Assembly: GCA_020184695.1 (NCBI GenBank)
Contig: JAANOX010000242.1
Coordinates: 124,001-188,000, forward strand
DNA: 64,000 nucleotides
DNA from: Histomonas meleagridis 2922-C6/04-290x
Lineage: Eukaryota > Protista > Parabasalia
Direction: 5' to 3'
The notes under the pieces are model-generated. The model searched no databases. It saw only the letters and a program-made list of their open reading frames with translations, and was not told where the DNA came from. Position 1 is the first letter of the stretch. Every line of letters starts with the position of its first letter. The position numbers and the translations under genes are program-made. This document shows, one piece after another, positions 1 to 64,000 of the stretch.

Positions 1-78
1 GTCTGTCATTTCAAAGTCATCGCTTTTACCTTCTGCTTCTTTGTCTAAAGCGAAAAGTGATCCAAGTCTCTTTATCAT
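1..78 (-). CDS. 5' end of a hypothetical protein running off the window (MIKRLGSLFALDKEAEGKSDDFEMTD...)
   Basis: ATG at 78 on minus strand, open to base 1, preceded by a purine-rich leader; only 26 codons visible. Confidence 0.45.
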   Translation of the reverse strand, partial: MIKRLGSLFALDKEAEGKSDDFEMTD

Positions 79-408
79 TTTTTTTCTTTTTTTCACTTCA
101 CTTTTGAATTTTTTTTTAAATTGCTTAAATAAATCGAGAAAAACAAACGAGACCTAATTTTAGTATTATTGGAAGAAAAGATTTTCTCAATAATACAAAA
201 ATTACAAATACGAAATACTTATCAACACCCTATTGTCGACAAAAAATTTTCCTCTAGGCCTTTATCGCAAAATGATATGCTCCAAGAGGTTTAAAATCAA
301 AATAACACAAAATAAAAGCAACAACGAATATATCACATCAAAATCTTCAAGTTAATTAATTGCTGAATTTAATAAACCACGTATAATGTATAACACTAAA
401 AAATTAAC

Positions 409-856
409 ATGGAATCAAAAAAAATTCAGCAAGCTGAAAAAAGCATCCAATTTACGATAGGTAAAAAGTATACTAAAGATTTAAAGAAACTTAAAGAAAC
501 ATATATACAAAGGTCAAATCAATCAGATGGCCTTCAATTTAATATTGTTAAAATGCGTGAAGAAGTAACTCGATTTGAAATAGAATGGAATACAGACGAA
601 GCGACCAAAATTTTCCTAAATATCAAAATCCTTGAAAATGATATTACAAATAATTTAATATAATTTAATATTACAAATTCGAGAAGTTGAAGCTCGGAAA
701 GACATTTTGGCTGAAGCACAAGAAAACAAAAACAATTTGCATAGAGAGATTGGATGATGAGATGGAAAAGTTGGAAAAGAATAAGAAAAAAGAACTTGGC
801 CAATAAAGCAAAGAATCGAAGAAATACTCAAACAATTACAAGAACAACAAATATAA
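409..856 (+). pseudogene. Fragmented coiled-coil protein remnant
   Basis: ORF 409-663 is followed by E/K/Q/L-rich segments in shifting frames (LQIREVEARKDILAEAQE; LDDEMEKLEKNKKK; RIEEILKQLQEQQI). Confidence 0.3.
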
Positions 857-935
857 TGATATCAGTAGTTGTTTGCTCATGAAAAAAACACCAACATGCG
901 AAAAGATAAGTAATTTGAATGAACATTTATACAAT

Positions 936-1045
936 TTATGATGTGTCAATATACATAAGTGCTTTCCAAAATAATTTGAATAATTTCCAAATATTATTTT
1001 GAAAAATCAAATTATTAAAATCAATTTTAAATAAAACAAACAAAT
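936..1045 (-). repeat. Orphan 80-nt ankyrin hairpin insert (966-1045) with a stub of ankyrin (KALMYIDTS*)
   Basis: ccaaaataatttgaataatttccaaatattattttgaaaaatcaaattatt matches the insert consensus of the ankyrin loci. Confidence 0.75.
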
Positions 1046-1200
1046 ATATATTTCAACATTTAAGTAAAAATATTTATATAGTTAATTAAACTTTTTATTT
1101 TTTATCATTATCATGGAAACCGTTAATATTTCAATACTTTAAATGGTCGGATATTTAAATTGAATCATTAAATGCTCAACCAAAAAATGCCTTCATAAGA

Positions 1201-1207
1201 TCATTTT
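1201..1207 (+). promoter_or_regulatory. Trichomonad initiator (Inr) element of Hsp70
   Basis: TCATTTT 13 nt upstream of the ATG; matches the TCA+1Y(T/A) Inr known from Trichomonas. Confidence 0.6.
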
Positions 1208-1213
1208 TTTATT

Positions 1214-3157
1214 ATGTCAGCAATTGGTATTGATCTTGGTACAACTTATAGTTGTGTCGGTGTCTTCAGGCACGGTCGTGTCGATATTATAGCAAATGAT
1301 ATGGGTAATCGTACAACACCATCTTATGTTGCATTCACCGAAGATGAACGTCTTGTTGGTGATGCTGCAAAGAACCAAGCAGCCATGAATCCAACAAATA
1401 CAGTATTTGATGCCAAGCGTATGATTGGCCGTAAGTTTAGTGATCCAGTTGTTCAAAAAGATATGCAACATTGGCCATTTAAGGTTGTTCGTGGCGATGC
1501 AGATCGTCCAAGGATTCAAGTTCAATGGAAGGGTGAAACCAAACAATTCTATCCAGAAGAAATCTCAGCTATGGTCTTAGGCAAAATGAAGGAAATCGCT
1601 GAAAGCCAACTTTCTAACAAAGTTACTGATGCTGTTGTTACAGTTCCAGCCTATTTCAACGATGGTCAACGTCAAGCCACAAAAGATGCAGGCGTTATTG
1701 CCGGATTAAATGTTCTTCGTATCATCAACGAACCAACAGCCGCTGCTATTGCATTTGGTCTTAACGAAAAATCTGATAACGAACGTCATGTTCTTATCTT
1801 CGATCTTGGCGGCGGTACATTTGATGTTTCGTTACTTGATATTGATGGCGGCATGTTCGAAGTTCGTGCCACAGCAGGCGATACACATCTTGGCGGTGAA
1901 GATTTTGATAATCGTATGGTTAATTACTTTGCAGATCGTTTCCAAAAGAAGTTCAAATGTGACTTAAGACAATCACCACGTGCACTCCGTACATTAAGAA
2001 CAGCATGCGAACGTGCTAAGAGAACATTATCCACAGCCACATCCGCATCAATTGTTTGCGATTCATTATATGAAGGCCACGACTTCATGGATAACATTTC
2101 ACGTGCAATGTTCGAGAACTTAAATGATGAACTTTTCAGGTCAACAATGAATCCAGTCGCACAAGTATTAAGGGATGCGAACATGTCGAAGTCAGATGTC
2201 ACAGATATAGTGTTAGTTGGTGGTTCATCGCGTATTCCACGTGTTCAACAATTGTTACAAGACTTCTTCAACGGTAAGCAGCCATGTCGTGGTGTTGATC
2301 CGGATGAAGCAGTTGCATATGGTGCAGCAGTTCAAGCAGCAATTATCAAAGGCGATACACATGAAGAAATCAAAGATATCTTATTGTTAGATGTTGCACC
2401 ACTTTCATTAGGTATCGAAACAGCAGGTGAAATTATGACTGTCTTAATTCCACGTAACACAACAATCCCATGCAAGAAGTCAAATGTCTTCACAACGTTC
2501 TCCGATAACCAACCGGCAGTTACAATCAAAGTTTATGAAGGAGAACGTTCACGAACACGCGACAACAACTTGCTTGGTACATTCGATTTAACAGGCATTC
2601 CACCAGCACCACGCGGTGTTCCACAGATTGAAGTTACATTCGATGTTAACGCAGATGGTATTATGAATGTTTCTGCACAAGATAAGTCGACAGGTAACGT
2701 GAAGAAGATCACGATTAAGAATGAGAAAGGACGTCTTTCACAAGCAGATATCGACAAAATGGTTGCAGACGCAGAGAAGTACAAAGCACAAGATGAAGAA
2801 GTGCGTAAGAAAGTGGAAGCGAAGAACGCACTCGAAGGATACTGCTTCGGCGTACGCAACTCATTAAATCAAGAGCAGTTCGCTAACGCATTGTCACAAT
2901 CAGACAAGGACACAATTAACAAGGAAATCAATGACACACTCGCATGGATCGAGTCTAACCAAGACGCAGACGTCGCAACAATCGAAGCGAAGCAGAAGGA
3001 ACTCGAAGGCAAACTGATGCCAATTATGCAATCAGCTTATCAACATGCAGCAGGCGGCGCACAAGGCGGAATGCCAGGCGCGAACATGCAAGGAGGAAGT
3101 GGAGCATCAGCAAATAGTGGACATTCATCAGGACCACGAGTTGAAGAAGTCGATTAA
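1214..3157 (+). CDS. HSP70: Cytosolic heat shock protein 70
   Basis: [32 protein letters not shown]-terminal GGMP and EEVD; stop overlaps TAAA. Confidence 0.98.
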
Positions 3158-4496
3158 ATGTTATTGAAATGAAATAAATCATAAATTAAATTAAAATATT
3201 TTTTCTTGTTTTTTTATAAGAAACAGCGCAATAAATTTATATATATATATAAAGTATTGAAAATTGAGAATGATTATTTTGTAGACATGTCAAAATTGAC
3301 AAGTTTATTAATGCCGAATTATTTGAACCAGTTTATGTATTTGAAATGTTTGTTTTAGATTTATTGGTTTTAGTCATCAGCTAAAATATATCATTAAGGA
3401 TTTGGCAATTATGATTTTGCACAAAATATTGTTTTATTTAATAATTAACAGATTTAAATGAAGATTATTATTAATGAACATTTGAGATGTTACTTCAAGA
3501 TGAAATCTTTTTTTGATTCCGTTCGTTTGCTAATAAAATCAGTATATTTTAAAGATTTTTTGCTTAAAATTTCGGAACTTAGTGATAATTTAATTAATTA
3601 TTTTTACAAATTTTAAACAAAATTCCAAATTCTGATGTGATCGCGTTTATTTTCTTCTTTTTCAGGTAAGTAACCAACGCGGGGTGTGTAAAACAAATGT
3701 ATTATAAAGAATATCGATAAGTAAAACAAGCGCCAATTCTTTGGATTGTTGGATATGATAAAAAATAAGTTTAACTGCATGTAAGTAACTTTGTTTACAT
3801 GTATTGATTTCTTTGTTTTTAGTATCAGGTAAAAAGAAATAAATTATTATCGAAGAAATGAAAAACATGTTGACATCACAATGCAAATTTGAGAATTATT
3901 GAAACCACAATTTAAGTATCTTTGATATACATATTGACCTTGAAATGCAAGTCCAAGAATAAAAGAATAGTAACAAACAAAATAATGGAGCTGGAAATTA
4001 TTGAGTCAAGTTGATTTTTGCCTTTTAGATTTGAACCACTTAACTAACTTCATGATAAATAAATATTATTAATCCAGAAATAATCGTTTATGCTACTAAA
4101 TTTATGAGTACTAGGTCTCTTTCTTTCTCAATTTCCTTTGGTATCGAAGTCTTCGATATTATAACAAACTTGCTAAAAATAATTAAAGCTATAAGTAGTG
4201 CTCCAATAGTTACCACGTTGAGAATTAAATTAGCTTTGCATGTCATTATTCCAGATGTTTTTGTGAAATTTGATGAATTTTTATCTTGATAGATTTTATA
4301 TATTTGTCTGTTTTTGTTTTTTGACAAAATGTGTTCTCTGAAATTTTGTTGATATCTTTGGATTTAATTTTGTTTTGTACCTTGTAGAAATCAGATAATG
4401 AAAAATGTAAACTGCTCAAAACCTTTCGAAATAAATTTCGAGAGGACGATACATATCGTTTATTTATAATCAAGGAATTAAAAAAGTTACATTTTA

Positions 4497-6957
4497 ATGA
4501 CTGAAAGCACACAAACACTTGAATTAGAAAATGAGGCAAATAATGCATCAATCAAAAGCCAATCTATATATATGCAAAAGTTGATTTTTTTAGAACAGGT
4601 TATATTTAATCTCACAGAAAAAAACTTTGAAATTTCTGTCGCAAAAACAATGAATTTTTTTGACAAAGATATTCCTTTCACATTTAATTATTGTATAATT
4701 GTTTTAATTTATTTAGCATTTTCATCTCAAAGAGAATCAATCCAAACATATTTCAATTTTTTACAAGAAATTCAAACACAAGAAGAAGCAATTCTTCACA
4801 ATAATCCAAAAATTATTGAAATTTTTACTAATTATATATCAGAATTTAATACACAAGAGACATATTATATCATTGAAAAAATGATTGAAAACGAATTAAT
4901 TAATATAAATATTACCAAAAACTTTAATACCAATTATTTTGCACATTATAAAACAGAAGAAGAAAACAAGAAAAACGATTCTAAAGATTCATTCAATGAA
5001 GAATTTAAAAATAATTATGAAAAATTATCAAAGAATGATTGGGAACTTCATAAGCAATTAGTTAAAGAAGGAGTTAATCCGAATGAAATATCAAAAATCA
5101 TTCGAAATGATGATATAGAGAAACTTCAAGAAATATCAACACAAGAAGATTTCGATTTTAATCAAATCATTAAACCATCACTTTATGCACGATATTCATT
5201 TATTAACAAAGAAAATGTTACATTAATTGATTTTGCTGCATTTTTTGGAGCAATTCAATGTTTTAAATATTTATTATTGAACAACGCAAAAGTTGAAAAT
5301 ACAGGTAAATATGCAATTGCAGGTGGAAATCTTGAAATTATTTATTTATGTGAACAAAATCATTCGACATTTGACGATGTTTATGAAATAGCAATTAAAT
5401 TTCATCGAAATGACATCTTTAAATATATTTATGAAAACAAAATCGAAAAACTAGATCAAAACAATCAACAACATTTATTAACATATGTAATTACAAACAA
5501 AATTCCATTTAAAAACTTTGGATATTATATAAGTAACACACAAACATTAACTGATATTAAATTCCAAGAACAAATTTATCAATGTATTAATATTGGTAAT
5601 TATGAAATTCTTTCATTTTTAGAAGAAGAAATCAAATTCGATGAATATATAATTAATGTAACAGCAAAAACAGGTAATTTATATCTTGTCGAATATTTTC
5701 TTGAACATAATCAAATTCCGAAAAACATTTTAGTTTTTGCATTAGAATTGAACTTGTTCAGTATTATTAAACAAGAAGGGATTGATATTAATGCTAAAAA
5801 TATTAATTTGTTTGTATTAAAATATGTTTTAATGTTTTGATATTTTAAAATAATATTTGGAATTTTATTAAATTATTTAGAACATCTTTAATGATAGCAA
5901 CTATAAAAGGTTATATAGGAATTGTTCAATTTCTTATAGAACAAGAAGGAATTAACTTAAACTTAAAGATATTCGTATGCATTACACAAAATCGATATTA
6001 AAAATTTTGGGTTTTAAAAAATAATTTGGAATTTAATTATTAAATTTGATACCGCACTTTTATTGGCTTCGCAATATGATCAAACTGAAATATTTAAAAT
6101 ACTTCTTAAGAAAGAAGAAAACATTAATAACGTCAACATTGTTTTTGTTTATTTTATGTTAGTTACAATAAATTGATATTTTAAATATGTATTAGGTAAT
6201 TATTTTCAATATTTAAATCAATTTTATATTTTGAAACCGAAAAAAATCACATCTAAATGGTTAAATTACTTCTTGAGCAAGAAAAAATTGATATTAATGT
6301 TAAAGATGTTTATTTGTTTTATTTAATATATATTTCAACAATTTACAATTTAAAAACAATATTTGGAATTTAATTAAATTATTTAAAACGCCACTTATTA
6401 TAGCAGTTTCAAATAGATATTTTGAAATGGTTAAGTTACTTCTTGAACAAAAAGGAATTGATGTTAATGCTATAGATATTTAATCATTATTTACAAAATT
6501 TTAATATTTCCAAATAATATTTGGAAATTATTTAAATTATTTCAAACAGCACTTATTTTAGCATCTGAAAATGGTCATACAGAAATAGTTAAATTACTTC
6601 ATGAACAAAAAGGAATTGATATTAATGCTAAAGATATTTATTTGTTTTATTTAAAATTTATTTTAATAATTTAATATTTCAAAATAATATTTGGAAATTA
6701 TTTAAATTATTTTGGACAGCACTTATGAAAGCATCTAGAAATGGTTATACAGAAATAGTTAAATTACTTCTTGAACAAAAAGGAATTGATATTAATGCTA
6801 AAGATATTTATTTGTTTTATTTGGTATTTATTTTAATAATTTAATATTTCAAAATAATGATTGGAAATTATTTAAATTATCTGAAACAGCACTTATTTGG
6901 GCATCTTTAAATGGCCACAAAGAAATAGTTGATTTATTAAATTCTCAAACCGAATAA
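4497..6957 (+). pseudogene. Locus A: DUF3447 + ankyrin-repeat gene with 7 frame-breaking hairpin inserts; partly decayed
   Basis: DUF3447 motifs (LIDFAAFFGAIQCFKYLL, YAIAGGNLEIIYLCEQ, AIKFHRND). TAL-type blocks start at 5882, 6051, 6218, 6388, 6546, 6716, 6886; inserts are 80,80,80,80,68,80,80 nt. 1-nt deletion near 5960 and TAA at 6254-6256 lie inside coding blocks. Confidence 0.8.
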
Positions 6958-7025
6958 TTCTAGAAATGATTTACACATAAATTATCTTTATAAAACGTTT
7001 ACATATCTAAAAAATAAATTTTCTA

Positions 7026-7560
7026 TCACAATTTGAATTCAATGCAAATAATAAATGTATTATTTTTTTGCAAAACTGTATTTCCTTCGTATCGTTCACT
7101 GATGGACTCATTCTGAAGTTTATCAAAAACACAATTTTGGGTTTTTATGAAGCACTCTGTGCTATAGAAAGAGATATAACTTGGCGATTTGCCATTGGAA
7201 CCTGAAAAGAAGCAATCTCCAACATGTGGTCTGTTCATCCAGTGAAAGTAATTCTAATCCTTCAGAGCCAGACGTATTATTATTAAATTGCTAGTGACGA
7301 TATTGGTACTAAGGCAAGTTTTTAGATCAGTACAAATCTGCATCAAATTAGGAGCATAAGTATTTTTGGTTATAACAAATTTCATTATTGGTACTGCGAA
7401 CTCGACATACACTAGCAGTTTAAGCTTTGGTTCCATAATAAGTTATGTTTGCATAAGAAATACTTGAAGTGTATGATGTTTCTTTTAGTGATCCTGAAAA
7501 TATTGCTCCAAATCTTTCAGCAAAACTCCCAGTGATCGAAGAGTACTAAAGAGAAAAAGG
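7026..7560 (-). pseudogene. Decayed secreted/surface-protein fragment (N/S/T/C-rich)
   Basis: Protein-like reading AERFGAIFSGSLKETSYTSSISYANITYYGTK*...FNNNTSGSEGL with several in-frame stops and shifts. Confidence 0.3.
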
Positions 7561-8187
7561 TTGTGAAAACTTGTAATAAAGAGATCCACCTTAGAGAGTT
7601 GAATAGTTTGTGAAAATACAAATATGGATTGTTATGTTTGCGGAAATTTGACCAACAATTTCTACTTTTCATTGCTTCTTCAATTTTTTGTAAATCAAAA
7701 ATGTTAACTGAGAACAGAAGTAAATTAAATATCCTTCCTGTTTTAACTTTCCGATGAAAGAATCGAATTTTTTTGATTGTGTTATTTTAGAGGTACTCAA
7801 AATGGTAAAATAAACATATTCTGATGAATTTTTTGATTTTTATTAAGTCCTTATCATTACTTAAGTAAAAATCTGTCTTCAAATTGAGAAAAAAATTACA
7901 GATCGAAATGGAAATTTCGAAACCGATTTTTTCAAAATATATATTTTTTAAGACCAATCTTAATTATTTTTGATGTATATGATTTTTTTATCGGTGGTAG
8001 TTCTTTAAATCTTAATAATGTTTTTTTCATTCAATTTTCTTCATTTTATTATCACTTTATTTAAATCGGATCTAAAAAGTTCTGTGCAGTTGTGGTGGTC
8101 TTTTTTTTTCTAATTATAATATTAAAATAAAGTAAATATTAAAATATAAATATTATATTTTTTAATTTTAATGATTTATCAAGATAT

Positions 8188-9300
8188 TTATATTTCGATG
8201 GTCAAAAAGTGCACAAAAATTGGTTTGTCTGTATGACCATTTGAAGATGCTAAAATAAGTGCTGTATCAAACAATTTAAATAATTTCAAAAATTATTTTG
8301 AAATATCAAATTATTAAAATAAATTTCAAATAAAACAAATAAATATCTTTAGCATTAATATCAATTCCTTCTTGTTCAAGAAGTAATTTAATTATTTCTG
8401 TATGACCATATTTACATACTATCATAAGTGCTGTACCAAATAATATAAATAATATCCAAATATTACCTCGAAACACAAAATTATTAAACCAAATATAAAA
8501 TAAAACATATAAATATCTTTAACATTAATATCAATTCCTTCTTGTTCAAGAAGTAATTTAACTATTTCTGTATGACCTTCTGAAGATGCTCTAATAAGTG
8601 CTGTCCAAAATAATTTAAATAATTTCCAAATATTATTTTGAAATATAAAATTATTATAATAAATATAAAACAAAACAAATAAATATCTTTAGCATTAATA
8701 TCAAATCCTTTTTGTTCAAGAAGTATTTTAACTATATCTGTATGTCCATTTCTAGATGCTTTCATAAGTGCTGTATAAAATATTTCTGAATTAAATGATA
8801 TAAATAATTTCCAATTAGTATTTTGAAATATAAAATTATTTATATGAATTTCAAATTAAATAAATGAATAACCCTTAACATTTAAAACAATTTCTTTTTG
8901 TGTGAGAAATAACTTAAAAATTTCTAAGTTGCCATAAATAGAAGCGAAAATTAATGCCGTTCTAAGTAATTAGAATAAATTCCTTACATGAAGTTTAAAT
9001 TCTAAAACATTGTAATGAAGATCAGATTGAATAAATAAATATCAGTATCATTAATATCAATCCCATTTTGTTTAAGAAGTAATTTAACTATTTCTATACT
9101 CCCATATATAGTTGCATACATAAGTGCTGTTTCGAAAAATTTAAATAATTTCCAAATGTTCATTTGGAATATTAAATCATTTAAATAAACATCAAACAAA
9201 ACAGATGAATATTTTGAGAATTAATATCAATTCCTTTTTGCTCATGAAGTAACTGAACTATTTCTATATTACTATCAAAAGATGCTTTTATAAGTGCTGT
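8188..9300 (-). repeat. Locus B: headless array of 7 ankyrin blocks separated by hairpin inserts
   Basis: Blocks start at 9300, 9130, 8960, 8774, 8604, 8434, 8265, all stop-free; inserts are 80,80,96,80,80,79 nt; no DUF3447 N-terminus found upstream. Confidence 0.85.
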
Positions 9301-9759
9301 ATTAAATAATATAAATAACTTCCAAATATTATTATCACTGAAAATATTTTTTATATAAATTATTAGGAATCAATATTCTGATGGTGAAAAAAGCAGATAG
9401 GGAAAGAGCTTTCAATTATTTTTAAACTGTTTTGTTTTCTATTATATTTTTTCTTGTTTTTTCCTTATATTTGAAATTTGTATGAATAGCTTGTAATTTT
9501 TTGTTTTTGTATTTTTATCATAATCTGATGTTTCTTATACTATCTAAATATAAATGTTCTAAAATACATCTTTATTTTAATTTGTATATAATAAAAATTT
9601 TATTGCAATAAAAGCAAAATCAAATGATTCAAATGCACTAACATAAATAATCACCACACAAACGCATAAAAAATTCATTTTCTAAAACAAAACAACAACA
9701 CATTAACAAAAAGTGTCATTTTGATGCGCTAATTAAAAATCAAAATTTTTGTAAATTTT

Positions 9760-10941
9760 TTAGATATCATCGAACATAAAATCATTTCCACAAGTAAAAA
9801 CTATGGAATCCTGTTGATCCAGCAAATTTGCAATGTCATCTGGGTTAAAACATTCAAAATCAGATGTGTAATTCAGATCAGTTTCATTTCTTCTCAGGAA
9901 TCCATTCTGGTGTATATCTTTTTTCCAACACGTCATTCCAATTCAACGAAGAAAAGAACGGATGTCTCTTGATCTCTTCCACATCTTCTTCAGATGCTCC
10001 TAATCTTGTTGCAGGATTTTTATCCAACAATTTCGTAATCAAATCTTTTGCAACTTCCGAAACATATACAGGAAATGAAACATGTTCTTTCAATATCATT
10101 TGATACATTTTTGGTGTATTCTCATCATAGAATGGCGGAAGACCCTTAAGCATCTCATAGACTAAAGTTCCATAACTCCACCAATCAACTGAACGTGTGC
10201 ATTTCTGTTGCTGTAACTTTTCGGGCGCAATGTATTCCGGTGAATACCAACAACAAAATGTCACAGAACTAAAACAAGTGATCTTAAGATGTCCGTCTTT
10301 GTCAACTAGGATATTTTCGGGACATAATTCAAGATATATGAATCCTAATTTGTGGAGATAACCTAAGCCAAGTAAAATTTCGGCCGCATATAATACGGTA
10401 CGTTGCTCACTGAAACGGACTTCGTCTCTTAGATGGGAAAACAATTCTTTGCCTGGTACATATTCTAATATCATATAAATTTTTCTCGGAGTTTGAATTG
10501 TATGATGCAATGCCACTAAAAACGGATGCCGCGCCTTGAGTAACACATTGCGCTCTGTCATTGTTTGTTCGATTTGTTCTGTTTCGAGTAATATTTGTGA
10601 ATTACTTTCATCGCATATAATTGGACATCGCGTTTACATAGAACAAGTCGTACTACATATTTGCCTCTTCCAAGGACTCGAACAAGATCAAATCGTCAAG
10701 ACAGATTCCATCCGCTTGAAATCTCTGTCCTCTCTTTTCTTTTTTGTTTTCGATTCCTTTTTGGGATTCTTTGCACGCTTCGACCCAGGATTGGCACTCC
10801 GCCTGACTTGGGGCTAATAGCATAAAGTACGTGATCCTGGTATAACAACTTTAAACGCGGGCTGCTCCTTGAATGCATTCTGGAGCAAGTTCGATTGAGG
10901 ACTCGTGTTTTAATTCGATATATACTTTTTCTTTCTTTCAT
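9760..10941 (-). pseudogene. PH-domain AGC (PKB/Akt-like) kinase pseudogene
   Basis: Across frames: PH remnant (AFKVVIPGSRT...AECQSWVEAC), LDD-DLVRVLGRGKY, ERNVLLKARHPFL. Corrupted catalytic motifs (YLELCPEN for YRDLKPEN, ITCF for ITDF); several frameshifts; AGC tail in another frame. Confidence 0.8.
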
Positions 10942-11198
10942 GACTCCGTGGAGTCTTATGATATTTGAATAAAATTAATAAAAAACAGTAAACAAATTAT
11001 TTCTGAGGTTAATAATTTCTTCTGTAAACAAGTATTGAGTACTTTATCTCAAAAGTGCGATATAAAACATTTTATAAATTTCACAAAGACGATTATGGAT
11101 TGTTTATTTCAATTTTTTTATGAAACACAAAATACTTTCACAAAATTTAAATGTACTCACTGATGTAAGAAACTTTTTCTAAAAAGAAATAATAAATA

Positions 11199-12137
11199 AT
11201 GGATCAATCAAATTTGGATTCATCATCTCTAACATTAGATGATGTAATTGATTTTATTCCTCCCCCTCCTGAAGGTGTTGATCAAGAAACAGCAAAATCC
11301 ATTATAAATTATCGGAAAACAATTTTTAACTTTCGAATTAAAAAAGTAAATACAAATATTATAGATTTTCTTAAAATATGGCCAAGAGGAAGTCCAGTTG
11401 ATTTTTTTATTGCACTAGAATTCTGTAAAGATGATGTCCAAATTATGAAAGAAAAATTAAAAGATCAAACTTTTATTAAAACTATTATTGAAGAATCAAG
11501 TAAAAGGTGCTTTAAAGGGAAGCCAAGTGCTGAGTATGGGATTGCAAATAAATATCTTTTTGAAATAAATGAAGATAAATTATTTGAAGATGAAAAACAA
11601 ACCATAAAGAAAGAATGGAGACGCTCCGAAGTTGTTCAATTCAAGCGATTGTATTTAGAGTATGGAAAAGATTTTCAATCGATATCTCATTATCTTAAAA
11701 CAAAATCTGTAAACCAATGTAGATATATGTATACTAAATTAAGTAAAAACGGACGGCTTCCGAATATGGACGAAAGTTCAGATCAAGAATATATTGATGA
11801 TGAATTTTCGATAAATTCATTATCATTTGTTTTTAATGGAGCAACCTTTAAAGTAGGTGAAAAACAGACAAAACTCCAGAAATATATATTCCTGAATCCA
11901 ATTCCAGGACACATTGATCAAATAACAATGCAACCAATGCAAATTCCAACCATTTCTAAAGATGGGTATGTACTTGATTATAGTACCTGGTTGAAACTTT
12001 TGACTCAGAAAAAGGTAAATCCATTTACACAAAATCATATAAAATCAAAAAGAGAATTAGTTATATTAACAACAGATAACTTTCCTTATTATAAGGATAG
12101 GATTGTGAACTTGGAAGAAACTAATCCTAACAAATGA
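11199..12137 (+). CDS. Myb/SANT + U-box-like domain protein
   Basis: WRRSEVVQFKRLYLEYGKDFQSISHYLKTKSVNQCRYMY (SANT) and DQITMQPMQIPTISKDGYVLDYSTW...NPFT (U-box-like). Confidence 0.75.
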   Translation: MDQSNLDSSSLTLDDVIDFIPPPPEGVDQETAKSIINYRKTIFNFRIKKVNTNIIDFLKIWPRGSPVDFFIALEFCKDDVQIMKEKLKDQTFIKTIIEESSKRCFKGKPSAEYGIANKYLFEINEDKLFEDEKQTIKKEWRRSEVVQFKRLYLEYGKDFQSISHYLKTKSVNQCRYMYTKLSKNGRLPNMDESSDQEYIDDEFSINSLSFVFNGATFKVGEKQTKLQKYIFLNPIPGHIDQITMQPMQIPTISKDGYVLDYSTWLKLLTQKKVNPFTQNHIKSKRELVILTTDNFPYYKDRIVNLEETNPNK

Positions 12138-12234
12138 TACCTAAAATAAATTTTATTTTTTTTTTTTTTAATTTTTGTCAAAAATAAAAACTCACAATTT
12201 ATGTTGACATGAAATAAATTTTAGGCAAAATCCA

Positions 12235-14616
12235 ATGTCTGTGGTCTCTGCTGGGGCTCCAGGAGGATCAAGACTTGGCAGAGAAGGTGACCCAAGCATA
12301 CCACTTCCAATTGATATTGAAACAAATGGAATTATTTGCATTGGTGTAGGTTGGAAACATAATATTGTTGTATATGAAGATGGACATGCAATAGGATGGG
12401 GGAGTAATGAAGATGATCAACTAGGCATTTCATGTCGAGAAACGCTTACACCCAAACCTTTACGAGTTTTTGAAAATTATCATTTAACATGGGTACATTG
12501 CGGGGATAAAATTACTGTTGTACTAACCGAACCAGGTGATGCATATGTTATAGGTTCCACTTATGGTCGTACTCCAGTTCATTTAAACATCCCCACAGCA
12601 GTAATTTATTGTACTTGTGGAGTTGGCACAGTTTATGTAATAGATGTTAATGGCGATATTTATTCATGTTCAAGTTCCACAGGGAACTGTATTTTATATC
12701 ATCTTCCCGAACCCGTTTGTGATATTGCTGCCGGTAGTGCATTTTGTATTGCATTAACAATATCTGGGAAAGCATATGCACGTGGACGTGATGCTGCCTG
12801 TGGATGTTCTAACGCACGTACTACAGATGGATTTATCCCAATCACATCCCTTTCAGGAATTACAATCTCACGAGTATTTTCATATTGCTCACACTCCATA
12901 GTATTAACCCGAGACGGCCGTATCTTTGTTTGCGGCTCCAACAATGACGGCCGAATCGGACTTAACACTCAACAACAGCAAACTTCATTTCAGCAACTTC
13001 ACTTTTTTGATGGGATGAACGTTAACGAAATTGACTGCGGTGATGCGCACAGTGTTTTCATCACCGAAAGCGGCGAAATCTATGGCTGTGGCGCGAGTGA
13101 TGATGGCCGAACATTTGCAGGGAAACAGAAATCGTTTCCGACACCCACAAAATCGAACATAAATGGAAAAGCAGTTTTTGTTCGTTGTGGTTGTTTTCAT
13201 ACTGTTGTGTTATTAAATGTTCGGAGGCCTATTCATCCAGGGCTTTTATACTTCGGGATGTTAATAGGTAATATTCGGAAGCCGAAACTGATTAAAATTA
13301 CATCGAGTTTAATCATTGATGTAGCTATAGGTTCGATTTCTTCAATGGGTTTTCTCCCCGGTGATGTTGTCTTTAATGGTAATGACGTTGGAGTTGTTGT
13401 GGGTATAAAAGGAGATAAAATATGTTTAAGAATTAATGAGAATTTGGCTCTGTATAAAAAGAATTCGTTGACGTTCATGTCTAGAAATAATTGCGTGAAA
13501 AAGGAAGAAATGGCGAATTCTGGTACAAAAATGATACTCGACGCTAACCCAAAGATTTGTTTGGCATTTGGCATTCATCCGGATGATGTTGTTTTCCATT
13601 CAAAACTTTTGAGAGGAACCGTCGGCGGTTATGCCAATGGGACCGTTTGGTTTAAATTTGACAGTCTTAACGGTCGAATATGTAGGTGCAAAGGTAATTC
13701 TCTGCAAGAAATACATTCGGCTATCAAAATTATAGAATCAAAGAGAACTATAAATTATGTTAAATGTGATGATGAAGTGGAATATCCAATTGAGCCACTT
13801 GATCATTTTAATATTTGTACAGACCAAATTTTTGGAATTGTTATTGGACAAATCGGTAATATGTATTGCGTATCTGATTTGTTTTCTGGTAATTACTCAT
13901 TAATTCCAAAAAAGAAAACTCACAAAATCCAAGAATTTAATTTGTTTAAACAATTTGATGTTGTTCAAACACCAAACGGATGCGGAGCTATCATTGCTTG
14001 TAATGACCAAAACGTTCTTATGTTGACAGATGAAAATCTTTTAAATAATCATCCACCGACAATTGAACACGATCTTAAACTAATTTATCGTGCCTTTGGC
14101 GATGGCTATGTTGAATATAATGGCCAACAAATCTTTGTTGGAATTTCAAGATTTGATCCATCTGGACCAATTCCGGGAGATATTTATTCCACGAAAATTG
14201 GCTTTGTTCGAATTTTAGGATCTTTAAATGAGAAAATTATGTGCTGTACGAACCTTGAGATATCTAATTTCGATGTTGAACTTATTGAGTTTGAAAGCTT
14301 AACTTCCGAATGTTTTGTTCGTGTTAGCCGCAGAATGTTGCAATGTAAGCAAAAATATTCATTAGCAACAGGCGGAAGCGTTGAGGTATCAATTGACATT
14401 GGAAGTTTTGCGAGAATGAAATTTTGTGCTTGTGATGAATTCGAACTTTGTGGCGTTAAATATATTGTGTTCGGATGTAAAGATGAATATTTATGGGTTT
14501 TGAAGGAAAACTGTAAAGGATTAATGTTTATAGAGGGAGAATGTGACGCATTCCCTATGTGCGAGGCTAAATTGGTGTCAAGGCCAACGAAACATTACGA
14601 AAAGTTCTTTAAATAA
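12235..14616 (+). CDS. RCC1-repeat protein with repetitive beta-rich C-terminal modules
   Basis: GWGSNEDDQLG, VCGSNNDGRIG, IDCGDAHSVF, VRCGCFHTVV RCC1 signatures. Confidence 0.85.
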   Translation: MSVVSAGAPGGSRLGREGDPSIPLPIDIETNGIICIGVGWKHNIVVYEDGHAIGWGSNEDDQLGISCRETLTPKPLRVFENYHLTWVHCGDKITVVLTEPGDAYVIGSTYGRTPVHLNIPTAVIYCTCGVGTVYVIDVNGDIYSCSSSTGNCILYHLPEPVCDIAAGSAFCIALTISGKAYARGRDAACGCSNARTTDGFIPITSLSGITISRVFSYCSHSIVLTRDGRIFVCGSNNDGRIGLNTQQQQTSFQQLHFFDGMNVNEIDCGDAHSVFITESGEIYGCGASDDGRTFAGKQKSFPTPTKSNINGKAVFVRCGCFHTVVLLNVRRPIHPGLLYFGMLIGNIRKPKLIKITSSLIIDVAIGSISSMGFLPGDVVFNGNDVGVVVGIKGDKICLRINENLALYKKNSLTFMSRNNCVKKEEMANSGTKMILDANPKICLAFGIHPDDVVFHSKLLRGTVGGYANGTVWFKFDSLNGRICRCKGNSLQEIHSAIKIIESKRTINYVKCDDEVEYPIEPLDHFNICTDQIFGIVIGQIGNMYCVSDLFSGNYSLIPKKKTHKIQEFNLFKQFDVVQTPNGCGAIIACNDQNVLMLTDENLLNNHPPTIEHDLKLIYRAFGDGYVEYNGQQIFVGISRFDPSGPIPGDIYSTKIGFVRILGSLNEKIMCCTNLEISNFDVELIEFESLTSECFVRVSRRMLQCKQKYSLATGGSVEVSIDIGSFARMKFCACDEFELCGVKYIVFGCKDEYLWVLKENCKGLMFIEGECDAFPMCEAKLVSRPTKHYEKFFK

Positions 14617-14759
14617 ATGTTTGTATTCATAAAAATATATCATGCGAAAAAATATAAGAAATTGTGCTCTTCAAAATATGTTTCAAGTGCATAAATTTTT
14701 GGGTTTTGTGATTAAGGAGGCATTTTAGAAAAATATATCAAAAATGGATATGACTTTAT

Positions 14760-15487
14760 TGCTGGTCACGATTCAATCACATTAGAATTCCTTGAAGATG
14801 GTGAACCAATAGGCTTAACAAATGTATTCATTTTAATGGAGAAACTTCACCAGAAATCCAAAATGATGCATTTGTTAATATAAAAGCGACAAGAGTTATG
14901 ACGATAGAAACATATCAAAATGAAACATTTGGAAATATGGAAATTTCTAAGGGAACAACACTTGACGAATGTCTCCCGCCAACACTCACATTCACTAATT
15001 CCTATACATTTACTGAATCGGATTCACTAACTGCATCAGTTGCTTATTCATCTGATGTAACTTTATCTTTAACACATTAGTTCACTTTAACTCATTCATT
15101 ATCTGTTATATATCGACAAATGTCATTTATTACGATTACACTGTTATATATTATTCGTCTTATTACAGTTATTATTCTGACTTTTATACATTAGTTGTCA
15201 CTGATGTTACACCAAAAGATAATTCGATATCAAATGAATTGTTAATTGGTATTATATGCGGCGCTATTGTGATAGTTTTGATAATTGTCGGAATCGTAAT
15301 ATTTATGATTAAATATCAAAATAAGAAGCGAAAACAAAATGAAGAAGAAATGAATATTTCAGATGAAAATAATAATAAAATTAATGAAATAGATAATACA
15401 TTTTCGGTTGGGATTAATAATTCAAATATTGAAGAAGATCCATTTGCAGACGATTTCAAAGAAGAAAAATTTATCAGTCAGATATAA
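14760..15487 (+). pseudogene. 3' remnant of a BspA-like surface protein (end of LRR region, S/T stalk, TM, acidic tail)
   Basis: NGETSPEIQNDAF...YQNETFGNMEISKG, stalk TFTNSYTFTES with TAG, TM LIGIICGAIVIVLIIVGIVIF, tail EEDPFADDFKEEKF; frameshifts. Confidence 0.55.
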
Positions 15488-16294
15488 ATAAAATATTTTA
15501 AGAACAAAATATTTTAATTTGTTTATTAATTTAATAAATACGAACATTTTTGTTATTTAGCAAATTTTATGTTTCTTCTATTATAGTAAATCCAATTTAT
15601 CCAAATCATAAACAGTAAAAGTAAATGATAAATTATATTAAAGAAAAAATTGGAAATTTAGAGATATTATGGTAAAAATACACTATTTTTTTAAAAATCA
15701 AAAGAAAGATATTCCAATTTCAAATAAGTGTTCGTCTTTAGTAGTTCTGCTTTTTTTAGTATAGACCATGGTCAGCTGGATGTATGAAAGCTTACAATTT
15801 TAATTGAAAAATGAAAGAAGAAAGTTGTATGCATCCACCACCACTTCAAAAATTTGTTTTAACTATAATTGTTCACACCATTTTATTATACCTTTTTCCT
15901 TATACATATCCACACATTGTCATAGCATCCTTTTGTCGGAATGAATTGACATAATTTATTTTCAGACAAAAAATTGATGTAATTAATGGCTAACTAAATT
16001 TGTTTGAATTATGTATACATGTATATGTATGCAAAAAAAGTCGAATGATTTTACAACAATGATTTTGTTGTAAGGGGGAAATGTAATTGAAATTTCTCTT
16101 TATTTCACTTTAAACAATTTCTTTTTATTTCAAATTATGTAACCAAACAACTTCAAAGCTCATTAAAATATGTTACGTGTTTTAAAAATTCTTTAACTTT
16201 TTATATTTGTTTATTCAATAAGTTTTTTAGAATGATATCAATTCTTTACCAAAATGGAAAGAATTCCATTTGATCATTTGCTTTATCTGTTATA

Positions 16295-19200
16295 TCATCT
16301 TGGATTCTTTCTTTTTTACGAAACATTTCAATTATTTCGGTATAATCATTTTCTTTTGCGAACATGTATGCTGTAAAAAATACTTTATATAATTTTCAAA
16401 GATGATATTAAATTAAAAAAAATTTGAATAAACATTAAGCTTTATTAACAACCATCTTTAGCATTTATATCAATTCCTTCTTGTTCAAGTAATATCTTTA
16501 CTATTTCTATGTGACCATTTTCAGAAGCAAACATAAGAGCGGTTTTAAATATATATAATATTTTCCAAATATTTTTTTGATATATGAAATTGTTAAAACA
16601 AATATTAAAATAAATACATAATCATTTTTGGTATTTATATCAACACCTTTTTGTGGAAGAAGTAATTTAACTATTTCAGTATGTCCACTTTGAGATGCTA
16701 ATATAAGAGGTGTATTAAATAACAAAAATAATTTCCATAAAAAAATTTAAAACATCAAATTATTTGTGAGAATGTTTTATAAAATTAATAAATACTTTGA
16801 GTATTAATATCAATTTCTTCTTGTTTAAATAATATTTTGATTATTTTCTTGAAACCATTATTATAATTTGCATACATAAATGCGTTCCAAAGTAATTTGA
16901 ATTAGTTCCAAATATTATTTTAAATTATCAAATAAATGAAATGTTTATTTTCTATATTGAATAAATATTTTTAATATTGATATCAATTCCTTTTTGCTCG
17001 ATTAGTAATTTAAATAATTCGATATTTCCTCTTTGAGAGGCTGTAATAAGTGCTGTATTAAATATTTTAAATATTTTCCAAATATTATTTTGAAATATAA
17101 AATTATCTAAATAAATATTAAATAAAATAAATAAATACTTTTAGCATTAATATCAATTCCTTCTTGTTCAAGAAGTAATTTAACGATTTCTATATAGAGT
17201 AGCGGGAAAAACCACTTTAAATCAGGAAAAAACCCTTTAAATCGAATAACTATATTTAGCATCAAGACTAGCAAACAGCTATCCTTTCTAGCTTATTGCT
17301 TGCTACAAACAATATTTTTGATTTTTTAGAATAAAGATAATGAATTGATTGTATGCAATTAATAAAATACTCAATAGTAATTGTCTAAATTGATCTTTTT
17401 TGTTCCTTAGTAAAACAGGGAACCTAGATGGGTCCCTCGGGTAACCGATAGCGGAGGCTAGTGCACTAAAAAGCAGGTTTCTCAATTTTTCCTTATTTTT
17501 TGCAACTTTATCATGATAAGATTGTTTTATTAAACGATTTCCCATCTGATAAAAAAACAGAAAGCTTTAGAATCTGTGATCTTATTCTCTTCTCACAAGA
17601 TTAAAAATTGAATAGACTCATAGGGGATATTCACAATATATTCGTTATGACGATGCATGCTTTTTATTACTTTTTGCTAAATTTACTCCAGTTTTTCATA
17701 GAGGGACCCTAAAGGGGTTTTTCCCGGCTTAGAGGTATTTTTCCCGGTACTCTAACCTTCTTCATTAGCTCTAACAAGTGCTGTTTTAAATAATTTGAAT
17801 AATTTCCAAATATTATATTGAAATATCATTTTATCTAAATAAATATCAAATAAAACAAATAAATATCTTTAGCATTAATATCAATTCCTTCTTGTTCAAG
17901 AAGTAATTCAACTATTTCTGTATAACCATTATAAGATGCATTCATAAGTGCTGTTCTAAATAATTAAAATAATTTCCAAATATTGTTTTGAAATCATAAA
18001 TTATTAAAATAAAATCCAAATAAAATAAATAAATATCTTTAGCATTAATATCAATTCCTTCTTGTTCAAGAAGTAATTTGACTATTTCTATATAACCTTC
18101 TTCAGATGCTCTAACAAGTGCTGTTTTAAATAATTTGAATAATTTCCAAATATTATATTGAAATATCATTTTATCTAAATAAATATCATATAAAATAAAT
18201 AAATATCTTTAGCATTAATATCAATTCCTTCTTGTTCAAGAAGTAATTTAACGTTTTCTATATGACCATTTTCACATGCATACATAAGTGCTGTATTAAA
18301 TATTTTAAATATTTTCCAAATATTATTTTGAAATATAAAATTATTAAAATAAATATTAAATAAAATAAATAAATACTTTTAGCATTAATATCAATTCCTT
18401 CTTGTATTAAAATATATTTAACAAGTTCAATATTTCCTGACTCTAATGAAAATACTAAAATATCTTTCGGAATTTGATTACTTTCAAGAAAATGTTTAAT
18501 GAGAAATATGTTTCCAATTTTTGTTGATTCATTAATAATGTTTTCGCAAATTAGCATCCCTTCTTTTTGTAAAAATATAAAAATTTCATAATTATGAGAT
18601 GAAATACACTTCTTTCCAAATTCTTCTAAATTATTAATTTCAGCAATTTCATTCTCATAAAGATATTTAAAAATATCATTTCGATGAAACTTAATTGCTG
18701 TTTCATATGCACCTTCAAATGTTGAATGATTTTGTTCACATAAATGAATAATTTCTTTATTTCCACCTGCAACTGCATATTTACCTGTATTTTTTATATC
18801 CGAACCATTCATAAGTAAATATTTAAAACATTTAATTGATCCGAAAAATGCTGCATAATCAATTAATGTAACATTTCTTTGATTAACAAATGAATATCTT
18901 TCATATATTGATGATTCAATTGCTTGATTAAAATCAAAATCATTTTGTGATGATACTTCTTGAAGTTTTTCTATTTCATCTTTTCGAATTATTTTTGCAA
19001 TTTCATTCGGATTTTCTCGCTCTTCAATTAATTTCTTATGAAGTTCCCAATCATTCTTTGAAAGTTCTTCAAAGTTTCCCATATTTCGTTTCAAATATTT
19101 ATTTTTTTCTAGAAATTTTTTGGACATGTAATGTATAAAATATGATTCTTTTCTCATCTGTTTAACTATGTTTGATTCGCATAAATTTTCTTGAATCATT

Positions 19201-19514
19201 CTCTCAAGAAAATAATTTGATTCTTGAGAATATATATTTAAAATCATTTGTAAAAAAACTTTATGTATTTTTCTTTGAATCTGTTTGTTATCTTCAAATT
19301 TTTTTATTTCTTTAATGAAATTCATATAGACTTCTAAATCATTCATACCTGCTACAAATGATGAATAAATTATTTGACTAATAAGTAAGTTAAATGAATA
19401 CTGATAATTATTATCAAGTATATCAAACACTGAAATAGCTGCTTGAACAACATTTTCTTTATTTAAGGAAAATATTTTTTGTTGAATAAACTGAATTGTT
19501 TCCCAATTGTTCAT
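16295..19514 (-). CDS. Locus C: DUF3447 + ankyrin-repeat gene with 9 hairpin inserts, one block split by a MITE
   Basis: N-terminal ORF reaches ...EGIDINAKS at 18375. Blocks start at 18294, 18124, 17954, 17784, 17056, 16886, 16713, 16543, 16374; inserts are 8 x 80 nt and 1 x 79 nt; terminal TGA 16295-16297. Confidence 0.75.
17197..17752. mobile_element. 556-bp non-autonomous TIR element (MITE), TA target duplication
   Basis: TA at 17195-96 and 17753-54. Imperfect ~43-bp TIRs GAGTAGCGGGAAAAACCACTTTAA.../...TTAGAGGTATTTTTCCCGGTACTC. Removing it restores GGT TAT ATA GAA ATC and the 170-bp period. Confidence 0.92.
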
Positions 19515-19653
19515 TTTGTTTTATAGTACCGGACAAGCAAACCTAGTGAAAATCTTTTCGCCCTTATCGGCACAGAAAGTTATATTTTAACGGCCCCGAT
19601 AAACTTATAAGGGGGTTTATGAACATTTAAAATTTGTAAACGTATATAAAATA

Positions 19654-21088
19654 AACTCATCTCCAAAAATCCGTAACCTCTTTCTACTTTTGAAAGTAAT
19701 TCGATGGTTTATCCTTACGGATTTTTGGTTAACTTACAATAATCAAAAAGTAGAAAAAATTTATTGAATTACAAAATTTAATGCAAAATGTTTGGGTGCT
19801 GTATTAGTGGCTAATATTTTGCATCGGGTGTTGTATCAGGAACTTGTAACGACTTTCAATCTCTGGGGGCGTCCGATTGACGAAAAATTTCGATATTTTG
19901 ATAAAATCGTCTCCAAATTGTGAATGATATATCATTATCATATGGTTATCAAAAAACGTCCAAGGGTTATCTGCACTCAAATATGTTTGGTATTTTCTGA
20001 TATTAGTATCGATTGGTAATTTATGACTGGCAACTAGAAATTGTATTGTTTTCCCATTATTGTCTAAACATGCAAGGATTCTCGCCCTAAATGAAAGAAC
20101 AAGTTTGTTGATAGTACTCATAATAATGAAATCCCAGCATTGAACAAGATATTGTATAACTTCATCTATATTTTTTGGGTTGTGTGCATTAACGAAATGT
20201 TTTAATATACCCCACAGGTTTTCTATTGGGAACAGATCACAACTATTTGGTGGCCAATTATTTAACCAAACGCACATCGCATTGAGAAAATCTTTCGTAT
20301 AATAATAGGTATGAGATGGTGCTCCATCTTGTTGCCATATCCATTGACGTTGGCCAAAAATGTGATCAAGTGTGGTAAATACTGAATGAGTTTATAAAAT
20401 TTCAACATACTTTTTTGAATTTTCGGTTCCATATATATAAATTAAATCGCTTTTATAATTGACCTCAATAGCTGCAAATGCCATAACTCCTTTTGGAAAT
20501 TTTTCTTTTAATGCTATAATCTGATCTGAGGTTTCACCGTTTTTCCGCCAAACCCATTTCCCGTCTGACCTTAAACAAAACCGCGATTCGTCGGAATAAA
20601 TCATTTTGTCGTATCGAAAATTAAGGTCATTTAGTATATCTGTTGAAAAATTTATGCGTTTTGATATTTGTTGTTCACTTAAATTTTGACACACTTTACA
20701 AGGTTTCCAGTTATACTTAAGTTTGTGCCTTGCTCTATTCATCGAAGTTGGAGATAAAGGTAAAATCAATGATAATGATCTATCACTAATCGTCGGATCA
20801 GCAGACGTAAAAGCATCAACTTGTTGCATCATTGAATCTGTAAGCTTTGTTGGCCTTCCTCTTTGTGCTGGAGAAAAACATTTTTTATTTTGTTTATAGT
20901 AATTTGAAGTTTTATTAATTCTTTCATTACTACAATGACAAACATGTGAAATAAATTTGATTGTGTTCCCTTTGTTTTTAATATTTAAAATGTTCCATTC
21001 TTTGGATTTCGATGGGTCATATCCTTCGTATTCCATCTAAATGACTTTTGAATTGCTATTTGGTCTTACGGATTTTCGGTAATAAGTT
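19654..21088 (-). mobile_element. Tc1-like DNA transposon (degenerate)
   Basis: Contains a DD34E transposase. Candidate 23-bp TIRs AACTCATCTCCAAAAATCCGTAA (19654-76) and the reverse complement of 21066-88 (AACTTATTACCGAAAATCCGTAA; 4 mismatches), each flanked by TA. Boundaries tentative. Confidence 0.65.
19804..21036 (-). pseudogene. Tc1 transposase (DD34E) with one premature TAA and a C-terminal Myb-like extension
   Basis: IYSDESRF ... WQQDGAPSH-(34 aa)-PIENLW; the two track ORFs are in the same frame, separated only by TAA at 20392-20394. Confidence 0.88.
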
Positions 21089-21365
21089 TAGATAAATTTA
21101 TGTATCCAATTTTATAATAGACTACAAAAATTGAAAATTTAAATTTCACCATTTTGTTAGCAGATAAAAAGTGACAGAAATTTGATTGTAAATATGAAAA
21201 AATATTGAAATCTAATTCCATTTTTTTTTCCTGGGACAGAAAATATGTAAAAATTTATATTTATTTTCATTTTTAGTTGTCGTTCCACAATGAGAAAACA
21301 CAAAATATTTCATTACATTAAAATGTTAATTTATTATTATTATACGTTTTATATTTTTTTTTTTT

Positions 21366-21881
21366 TCATTTTCTCTTTATTGCTTCCATTATTTTTATGT
21401 AAAATGGCCATATTAAACCTAATGCAAGGGATCCCAATGTTACCAACGTCTGCAACACAGCCACGATATGACTCGAAGTGAATTTTGCGATTTTTTGATC
21501 AATTCGACTTGTGTATTCGACTGCATCTCTGTTTGAATTATACCATTTTTCCTTAATACAATCTATTGTACCATTAACATCTTTAATGACAATTGTCATA
21601 GAAATCATTTTCGTCGATAATTTCTTCAATTTGTTGACAAAAACATACAATTGTTTTAACGAAATTTTGTATTTCATTTAATTCATTTCCAATTTTTATA
21701 TGTTCTTCATAACTATCAATAAGTCCTTCGATGTCATCAATGTTTGGATTAATGTTTTGTGTCTCGAAAAACGAATAAACATTTTCATAATCAAATGTCG
21801 AACATTCATAAGCCGTATATAATAAGATAATTCTGCTATATTATCTGGATTATCAAATTCTGATGAAATAATTTGAAACAA
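21366..21881 (-). pseudogene. Fragmented hypothetical gene
   Basis: Two adjacent protein-like ORF pieces (21696-21881, 21366-21677); no recognisable family. Confidence 0.25.
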
Positions 21882-22483
21882 AAATATGATTTAAAATTAT
21901 TAATATGTATACATCATTGGGGTGTGGCAATTCAGTAAATAATTATTTTAAATTAATGTGTAATTTAAGTACTCTGCCGTGAAAAACCTGTAGATGACAA
22001 CAAATTAATTTAATGATGGAAGAAATGGCACCTTTGCACGAGGAAAAGTCAAAGGAAATTGATGAAGAGGAAGAAAATGCTGAGCTTTGATTAAAGCAAA
22101 AATTTTCTTTTTTCCAAAGAATCACTTAAATAAACACTAAATACTGACTCTTTGTAATGAGTTTTAATTAGAGATAAATTATACAATCTGAAATTTTAAC
22201 ATATGTTCAGTCCCGAAAATATTGCGAAATTTACAAAATTAAATCGAAAAAAAATTATTAAATATATATTACTAAATATGTTCTCTATGAATAATGCTAC
22301 AGTGTAGACGTGGGTTATAATAAGGTGTTAGTCTATATGTTTTTCATTGCAGTCTATATTTATAATGTATTAATACTTTATCTAAAGAAATTGTTTTATA
22401 CTTCAAACACATAACAAAAATGAATAATATTATTATATAATAACGTCAAAAAAAATAATAAAATTTGAAGAAATTATTATTTA

Positions 22484-23362
22484 TTAAAAAGTAACAGAAT
22501 TATCTAAAAATGAATCAGTTTCATTTTCGGGAAAACAAAATCCATTAATTTCGGTATTATTAAACAAAAACAAGAAATCGCCCAAAAAAACAGTGGTGTT
22601 TGGAACCATTTCGTTTGGAAGTTCTTTGTTCCATAAAACAAATCGATTTGTTTCATCATTAGATGTCGATGCTTTAATAATTTTATTCGGGATTATTTCT
22701 TCCTTTATTATATTATCTTCTTCCATGTCATATAATGTAAATTTACTTTCAGATATAATAATTAATTTATTTTCATTAATTTTGAAATTTAAAACTTTCT
22801 CGCCAACAGAAAAAGTGCAAACTTTTTGTTCGCCTTTGAATATTTGAATAAAACCGTTGACACAACCGACAACGATATAATTTCTTGATGATGAAAGAGC
22901 AGTTATAACACTTGGAATTTTGTAAATTATTTCTGAATCATCTGTAGAAATAGCAAGAGTGAAATCATCACCAGTAGAAACAATAAGGTTTGAATCAATA
23001 CAAGATACAAATTGTGCATTGTTTTTGAAATGGTAAATTTTTTCATCACTTACAATTTTGTATGAAACACCTCTGACTGCTTTGTCGTAGTCAAGAAGAA
23101 TTCTATGAATGGAACCATCTGAACATGAAAGAGCAATCACTCTTGGATTATAATCTGATGTACTAATGTCATTTATTTTCGATCCGATTTTAAAATGTTT
23201 TACAAAATTTAGTGTGCTTTTAATTTGATCAAAATATAATAATGATAAAAAATATCCATTAGATGCCCAGACTTCACCTGATCCCTTTGACGAGAAAACC
23301 TTGTTTATTTGATTACTGAGTTGATTACTTGGAAGGGGATCAAACGGAGAGAGTTCTCCCAT
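22484..23362 (-). CDS. Hypothetical WD40/beta-propeller-like protein
   Basis: 292-aa ORF; INDISTSDYNPRVIALSCSDGSI, ITALSSSRNYIVVGCVNGFIQIF. Confidence 0.65.
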   Translation of the reverse strand: MGELSPFDPLPSNQLSNQINKVFSSKGSGEVWASNGYFLSLLYFDQIKSTLNFVKHFKIGSKINDISTSDYNPRVIALSCSDGSIHRILLDYDKAVRGVSYKIVSDEKIYHFKNNAQFVSCIDSNLIVSTGDDFTLAISTDDSEIIYKIPSVITALSSSRNYIVVGCVNGFIQIFKGEQKVCTFSVGEKVLNFKINENKLIIISESKFTLYDMEEDNIIKEEIIPNKIIKASTSNDETNRFVLWNKELPNEMVPNTTVFLGDFLFLFNNTEINGFCFPENETDSFLDNSVTF

Positions 23363-24052
23363 TTTGACACTTTTATTTTAAACGGCTGTTCTATGGTTGT
23401 AACTGAAAATACCGTTTATTTTATAAACTATAGAATTTTATTTTTAATTTTTCTTGTTCTTCTAAACTAAAGTTTAATATTTTTGAAAAAACTTAAATCG
23501 ATAACGGAAAGGCTTTAATGTAAATATTCCAATTTTACTTGAATTATAAATAGTTTCAACAGTTACAACACCAAATAAATTTTCAATTCCTTCTAAGAAA
23601 ATTAACGTTAATTTTTGTTTGTTTTATCATTTTAATTTTAATATTCTAATTAGATTTAATAATAATCATCCCATTGATATTACATAACAAATCGAATGAT
23701 AAAATTGTGAATTATTTTTAAACAGCATTGATTATTAGGATCTTATCTTTCAATCGAATAAAACAGAATTAATCGAAGAGATATTTTTTTTTTACATAAT
23801 TATAATTGTGTTACATTTTTATTTTGATCACTATTAGAATCAAATAATATCAATAAATTAAGGAAACAAACCAGACACGTAAAGGTGCATCTATCTATGT
23901 ATAAATTTTTACAGTTAAAATATTAATATTATTATTAATGAAATTTCTAAAGCAAAAAAACATTACTTTTTATATTCTTTTATTGAAAATTGATTATATT
24001 AATAATTACTCCATGTCAATGTCAATAAATATAAAAATATTTATCATTATTG

Positions 24053-27000
24053 TTATTTTGTCTTTTTCAAAAATCTAAATATAGTTAATTCATAATTTAA
24101 TTTTTGTTCATCATATTCGATACCATCAATTTCCTTAAGGAGATTCACAATTTCTTTTTTCTTTTCTTTAGCTGCAATTAAAATTGCTGTATCAAATAAT
24201 TTTAATAATTTCCAAGTATTGTTATAAAACATCAAAATAGAACAACAAAAATTAAATTACGTAAAAAGATATTTTTAGCATTAACATTAATTCCTTCTTG
24301 TTCAAGAAGTAATTTAACTGTTTCTATGCAGCCATTTCTAGAAGCAATCATAAGTGCTGTATAAAATATTTTAAATAATTTCCAAATATTATTTTGAAAT
24401 CCAAAATTATCAAAATTAATTTTAAATAAAAAAAATAAACGTTTTTGGCATTAATGTCAATTCCTTTTTGTTCAAGAAGTAATTTAACGATTTCTGTACG
24501 ACCATTTGAAAATGCTAAAATAAGTGCTGTATTATATAATTTAAATAATTTTCAAATATTATTTTGAAATATTAAATTATTAAAATAAATTTTAAATAAA
24601 ACAAATAAATATCTTTAGCATTGATATCAATTCCTTCTTGTTCAAGAAGTAATTGAACTATTTCTGTATGACCATAATAAGATGCATTCATAAGTGCTGT
24701 TCTAAATAATTAAAATAATTTCCAAATATTATTTTGAAATATTAAATTATGAAAATAAATTCTAAATAAAACAAATAAATATCTTTAGCATTAATATCAA
24801 TTCCTTCTTGTTCAAGAAGTAATTTAATTACTTCTATATTACCTTTATAAGATGCAAATATAAGTGGTGTTTCAAATAATATTCATTATCTCCAAATAAT
24901 AATATCATATATTAAAATATAAAAATAAAAATTAAATGAAAGAATCAAACATTTTTAGCACTAACATCAAAACAATTTTGGTCAAGAAGGAATTTAAGTG
25001 TATCTATATGTCCATTTCTAGAAGCATACATAAGTGCTGTATCAAGATATTTAAAAAAATTTCTTTAATTATTTTGAAACATTAAAAGATTGGAACAATT
25101 ATTAAACAAATTATATATACATTTTTCAAAGTTATATCATTTCCTTCTTGTTCAAAAATTAATTTAAAAGTTTCAAAGTTAACATTTGATGCTGCTGCCA
25201 TAAGTGCTGTTTCAAATATTATAAACAAATTCCATATATATTTATGATATATTAAATTATATAGACAAAAATTATTTACGAAAAATAAATATTTTTTATA
25301 TGAATATCAATCTTTTTTTGATCAAGAAGTAATTTAACTAACTCTGGCTTGCAGTATCTAGCTGCATATATAATTGCTGTATTAAATAACTCCAATAATT
25401 TCCATATGTTTTGCTAAAATATCAAATAATTGATACAAATATTAAATGATGTATATAAATATCAGTGGAATTAATATCAATACCTTCATTTTCAAGAATC
25501 AGTTTAACTTTTTCTATTCTATCAAACCTGCATGCTGTCATAAGTATTGTCATAAATAATTTGAATAATTTCCAAATTATATTTTGAAATATCATAATAT
25601 TAAAATATATTTTAATTAAAACAAACAAATATCTTTATCATTAATGTCGATTTCTTGATGTTCAAGAAATAATTTAAATATTTTTTCAACATTTGTTTGC
25701 ATTAAAACTGTTTTAAATAATTTTAATAATTTCCAAATATTATTTTGAAATATTAAATTATGAAAATAAATTCTAAATAAAAGAAATAAATATCTTTAGC
25801 ATTGATATCAATTCCTTCTTGTTCAAGAAGTGATTTAACTATTTCTGTATGACCATTTTCAGATGCTAAAATAAGTGCTGTTTGAAATAATTTAAATAAT
25901 TTCCAAATATTGTTTTGAAATCATAAATTATTAAAATAAAATCCAAATAAAATAAATAAATATCTTTAGCATTAATATCAATTCCTTCTTGTTCAAGAAG
26001 TAATTCAACTATTTCTGTATGACCATAATAAGATGCATTCATAAGTGCTGTTCTAAATAATTAAAATAATTTCCAAATATTATTTTGAAATATTAAATTA
26101 TGAAAATAAATTCTAAATAAAACAAATAAATATCTTTAGCATTAATATCAATTCCTTCTTGTTCAAGAAGTAATTTAACGTTTTCAATATGACCTTTTTC
26201 AGATGCTTTCATAAGTGCTGTATTAAATACTTCAAATAATTTCCAAATATTATTTTGAAATATAAAATCATTAAAATAAATTCCAAATAAAACAAATAAA
26301 TATCTTTAGCATTAATATCAATTCCTTCTTGTTCAAGAAGGAGTTTAATCATATCTACATTATCGTTTTTAGATGCTGCCATAAGTGCTGTATTAAGCAA
26401 TTTGAATAAATTTCAAATATTATTTTGAAATATCACATTAATGAATAAAATTACATATAAAATTTATAAATATCTTTGTAATTTATATTATATTTCTTAT
26501 TTTCGATTAAATATTTTGCAACATGAATTTTGTCAAATTTGGCTGCTTTTATAAGTGCTTCCTTATAATGATTAAATAAATTTTAAATATGAATATGAAA
26601 TTCCAAAATATTAAAATAAATTAAATGAAAAAGTTAAAAACAAAATCATCTTCTTCAAATTCATCTGGGTAATCTAATAGTAATTCTACAAGTTCAATGT
26701 TTCCATTTTCAATTGCACAATCAAGTTCATTCTCAAAAAAATTTTAGAAATCATTTCAATGAGACAAAAGTAATCCCATTTCCTATTCTAATTCCTTTGA
26801 TTCCAAGAAGCATTTTAACAATTTCTGTATTTCCATTTTGACATGCATATGTTAATTCTGTATTAAATGAATAAAATGAATACCAAAAATTTAAATGATA
26901 CAGGATTTTTTTATAAAAAATATCAAAAATTAATAATAAACTTCAAAAAAGTAAATTTTACAATAAAAAATCAAAAGTAATATGTAAAGCATAAATATAA

Positions 27001-28579
27001 ATATTTTTTTGTTGAAGAAGTAATTTTACAATTTCTGGATAACCTTTTATACATGCAATTTGAAGTGATGTATGAAAAATACAAAAAAAATTCCAAATTT
27101 TATTTTGAAATATTAAATCTATTTCGTTCAAATAGAAGATAAAAACTACACAATCATTAACATCAATATTATCTTGTTCAAGAAGATATTTAACAATTTC
27201 AGTACAACCATTTTCTGTTGCATAAGTTAATGCAGTATGTTTAGAAACACCATTTGGTGATACATATAAATGAAATTAATACTAAAATGTTCATTAATAT
27301 TATTAATACCTTTTTCTTCAATAAGATATTTAACAAGTTCAACATTTCCTGAACCTGATGCAAGTACTAAAATATTTGGTGGAATATTATCTTTATTAAG
27401 AAAATCTTTGATAAGATACAAATTACCATGGATCGCTGATTCACGAATAATATCATTAATCTCAATTTTATCTTCTAAAAATGAAAAAATTTGATAATTA
27501 TGATATTGAATACATTTTATTATGTCACTTATATTTTTGTTTTTGATTCTTTCAAAAATTTCCAACGATTTCGTTGGAAAATCAAAATTCATTTGAATTT
27601 TTTTAATCATTTCTAAATTTATAGAATTTTCTTGATTGCCTTTTTCTAAATTTTCTAAATTATTTTCATAAAGATATTTAAAGATATCATTTCGATGAAA
27701 CTTAATTGCTGTTTCATATGCACCTTCAAATGTTGAATGATTTTGTTCACATAAATGAATAATTTCTTTATTTCCACCTGCAACTGCATATTTACCTGTA
27801 TTTTTTATATCCGAACCATTCATAAGTAAATATTTAAAACATTTAATTGAACCAAAAAATGCTGCATAATCAATTAATGTAACATTTCTTTGATTAACAA
27901 ATGAATATCTTTCATATATTGATGATTCAATTGCTTGATTAAAATCAAAATCATTTTGTGATGATATTTCTTGAAGTTTTTCTATTTCATCTTTTCGAAT
28001 TATTTTTGCAATTTCATTCGGATTTTCTCCCTCTTCAATTAATTGTTTATGAAGTTTCCAATCATTTTTCGAAAGTTCGTCAAAGTGATAATAAAAATTA
28101 TTGAAAAAATCAGATGATAATTTTTTTATTTCATGAATTTCTTCATCTTTTAGAAGGTGTGCAAAATAGAGCTTTTTAAAATTATATGTAAAATTTAAAT
28201 TTTTTATATCATATAAATTATGTTCAATTAGTTTTTCCGTGATAAAATATGATTCATTTGTTTCAGATGTAACAATAAAGTTTATGAACATGTTGATTAT
28301 ATTTGAAATATTTGGATTGATTTTTTTTTCTTTGATTTCAAGAATTTGCATAAATTTTAAATAAATTTCAAAATTTTTCCTATGTGAAACAAAAGAGTAA
28401 TATACCATTTGGGATATCATAAAATTAAATGTATATGAAAATTCCTCATCATAAGTGTTCATTATTAATTCAACTGAAGATTCAACATTATTATCATCTA
28501 GGCTAAAAATAATTTGAACCATATTGCTTAATTTATTAAGGCATTCGAATTTAACCATCCAGTAAAAATGCTCGACCAT
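24053..28579 (-). CDS. Locus D: DUF3447 + 19 further ankyrin blocks, each preceded by an insert
   Basis: Blocks start at 27236, 27071, 26861, 26731, 26561, 26391, 26221, 26051, 25881, 25711, 25550, 25380, 25210, 25040, 24870, 24700, 24530, 24360, 24190, all stop-free. Inserts are 50, 75, 120, 40 nt, then 15 x 80 nt. Normal C-terminus ending TAA at 24053. Confidence 0.8.
24190..26731 (-). repeat. 170-bp tandem array (90-nt ankyrin block + 80-nt insert)
   Basis: The taagtgctgt-type motif recurs every 170 bp (one 161-bp unit due to a 9-nt in-frame deletion). Confidence 0.95.
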
Positions 28580-28815
28580 GAGTGAATAAAGTATTGAAAC
28601 ATAAACGTCAAATTATGACGAACATCAGAATCACATTACTTGAAATTAAATAATAAACGGCACAACGATAAATTTAACGTTCTTTCAAAAGTTGATGATC
28701 GATATCGTCGTTATCGTCAAATTTATAACGATACGCCAATATAAACTGGCATTTTTTTTTGTGAATTTTGATAGGATTGTTTTTCGTGGTTTGAATATCA
28801 CTTAACATTTGAGTG

Positions 28816-31800
28816 ATGCTTGTTTCAGAAAGAAATGAGCACGAATTCACTAAGGAAGAACAACGTCGTATCATTGATTCTCTTGACTTGTTCGAAATTT
28901 CAGAAAAAAATATACATAAAGGAAAATTCTGTATTGATAGAGGAATCATCAAATACACAGGACAAATCGTTGCAATGAAAAGAGCCTTAACAGAAGATTC
29001 ATATAAATCACTTGTTAATGAATTCAAGACGTTATGTAAATTATCACATCCAGCAGTCCAATCATTAGTTGGTTTTTATTCCAATCCTGATTACAAAAAG
29101 GCAGTTCTTATTACCCCGTTTTATATTAATGGTACTTTACGTAACATCATTAATTCACCTCCTTCAGAATGGAATTTACTTACAAAAACTATGATTATCT
29201 TTGGAATTGCTACTGGTTTAAAGTATCTTCATGAGAAAGGTATAATACATCATGATCTTAAATGATAATATTCTCATTGATGATAACTTTCATCCAATTA
29301 TTGCAGGTTTTGGTGATTCACATAAAAATCCTAAAGGAGAACTAATGTTCACACTTCCATATATTGCACCTGAAGTTTTATCAGGAGGACAATATACACC
29401 AAAAACTGATGTATATTCATTTGGGCTTCTTGTAAATGAAATTTTTTCTGGATCTCCTCCTTATAAAGGTTTGAGTAATCAACAAATTAATGAGAACATT
29501 GCGGATGGTAATCCTCCTCAAATAGCATCTAAAATCCCGGATTTATTCAAAAAAATATTTATGAAATGCATTAAAAAGGATCCAAGTAAAAGGACAAAAT
29601 CAAAGGATATATTTAAGAAGATAAAGAATGGCCTTGATGATTTACAAGTTAATAGATCAGTTCTTGACACATATAAAAATCAATTATTGGATTCAGCATT
29701 ATGTCCATTAAATAATTTTATTATTCCAACACCTTTAATTGAACTTCCTGGAAAACCACATCCAACGAATAAAGAAGGATCTTATCCAATATTATTAGAT
29801 GTATTTGAGTCTGTTTTGAAAAAAGCAGGAGATAGATCAATTGTTTTGGTGATGCTCTTTGGTCCATATCAATCAGGAAAATCTACATTTCTTCGGACAC
29901 TTACTGGAAACGCGGCATTTTATGCAGGTAAGGGTATAAAAAGTCAAACACAAGGAATTTTAATTGATGGTCCATATATTGTTTCTGATTTAATTAATAG
30001 GCTTGATGATAATTATTGTCAACTAAAAGAGAAATGTAATTCACTTGATATTGATAAGGATACGGCAATGTTTTTCATTGATTCACAAGGTATTGGCGAT
30101 GAAGATTATGAATTAAATCTTAAACCAGTATTGGATAAAGTTAATTCAGTATTTACATCAATAACAACAATATGTCTTACTGTATCTAATTTCAATGATA
30201 AAGTTGATGATATGAAAACAATATTAACAACAATTCGTCGTGCACAACTTTCTTCATCTTTTCCATTATCAAAAGTTTATTTTCTTGTGAAAAAATATCA
30301 AGACCTAAATAATGTTTTGCATTTAATGGATCCTGAAGAATATAAAGTAAATATTTCTGGATTTACAAAATTATGGTGGAATGAGCATAATATTGCAAAA
30401 AACCTTTATAGGCCAGATTCATTAATGCCATTGCCACTCGGAGATGTTGAACATAATTATCCTGGTTATGTTAATACAGTGTACCAAAGTTTATATTATA
30501 TTTTAAGTTCCATACCTAAAGTAAAATTTGAATCCGACCAATACATACAAGCACTGAAATATAGTTCTTATCCATTATTTGATCCATACTTTATGAACTT
30601 TATGAATCTTGTTTTGAGATTTGAAAATGAAAAAATACCAAATACACTTGACTCATCTCTTAGATATTGTTGTTCATGTTGTATGCTTCTTAATACAATG
30701 ATCACAGCAGAAATAAATTCTATTTCTAAATTTGATGATCTAAAAGAAAAAAGAGAGAATTTAGAAGGATTAATTAATATTAATACAAATATTGTATTGC
30801 CATATATTTTAGGGAGTGAAGAAATACCATTCGTTGACTTTAACCAGTATGTATGCGAAATTAAAAGTGATGTCCGTTCATATTTTTATGCAAATAAGGC
30901 AAAATCTCAAAGCACAACATTTAACCAAATTATAAAATTTTATGCTGATGTCTGGAGTGATATTGCAATAAATGCATACAAGCCAATAAACAAAGTAATT
31001 GGATATATTCCGGTTATCAGAACAATTGCAAATGTTTATTATAATGGTGTAATAATTTTAGGAAAGAGTATACTATCGTTGTTTTATGAAGGAAATAAAA
31101 CACATGAATATGATTCCACAACAACCTTATATCCTTATATTTGGGAAAGAGACATTAGAGAAAGAAAATTTAGTGTAATTGATATGGGTCAAATTACAAA
31201 AAGATTGGTTAAAAGTGATCAACCATTATATGTATTTTATGATCAACCGAATCATGATTCAACACTTCTTTTTCAATCTTTAACAGGTATAAAACTTGAT
31301 GCAAAAGATGATAAATATATAATACTTCATGATAATGTTACTTTATCAAAAGTGATAACAAGATTTGAACGCTATTCCAAAAAACGAACATCTACACTTC
31401 CTTCACAAATAAATTTCATCTATGCTAAAGGCATTAATGAAGAAGAACTTCGCAAGATCGAATCTACACAAGGAGTAAACACAATTTTTATTACGTCCTT
31501 TAAAGAAGGTGAGCGTTTAACAGTCTTACCGAAAAATGTACAAATGTTAAATGCTTTTATATTATCAGATAATTATTTTCATTGGGGCGTATATAAATTA
31601 TTTTATAAGAAGGAAATGTGGCGCGTAAATAACTATTATAATGGAATCAATAGAAAATCTGTTAAATTTTTGCCAATTTATGCATCTGATTATCAATTTG
31701 ATAAACATGGACCTCGATGCGTTACATCAATTAAATACGGGTGCAGATATATACTCAAGGATCCCAACTTAGTCTTGAAAAGTGATGAAATCAGAGAATT

Positions 31801-31837
31801 TGAAACAAGTACACTGGATTATGAGCCAAATAAATAA
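28816..31837 (+). pseudogene. TKL-type (pseudo)kinase fused to a GBP/atlastin-like P-loop GTPase; frameshift in the catalytic loop
   Basis: GQIVAMKR, HHDLK|DNIL (2 nt missing after 29262), YIAPE, DVYSFG; then GPYQSGKSTFL and FFIDSQG. Confidence 0.7.
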
Positions 31838-31873
31838 AATGATTTTTTTTTTATTTTTTACATTTTTTTTTTA

Positions 31874-32106
31874 ATTGCACTTATTTCCACATTTAAGTAT
31901 TTTGTTCCCAATATTTTTAAATTACTAATTGAAAAAGAAGGAATTGATATAAATGCTAATAATATTATTTGATTTTATTCAAAGCTTATTTTAGAAATTT
32001 CATGTTTTATAGAAATATTTGGTATTTATTTGAATCGTTTTATACAGCATCTTTTTATGGACATGATGAAATTGATAAATTATTAATTGAACTAAAAGGT
32101 ATTTAA
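31874..32106 (+). repeat. Relic ankyrin pair with one 80-nt insert (31964-32043)
   Basis: 30-codon block IALISTF...EGIDINANN, 80-nt insert, then TASFYGHDEIDKLLIELKGI*. Confidence 0.75.
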
Positions 32107-32375
32107 TGTTAATGCTTATTTATATTATATAATGTTTCGTTCATAAATTTGATAAAATTTAGAATTTCATTTCATTCAGTCAAATGATTACATTAATTTT
32201 TTTTTATATATAGTTCATTATATATTTCTGTGTTTTTTAAAGAATTTTAGGTGGTAATGAAAGTGTTTTTGGAATTTCATATGTAATTAAATTGATAATT
32301 TTTTCTTTTATTTCTATCACATTTACAATTCCTTTATATAAGCCAATAGCCAAAAATCATATTAATAATATTTAT

Positions 32376-35300
32376 TTAAAAAGAAGACATTCTCTGTTGA
32401 AATCTATTTATCGATGCTTGATCACCTATAAATTCACCAATGACTTCGGGGCACCCCTGTATCGTTTCTTTTACAAATTGAATCATTTGTCTTAACGTCT
32501 GCTCGTTCAATTTGAATGATCCCAAAACTTTTTCTTTGTAAGCCAACGTTTGAACGAATACTCGTAAAAATTCCTTCAAGAAAACCTTCGCGATATCAGG
32601 TATATTCTGTATTAACATCAATAAAGATTGATAAATATGTTGAGCCTCCATTTCATCACCTTTAACAGGTAATAATGTCAACATTTTTGGTAAATATTTA
32701 TTGAAGTCGAAATTTTGTGGGAATTTTAACATCAAAGAACATAACAATGATATAACGTCAGTCATTGTTGCCCAATAATGAAGTTGACCAGAATTCTCTT
32801 GTTCGAATAATAATATATCAACTTTCTGGAGTATTTCCGGTATTTTTTGTAACATTAAGTTTGGCTCGTTGTCAATTACTTCACGTATAGCTATAATTGG
32901 CTCAGGTATTACAGTGAAGTTACAAATTGATATATTATCTATAAATGCTTTTAGAATGAATTTCTTTTGTAATGATGGTATGTTATTTAAGAAATTAATA
33001 TAATATTGCCGTAAAACTCCAATATATTGCGATAATTCGAATTCACTTTCAACATGTTTCCGATGATCTAAAAATTCATTAATCGGAAATATGTTCGGAA
33101 TTTTCGTTGCAATTGTAGCAAAGAATCGATATATTTGCATCGATAAAGTTAAAAATGCTTTTTCCGAATTATCAGTTTCTTCATTTTGACATTCCAATTT
33201 ATTATTTAATCCGATTTTCCCATATTTAATTGATTCCATTATTAAGTCATCAGGTAAATTATATCCGTTCTCTAAAAATCGACTAAAAACTTTAAAACAT
33301 GTCGAAACATTTATAGCACCATCTTCTTCATCGAAATGTTTTAATATGATTGTGAAAAATTGCGTTGCATTAATTTGTGGATATAAAAGATGTATATAAG
33401 TTGCAGCTAATGTCGAAGCTACAACTAAATCTTCAGTGATTGAATCCATATAAACATAACAAAACGAAAGCCATTGTGTAGGATCTGAAGGTATTAAACA
33501 ATGACAACGCTTAAAGATATTTTTCATTAATAAAAATGTATTAATCATTGAATTAATTTGACTTTGATTTCCTGCAAATAACATTTCCATTTCTTCATCA
33601 TCTTCATCATCATTTTCATTTTCTTCATTATTATTATTATTAGTATTTTCATCTTGTGTAATTTCTTCAGTAATAATTGATGTTATAAGTGTTTGAATTG
33701 GAACAGAAAAAGTTTCTATTTCGGGTATATCACGTGTTAATATATTCGATAATGAACTCATTACTGATGATCGAATATCATAATCATTCGTTTGACAAGA
33801 TTGTAATAATAATTGCATCGACGGGATAAATATTTCATTGATATTATCTGAAAATCGGATAATGTTTGATAACGCTTCAATCGCATTAGCTTTTAATATT
33901 GGATCTTGTTCTTCTGGTATTGATGCTGCTTGGAATATGATTGGTAATAATTGTTGGATATAAGGTGTAATATCTTCACCAGAAGAAAATATTAAATATG
34001 AAATAACATCAAAGATTAATGGTAAGTTAAATTGTACTTGATATAATCGTGATAATACTGATATACATGGCTCAATTAAATTTATTGGAATGTCACAACA
34101 CATTAATAACTTCTTTAATGATTGTAACGCCATTCGTAAGATATCAACATTATCAATGGTTAATACATTAATTAATAAGCCAATAAATTGACTCCCAATA
34201 TCACTTTGTCCTTCTTCTAAAAGTTTCGCTAATTCGCCAATAATATCAATCGATACTTCTTTGGCACAAATGTGATCGATTTGGAATACAAGAAGAATAA
34301 ATCTGGAGATTTCAGATATATGTTTTAATATCGATTCACTTGTGGTTGAGATAATACGTGATAATGCCATCGCTGATATAATCGCTTCTTGTGGTGAATT
34401 CGTTGATAATTTGGATAATAATTGATTCAGAAATATTCGAGATTTAACTTTAGTGGATAATTTCTCAAGAGCTACAAGTATGTACATTGAGTTTTCATTG
34501 TCTTTATAACTACCATCAACAAATAATTGTGATGCAATAAGTAATGTTTGCTCGATGATTTGTGGAATTTGTGGTATAAGTTCTTGCCCATGTGCTGATA
34601 TTAAATCAATAATTGGTCCATACGCATAAATTGGATTAAGTGGTACATTCGCATATAAGATTTCAAGAATTGCATTGGTGGGAATTGGAAATTGAGATTT
34701 GTCCATCGCAAAACATACTTTTTCGGCAATTTGAATAATGAACCGTTCATCTCCTTGTAAAAAAGATTGCGAAAAGATTTGTAACATGGTTTGAAACGGA
34801 GGAAGAAGAAGATTTAATCCTTCACTTTCAAGTCCATCAGTGGATAAAAGAACAGAACAAAAGCCACAAGCTGTGGAGAGAAGGTTTTGATCAGAAATGG
34901 TATAAGCATTCATTATGAGTGATACAAAAAATGGAAGATTAGAAGATATAGTATTAGGAGCTAAATGTGGTGCAATGTGGCTAAGACTATATAGAGCAAA
35001 TTCAATAGAATTTATTTGTTTGTCATCAGATATTAATTTGGTAATCATTTCAAAAAATTGGGGCCATCTTTCTGCTTCAGTTCGAAATATTGGACGACAT
35101 GAATAAACTAAGCGATGACGGATTAAAGGGATTGTTTCTTTAAAAAATAAATTTAATATGTTGGACTTGATTGGTTCAAGAAATTGTGACTTAGAAAGTT
35201 CTTTTTTCCAATTGATTTTAAGGGATTTCCCTAATTCAATAGCTGCAAAATGTCGAAGTGTATCATTTGCTTCATTGTTGAGTAAATCAATTATTGTTAA

Positions 35301-35417
35301 TGTTGATTGTGGATCATTATAATAATTTAAAATAATATTAAGTATTGCATCTCTATCAGCTTGACTTGTGTCTGGCGCTAATGATTTTATATAAAGATCT
35401 CTAAGATTTTCAGCCAT
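32376..35417 (-). CDS. Importin-beta family HEAT-repeat protein (importin-4-like)
   Basis: 1013 aa; N-terminal IBN-like LRHFAAIELGKSLKINW; acidic loop; HEAT periodicity. Confidence 0.8.
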   Translation of the reverse strand: MAENLRDLYIKSLAPDTSQADRDAILNIILNYYNDPQSTLTIIDLLNNEANDTLRHFAAIELGKSLKINWKKELSKSQFLEPIKSNILNLFFKETIPLIRHRLVYSCRPIFRTEAERWPQFFEMITKLISDDKQINSIEFALYSLSHIAPHLAPNTISSNLPFFVSLIMNAYTISDQNLLSTACGFCSVLLSTDGLESEGLNLLLPPFQTMLQIFSQSFLQGDERFIIQIAEKVCFAMDKSQFPIPTNAILEILYANVPLNPIYAYGPIIDLISAHGQELIPQIPQIIEQTLLIASQLFVDGSYKDNENSMYILVALEKLSTKVKSRIFLNQLLSKLSTNSPQEAIISAMALSRIISTTSESILKHISEISRFILLVFQIDHICAKEVSIDIIGELAKLLEEGQSDIGSQFIGLLINVLTIDNVDILRMALQSLKKLLMCCDIPINLIEPCISVLSRLYQVQFNLPLIFDVISYLIFSSGEDITPYIQQLLPIIFQAASIPEEQDPILKANAIEALSNIIRFSDNINEIFIPSMQLLLQSCQTNDYDIRSSVMSSLSNILTRDIPEIETFSVPIQTLITSIITEEITQDENTNNNNNEENENDDEDDEEMEMLFAGNQSQINSMINTFLLMKNIFKRCHCLIPSDPTQWLSFCYVYMDSITEDLVVASTLAATYIHLLYPQINATQFFTIILKHFDEEDGAINVSTCFKVFSRFLENGYNLPDDLIMESIKYGKIGLNNKLECQNEETDNSEKAFLTLSMQIYRFFATIATKIPNIFPINEFLDHRKHVESEFELSQYIGVLRQYYINFLNNIPSLQKKFILKAFIDNISICNFTVIPEPIIAIREVIDNEPNLMLQKIPEILQKVDILLFEQENSGQLHYWATMTDVISLLCSLMLKFPQNFDFNKYLPKMLTLLPVKGDEMEAQHIYQSLLMLIQNIPDIAKVFLKEFLRVFVQTLAYKEKVLGSFKLNEQTLRQMIQFVKETIQGCPEVIGEFIGDQASINRFQQRMSSF

Positions 35418-35696
35418 TTTCTTTGGTCATTAAATTCTGTGTTCATTGAATTCAGTGTAAAGTATTCAACATATTTCACTTCATTTTTTGATTTGGTTCA
35501 CTTTTTGATTCATCCACTTTTATTTTAACAATATTCAACTTATTCACTGCAAATATTACTACGAAAATGAATTTTTTCTATTGAAAGAAAGAAATTTAGT
35601 AAATTATTATTAATCGAAATCACAAAATAAGAAATTTTAAGAATTCTTTATTAATAAACATTTGTTGATCATGTTTAAAACATTAGAGCATTTTTC

Positions 35697-36923
35697 TTAG
35701 TTCAAGCTCCAAATTGTTTTATCTAATCCATTCATCCAATTACCACTTATTTTCTGTTTTGGTTGTGCTTTACACGTTTCGACTGTTTCCCTTAAGTTAA
35801 ATGATCCGAAGTCTGCAGGTATCCTTCTTTGACCGAGTGTTTTTGCAGCTTCAGCGATTGCTGGCACAGAACTATTTCGCAGTGCTCTTACTTCCCATAA
35901 AGTCTGTGGTTTACAATCTTCTAATTTCCCATCGACATCAGATACAGGCGCATCGATTGGTTCTAAAAGTGCTTCAACACATTCATGTGCACGAACCAAA
36001 TATTGTAATAATCCTAAAATATCTAATTGAGTATTAACTGGAACCCTTAAAAGCATTCGTGATAATTTAACAGCAAATGCTGTAGGTATTCCGGTTTGAA
36101 GTGTTTTAGAAGATAAAACACGTGATAACATATCAAAAAATTTGGCACTTTTCGGTGACGATAGGGATTCGGGTGAAATGGAATTGAACGCGATCGAATA
36201 GAACTCGGGAACATCGACTGCACGGTCGATCGAGACTTCAACAAGATAAGGAGTGGAAAGAGATGCAATTGTGGGGCCTCTGTTGACGTTTTCATGGAGA
36301 AAATCAAATGTGATAAGAGGATCATCAACTCGTGAGAGAACATTATCAAAACCTTCAATAAGGATGTGGAGCTCATCGTCTGTGAGATCGGGAAGTTTAA
36401 TAAAATTCTTGAAAAGATCTGAGAAAAATGAAGATGGATGTGGATTTGGAAATCCTGTGGAAATAACACGAAGTGCAATTTTGCGTTTTTCAATTATGTT
36501 TTCTGAAAGTTTCTGGTAAACACAGTTTTGGAAATTTGCTAAACTAAGAACAGAAGGATCTGTAATTAAATCAGATTCAATAAAAATATAAGCACATGCT
36601 GAATTTAAATTTGCGCCTTCTATGAGTAGATTTGATATTGCTTGTGCTACTGTTTCATTAATAGGAAATGCAGTTGAGTTAAGATAATTACAAAATGCTA
36701 AATACTTGCCATCAATAAATGAATAAACTTGACGTTGTATTGGGGTTGGATATTTTTTGTGACTTGCAAAAGGAAGCATACCTGTTTGAAGATGACGAAT
36801 AAAAAAAGATGACAATTCAGATACTGCATCATCAAATTCTGCACCATTAGATGTTACAATAGAAACAATTTGGTCTAAATTTCGAATTCCTTCATCTGTT
36901 GCTAAAGCACCAACGATCGACAT
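35697..36923 (-). CDS. CBF/Mak21-domain nucleolar protein (Noc4-like)
   Basis: AFAVKLSRMLL...ILGLLQYLVRAH...QTLWEVRALRNSSVPAIAEAA resembles the CBF domain end; first ATG 36923. Confidence 0.65.
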   Translation of the reverse strand: MSIVGALATDEGIRNLDQIVSIVTSNGAEFDDAVSELSSFFIRHLQTGMLPFASHKKYPTPIQRQVYSFIDGKYLAFCNYLNSTAFPINETVAQAISNLLIEGANLNSACAYIFIESDLITDPSVLSLANFQNCVYQKLSENIIEKRKIALRVISTGFPNPHPSSFFSDLFKNFIKLPDLTDDELHILIEGFDNVLSRVDDPLITFDFLHENVNRGPTIASLSTPYLVEVSIDRAVDVPEFYSIAFNSISPESLSSPKSAKFFDMLSRVLSSKTLQTGIPTAFAVKLSRMLLRVPVNTQLDILGLLQYLVRAHECVEALLEPIDAPVSDVDGKLEDCKPQTLWEVRALRNSSVPAIAEAAKTLGQRRIPADFGSFNLRETVETCKAQPKQKISGNWMNGLDKTIWSLN

Positions 36924-37210
36924 TTTTGTGGTCGGCAGGAACAAACGTTCTCCATATCCATTTTCTTAATTTTTTCACAGATCCCGTTCAGTTCTATCTT
37001 GAATGAGAATAAAAATTTTGATTTGTAGTTACTGATTCTTCTAATTATTTGCTTTTGACAACATATTATTATTTACTAATTTTTCATTATATATCTGGTA
37101 TTATGAAATGAATTCCCTTTTTTGTTGTTGTAAACATTTAGTAAACATAACATACTTCTCACAATTTTTTTAAAAAATCACAATTAAAATATTTCAAATT
37201 AGCATCTGGT

Positions 37211-37786
37211 TTATTTCTTGTGCTTGGCTGCTTCCTTGGCTTTGATGGATGCTCTCCATGCTTTGTGAGCTGCTTGCTTGGTCTTAAATAATTCTGCCTT
37301 CTTTTCTTCATCCTTGATTACTCTCCATGTAACTTTTTGATCTTGCTTTGGAAGTGCGAAAAGAGATGGAATGGATTCACCTGCTGGAAGTTTTTCAGTC
37401 TTAGTGTGAACACGAACCATCTTTGCCTTATATGCTTTAAGGCGTTCGATGTTAGCTTGTTTGATTTCATCCTTTGTATGAACACGGAATTTATCCATTG
37501 CAATACCCATGAATCTAGCGCGTGATGGTTCAAATCCAGCAGCCTTAACTTCTTCAACTGTGAAACCACGACCAAGCCTTACCTTGCGGTTGTAGCGTAC
37601 TGTTGGGCAGTGAACAAGTGGACGGAGTGGTCCTTCAACTGGACGTGGAGCAATTTTCTTTGCACGAATTGCTCTTGCGATTTGCCTCCTCTTCTTACGG
37701 GCTGGGTCATCAAAATAGAACTTAATACGACGGAACCAATCCTTACGAAGGTGATCATTTGGAACTCTGTTGTTTTTGCAAACCAT
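37211..37786 (-). CDS. RPL13: 60S ribosomal protein L13 (eL13)
   Basis: HLRKDW..IKFYFDDPARKKRR, APRPVEGPLRPLVHCPTVRYNRKVRLGRGFT. Confidence 0.96.
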   Translation of the reverse strand: MVCKNNRVPNDHLRKDWFRRIKFYFDDPARKKRRQIARAIRAKKIAPRPVEGPLRPLVHCPTVRYNRKVRLGRGFTVEEVKAAGFEPSRARFMGIAMDKFRVHTKDEIKQANIERLKAYKAKMVRVHTKTEKLPAGESIPSLFALPKQDQKVTWRVIKDEEKKAELFKTKQAAHKAWRASIKAKEAAKHKK

Positions 37787-37796
37787 CTAAGCAGAA

Positions 37797-37834
37797 AAAG
37801 GTCAGACCAAGTCTAACCGTAAATTAACCGGTTA
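37797..37834 (-). promoter_or_regulatory. RPL13 core promoter: CCTTT (M5-like) plus Myb-type CGGTTA sites
   Basis: CCTTT 11-15 nt upstream of ATG, ACGGTTA and ACCGGTTA just upstream; resembles the Inr-independent promoters of trichomonad ribosomal protein genes. Confidence 0.5.
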
Positions 37835-37890
37835 TGAAAATTTCAAAATAAACCATTCAAAGTTCAAAAATTAAAATGTTCATTTCGAAA

Positions 37891-38706
37891 TTAATATGGA
37901 AATTTATTTAAAGAACAGCTGCCAATTGGCAGTAATGCATTCCGGTTTGGTGGGTATTTTGATGAAAACATTTTCTTATATGCAATATGAACATCAAGCG
38001 ACCGTGAAATTAGATTACTTGTGTGTAAAAACCAAAGTACAAACGCAGCAAATGACGCTTTGAAAAAGAAACAGTAAACAGTCCATGAAAAGATTTCACT
38101 TGCATAATTTGGACAACTAATGAGATGAAAAAGTAAATTGCCAGGAATTCTATATCCCGTTTCCCCAGCTGTTCTTAAAAAGCATAGAATGTAGTCATGA
38201 ATTGATGCTAATGATTCGGAGGCGATAAATAAAATTGTTAAAATAATTTTAAAAATAATATTTTTCCGAGTAGTATCAAATACAACTAAGCAAGCATTAA
38301 TATAACTAGCCAATATGGTTCTTAATGAATAATATAAAACACTTTTAATTGGCCATGGCTTTGAATTACTACTCCTAAACAATGAGTAAATGAGAACTCG
38401 ATGAATGTAATGCACTGAATACAAAATTAATGGAAACGTCATTCTATGATAAGATAATCCGAAGTAAATTAAATAAAAAATAAAAGGCCCACACCCATGA
38501 ACAAAAATAAATGCAATTCTGTCTTCTATTTCTGTGTTCTTTAAATTTCTTACATAAGTTTTTCCGTATGGAAATTTAATATATTTACGAAAAACTAATA
38601 AACTACCTGCGAAAATTGACGAGCATTTGACAATATTATCGAAGACATTTGGTGATGTGAGTTCTTTGATAACAGATTTCCAAATGAGCACATTGTTTGA
38701 ACCCAT
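37891..38706 (-). CDS. 3-oxo-5-alpha-steroid 4-dehydrogenase (steroid 5-alpha-reductase) family
   Basis: HYIHRVLIY, GETGYRIPGNLLFHLISCPNYASEIFSW, YPPNRNALLP. Confidence 0.88.
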   Translation of the reverse strand: MGSNNVLIWKSVIKELTSPNVFDNIVKCSSIFAGSLLVFRKYIKFPYGKTYVRNLKNTEIEDRIAFIFVHGCGPFIFYLIYFGLSYHRMTFPLILYSVHYIHRVLIYSLFRSSNSKPWPIKSVLYYSLRTILASYINACLVVFDTTRKNIIFKIILTILFIASESLASIHDYILCFLRTAGETGYRIPGNLLFHLISCPNYASEIFSWTVYCFFFKASFAAFVLWFLHTSNLISRSLDVHIAYKKMFSSKYPPNRNALLPIGSCSLNKFPY

Positions 38707-38876
38707 TTGAATTTTGCCAATAAAAACCGTCACATTCTAAAGTTTATAAAACGGCTTTTCGATAGTTTTTTGGGGAATCCGTTATCTGTAAAATAAAAAA
38801 ATTTAACACGAAGTAAATCGACCCAAAGCCAATTCTAAAGTTTACATAATCTTTATAAAATACATCCCACAGATAT

Positions 38877-41180
38877 ATGTCTACAAAAAGGACAATCATG
38901 ATGCCATTTGAGTATAACAAACTAAATGGTACCTCAAATTACAATAAAATCAAAAAAGCAAGTCAAACCCAAAATCATAATTGGCTGAAATTTGAAAGGA
39001 AACGAAATTCAACAAGAATCGAACATCTTTTTATCATTGTTCAAAGGAAGAAGTATAATTACATAATTTTTTTCCTTTGCTTTTTTTTATCAATCATAGT
39101 ATTTATCATCTTTTATTTACTTTCAGTTGGAATGGATCATGATAATGAACAATCTTATGCTTTTAATGTTTCTCAAATTATTTTTTCTATGTCAATTCAA
39201 CAAATCAACAATCTTATATATGATACAATAGTTCTATCTAACTTTTTTATGAATTATTATTTTGCAACCGATTTTTTCCCACTTAACCTCAATAATTCAC
39301 GAACCATTTTAAATGCATTTCTTTCAGCACGAATCTCCAATTTTCAATTTGGTAATAAAATTAACTTTGCAAGGCCTGATGGCTTTATTATTGGTTGTCG
39401 TTACTATAATCGAACCAATGGGAAAATTTATTATCTTAATGAATCAGGAGGTACAGTCAAACAATGGAATACTCATTTTAATGAACTAAACGAATCATTT
39501 CCATATGGTGAGCCAAGCGAAACATTTCCTGATACCCTTACAAGCTCATTATGGTTTCGGGAAGCGATTGAATCGAAATTTATCGGCGCGACGACCGTTT
39601 ATTACAGTAAAGAATTTCCGCAAATTTCAATTTATTCGTCTACATCAACTGAACCTAAATCCATAGTTTCCATAGATATGCCAGTTAGTCGTTTACGTAA
39701 TGCTTTAGCTAACATACCCATTAATTCACAATCACGAATTGTTGTTTATGATAATGAAAACAAAGTTATAGCCGTTCGAAGTTATCAAGTTTTAAACAAT
39801 TTACTTAATTCATTTGATGACATTGATGATAACATTATCCAATGTGCATATTCACAAGGGCTCTTTACGTCCACACCAATCGAAACCACGTTTACATGTG
39901 ATGGACAAGAAATGGAATTTTTATCATCGATAATACCAATTGTTAATTGGTCCGTTGGGATGATCATTAATTTTGATGGCATTACTTCCAATTTTGGCGA
40001 TGATTACACGATCACATTTGTAATTTTATTATTTGTATTTATTGGCGTTTGGGTTTTCATTGTTGCGATATTATATGTAATTAAAAGTTCATTATCGAAA
40101 GTGCCCTCGAAAATTATGGACAAAGAGAAACATATTCTCAACTTAAAGCCGAATGGTATACCAATGGCAGTGATTGAGTTAAGACGAGCGCTTTTAGCGC
40201 ATAATAAGAATCGAATTATTACTGATTCGATTGGAAACACAATAACATCATTGAATGAATCTTGTGGGAAATTAAACTTCGAATATACGCAAATCAATGA
40301 TGGAATACCACATTTTGGTGCATATCAAAAGATGTTACAACAATTTTGTTTAAATGAGGAATATAATTTTTTGGTAACGAAACCTCAAAATAAAAATTAT
40401 GATTCAAATGAAATACCAAAAAAAATATTAAAATTAATTACAAATTATCATAAAATATTCGAATTGAAATTAGAATTAAAAATCGATTTGGTGATTTCAA
40501 TCGTATTAAAAACAAATACTTTCTTCAAGAAAAAAAGATTAAAAATGTTTTTGGGAAATTGTTTAAAACATATTTCAGAACTAAATTTTCCGATTTTTTT
40601 CGACTCGATTTTGTTCTTCGATTTAATTTATAAATATAAAATTAATTCATTCGTAAATAACTCCGATTTATTATTAGTAATTTATTTTCTGATTATATCG
40701 TTCCATGTATCTATGAATAAAAATAGAAATAATGAAGAAATCATAGAAAGATTCTTTTTAAAGGATACAAAAAAAATTAAAAAAATTGTTAAACAAATTT
40801 TCGAAAAATTATTTCCTTATAAAACGGTTAACGATGAAAACCGTTGGAAATGCATGTTAACGTTCGCTTATAAGTTAATTGATGTTACACCAATTGATAA
40901 ACAATTCTCAATAATATCTGAAACAAATTATTATTTGGTCGAGAAATATCAGTTAAATTATAATGAAACTTTACTTTTGGTGAAATTTGTTTATATAACT
41001 TCATTAAATTCGTTCTTTTGTAATAAGGAAATTATTATAAACGAAGTAATGAAAATATTAAAATTGGATAATAATGACGAGGCAAAGCAATGTATGGCTA
41101 AATGGGTGATAATACCATTGCTGTCAACATTGTGCCAAATTGTCGGTCAGGAATTCGTTGCAAAATTAAAAGGCGGCTGA
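38877..41180 (+). CDS. Two-TM protein with Cache-like extracellular domain and degenerate helical (PDE-like) cytosolic region
   Basis: TM ~aa 60-83 and ~380-400; SSLWFREA...IVSIDMPVSRLRNAL...IVVYD (Cache-like); PDE metal-binding His residues not recognisable. Confidence 0.55.
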   Translation: MSTKRTIMMPFEYNKLNGTSNYNKIKKASQTQNHNWLKFERKRNSTRIEHLFIIVQRKKYNYIIFFLCFFLSIIVFIIFYLLSVGMDHDNEQSYAFNVSQIIFSMSIQQINNLIYDTIVLSNFFMNYYFATDFFPLNLNNSRTILNAFLSARISNFQFGNKINFARPDGFIIGCRYYNRTNGKIYYLNESGGTVKQWNTHFNELNESFPYGEPSETFPDTLTSSLWFREAIESKFIGATTVYYSKEFPQISIYSSTSTEPKSIVSIDMPVSRLRNALANIPINSQSRIVVYDNENKVIAVRSYQVLNNLLNSFDDIDDNIIQCAYSQGLFTSTPIETTFTCDGQEMEFLSSIIPIVNWSVGMIINFDGITSNFGDDYTITFVILLFVFIGVWVFIVAILYVIKSSLSKVPSKIMDKEKHILNLKPNGIPMAVIELRRALLAHNKNRIITDSIGNTITSLNESCGKLNFEYTQINDGIPHFGAYQKMLQQFCLNEEYNFLVTKPQNKNYDSNEIPKKILKLITNYHKIFELKLELKIDLVISIVLKTNTFFKKKRLKMFLGNCLKHISELNFPIFFDSILFFDLIYKYKINSFVNNSDLLLVIYFLIISFHVSMNKNRNNEEIIERFFLKDTKKIKKIVKQIFEKLFPYKTVNDENRWKCMLTFAYKLIDVTPIDKQFSIISETNYYLVEKYQLNYNETLLLVKFVYITSLNSFFCNKEIIINEVMKILKLDNNDEAKQCMAKWVIIPLLSTLCQIVGQEFVAKLKGG

Positions 41181-41531
41181 ATGGAATCAATAAATGTTTC
41201 TATGTGAAATTTTTTAATTATTTTTAAATGAATATAATAAAAGATTCAAAAAAAATTATGTGCTACACATAATGTTTTTGAGAGTAAAGAACATGATTTA
41301 TGAATTCTTTAGTTCAGATATAATTATTTAATTTCATCTTTCCTTAAAAATCTTTTTTAGATCAATAAATTAATTGTCCATAATAATTTAATAATAATTT
41401 ATTTTCCTTGCTAATTAAATAATATTATGTTATTACTAACTGACATATGATAAAATTTGAAAAACAAAAACAATAAGAAACACATTTAAACTTATTATCA
41501 AAATAATTAAAAAAATTAAAATTTGTAAAGT

Positions 41532-42271
41532 TTAATCTGACACCGCATCAACATATTCAACGTCCAAATGATCTTCGAACGATTTAGCCATACCGGATGG
41601 TGGAGGTAGAGACGATGGCATTTGCTCCTTTGGTTGTAATAATTCGGATGACGCGTTTGATTTCGTTCTTCTTTTCCTTGCTTTTCGCGGAAGTTTTTTC
41701 TCTTCTTTCATTAGCGCAATGATATAATCGTCGAGCTCCAATTCTTCGTTTGTGGCACTGATGATTTCGGGATGCACAACGAGATGAGAACAGAATTCGG
41801 CGATCGATGTGATATCTGAACAAAATTGTTTTGAAATACCATCAAATAAGGATAACAATGCAATACGGAAAAGATTGGATTCTTGATGGAATTTCGTAAG
41901 CTCTTGGGAAAAGGCAATAACAGATTCTTTCTCGGCTAATAAATTTTCAGGAGTATCTTCTTTTTTAACAGCAGCAAGTTTCGCTTGATAATCATCAAAT
42001 TTTTCAATGGATGCATTAAGGCGTTTAATGACTTGATCTGATTGAAGAAGAAGAGGTTCTAAGGCATTTGAATAATTTTGGAAGACTTTCGAGAGCTTGA
42101 TCCCAACGGCACCAAATTTCATATACATCTCTTGAAGTTTTTCGGGGGATGAAGCTGCTAATGTCAATAGAGACTTGGTAAAAAAGTGATTTATTTCTTT
42201 AATTAATTGTTTTATACATCCGATGTGCTTTTTTAGTTTACTCTGGTATCAGAAAAAAAACATACTATCAT
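41532..42271 (-). CDS. Helical (BAR-like) hypothetical protein, two exons (42271-42266, 42242-41532)
   Basis: ATG ATA + 23-nt GT-AG intron + AGT AAA CTA... gives MISKLKKHIGCIKQLIKE... in frame with the track ORF. Confidence 0.75.
42243..42265 (-). other. Canonical short spliceosomal intron (23 nt)
   Basis: GTATGTTTTTTTTCTGATACCAG: GTATGT donor, CTGAT branch-like motif, CAG acceptor; contains a TGA; removal supplies the otherwise missing ATG. Confidence 0.8.
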
Positions 42272-43066
42272 GGAATTAAAATATTTAATGTCAAATGTTT
42301 GAGCAACAACAGACTGCTTCTTCATTTTGATTTTAAATTGCACAATTTTGGGGCGCCTTAAAAATTTAAAACGTTTTGAGGCGATTTTTTGTGTAAAAGC
42401 GGTTGAACCATCGGCAAATACTTTTTAATAAACTAATTAAATGTTGAGACTGCCTGAAACCAACTTAAAAGTTTTAGCATTTTTTCCCATTTGAAATGGT
42501 GTATAATGTTAAGTTACTTAGAAGTGCAAATTTAAAATTATATTTTAATGTTTAAATAATCAAAAAAATTATTAAATTTGACATTCTATTTTTAACAATA
42601 ATTATAAAACCATATATGCAATGACATCGAAATAGCGATACTAAAAATTAAATGGTATTTGCTCAGAGTGGCACTTGCTCGATTTTTTTTTTTTTATTTT
42701 GCACAATGCTTTATCTGACATTGATTTAAAATTTCTGAACTTTATTTTTATGCATATGTCTTGAATGTGTAATCGGTCTATTCACTTTCAACAGTCATTT
42801 GATAGAAATGTGTCGGTTTGATACAAATTTTTCGTCATTCAACGGTTATCGACTCAATCATGTAAACTAGAAAATCTCTAACTATCAAAATAAAAATCAA
42901 AATATCTTATGAAAATATTGTGCTATCTTTTATTTAAAAAAATATTTTGCATAATAAATTATACATATTATTATAAATAAGTATTAAATAAATTTATCTT
43001 CTTCAAAGTAATATTTTTAAATTTTTTTTATTTTGGTTTTTCAATGATGAGTTCAAAATTTTTATT

Positions 43067-43637
43067 TTGTTAATGACAAAGATACAGCCAAGAACACGCT
43101 CAGCTTCCTTAGTAGCAAAGATTAAGTTTGGTGCAACAATACAATTAAAACCTATTCCAAAGGCTTCCTCAAGCTCGATAAATAGAAATAGGAGTCAATG
43201 CGTTTTCAAAATTCAATTAACTAAAAGCGTAACACCAAAGCACATATCGCTTCGTGAAAAACTCCGCTACATTAAAAATCAAAGAAGAAATGGAAGAGTT
43301 TGGACTCATTCATTACTTCCTCCAATTCCACCCGCAAAACAACAAACTAAATTCAACCGGTTCAGGCCTGAGAGAAGGAATGCACGAATTTGGTCTTGGA
43401 GATCCACCCTCACTAAGCCAATTGTTACTTATATCTTCACTAAAAAGATGCCACTCATTCAAATCAAAAATCAGCGCCGAAATGCACTTGTCTCAATACA
43501 CTGCGATAATAATAGCAATATTGATGAATGAAAAACGCCACATTCGAATGCCAATTTCGTGTCAACTTTTTCTAAACTTTACATTAATCGATTTTGCGTT
43601 GAAACAGAACAATGATTTTGTGTCTTTTCATATGTGA
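43067..43637 (+). pseudogene. Fragmented hypothetical gene
   Basis: Protein-like stretches in alternating frames with in-frame TAA/TAG. Confidence 0.25.
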
Positions 43638-44024
43638 AATTACCATGACTCCTTAAGGATTATGCAACAAACTCGGTTTTCTAAGTATTATCGTTTTGAA
43701 AATTCGATTAATTGAATCACATAAATTTTCTGAAATTGAAGTATTCACATATAATTTTTCGCCTTTTAGATTTTAGCTTCATTAACTTATCCTTTTAATT
43801 TGTGATATTATCTCCTTTGAGTTCGAAAATAAACAACATTTTGAAATAACCGTTCTGTAAACGATGACATAAGCTCACAATTGTGAAAAACGATTAAATA
43901 TATTTCATTTTAGATGACGATGGAATACTAATTTGAATTCTGGTAATGTGCCATAAGTTTTAATTGAATTTATATTGTCATTGATTTTTCATTGAATTTA
44001 AATTTTGCTGCTTACAACCAATTA

Positions 44025-44813
44025 ATGGATCCAGAAGCTTTTAAAAAACGAAATGAAGCATTATTACAAAAAAGGTTGGCTAGACAAAAAAGAATCCTTG
44101 AACTCAGGTCTTTAGAAAATGGTGAAAAACAAGAAAATCCAATTCAACAAAGCAAAGAAGTTAATACAAACATTCCAAAAGTTGTTGAAAAAAAAGAAGA
44201 ACAAGACAGCAAAGAATCTCAAACCAAAGAAATTAAAGAAGTAGATGTTCCAAAAGTTGATGAAAAGAAAGATAAAACACAAGACAACGAAGGTATGCCA
44301 CCTCAACAAGGAGAAAAATCAAATTGTGAGAAACAAAAAGAAGATGAAAAAGACATCCAAGAAAAATTTCAGAAAATTTCAGATGACATCAACAAAACAA
44401 ATTCAAATAACGCTCAAAAGTCAAATTCACATTCGTATTTACATGCACATCTTTCAAAACAAGACAATCGAAGCATTTTTGACACATTGACTAATAATGG
44501 GAAAATAAGTAGTGCACCTACACCGATGTTTTTACGCATTCCACAATTTCTCTGTTTTGTAATTTCTGCGTTTCTTTCGATTTTTGCTCCAGATTTTGGG
44601 TTGCTTTATTTAATTTTATCTGATTTCATTGCACATTTCTTAATGCCTTTTGTATTTAGTCCTAAGAAGCAAAGTTTACTTGTTGCATGCATTAAATGGT
44701 TAATTAATGGGTATAAAAGAATGCATATATATCTGTTAATAATATTAATGACAAGAGTATTTGTAAATATTTTCGATAAAAGCACACAAATAGAGCATGA
44801 GTTGTTTAAATAA
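44025..44813 (+). CDS. Hypothetical protein, charged N-terminus and C-terminal TM helices
   Basis: First ATG 44025 (MDPEAFKKRNE); hydrophobic segments in the last ~90 aa. Confidence 0.7.
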   Translation: MDPEAFKKRNEALLQKRLARQKRILELRSLENGEKQENPIQQSKEVNTNIPKVVEKKEEQDSKESQTKEIKEVDVPKVDEKKDKTQDNEGMPPQQGEKSNCEKQKEDEKDIQEKFQKISDDINKTNSNNAQKSNSHSYLHAHLSKQDNRSIFDTLTNNGKISSAPTPMFLRIPQFLCFVISAFLSIFAPDFGLLYLILSDFIAHFLMPFVFSPKKQSLLVACIKWLINGYKRMHIYLLIILMTRVFVNIFDKSTQIEHELFK

Positions 44814-45033
44814 AGTAATATCTTGTTATGCATTTAAAATTTTCTGATTATCTATTGCATAAAGAATGTGAATTAAAAAAATAAGACAAATACCATTTTT
44901 TTTCAACATGTAGTATTTCTGCACTTGTTGTTACAAAATTACTTTATAAACTCTTTTCCAAATGTAATGAAAGCGCAAAAAACATTTTCAGCAATGTAAA
45001 CGTTCGAAAGGTGTACGTTTATAATTTTCATAC

Positions 45034-45963
45034 ATGTCTATTTCCCAAGAACAATTAAATGCTCTCGAAAAAAGATTGCAACAAACTATAGACGAAAAAG
45101 TTAATAATCTTCGTGTCGAATTAATTTCGGAAGCACGCACAATAATTGAAAATTATCAAAGAAGTGATAAAACTGCAGCACGACTGCAAGATGCTCTTGA
45201 CAAGATCAAATCTGAAGTTCTTCGGGTTGTTCGTTCTTCAGTTGCTTCACAAATATCAGCAATTCGAGCTCAACAAGATCGTGAGTTATCGCAATTAACC
45301 ACTGCAGTTACCACAACTATCAGCGATCGCCTTCGATCACTCAAGTCCGAGGTTGCTGATTATTCTGCAAGTGAAAGAAATTCATCACGTAATTCCCAAG
45401 TTTCTTCTCTTGAACATCAAATTAAACTCTCTCTTCAGCAACTAGACACCACTAACACCAATTTCCAGCAACAACTTTCTAGTATCATTTCCATGATTCG
45501 AAAAGAGAAATCTGAGATCACTTCACGCGCCTCAGAAATTTCTCTTTCGCAATCACAAGTTGACGAAGAAGAGCGTAAAATCCGACATCTTCAAGCCGAA
45601 GTTGCAGCGCGCGAAAAACAGCTTGCTGAAGAGCGAAAATTTTTGCAACAACAAACCGAAGAATTTATGAAAGAAAAGCGACAAATTGAACGTTCGCGTG
45701 CAACGTCTGGAAGAAGAGGAGCACAAGATCGTGATCTTGAGAAGTCGATACTTCGCGAATTGGAAAGTATCCGAAGAAGCATCGGCGCATCAGAAGTTTC
45801 ATCAGTCGTCAGAGAGCTCAGAGACGAAGTTTCCGCGATCGCAAGGGAACGAGAAAAGCTGAGAAACGCAAGAGAAATGATGCAGAGGACACTGATGAAC
45901 GGGGGCGATATGTCGTATGGCGGATATCAAACAATGATCGACCCGCGGCAGTCAATGATGTGA
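45034..45963 (+). CDS. Coiled-coil protein
   Basis: 309-aa ORF, heptad E/Q/R/L pattern, typical codon usage. Confidence 0.8.
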   Translation: MSISQEQLNALEKRLQQTIDEKVNNLRVELISEARTIIENYQRSDKTAARLQDALDKIKSEVLRVVRSSVASQISAIRAQQDRELSQLTTAVTTTISDRLRSLKSEVADYSASERNSSRNSQVSSLEHQIKLSLQQLDTTNTNFQQQLSSIISMIRKEKSEITSRASEISLSQSQVDEEERKIRHLQAEVAAREKQLAEERKFLQQQTEEFMKEKRQIERSRATSGRRGAQDRDLEKSILRELESIRRSIGASEVSSVVRELRDEVSAIAREREKLRNAREMMQRTLMNGGDMSYGGYQTMIDPRQSMM

Positions 45964-46635
45964 TAAAATTTGGTTTTGTGTCTAAATTTTTGTTAATGAA
46001 AAACTTTTGATGAATATAATTTGGGAAGGAAAAATATTTATATTAATGAAATTAAAATTAATTAAATTTTGTTTATTAATTTTATATTTTGCAAATCATT
46101 TTCAATTATATTAATGATTTTTATGTATCAGCGGAATTGCGATTACCATAATGGATTATGGTTTCAAAGAATAATGGTTGACAAATTCAGGATACAGAGC
46201 TAATTTCCTATTAGAGCAGGTGCATCACAAAAAAGGTTTAAACGATAATATGTATAGCTTTAATTAGAAAAAAAAATAACCAAATAATGATATTAAAACA
46301 ACATTTTGCAAATAAACTTTTGATTTGTTCATATTATTTAAAATATTTTTTTTAAATTTTGGATTACATATTTCTTAATATACTAATAGCCAATTTCAAT
46401 AACAAAAATAGCTTATTTTCTTTTAATCCATCCTTTTTGGAAAAGATTTCATTTATATTTTTTGATTATTTTTATCATAAAAATCTTCTTCATAAAAATC
46501 AAATGGTTCTTATCTATTTTTCTTCGATCTTAAAATATTTTCTATTTTTGCACCTTTCTGTGATTTATTCTTTTCTTATGGTCATATTGTTCACTATCAC
46601 ATGATTCTTCAAAGTAATGACATTCCTTCTCACTT

Positions 46636-47142
46636 TTAGAAGAATTTTTTGAATGCTTTCTTTTTTTTAATGGGTAAAGTTGGGCCCGATATTTTCTCTG
46701 TTTTAGCTTTTGTTATCTTTTTTGTTCTTGCTTTGATTGATTTGCTAAATGTTTTAAATTCAAGTGTTAATAATCCTACCACGTTTTTGCTTTTATTTAT
46801 TGTTGATTGCTTCAAGTAAAAGTTTTTAATAATTTTTGTTATTTTGTTTAATTTTGATATTGGAAATATTATTGTGTCCACAATCTTATTCTTATGATAG
46901 TCATCAATGAATTGATATATATCAATAAATAATGAATCCAATTCAGGCTCTTTACATTTAAAAAAGAATTCATCATTCCATATTGGATTTTGTGTTTTTT
47001 CTTGAATAGAAGAAGCAAAGCAATTGGTTGGGAATTGACTTCTAAGACATAAAACAACAAATGTATTTGGTAGTTTATCATTTTCTTCATCATAATTTAA
47101 ATATTGTGCTTTGGATACTTTCACATGAATTAACACTGACAT
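46636..47142 (-). CDS. C2-domain protein
   Basis: IHVKVSKAQYL...PNTFVVL...TQNPIWNDEFFF...LFIDIYQF; basic C-terminus. Confidence 0.7.
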   Translation of the reverse strand: MSVLIHVKVSKAQYLNYDEENDKLPNTFVVLCLRSQFPTNCFASSIQEKTQNPIWNDEFFFKCKEPELDSLFIDIYQFIDDYHKNKIVDTIIFPISKLNKITKIIKNFYLKQSTINKSKNVVGLLTLEFKTFSKSIKARTKKITKAKTEKISGPTLPIKKKKAFKKFF

Positions 47143-47400
47143 CAACAACAATAAAATAATTAAAAAAAACTTATTCTAACTTATTTATAAAAAGTAAAAG
47201 CATAATTATAAGTGATTATGAGAAAATTGTTTTTTGTTCCTGTCTTCTAAATTTTTTACAAGAATAAAATATTACTTCTTGTTGTATTCACAAATATAAT
47301 AAAAAACGTACATATAACACCAGACATGTAACAAAACTCAAATGATATAATAGACTCTTGAAAGAAGAAGTGAATTAAAAAAATACGTTAAGAGCTTTTA

Positions 47401-48726
47401 ATGGAACAAGACGAAACATCCGAATTTTCCGAATCAAGTGCACCTTCAAGATTGATATCTTTTCCTCTTTCGGAAACAATGGATGACTCTTTAATTTCAA
47501 CAGAAAATCAAACTGAAATTGATACAAGTGATGATTCTTTCGCTTTACAATCCGAAGATAGTGACACTCTAGAACTCCTCCTTTTAGATCATATTACAGA
47601 TAAATTGCTTCTTTCCAAAATGAACCAAAGATGGAAAGAATCTGTAAATAAAAAAATCAAAAAAAGGGAGACATTTTATTTTTCCTTAACACAACCAAAT
47701 TTTGACGTTGATATACGAGCAGATTCACTCAAACATTTCCACCATTTAGAAAAAATTAATCAAATTTTCAGAATATTTAGGCATGAAATCTCAATTTCCA
47801 GACAAGCCAGAACAGTTAATTTTATTCTCCAAAGACGAAAAATCAGTAAATATTTTTGTTTATGGAAGTCAAGATTAATTACTAAAATTCAAAAACAAAC
47901 GAAACAAAAATCACAAAAACTCCAATCGCTTCACTCTATTCGTCTTCCAGATCTCATCAAAAAACTGCATATTTTAGTTTCGAAACAAGCTGAACTTGAA
48001 ACAATTTTAGAAACCAAAGAAACAGAAGAAACGAATTTAATAGAAATATACAAAACACAAAAACGAGAAAATGAACAACTTCGCAAACTCGTTGCGATTG
48101 AAGAAACAGAAAACAAAAGAATTTCAACTTTAAAGGAAAATATTGTTAAAAATTACGAAGATCAAATTGCAACTTTACGCATTTCATTACGTAAAGAAAT
48201 CGATCCAACGAACGAAATAATTAATGAAAGTCGAGAAAAACTTAAGAACCAACTTAAAATTAAAGAAGTTTCATCAATGTCTATTGATAATAATCAAAAT
48301 ATAATTCATAAGAAAATGAAATTTATTAAAGATAAACTGAACGAAGCGCGTGAAATCGCAATGGAGAAAAGATTAGAATTAATAAGTAATGAAGAAGAAC
48401 AAAACGAATTAACTCAAAATATTTTGGAATTAAAAAATGAGATCAAGAAATTGAATAATTATTGCGAATTAATTACAAAAAATAAAAAATCAAATGATGA
48501 AATATCAGAAAAAAATTTAAAACATTTAAATAATGTATATGCGGAACTAAATAAACAGTTAAAAAACGCAAATAAAAAAATTAAAGAATATGAAGAAGAA
48601 CTAAAAAATCAAGATATAAGAATAGATACAATGAATAGAGAATTAATAATTGTTAAACAAAGAGCAAGAACTGTCTCGGAAGCATTCACAGAGAATCTTT
48701 ATTCGGATTCATCGAATTTTGGTTAA
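47401..48726 (+). CDS. Coiled-coil protein
   Basis: 441-aa ORF with long heptad region. Confidence 0.75.
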   Translation: MEQDETSEFSESSAPSRLISFPLSETMDDSLISTENQTEIDTSDDSFALQSEDSDTLELLLLDHITDKLLLSKMNQRWKESVNKKIKKRETFYFSLTQPNFDVDIRADSLKHFHHLEKINQIFRIFRHEISISRQARTVNFILQRRKISKYFCLWKSRLITKIQKQTKQKSQKLQSLHSIRLPDLIKKLHILVSKQAELETILETKETEETNLIEIYKTQKRENEQLRKLVAIEETENKRISTLKENIVKNYEDQIATLRISLRKEIDPTNEIINESREKLKNQLKIKEVSSMSIDNNQNIIHKKMKFIKDKLNEAREIAMEKRLELISNEEEQNELTQNILELKNEIKKLNNYCELITKNKKSNDEISEKNLKHLNNVYAELNKQLKNANKKIKEYEEELKNQDIRIDTMNRELIIVKQRARTVSEAFTENLYSDSSNFG

Positions 48727-49135
48727 TGTTTTTTTAATTTAAATTATATAAATAAATGTTTTTATTATTTTTAATTTTGACATTTTCACCTAAAACTAAT
48801 TATAGTTCGATTAAAGAAATAACAAATAACTTAACAATATAATATTAAAGTATAAATAATGCGCTATATATTGTTTCTTATGAAATTATTGTTTTTCTCA
48901 TTGATTTATGTAAATATGAAATGCTAATTGGTCTTTAGCACAAATATATTCTAATGGGCTTCAAATCAGATGAAGAATTCATATGGAAAAAGTATTTTAA
49001 CTTATTTAATGCTCTGCATTAAGATCTTCTAAATAATAAAAAAAATTTAATCGAATTTGAAAAACAAAAGTATTAATATGTAAATAGTTTATATAAAACT
49101 TAATCAATTCACATATTATATAAAAGAATATTTAT

Positions 49136-50380
49136 TTATTTGGCAAGTGATCGTATGTTATCATACATACAGATCACAATGAATGCCACTCCAATCACCA
49201 GCAAGCACCAGGCCATTATGAACTTCGGCATGGAGTCCCTCTTGCAAATCCGTATGTAATATATCGCTGGTATTATGTATGACATAACCGGACACGCCAA
49301 ACCTCCGATGAACGAAAAGATGGTATTTACGCTTTGTACGTTGATCGCAATTAGCGCAGCGCAAAGAAGAATTCCGCCTCCTTCGAGAATCCATCGAAAT
49401 GTCGTCATTGGCCGATCTTGGAAAATCATTGCATCAAACGCTTGACGCATGAAAAACAGGAGATTAGGGGATGTAAGAAGTAGGAGGATCGAATAAAGTG
49501 CTTTTATTATGATTGTGAACACTTCACCTTTGGGATAATATGATAAGATGACAGAATCGAGAATGCCATCAAAAAGTGTAAGATACGGAAAGATACCACC
49601 TAGGATGTAAAGGACAGTGGCGGCAAGTGTGGAAAAGAACATAGCAACGGCTTGGCGCTTTGGAGTATTTGATTGCATCTGACCTAAGGTGCCGAAAATA
49701 AAGGGATGGCACGTAAAGGAGGTGCACTGGATGGCAAGTGATGGGATGAAAATGTTATTAAGCGTGAATATCTTTAATTGATGTTGTGGATCAAACGGTT
49801 GTTTGGCAAACATAACAACGTCATGAATAATATAACACACAGCAATGACAAGAGCAGACATAGATACGTATGAAAGTGCTCCAACAGATTTGAGCATTGT
49901 AATTGGAAATGTAATTAAACCAACACTAGCAAACACAAGAAACCAACGGCTGTAACACCATGATGGAACACCTTTGATTTCATCAAGAACAGCTTGAATG
50001 ATTTTACATGAAAATTGTGCATATATAATGTTGACACCAAAAAGTACGATAATTGTGGTTAATTGTGGAATAATATTAAACCTTGGTTTTCCAAATGAAA
50101 CACTCATTAAATTGTAGTAATCACTTACGCCTGACTTTGCGGCTGAATCAATTAAGCAAACAAAAGAAAAATAACTTATTGCTGCAATAAAAATGATAAC
50201 TATTAAATTTGTTCCAACACCACTACGGAAGCAGTATGGAATCCCAAGAAGACCAATTCCTGTAATAATATTGGTCAAAAAAATTATGGCTCGGCCCATA
50301 GCAATTTTCGGTGGTTGTTGAATCGTTGATTCTTCAGATAATAATGGTTTTTCCATACTCTGAAGTTGTTGAGAGTCCAT
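49136..50380 (-). CDS. Transmembrane amino acid transporter (Aa_trans/AAAP family)
   Basis: NIITGIGLLGIPYCFRSG, FTCHP, ~11 TM segments. Confidence 0.92.
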   Translation of the reverse strand: MDSQQLQSMEKPLLSEESTIQQPPKIAMGRAIIFLTNIITGIGLLGIPYCFRSGVGTNLIVIIFIAAISYFSFVCLIDSAAKSGVSDYYNLMSVSFGKPRFNIIPQLTTIIVLFGVNIIYAQFSCKIIQAVLDEIKGVPSWCYSRWFLVFASVGLITFPITMLKSVGALSYVSMSALVIAVCYIIHDVVMFAKQPFDPQHQLKIFTLNNIFIPSLAIQCTSFTCHPFIFGTLGQMQSNTPKRQAVAMFFSTLAATVLYILGGIFPYLTLFDGILDSVILSYYPKGEVFTIIIKALYSILLLLTSPNLLFFMRQAFDAMIFQDRPMTTFRWILEGGGILLCAALIAINVQSVNTIFSFIGGLACPVMSYIIPAIYYIRICKRDSMPKFIMAWCLLVIGVAFIVICMYDNIRSLAK

Positions 50381-50512
50381 TTTTATGTCTGCTTTGTTTG
50401 CGCCGTCGTTTTTACTGAAAAAGTAAATAATTATATAGTTTACATTTACAGCGTAATTGAATGAAAAATAAACTATTAAAATTACTCATCGTCTTGACTA
50501 CCAATAAAACTA

Positions 50513-51796
50513 ATGAAGAAAAATATTCTAGACGATAGTCTAGAATTAAAAAGGGCATTAAGTAGATCTACTCAACATAGCCCTAAAGAAAATATCAACC
50601 CAGAAGAAATTTATCAATCTTTATTAATTCCAATGAATGAAATCCTTAACGGTATAAACATTGAAAACAACATAAATGTTCTAAGTGAAATGTCGACACT
50701 AAGTAGATTTCGTGTTTTAGAACAAAAACTTGATCAAATTGATTATCCAATTGTTCAATTTTTTTCATTTGTACAAAACTTAGATGACACAATTATTCTC
50801 TCGAAGTGTTTGACAATTGTTGCTTTTTTATCATCTACAAAATTTTTCCCTTATCAATTTTTTTTTTTACCTCAAAATGTCACATATCTTATAAATGTTC
50901 TTTCAAACACCAAATTAAAAGCAACTTTTACACAAACTCTCTTAGTTCTAAAATATTTAATTAAGAGATCGATCGATTTTCGAAATCATTTACTCGAAAA
51001 TGGTATACTTGAAATCCTTAGCAAATCACCATATTTAACCAATTGTCCAAGAGCTTCAAGTTTTCTTGAAACAATTGTATTTATGGGTCCACTTCCAGAA
51101 ATTTTTTATCATCAGATAACAAATTTGCTTAGCACACTAATTCACTCAACTCAACCGCAAACTATTAGAAGTGTAATTAACACAACTCATCAAATTATAC
51201 TACAAGGAATTAATGGAATTAATTACAATTTTATATACGAAAATTTGAATACTTTATCCGATAACCGTCAACCGTCGACTGTTCTTTGCTCTTTAGGAGA
51301 GCTTTTGTGCGACATCCCGAATGTTCCAATCACTATAGCACAAAAATATGTTGAGTACATGAAGCAATATAAAGAATTAGTATCACCTACAATGAAATTA
51401 TTTCGAGTTAAATATGATGAATGGTCTGGTCCGTTTGATGATGAGCTCATAGAAATTATGATAAATCTATTCGATGTTGTTGATTACAAGGAACAAGTTG
51501 AAATTTTCAAAACGTTAATATTGTATTTCCCATTTAATATGGTTTATGACATACGAGTTGTAGCTAAACTTCTTGAGTTTCTACCAAATCCGCAGTTCAC
51601 GAAAGAGTGTTTTTACAAGTTAATGACAATACTTAACTTGAATTTGAATAATGAACAAAGAATTGAATTATGCGATTTGATTGATTCAGAAATGTCAGAC
51701 GTAGAAACGATTCTTGAACAATGCTCCGATGCAGATGAAGTTGGCGAAATGTTCTTTCAGATGTATGAAGAATGGAAACAAGTTTCAGTCAACTGA
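50513..51796 (+). CDS. ARM/HEAT-like hypothetical protein
   Basis: 427-aa helical ORF; FRNHLLENGILEIL. Confidence 0.7.
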   Translation: MKKNILDDSLELKRALSRSTQHSPKENINPEEIYQSLLIPMNEILNGINIENNINVLSEMSTLSRFRVLEQKLDQIDYPIVQFFSFVQNLDDTIILSKCLTIVAFLSSTKFFPYQFFFLPQNVTYLINVLSNTKLKATFTQTLLVLKYLIKRSIDFRNHLLENGILEILSKSPYLTNCPRASSFLETIVFMGPLPEIFYHQITNLLSTLIHSTQPQTIRSVINTTHQIILQGINGINYNFIYENLNTLSDNRQPSTVLCSLGELLCDIPNVPITIAQKYVEYMKQYKELVSPTMKLFRVKYDEWSGPFDDELIEIMINLFDVVDYKEQVEIFKTLILYFPFNMVYDIRVVAKLLEFLPNPQFTKECFYKLMTILNLNLNNEQRIELCDLIDSEMSDVETILEQCSDADEVGEMFFQMYEEWKQVSVN

Positions 51797-52320
51797 AATC
51801 AAAAGTGACATACCAACACTAACATATAATTCCGGTGATTTTTCAAACAAAATTATATAATACATTAGATATTTCACATGTGAATAAATTGATTTTTTAC
51901 AAATAATTCAAAAAATTTGTTATTTATTAATTTTCATCAATTTTAATATAAATTTAAATTTATAAATTATTTTATGAATATAACTTTATAACAATGAGTA
52001 TTTTCCAAGATATTTTGTTTCTTATCATAAATATGAAGTATATACTTCTGTATATGTTCATTACGTAATGAAGGGTTGGAAATTAATTAAAAAGATTTTT
52101 TTAAGAAAAAAAAAATTAAATGAAGTTTGCACTTTTATTTATTTGTTGTTTCTTTTTGTTCCTATTTACGAAGAGTTAAACACAAGTGCGACAAAGGAAT
52201 GTTCCTTTATTTTAGTTTTGTTGACTCCATTTTTTGGAGTTATAATTTTTTTTTAGTTAATTTCTTCCCATACATTAATGGGTATGAATTTATAATTTAA
52301 ATAATTTACACAAAAATAAA

Positions 52321-53595
52321 TCAATTTGCATTTAAAACTTCTTCAATCAATTCTACATTAAATTGAACACGTGCTATCGAAAGATTTGTTGATTCCACTA
52401 CTTTGTCTATATCATTTCTCGTCAATTCCTTTCCAAAGTTGACTTTTTTCATATTTTCCAAAATTTTTTCTTTTGGTTTTTCGTTGTCACTTTTCGACTT
52501 TTTTAGTGCCACTTTCACTTCATCAACCGCTTTTTGAATGTTTTTCATTTGGTTTTGATTTCCGAACAAAGCAAAACAATGAATTCTTTTGTCGACGATC
52601 AATAAATATTGCAAAAAGTTAAGCGATGTAACCAAAAGTTCTGTTTTCCCAACAGGATTTCGAGTAACATTAGGATTCATTATTAATGGAAGAAGCGTGT
52701 TTCCGACCATTGGAGACCTAAATAAGCCACTTTTACTTGAGTGGATAATACGTTTTAACTCTTGAATAATAACACATAATGTCGCTTCCGGTGTTTCGGG
52801 ACTTTCAAGGACTAAACGAAGCGTATGAAACTTGTTTTCTTCGTTCATTGAATTTAAGATTTTTAATGCTGTTGACCAAGATGACCTAGCTGCTTCAATA
52901 GTGGATAGATAAGGACCACTAGTAACTATGGAAGTGAATAAGTCACGTGGAGATGTTGGATTTGTAATAAATGATGATAATTTAATTCCATCATTTTGAA
53001 GATGTGGTCGACCTGACTTCATCAAAAGAAGAGACAGACGCTCAAGAGAAAGGAGTGTGAATTTATCGGGGAAATAAAGTGCACAACGAGAAAATGATAA
53101 TTGATATGAATGTGGATACTTGGAAAAAGTAACTGCTACTTCTTTAGTAACTTCTGTGGAACCATTAAGGAAAAGATTGAGAACAATTTCTGCATTTTTT
53201 TGTGGAAACTCTGGAACAAAAAGTGATAAATAAATATAATATGTTGCACTAGGATCTGTTGGTGTTTCTTCTTGAATGAATTCTGGAATTTCCATAAGTT
53301 GTTCAGGAGTGAAACTTGATGTTAATTGAAATATTAATTCTATGAATTCTTGAGAAATTAGAGGCGAACTTGTTTTAAGTTTATCGATGAGAATAATAAT
53401 TAAGCCGGATAATCTCTTAAATAAAGCAAATGGAAATGAATCAAGAAGAGATAACCATTCTGAAAACATAAGATAAATTTCTTTTCCACTTTCCTCCACG
53501 AAATATTTTTTTAATTTTTCCAGTGATTCATCTTGCGGTGTTTTTATTTTTTTTATATTATCCAAAAGTTCATTAATTTCAGTATAATATTCCAT
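52321..53595 (-). CDS. Helical protein, possibly glomulin/ALF4-like
   Basis: 424-aa ORF; C-terminal LLVTSLNFLQYLLIVD resembles the glomulin/ALF4 family; family call tentative. Confidence 0.55.
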   Translation of the reverse strand: MEYYTEINELLDNIKKIKTPQDESLEKLKKYFVEESGKEIYLMFSEWLSLLDSFPFALFKRLSGLIIILIDKLKTSSPLISQEFIELIFQLTSSFTPEQLMEIPEFIQEETPTDPSATYYIYLSLFVPEFPQKNAEIVLNLFLNGSTEVTKEVAVTFSKYPHSYQLSFSRCALYFPDKFTLLSLERLSLLLMKSGRPHLQNDGIKLSSFITNPTSPRDLFTSIVTSGPYLSTIEAARSSWSTALKILNSMNEENKFHTLRLVLESPETPEATLCVIIQELKRIIHSSKSGLFRSPMVGNTLLPLIMNPNVTRNPVGKTELLVTSLNFLQYLLIVDKRIHCFALFGNQNQMKNIQKAVDEVKVALKKSKSDNEKPKEKILENMKKVNFGKELTRNDIDKVVESTNLSIARVQFNVELIEEVLNAN

Positions 53596-53640
53596 ATGAT
53601 AAAAAGTGGCATTAATTGTGCGTTTATTTGGCCAATATCA

Positions 53641-55167
53641 ATGTCTTCAAATCATGCGCAAAAAGCCAAAAGATGGACAAATATTCCACAAAACCCAATA
53701 ATGGCTGAAGGGTTCTCTGTGTTTGATAGCACTAATATATTATCCAAAAAAAAATTCCTTTCAACATTTGAATTCAAATTTTTTTCTTCATCCAAAGATG
53801 ATCAAATGGCCATTTACAATGTCCTTTTCCTCTTTTCTCGTGACCCAAGTCCACTCATTCGTGTTAAAGCATTATCAATACTCAATTCCATAGGAATTCC
53901 AACATCTTTCGTTCTTGAAACTCTCTCAAAACAAGAGAAAAATTTTTCATCGCCAAACTCTATGCACGTTGGCACCATGGAAGTCTGTTTAGAAGATCCA
54001 TATCCCGAAGTTCGTGTCGAGTCAATCAAATTATTAGCGTCCACAATCAAAACGCCCGATGACAAACATTCTCAGCAAGTTATCACAGCTATTACACAAA
54101 TGACAAATGACACATCACCCAAAGTACGCTCAGAAGCTATTCATGCGTTATCGAATGCATGTCGAATTCTAAATCATTTAATCACACTCGAAGATAACCA
54201 ACTTCGCGTTATCCTTCCAATCATTGTGGAATCAGGATCAACTCCTGAGGAAAAGCAGAACGTTCTCGACTGCATCTCACAACTCAAAGCAATAAGCACA
54301 TCACAAACTCAAAAAGTGCTCGACGAACTTAGCAACGCAGCCCGACGGTTTAACCGCGAGCGAGTGAACTTCACCGCTTATGCGTTCGGTGTCAACAACT
54401 TCTATTTCATGCGTATTGTTGCTGACCGATTTTTGAAATCTCGTTCAACAATCACAAATGAAATAGATCTTGTGAAACCAGAGAATTTCGCGAAAATTAT
54501 ATCGATTTTATCTGCTTGTCAACAGTCGCCATTTCCTTTACCAGAGTACTTACAAAAGTACGCATTTTGTTTCACTCCGATTTTAGCGTATTACGAGAAA
54601 ATGAGAAAAGAAAGTTTCCAGCCAAAGATCGAAAACAGATTTGTGGACTTGGACAGGCTAAAGAGGTTAACAGAAAACTCAATACTGAACGTGAGGCAAA
54701 TCGTGAAGGAGGATGAGGCAATGAAAGACGCAGTCGAACTGATGCTATTGAAAAAGTCGCCAAACGGTTTTCTGGTTCAGCAATTCAATGAGAATACGTT
54801 TACGGTGTCAAAATATGTCTGCACGCTGAAAAGCCCCGAGTCAAACACAAAGCTTACGCCTGCACGGCAATTCTTGCAGAACTTTACTATCCCTTTCATT
54901 GGGAAAATATCGCCGTTGCCACCGCCTGATTATAAGTTTGTAATTGTGATCGATGTACCATTACACCAATTAAATCCTCCATATCAACAAATAAGATTGG
55001 AAATACCAATCGATAACAATGGAGAGTTTAATTACCATCCGTCTTTGTCGTTCCCAGTGTTTAATCCGTATTGCATAATTCATATTTATACAAATTTGAT
55101 AACACCGGAAAACGAAGAAATTAACATAAATGAAAAGCCAGTCGAAATGTGGTTTAAAGTGTACTAA
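53641..55167 (+). CDS. INTS4: Integrator complex subunit 4-like HEAT protein
   Basis: CLEDPYPEVRVESIKLL...QMTNDTSPKVRSEAIHAL...ITLEDNQLRVILPI parallels INTS4 GLEDEMYEVR...DMFNDEIEEVRLQSIH...ITLREDQLDTVL; first credible ATG 53641. Confidence 0.65.
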   Translation: MSSNHAQKAKRWTNIPQNPIMAEGFSVFDSTNILSKKKFLSTFEFKFFSSSKDDQMAIYNVLFLFSRDPSPLIRVKALSILNSIGIPTSFVLETLSKQEKNFSSPNSMHVGTMEVCLEDPYPEVRVESIKLLASTIKTPDDKHSQQVITAITQMTNDTSPKVRSEAIHALSNACRILNHLITLEDNQLRVILPIIVESGSTPEEKQNVLDCISQLKAISTSQTQKVLDELSNAARRFNRERVNFTAYAFGVNNFYFMRIVADRFLKSRSTITNEIDLVKPENFAKIISILSACQQSPFPLPEYLQKYAFCFTPILAYYEKMRKESFQPKIENRFVDLDRLKRLTENSILNVRQIVKEDEAMKDAVELMLLKKSPNGFLVQQFNENTFTVSKYVCTLKSPESNTKLTPARQFLQNFTIPFIGKISPLPPPDYKFVIVIDVPLHQLNPPYQQIRLEIPIDNNGEFNYHPSLSFPVFNPYCIIHIYTNLITPENEEININEKPVEMWFKVY

Positions 55168-55318
55168 GAAAATTATCATAATTCGATATATGCATTTGAT
55201 CCATATAAATTCATAACTGTTATGTAAATTATCATTTGAAATATCATTAATTTTCATTTTTTGCTTTCAATGTATTATTTTTTACATTCATTCAAAAGTC
55301 ATTTAAAAAGTTTTCAGA

Positions 55319-56167
55319 ATGAACAACCAAAAGTATCAACTTTCCCCTCCAAATAAACTACGGACTCAAACATCAGAACAAATAATACAAATCGTGAGTA
55401 ACATTGTATCTTCTTCTGATAACAGAGCGAGTACTATTCATTATCTGAAAAATTATAAAAATCGAATTCCAAATCTGCCATCACATCTATGGTATACGCC
55501 GGGAGTGATAAGCAGTTTGTTAGGCGAAATAATTTCTTTTTATCCGAGTGTTTCATCTGGAAATATTGATGAATCGAATACAGAAAAAGCATTAGACATA
55601 TTATCCCTATTTCAGTGTATATCAAAAGACCCGGAAACAAAAATTCCGTTCATTCAAGCAAACATTCCGACGTATCTTCTTCCGTTTTTATATTCAAATA
55701 TCCCAAAGAAGGAAATCGAATATATGAAATTAGCGTCACTCGGAATATTTTCGGATCTTTTACTCGATGATTCACAAGAAATCATCGATTATTACATCCA
55801 AATCGATCTCATTCCAATACTACTCAAAATTCTCAAATACGGAACAGACGTCACACAAATAGTTTCCGCTTTTATCTTAGACAAAATTATCTCAAATGCA
55901 CATGGAATAGAGTCAATTTGCTCAGATATCGAAAAAATCGCTTCAGTGGTTAAAGTCCTCAGCGAAGTCGTTGTTCGGCTATGTAAAAACTTTGTTCCAA
56001 ATCTTTCGAAATATATCGTAAACTCATTCAACGCACTAATTGAGAAAGATAAGGCAAAGCCAATCATCGTCTCAATGTGGAACAATTCCTTCAAAGACAT
56101 TCAAGCGACCGAGGCCTGCAGCGAAGAATTTATAAATATGTTGTACACTCTCAAAAGTGGTTGTTGA
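55319..56167 (+). CDS. CNOT9: CCR4-NOT subunit 9 / RCD1
   Basis: LWYTPGVISSLLGEIISFYP, LFQCISKDPETKIPFIQANIPTYLLPFL, EYMKLASLG. Confidence 0.9.
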   Translation: MNNQKYQLSPPNKLRTQTSEQIIQIVSNIVSSSDNRASTIHYLKNYKNRIPNLPSHLWYTPGVISSLLGEIISFYPSVSSGNIDESNTEKALDILSLFQCISKDPETKIPFIQANIPTYLLPFLYSNIPKKEIEYMKLASLGIFSDLLLDDSQEIIDYYIQIDLIPILLKILKYGTDVTQIVSAFILDKIISNAHGIESICSDIEKIASVVKVLSEVVVRLCKNFVPNLSKYIVNSFNALIEKDKAKPIIVSMWNNSFKDIQATEACSEEFINMLYTLKSGC

Positions 56168-56425
56168 CAATTGCATTTCGCTTCTCATCCTTATTAAGTG
56201 TTTGTTTTGTTTCATATTCATAAAACTTTCAAATTAAAATTCTTTTTGTGAGTGAGATTTTGGCATCAAGCTTTGATGTGCCGAAGAGTTCTCTTCTATT
56301 CAAATTCAAATTATTCCATTTGAGGAGTCATCAGAGATCATTTTGAGGGCTTTTCATTAATTTCTCCACTTTTTCGTTCAAAAAGTGGGCCCATTGAAAT
56401 AACAAAACTGACAAAATTAGATACA

Positions 56426-58345
56426 ATGTCAGTTCCAACCACATCCATTCTCACAGGAAGCAAACAATCGTCGACGCCGTCCTCTCTTCCAGTATCAAAT
56501 GTAATCGGCACATCGTACGATACTCCTCAGTCAAGTTCCATTCTTTCCGGTTCAGTAATTAACGAAGTATCCAGACTTTCAGATGTTTCGGAGCGGCGTT
56601 CAACTGCCGAAAGGCCGATCGACATGGAGAAGCTCAATGAAGAGCGGAGTCATTGGCTCAATCAAATCCTTGCGGAAAATCCACAAATTCTTGCGATGCG
56701 AGAGAAATCATTACAAGTCTCTGGCGGGTTTTCCTTTGCCAATGTTACGCATACTCAAACGTTTACGGCATTATCGTGTATTGATCGGAAGACAATTCTT
56801 GAGCTAATCTATCAACATCTTCAAGCAATTGGTATGTACCGTACGGCCGAAGTGTTATCTAATGAATGTGGACATGTTTTTCAAACATCAGATCAACCAT
56901 GGGATCGAACAGATTTACATCTCTTGACATCAATTGCAGTTGGCCATCGCGAAGACCCATGGAATGTACCAGCGGACTTAAACCATGAAAACATTACTGA
57001 GTATTTGGAGGAAGATTTCTTTTCATCGCCATATCGAGAAGATCCGAAGACAATTTGGGACGAATACTTTAATCCGGACTTAAACTGTCGCTTTAGTGAC
57101 CCTAATAATCACGACTATCAAAACCTTACTGCTGCATCATTAAAACGATTAATTGTATATCAATGTACAACAGAAGTTCATGGTATTAATGATGAATGTC
57201 AACAATTATTCTTTTTGACAATACATTCTATCACTAGTGCGCAACATTTTCTTAATCATATTGTTGAATTATTTGATCTTAACTTGGAAGGAACTAAATA
57301 TGAATCAGAGAAAATCGAACAACAACAAATCTCTGACTTACGTAAAAGTATCATAAACCTATTAAAGAAATGGATCAATTATCATGGATTATTCATTGGT
57401 AAGAAGACGATTGATTTGATCCAAAAATTCTTGACAAGAATTTGTAATGATCCGCAACATGAAAAACTTAAAGTTTATGCTCAAGCAATCTTAAAGACAT
57501 TAAAGACTGGATTAACTTATGGTACTAAGAAAGGTACATGTAACTTTGATCAAGAACCGATGATCAAAGATCCACAAGTCTTATTTAAGCCAAGTTTATC
57601 GATATTAGATCCAGAACCTCTTGAAGTTGCACGTCAAATAACGTTAATATATCATAAGAAATATGCGTCAATTCATTCATTAGAATTTATCGTTGCATTA
57701 AAGTCTAGAAAAGCAACAATTCAAACGCAAACATTAAATGATTTCTTCCAATTCGGTGAAGATATTACACGATTAGTAGCAGATGCTTATTTAAGTTCCA
57801 CTAATAAGGATCAAGCATATGATCGAATCTTTGAAATAATTAAGCAATTTAAAGAATTATGTAACTTCGATGCAGTATCTTGTTTGACACAATTAATGTT
57901 ACGAGATGATGTTTGTGCATTCTTATCAAAAGATCCAAAAGATAAAAATAATTTGGAACAAAAGAAAAATAAATTATTGGAAATGTGGAAAGAATCAGGT
58001 GAAAATGATAAATATGAAGCAAAGAAACCAACGCCATATGAAACTTGTTTGACTCAAAGATTCGAAGGTTGGGTCCCTTGTATACCAAATATGCACGCAG
58101 AAATTAAAAGAATTGATAAGAAAGTGCTCCAAATGAATGATTATATCGACGGATTAATTAATTGGGAGAAAATGAGAACGTTAGCAGAAAGATGTACAAT
58201 CTTATATAGGTTCCAAAATCAAGCTTATAATTATTACACAATCCCACAAATAGAAAAGGTAATATTGCAAGGTACTAAGATGTCGGCGCAAGAGATTGTT
58301 AGTAAGTTGGAGGAGAAATTGTTGGAACAAATGGAAATTACTTAG
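56426..58345 (+). CDS. LisH + RasGEF domain protein
   Basis: LELIYQHLQAIGMYRTAEVL (LisH), LKRLIVY (REM), PLEVARQITLI, CIPNM, INWEKMR. Confidence 0.88.
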   Translation: MSVPTTSILTGSKQSSTPSSLPVSNVIGTSYDTPQSSSILSGSVINEVSRLSDVSERRSTAERPIDMEKLNEERSHWLNQILAENPQILAMREKSLQVSGGFSFANVTHTQTFTALSCIDRKTILELIYQHLQAIGMYRTAEVLSNECGHVFQTSDQPWDRTDLHLLTSIAVGHREDPWNVPADLNHENITEYLEEDFFSSPYREDPKTIWDEYFNPDLNCRFSDPNNHDYQNLTAASLKRLIVYQCTTEVHGINDECQQLFFLTIHSITSAQHFLNHIVELFDLNLEGTKYESEKIEQQQISDLRKSIINLLKKWINYHGLFIGKKTIDLIQKFLTRICNDPQHEKLKVYAQAILKTLKTGLTYGTKKGTCNFDQEPMIKDPQVLFKPSLSILDPEPLEVARQITLIYHKKYASIHSLEFIVALKSRKATIQTQTLNDFFQFGEDITRLVADAYLSSTNKDQAYDRIFEIIKQFKELCNFDAVSCLTQLMLRDDVCAFLSKDPKDKNNLEQKKNKLLEMWKESGENDKYEAKKPTPYETCLTQRFEGWVPCIPNMHAEIKRIDKKVLQMNDYIDGLINWEKMRTLAERCTILYRFQNQAYNYYTIPQIEKVILQGTKMSAQEIVSKLEEKLLEQMEIT

Positions 58346-59033
58346 AACATCAAAACTTTCGTGATGTAAAACCGTAATAAACGAACGAATAATTGGGTGA
58401 ATTTCTTTTGAAAATAATCGTTGTATATGAAAAAGTTGTGTAAATCACTCAAATCGAAATTTTATACATTTTACAGCAATTTTAATTACAATGCAATGAC
58501 TTCTAAATACCACCTACTTATAGGAGATGGGAAATTATATAAAATTCTATTGGAAAACAAGATAGAACACAAATTTGAAGCATTCCTACGATTTTTGATC
58601 ACTATTTTCAATTTTTGAAATATAAACATAATGCTAAATATCATTTGAATAAAATAAAAATTAACATTATTTATTTAGATATACTTGTTGGCTATGTGAA
58701 ATTGTGGTGATACACGATATGGTGATGTCACAGCTGTTGGCTAATTATCATTATTAGATTTGAGTGATGATACAATTGTTAATATTATTGATGAATCTGT
58801 ATGATTTTTGATTGTTTCCATTATCCCATGGATTAATCAATAATCCTCTTCCCCAAGGAGAGCTACTTGATCCATTTCTGGTTTTGTTTTTTCGATAATT
58901 GCTATATTTCCACGCGCTATCCACAGAAGAGTCACATCACCGATTGCTTTCACTCCATTTGATAATTATCAAAGTCATTCGCCACAACTTAAAGTTATAC
59001 ATTAACTAAAACACCAAAAATTCAAATCAAAGT

Positions 59034-60452
59034 TTAGTAGAACGCAGGTATGTTTGCGTATTTCATTGGTCTATAATTCTCAGGTATTGGCTGAGCCTCG
59101 AATTGTTGGAACTTGTAATCCTTCAGTGACAAGTCCTCGTTATATTCCATGAGCACGACCGCTCCTTTGTTATCCATTTGTCCGATATAATTTGGTGCAG
59201 AGAATATTGTAATACATTTTCCGTTATGCATTACGCCATAACCATTTTCTTGTACCTGATGCGATCTAATCAACAAGTCCAAGTTATTCTTTTGTAAGAA
59301 TTGTTCAGTTACATCAGGTCCAAATGTACTTGTTACACCTCTTGGCGATGGCGCGAAGCCATTTTCTTCCATAGGATCACTCCATAAGATATCATTTAAT
59401 GGGCCTGTTTCAGGTGGCTGTGAAAATCGATCCATTCCATTAATGTCTTTAATGGTGATCGATTGATCTCTAAATAATCCGCCATGGATTACTAGTGTCT
59501 TACCATTAATTATATGGCCTAATGGTAAATAATTAAAGAAATCACTAAATTGCTTATAGATGTTCGAGTTGTATTTGCTAGTGCACTCACGTGAAAAGCC
59601 ATACAATGAATTCATGGTCATGGTTTCATGATTCCCTCGATTCATATAGACGCATTTAGGATTATATAACTTCCAGGCAAATAAGGTTAATAGAATTTCA
59701 ACACCCATTGACCCGCGATCAACATAATCGCCATTGAACAAATATGGATTATCAGTGGATGGCTCCCCAAATTGCTTAAATATATTAAGAAGATCTTGGT
59801 ATTGACCATGGGTATCACCAACTATACGAATATGGCCTGGTTGTGTAAGATCAACAATATTGGCCATTTGTTGATTCATGTCTTTCATTAAGGAAATCAT
59901 GTGAGTGACAACCCTGGTGGGTGGGAGCTTGTTGTTAAATAAATCTGTCATTAATTGACGGACATAATCGAGAGTGAATTCTGGAAGTTGAACTTGTTGT
60001 GTAGGTTCATCTTCAGGAACGGTAATAACAAGATTGTCATCATCGTTGCTCATTGCTTCACGATATCCTTTCATGAGTAACTGCTTCTTTGCAAATTCCA
60101 TTTGGTCCCTCCAAAACTTTTCTTTGGGCTGTATTTTAGCAGCGCTAAGGAAATCATTATATGAGTCTTTCCAATCAAGAGTACAACCTAAAGCTTGGCC
60201 ACGACGATAATATGCTTTTACATTTTGTGGATTTAATTCAATTGCTTTTGTTGCTGATTCTATTGACTCTGCGTATTTTTCAATTTGTAGTTGTGCTGCT
60301 GAAAGGTTTGTATAAATTGTTGATAAAACAACTTTGTTTTCAGGTGGAATCTCTTCGATAGCAAGTTGATAACACTTACAAGCATCGAAATATTTTTTAG
60401 ACCTGAAAAAGTTGTTTCCTTCTGCGTGTTGGGCCGAAATTGTTTGCGACAT
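59034..60452 (-). CDS. PPP5: Serine/threonine protein phosphatase 5 (TPR + PPP)
   Basis: N-terminal TPRs; GDTHGQ, GDYVDRG, RGNHE, IFSAPNY. Confidence 0.95.
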   Translation of the reverse strand: MSQTISAQHAEGNNFFRSKKYFDACKCYQLAIEEIPPENKVVLSTIYTNLSAAQLQIEKYAESIESATKAIELNPQNVKAYYRRGQALGCTLDWKDSYNDFLSAAKIQPKEKFWRDQMEFAKKQLLMKGYREAMSNDDDNLVITVPEDEPTQQVQLPEFTLDYVRQLMTDLFNNKLPPTRVVTHMISLMKDMNQQMANIVDLTQPGHIRIVGDTHGQYQDLLNIFKQFGEPSTDNPYLFNGDYVDRGSMGVEILLTLFAWKLYNPKCVYMNRGNHETMTMNSLYGFSRECTSKYNSNIYKQFSDFFNYLPLGHIINGKTLVIHGGLFRDQSITIKDINGMDRFSQPPETGPLNDILWSDPMEENGFAPSPRGVTSTFGPDVTEQFLQKNNLDLLIRSHQVQENGYGVMHNGKCITIFSAPNYIGQMDNKGAVVLMEYNEDLSLKDYKFQQFEAQPIPENYRPMKYANIPAFY

Positions 60453-60584
60453 GGTTCAAAGAATAATATCGCCGATAATATTTTTTGTGAAGAAATTCAC
60501 CGTGGTCCGATCAAAAGTGACAGTTCATTGGTTTTATTGAGTAAATATAACATATATATAATTGTCTATGCCTCATTTATTTAT

Positions 60585-61805
60585 TTAAAGAGGAAGAAAT
60601 GGCTTCGCATAAGCAGTTTTTCCTTGCTCACCATTTTTAATTCCGATTTCAACGTATCCTTCGGGTGCTTTAGATCCATTATCAATGCTGATGACAGCCT
60701 TTTGGACTCTTTCCTCAAATTGCGCTTTAGCTTTTGCATCAAGTTCTTCATCATGCTTCTTTATAATCTCATTAAGCTTGTTTTCTAGAGCTGATGAATC
60801 AATTGTTTCTTCACCATTTTCTAATACAAGTGTCACTTTTCCTGCATCTGCTGGTTTAAGAGCAAAGAGTTGACCTTCTGAGATGATTTGTTTAAATGAA
60901 TCAGCTGTGAAAGGTTTGTTTGTGGTATCAATACGAACATTCTTAAGATTAGTTATATCAACACCATATGATGTGCCATGAGAACGGATAAGATATGACG
61001 GGAGGATAACTTTGCCAACTTCGGAGTTGTTGGCAACAATTGCAGCAAACATCTTTGATGTGATGTTTAAATCAAATATATATGGTGGAGCAAATTTATT
61101 GTTTGCTTCAAGTACTTGGAACTCAATAGCAGCTGAAAGTTCTTTTCCATACTTATGAAGACAAGCAACTTCAAGAATTGTGAGATCTGGAAGTACTGCA
61201 TAATACTTAACGCAGTTATCTTTCTCTGCTGTGAACACATAAAGGTGAAGTTTGCAAGAAAGGAATTGTGTGAACTCTTTGGTGACTTCTTCAATCTCTT
61301 TATTGTATTCTTCTTCGGTTGCAAATATACCTTCAGCATCAATGGCAGGATATTCGCGATCTGTGATAAGAGACACTTCAACAGAACCTTTGTTTTCACA
61401 ATATCTGAAATAACTAAGTAAACGACGAACTGGAAGATCTCTATAAGAACGAGTTGTTAGTTTTTCAATTTGAGGAACAACAAGCTCTGGATGGTAAGAA
61501 AGATAAAATGGGTCATTAAGCTTTGTGAGACCAGTATGTGTAATTTTGAGAACTTTTTCGTCAAGATCTCCTTTAATTGCTTCTGGAATTGATTTAAATT
61601 GTGCTTTAGTGGAAATGGTTGGGACAAGCATTTCATCATATTCAAACTTATTATGAAGAACTTGACCAAATCCTTCTAAAATAGAGTTAATTCCATACCA
61701 ACCATTTGGTAATTGGATTGTAGTATGATCTAGAGGATATCTATCATCAACTAAGCCAAGTCTAATAATTGCTTGATATTTATCAATGAATTCTTGATCA
61801 ATCAT
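60585..61805 (-). CDS. Degenerate prolyl-tRNA synthetase-like protein
   Basis: VTH-like LKITHTGLTKLNDPFYL, SYRDLPVR and FAT retained; RPTSE, motif 2 and motif 3 residues not conserved. Confidence 0.7.
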   Translation of the reverse strand: MIDQEFIDKYQAIIRLGLVDDRYPLDHTTIQLPNGWYGINSILEGFGQVLHNKFEYDEMLVPTISTKAQFKSIPEAIKGDLDEKVLKITHTGLTKLNDPFYLSYHPELVVPQIEKLTTRSYRDLPVRRLLSYFRYCENKGSVEVSLITDREYPAIDAEGIFATEEEYNKEIEEVTKEFTQFLSCKLHLYVFTAEKDNCVKYYAVLPDLTILEVACLHKYGKELSAAIEFQVLEANNKFAPPYIFDLNITSKMFAAIVANNSEVGKVILPSYLIRSHGTSYGVDITNLKNVRIDTTNKPFTADSFKQIISEGQLFALKPADAGKVTLVLENGEETIDSSALENKLNEIIKKHDEELDAKAKAQFEERVQKAVISIDNGSKAPEGYVEIGIKNGEQGKTAYAKPFLPL

Positions 61806-62292
61806 CAAAAGAATGGCTGTGCATTGAAACGCCTTCTTAAATACGACGGTTAGATGAGGTGACCCTCAGAAAATCATTGGAAAATGGCTAGTTTTCCTTT
61901 CAAAAAGATTTTGGTCTCGCCCAATATTTGAATGAAAGACGTTTATCATCAAAGCCAAACCTTTCACTTTCACATTAAATGTTTATATATTGATTTAAAC
62001 CTATAAAAACATATCATTTTACTACTGACGTTCTATCCAAAAGTATTTAATTTATATTAGATATATCATTTTTAAGCAGATCCTTATTGTTAATAAATTC
62101 AAAATATTATCTTCATTCAAATTAAAAAAAGATTACTGCTATAGATATTAAATCTTGTGTGGGCTCAAACAAGGAACGAAGAATGATTTATAAACTTGCT
62201 TGATATTGTTTCCAACTGGAAAAGACGATTAAATAAAACTGAAAAAAAGCTGCTTTGACTTTTTGAATGACACTTTTCCTTCAAAAATAGAA

Positions 62293-62300
62293 AACGGTTT
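62293..62300 (+). promoter_or_regulatory. M3-like (Myb-type) motif upstream of RPL38
   Basis: AACGGTTT, 19-26 nt upstream of the ATG. Confidence 0.45.
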
Positions 62301-62318
62301 GGCCATCCATTCCGTTAC

Positions 62319-62546
62319 ATGCCAAAATCAGTTGCAACTCCACGTAAATTCCTTGAGCTTGCTGCTCGACCAGATGCTAAATGGGTCAAGGTCAAGAAAG
62401 TTAAAAAGAGCGGTGACACAAAATTCAAGCTCAGGACTACAAAATATCTTTACACATTAACTGTTAAGCAACCCAAGTTTGTTCAACTTGTTACAGAATC
62501 AATTCCTCAAGGACTTGAAGTAATCTATCTTGACAAACGCGAATAA
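62319..62546 (+). CDS. RPL38: 60S ribosomal protein L38 (eL38)
   Basis: KFLELAARPDAKWVKVKK...TKFKLRTTKYLYTL. Confidence 0.95.
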   Translation: MPKSVATPRKFLELAARPDAKWVKVKKVKKSGDTKFKLRTTKYLYTLTVKQPKFVQLVTESIPQGLEVIYLDKRE

Positions 62547-62662
62547 ATAAACTTTTAATTTTTTTTTTCTCAATGAAATTATTTCATATAAATCTTTTCC
62601 TCAACTTTTTTTTTAAAACTCAAAAATTTTACCGTATAATATTTACAAAAAAACAATTATTG

Positions 62663-64000
62663 TTATCCAAGACCGAGTAAAAATTTCATCGACTCTATCG
62701 GGTCCCCCCTAATTAGGGGTGCATATTGGGGCACCTCATTCGACTCAAGCACCAATTCAACTTCGGGTGAAAACGAAAAAATTTCTGGTGTTATTTCAGA
62801 CTTTGGCTGTTCATTTTGATTTCTTTTCACTGCTGTTTGTTGACTTACGTTGGAATTTCGAAGATAAGTTTTTGATTGTGGATTTCCACTTCTTTTTTGT
62901 GCATTATTTGTTGGTTTCTGTATTTTGACTTGCTGTTGATTTTCAAGCATCATCTGTTCGTACTGTTCAACATCATCTGTTACTGTAAACATGTAAGTAC
63001 ATGGACCATCGTTATCGAATAAATCAAATAATGTTAGATCTGTATTCAAAATTGGTTCACTGCCTTTCTTTGGCTTTCTCCCACGATTTTTCTTTCCGAT
63101 CAGTTGGTCTTTCTTCTTTGTCTTAGGTGATTTTTGGCGACGATTATCAGTATGTCGTGTTACTGATGGAGTTTCTTTTTCCTCCCGTATTGGTTTGTTT
63201 TCTACTTTGTCATCTGGCGCTGTACAATGCCAACCAATCCATTTATTGAGCTCTTCTAAAATTCCTGGAATGAAATCAATTCCGAGTGTAAGTTCATCTC
63301 CAGCTTTAATAAATTCTTCAGTTGAGCTACCTGGGCTAAGGCTAGCATCACCGACAAAAACACCACAATAAACTGATGAGCCAACTTCGAAAAGCTTTAA
63401 TACGCAATTTCCAAACATTGATCGACGCATCTTATGTAGTGGTGAGAATTCAATATGAGATGTGTCTAGAACAAGACGTGTGTCTGCTATTTGATAAAAA
63501 CGAAAGTCAACACCATCATCATAATTAAACTCTTCAAGATCACCAACAAGTCCTTCGGCGACCGTTACAAACTGTCCCTTTTTCAAATCAACCGCTGTGA
63601 AGAGACCGTTTTCCTTAACGTTGGAAAGCGACGGTTCTGGCACTGATGGAAGCTTGAGCAGATTTCCCTGGATACGGCCAAGCTCAAACGTAGTATTCTC
63701 TGTTAGCTTACAGCCAGTTTCAAATGGCTCTTTTATTTCAACGTCTGTTCTATAAATGTCATTAAACAAAAGATCATTAAATATCCAGGTGAATTGCTCT
63801 TCATCCAAGCCATAAAAATGGTTACAAAGATACTTTGATCCTGTTAGAAATGATTGAAAAAGATTATGTCTCTTTTTTCGAGAAATCAAACTTGGATTGA
63901 GAGGATGACAAATAAAAAAGAATGAACGAAATCGATCATAAAATGATTCACAGAATTCTCTGTAGTTTAATGTGGCTTCATCAATATCTATAGATAAAAA
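62663..64000 (-). CDS. Degenerate SET-domain-like protein, 5' end outside window
   Basis: Frame is open from 64000; NGLFTAVDLKKGQFV...LVLDTS...RRSMFGNC...IKAGDELTLG. Confidence 0.65.
   Translation of the reverse strand, partial: FLSIDIDEATLNYREFCESFYDRFRSFFFICHPLNPSLISRKKRHNLFQSFLTGSKYLCNHFYGLDEEQFTWIFNDLLFNDIYRTDVEIKEPFETGCKLTENTTFELGRIQGNLLKLPSVPEPSLSNVKENGLFTAVDLKKGQFVTVAEGLVGDLEEFNYDDGVDFRFYQIADTRLVLDTSHIEFSPLHKMRRSMFGNCVLKLFEVGSSVYCGVFVGDASLSPGSSTEEFIKAGDELTLGIDFIPGILEELNKWIGWHCTAPDDKVENKPIREEKETPSVTRHTDNRRQKSPKTKKKDQLIGKKNRGRKPKKGSEPILNTDLTLFDLFDNDGPCTYMFTVTDDVEQYEQMMLENQQQVKIQKPTNNAQKRSGNPQSKTYLRNSNVSQQTAVKRNQNEQPKSEITPEIFSFSPEVELVLESNEVPQYAPLIRGDPIESMKFLLGLG

Follow-up and report, generated by a model that had tools for sequence, protein, structure and literature searches.

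In a 64-kb window of the Histomonas meleagridis genome (GCA_020184695.1; the window is the whole stretch of DNA analysed), four DUF3447-ankyrin loci contain 17-nt elements that genomic DNA carries but assembled RNA lacks, and taking them out yields a single long reading frame for an ankyrin protein. The lack of these T-rich segments, which have no GT-AG borders, in RNA assemblies suggests a type of ultra-short intron not described before. Most probably, locus D, like its paralogues A to C, is an expressed DUF3447-ankyrin gene whose inter-repeat linkers are split by introns always 17 nt long. The loci and the main parts of locus D are as follows.

Locus A, 4497..6957 (+): paralogous gene with the linker architecture of locus D, without annotation in the public record.
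Locus B, 8188..9300 (-): ankyrin array with the architecture of locus D, without the DUF3447 5' part, unannotated.
Locus C, 16295..19514 (-): paralogous gene with the architecture of locus D, broken by a transposon-like insertion, unannotated.
Locus D, 24053..28579 (-): DUF3447-ankyrin gene with its ATG at 28579 and its TAA stop at 24055-24053.
Locus D, uninterrupted 5' coding part, 27281..28579 (-): covers DUF3447 and the initial ankyrin repeats and reaches to the first 17-nt element.
Locus D, 170-nt array, 24167..26477 (-): 14 standard units of a 90-nt block and an 80-nt linker region.

All four loci are built from a 170-nt tandem unit consisting of a 90-nt coding block and an 80-nt insert, ~85% A+T, and Tandem Repeats Finder placed arrays of this period at 5770-6898, 8228-9333, 17776-18405 and 24167-26477. 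Row-by-row display showed that the blocks follow the ankyrin pattern x-TAL..ASxxGHxEIV.LLLEQEGIDINAKD with the inserts between them, and Pfam DUF3447 and Ank domains were found in the 5' open reading frames of loci A, C and D. At least 31 inserts across the four loci are exactly 80 nt long, as is one in a relic near 1007; they agree with the consensus drawn up earlier, and the majority contain a stop in the upstream frame. These analyses confirm the claim of an initial sequence-only reading that a frame-breaking insert interrupts each ankyrin repeat at four loci. Between repeat blocks, dN/dS is only ~0.77, a point against the intron explanation.

Transcripts were compared with the genome using assembled contigs rather than reads, from runs whose designation as RNA is a guess. 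In three such runs, the assembled locus D transcripts lack the inserts and have a period of 101-102 nt, compared with 169-170 nt in DNA. In RNA each repeat lacks a net 68 nt, which leaves a 34-aa repeat, just as the sequence-only reading had anticipated; the loci are not dead. Contigs from the three runs match the coding blocks without mismatches, including three consecutive divergent, locus-specific blocks, and skip 76, 76, 77 and 41 nt with 8, 8, 9 and 7 unplaced letters, respectively. RNA coverage extends from ~28617 down to beyond 24000, the limit at ~28617 being as expected for a transcript, and the intergenic stretch upstream is silent in the RNA runs. In the DNA run X1 (Illumina), a single unbranched contig (24803-25592) crosses five linker regions with the segments retained, at a depth of 641 that matches flanking single-copy contigs (~520-670).

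The 80-nt insert most probably consists of four repeats of a 17-nt element and a 3-nt codon, so that removal of four 17-mers yields x-x-G-x, as in the canonical ankyrin linker D-x-x-G-x-T-A-L. In a standard repeat, one element would precede each of the four linker codons (x1, x2, Gly, x4), giving 4 x (17+3) = 80 nt. The proposal that the 80-nt insert is removed as one unit thus gave way to four 17-nt elements interleaved with four linker codons, and instead of the junction peptide DILFR-TAL, mature linkers of the type D-RNGR-TAL are predicted. The linker letters at locus D were deduced from the RNA constraints rather than read directly. The junctions were assigned as follows.

First 17-nt element of locus D, ~27264-27280 (-): exact position ambiguous.
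J4, 26735..26775 (-): two 17-nt elements, 26775-26759 and 26751-26735, around a 7-nt exon, TGAAATG, at 26758-26752.
J5, 26565..26641 (-): elements 26641-26625 (begins with GT), 26621-26605, 26601-26585 and 26581-26565; codons TTA, GGA, AAA, then AAG at 26564-26562.
J1, 25384..25460 (-): elements 25460-25444, 25440-25424, 25420-25404 and 25400-25384; single-codon exons AAT 25443-25441, GAT 25423-25421 and GGA 25403-25401, then AAT 25383-25381; predicted linker N-D-G-N.
J2, 25214..25290 (-): elements 25290-25274, 25270-25254, 25250-25234 and 25230-25214; codons AAT, AAT, GGA, then GAA at 25213-25211; predicted linker N-N-G-E.
Last junction, 24194..24270 (-): elements 24270-24254, 24250-24234, 24230-24214 and 24210-24194; codons AAT, GAT, GGA, GAT.

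This arrangement is consistent with all seven RNA junction constraints. At J1, RNA records 9, 14 and 19 end at 25460 and restart at 25383 with 8 letters between, and at J2 the pieces end at 25290 and restart at 25213, again with 8 letters; at both, the first linker letter must be A and the second cannot be T. Records 10, 15 and 20 carry 9 letters between 26642 and 26564 at J5; G is excluded as the first letter here and at the 25120 junction. The first letter at J6 is not A (the model predicts GTA), and J7 requires a T immediately before x4 (GGT). J4, whose first element lies in codon phase 2, is parsed as 17+7+17, with RNA skipping 41 nt and 7 letters between. The predicted junction letters are AATGATGGAAAT at J1, AATAATGGAGAA at J2, TTAGGAAAAAAG at J5, GTAGATGAAAAT at the 26471 junction and GG-TGAAATG-GAG at J4. 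At the last junction, X6 record 13 begins at 24193 and X7 record 18 at 24214, both coinciding with element borders.

Composition and protein comparison also speak for the lattice. Among the linkers obtained from the 39 distinct units are RNGR, NDGN and KDGW; no stop occurs in 156 linker codons, Gly takes the third position in 36 of the 39 and N or D the second in 23. Of 18 registers tested, 3 were free of stops, and Gly appeared in the lattice register alone. G makes up 29% of the lattice codons versus 4% of the elements. Joining 14 junctions in silico produced 519 aa without a stop, which aligned to an uninterrupted ankyrin protein over 502 aa with 335 bits and 3 gaps; rival cuts scored 294, 278, 270, 263 and 262 bits. 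After element removal, 34-aa repeats are obtained, in keeping with ankyrin-repeat proteins (33-34 aa, D-x-x-G-x-T-A-L turns), and the whole of locus D joins into an open frame of 1100-1117 aa without a stop, with 69-72 elements removed. Dynamic programming that restores frames by means of a weight matrix performed well at most junctions; since, with the penalty chosen, it splices too much or too little, the 20-nt lattice and the RNA constraints were adopted. For the junctions near 27280 and near 27150-27090, and for the 120-nt stretch 27002-26865, a frame-restoring search was the sole means of resolution, and its solutions are ambiguous; near 27280, one 17-nt removal (17 = 2 mod 3) links the frame of the 5' open reading frame with the ...SPNGVSKHTAL frame.

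T accounts for 58% of the bases in the U-rich elements, G for 4% and C for ~5%, and the consensus is RTTTA-N8-ATTT. Position 1 is A in 74%, G in 16% and T in 9%; most elements open with AT or AA and 18 of 156 with GT, while the last two bases are TT in ~80% and never AG. Neither the GT (rarely GC) 5' end nor the AG 3' end of U2-type introns therefore characterizes them, as the sequence-only reading had held for the insert boundaries. For many elements the register is fixed, for example between GGA and TGG, GAA or CAA. Because the 80-nt insert starts mostly with A and in a minority with G, and T immediately precedes the downstream block, no usable GT...AG pair exists. The trichomonad ACTAAC(ACACAG) branch and 3' motif was absent, with no CTAAC in any listed unit, and no U12-type motifs (5' ATATCC, TCCTTAAC branch site, AC/AG 3' end) were seen in the element consensus ATTTATTT...ATTT. 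The suggested insert hairpin was not confirmed: six inserts folded no better than shuffled sequences (z = -1.6 to +1.4), and the UUUCAA/UUGGAA stem is largely invariant without covariation and missing from the inserts of a distant relative. A search for the conserved base pairing that positions the cuts in structure-defined introns (bulge-helix-bulge, IRE1-type, euglenid nonconventional) yielded just A-U-rich, mostly invariant helices not kept in the relative, a comparison with little power for 17-nt A/U sequences. There was no Rfam match. Runs of 3-nt exons between 17-nt introns lacking GT-AG are unprecedented for a spliceosome, which counts against the lattice explanation.

Several other ways of accounting for the missing 68 nt were weighed. 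A single 9-nt microexon (ATATTTGGA, I-F-G, insert positions 52-60) between introns of 51 and 17 nt gives the correct net removal, fits J1, J5 and J7 and has a synonymous-looking variant, ATATTCGGT, in a relative; yet it predicts two additional letters on the upstream piece at J2 and J6 where 1 and 0 are seen, contains a TAA stop in the 25592 unit and reaches 294 rather than 335 bits against uninterrupted ankyrins, with one stop. As it also leaves the 41-nt junction and the G/A-rich variable positions 18-20 and 38-40 unexplained, we regard it as improbable. For 9-nt microexons ending in TGG, GGA or GGAA, no one position satisfies J1, J2, J5, J6 and J7. A single 71-nt GT...AG intron (insert 9-79) is available in some copies only and gives a 33-aa repeat versus 34 in RNA, scoring 270 bits with a stop, and AT-AC borders or shifted acceptors within ACAG are out of frame. 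That the loci are amplified pseudogenes, with the RNA stemming from other genomic paralogues that lack interruptions, would suit the very large family size indicated by summed depth, a dN/dS between repeats near 0.8 and the transposon in locus C. It is difficult to reconcile with mismatch-free RNA on three locus-specific blocks where the DNA contig is unbranched and at single-copy depth, and with stop-free canonical linker codons conserved on a 20-nt lattice across species, unlike junk, and appears quite improbable.

Two further possibilities raised by the initial reading would act on the DNA or at the ribosome. Excision from DNA in the transcribed copy, akin to ciliate internal eliminated sequences, would fit short, A+T-rich and precisely bounded pieces. 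This alternative is unsupported because the X1 contig retains the segments at full single-copy depth; DNA showed no insert-less joint among those listed, a contig-level result in which not all joints were counted and rare excised forms are possible, and the single element retained in one RNA contig resembles a processing intermediate. We consider excision from DNA very improbable. Translational bypass elements, such as those of phage T4 gene 60 and the mitochondrial 'byps' of Magnusiomyces, are likewise short, frame-breaking coding inserts that are called as truncations, but they remain in the mRNA, where the ribosome skips the coding gap. Skipping of this kind, or serial frameshifting, would agree with the insert being open in the downstream frame in many units. 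Since the Histomonas segments are absent from RNA, whose contigs show a period of 101-102 nt, bypass finds no support and seems the most improbable of all.

Removal of 17-nt elements from pre-mRNA also invites comparison with known classes of intron. Ultra-short canonical introns occur in Stentor (~15-16 nt), Paramecium (~20-30 nt) and the Bigelowiella nucleomorph (18-21 nt). They share the tiny size, narrow length range and high A+T content, and show that splicing is physically possible at this size, but they keep GT...AG and a branch adenosine, are found in all genes and do not lie in tandem between single codons. Microexons resemble the 3-nt and 7-nt exons implied at locus D; known microexons occur rarely and singly, with long canonical introns on either side. 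Non-canonical introns of euglenids, diplonemids and Fritillaria are also removed from nuclear pre-mRNA without GT-AG borders (PMC11170887, PMC12621601), but vary in length and often have paired or transposon-derived ends, whereas the Histomonas elements have a fixed 17 nt and showed no significant pairing. Within the same phylum, only 63 introns have been confirmed genome-wide in T. vaginalis, all GT...AG, with a 5' motif that is extended and, for the branch point and 3' end, the 12-nt motif ACTAACACACAG, type B being of uniform length at 23-25 nt (PMC12316389, PMC6260720). Types A and B resemble the Histomonas elements in being removed from pre-mRNA and richer in A+T than exons, with type B very short and uniform; the Histomonas elements differ in their 17-nt length, A start (74%), TT end, lack of ACTAAC, number (~70 in one gene) and spacing (as near as 3 nt).

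At the contig level, RNA skips the elements that DNA keeps, and joining the exons in silico restores the reading frame; one RNA contig keeps the fourth element of the last locus D junction (24210-24194), which suggests that each element may be cut from pre-mRNA independently. The cutting machinery presumably measures length, since the 17-nt size holds from species to species even as the sequence diverges. Our preferred candidate, favored by somewhat more than an even chance, is a spliceosome that makes very few demands on the terminal dinucleotides; a dedicated endonuclease and ligase is a less likely but possible one. More broadly, it is reasonably likely that Histomonas and relatives possess a lineage-specific RNA processing in which hundreds to thousands of length-measured, U-rich 17-nt segments are excised from coding sequence without GT-AG, at times leaving single-codon exons, by a radically relaxed spliceosome or an endonuclease-ligase pathway acting on nuclear mRNAs.

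Current annotation misses these candidate introns in Histomonas ankyrin genes. The expectation that gene callers would hide the system was borne out, as loci A to C have no gene model and annotated paralogues are cut at the first element, finishing in read-through junk; the consequence is the mis-annotation of a large family of surface-repeat genes in a poultry pathogen. About 600 introns, at most one per gene, are reported in the published H. meleagridis genome (PMC8529796), compared with ~70 elements in locus D. Trichomonad pipelines drop junctions without GT/AG motifs (PMC12316389), and such a system would therefore be missed by design. No published description of such 17-nt elements was found in the literature. 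If real, the elements would be among the shortest introns known and the first fixed-length class without GT-AG, and runs of 3-nt exons would likewise be a first. This would bear directly on splice-site definition and on how introns are gained in lineages regarded as poor in them.

Outside the ankyrin loci of the window, the search for 17-mers restoring frames gave one doubtful match, at 47384, and a kinase break at 29262, considered as a canonical intron, proved to be a 1-2-nt frame defect. An exon query against 1.84 billion protein representatives returned generic ankyrins only, and a 105-aa stop-free stretch gave nothing relevant in protein databases. Consensus-like repeats reach summed contig depths of up to ~9x10^5 in RNA run X4 and 3.8x10^6 in DNA run X1. 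In metagenomic relatives, whose N-terminal open reading frame protein is 41-49% identical to that of locus D, the 80-nt lattice is kept with diverged element sequences, and the Gly codon varies between GGA and GGT. In another H. meleagridis ankyrin gene, single and paired 17-nt elements adjoin the Gly codon in some linkers; against a strictly fixed length, one element in another gene (WSYJ01000157.1) is apparently 19 nt long.

The source of the window, Histomonas meleagridis assembly GCA_020184695.1 (contig JAANOX010000242.1), was confirmed by exact matches of its HSP70 and RCC1 products and by the accession cited in PMC8529796. Tandem Repeats Finder identified four arrays with a period of 170 nt in the window, and an aligned display revealed highly A+T-rich inserts of 80 nt between ankyrin coding blocks of 90 nt. 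With DUF3447 and Ank domains on the 5' ORF in each of loci A, C and D, this confirms the sequence description given in the sequence-only reading. The ankyrin loci are:

4497-6957, plus strand, locus A
8188-9300, minus strand, locus B
16295-19514, minus strand, locus C
24053-28579, minus strand, locus D

Logan contigs (assemblies, not reads) from three RNA runs and one DNA run were placed on 24000-28700. In all three RNA runs, contigs matched consecutive locus-specific coding blocks with 0 mismatches and skipped the inserts, as in the following pieces:

25553-25460, 8 letters, 25383-25290, 8 letters, 25213-25121; minus strand, RNA contig across junctions J1 and J2
26865-26776, 7 letters, 26734-26642, 9 letters, 26564-26472; minus strand, RNA contig across junctions J4 and J5

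The period was 101-102 nt in RNA compared with 169-170 nt in DNA, so a standard unit loses 68 nt net, and the 41-nt junction (J4, 26735-26775) loses 34 nt. The predicted removal of a net 68 nt per repeat was thus borne out. RNA coverage extended from ca. 40 nt upstream of the ATG to ca. 100 nt beyond the stop codon, the extent one would expect of a transcript. In the DNA run, a single unbranched contig (24803-25592) crossed five inserts at a depth of 641, equal to that of flanking single-copy contigs, so it is very unlikely that the genome contains another copy of these coding blocks free of inserts. At contig level, the segments are therefore present in DNA and missing from RNA.

Removal of each 80-nt insert as a single unit is contradicted by the 7-9 extra RNA letters, which match neither flank and exclude a single intron per insert. 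All possible single microexons were listed as well and no fixed position fits every junction. Inserts are variable at positions 18-20, 38-40 and 78-80 and carry a conserved GGA at 58-60, suggesting a 20-nt lattice of four 17-nt elements, each followed by a codon (x1 to x4). Taking out the elements leaves a linker x1 x2 G x4 whose predicted letters satisfy all RNA constraints. The predicted linkers are AAT GAT GGA AAT for J1 and AAT AAT GGA GAA for J2; since the first letter is A, the upstream piece is one letter longer at both, and the second letter is not T, fitting the RNA constraint. The junction at 26471 shows no such extension because its predicted start is G. J5 is predicted to read TTA GGA AAA AAG, the T preceding x4 at 26865 is accounted for by a predicted GGT, and J4 parses as 17 + TGAAATG + 17. 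Towards the 5' end of the locus D array, several atypical junctions have only a provisional solution. Element borders coincide exactly with two contig starts (24193 and 24214), and the last element is retained in one of the two contigs, which looks like a processing intermediate.

The lattice was assessed independently using 39 distinct units drawn from the window itself, from a paralogue that precedes it and from metagenomic relatives. None of the 156 lattice codons was a stop, x3 encoded Gly in 36/39 units and x2 Asn or Asp in 23/39. Registers 1 and 16 were also stop-free yet lacked the Gly, and the remaining fifteen contained 1-76 stops. G and T make up 29% and 21% of the lattice codons, compared with 4% and 58% of the elements. 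Joining 14 junctions under the lattice yielded 519 stop-free amino acids that aligned to an uninterrupted ankyrin protein with 335 bits (502 residues, 3 gaps), whereas five alternative cuts scored 262-294 bits, four of them with stops. Removing 69-72 elements from the whole of locus D gave one open frame of 1100-1117 aa (ATG at 28579, TAA at 24055-24053). One linker region of 81 nt (27062-27142) is open in frame; read-through would add 27 codons and loss of three elements would leave 10, and as both keep the frame, alternative products are possible.

The 17-nt element has the consensus R-T-T-T-A ... A-T-T-T, with A (74%) or G (16%) at position 1, T in ca. 80-90% at positions 2-4, A in 75% at position 14 and T at positions 15-17. 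Consistent with the earlier claim that boundaries lack a usable AG or branch motif, elements have no 3' AG and no CTAAC. The proposed hairpin was not confirmed: elements folded no better than shuffled sequence, and the stem is near-invariant among close copies and missing in a distant relative. Rfam gave no match. Divergence between units was 0.24 for the 17-mers, 0.30 for coding blocks and 0.39 for linker codons; the slightly lower value for the 17-mers is compatible with constraint on the elements, but low sequence complexity contributes too. The dN/dS between repeats (ca. 0.77) says little.

Element removal is precise and frame-restoring at contig level. We infer that elements are excised post-transcriptionally, each independently of the others, by a machinery that would measure length. 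A modified spliceosomal route is the one we lean towards, with some reserve; the purine-T start of the element is reminiscent of GT and AT donors, and splicing of 15-20-nt introns occurs in ciliates. The TT 3' end, the missing branch motif and exons of 3 nt argue for something unusual, and an endonuclease-ligase route is a less probable alternative, with little weight left for the rival readings. Full-text literature searches found no description of such elements. In the H. meleagridis genome paper, 573-638 introns are counted, with no gene having more than one (PMC8529796). In T. vaginalis only 63 GT/AG introns are confirmed (PMC12316389, PMC6260720), and the intron pipeline discards junctions without GT/AG motifs (PMC12316389).

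ENA metagenome contigs encode DUF3447 proteins with 41-49% identity to the 5' ORF. These relatives keep the 80-nt lattice although their element sequences have diverged strongly (first base G, A or T; Gly codon GGA or GGT), showing that element length and position are conserved. On one of their contigs, a DDE_Tnp_IS1595 transposase gene (4380-5279) lies ca. 2.3 kb downstream of the ankyrin gene. At the locus of one annotated paralogue, in another strain's assembly, ordinary uninterrupted linkers adjoin interrupted ones, in which the Gly codon has one or two 17-nt elements next to it. One element there, between GGA and TGG (4318-4336), is apparently 19 nt long; as it contains a six-T run, a homopolymer error and a genuine variation in length are both possible. 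A scan of the window for frame-restoring 17-mers gave nothing convincing outside the ankyrin loci; the sole one joining two open frames (69 + 37 codons; 47368-47384, minus strand) is antisense to ORF 47401-48726 and probably due to chance.

The expectation that annotation would hide the system held. Annotated H. meleagridis paralogues terminate in read-through junk (e.g. ...SRDKFICLNFLVFF). Loci A, B and C lack gene models in the public annotation, and for locus D the truncated product of the 5' ORF is absent from the public record. No genes are called over 10 kb (14617-24616), and the exact products of long ORFs 20395-21036 and 22487-23362 are missing from the record. Sparse annotation seems to affect this assembly far beyond the ankyrin loci. 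Another unannotated DUF3447 paralogue lies on the minus strand ca. 1-2.3 kb upstream of the window start (6480-7750 of the upstream sequence), with one terminal ankyrin unit behind an 80-nt lattice linker region (predicted linker K-Y-G-E). In locus C, a ca. 560-bp insertion at 17195-17754 interrupts one of the ankyrin coding blocks (GAAGGTTA ... TATATAGAAATC). Its 45-nt terminal inverted repeats are 80% complementary and it shows a TA duplication; it looks like a non-autonomous Tc1/mariner-type transposon disrupting the gene. Near 29262, a small frame defect within the HxDLK...NILID motif (GATCTTAAATGATAATATTCTC) splits a protein-kinase gene at 28813-31837 into two overlapping ORFs. No 17-nt element is involved; the gene either is a pseudogene or contains an assembly indel, and its product is absent from the annotation record.
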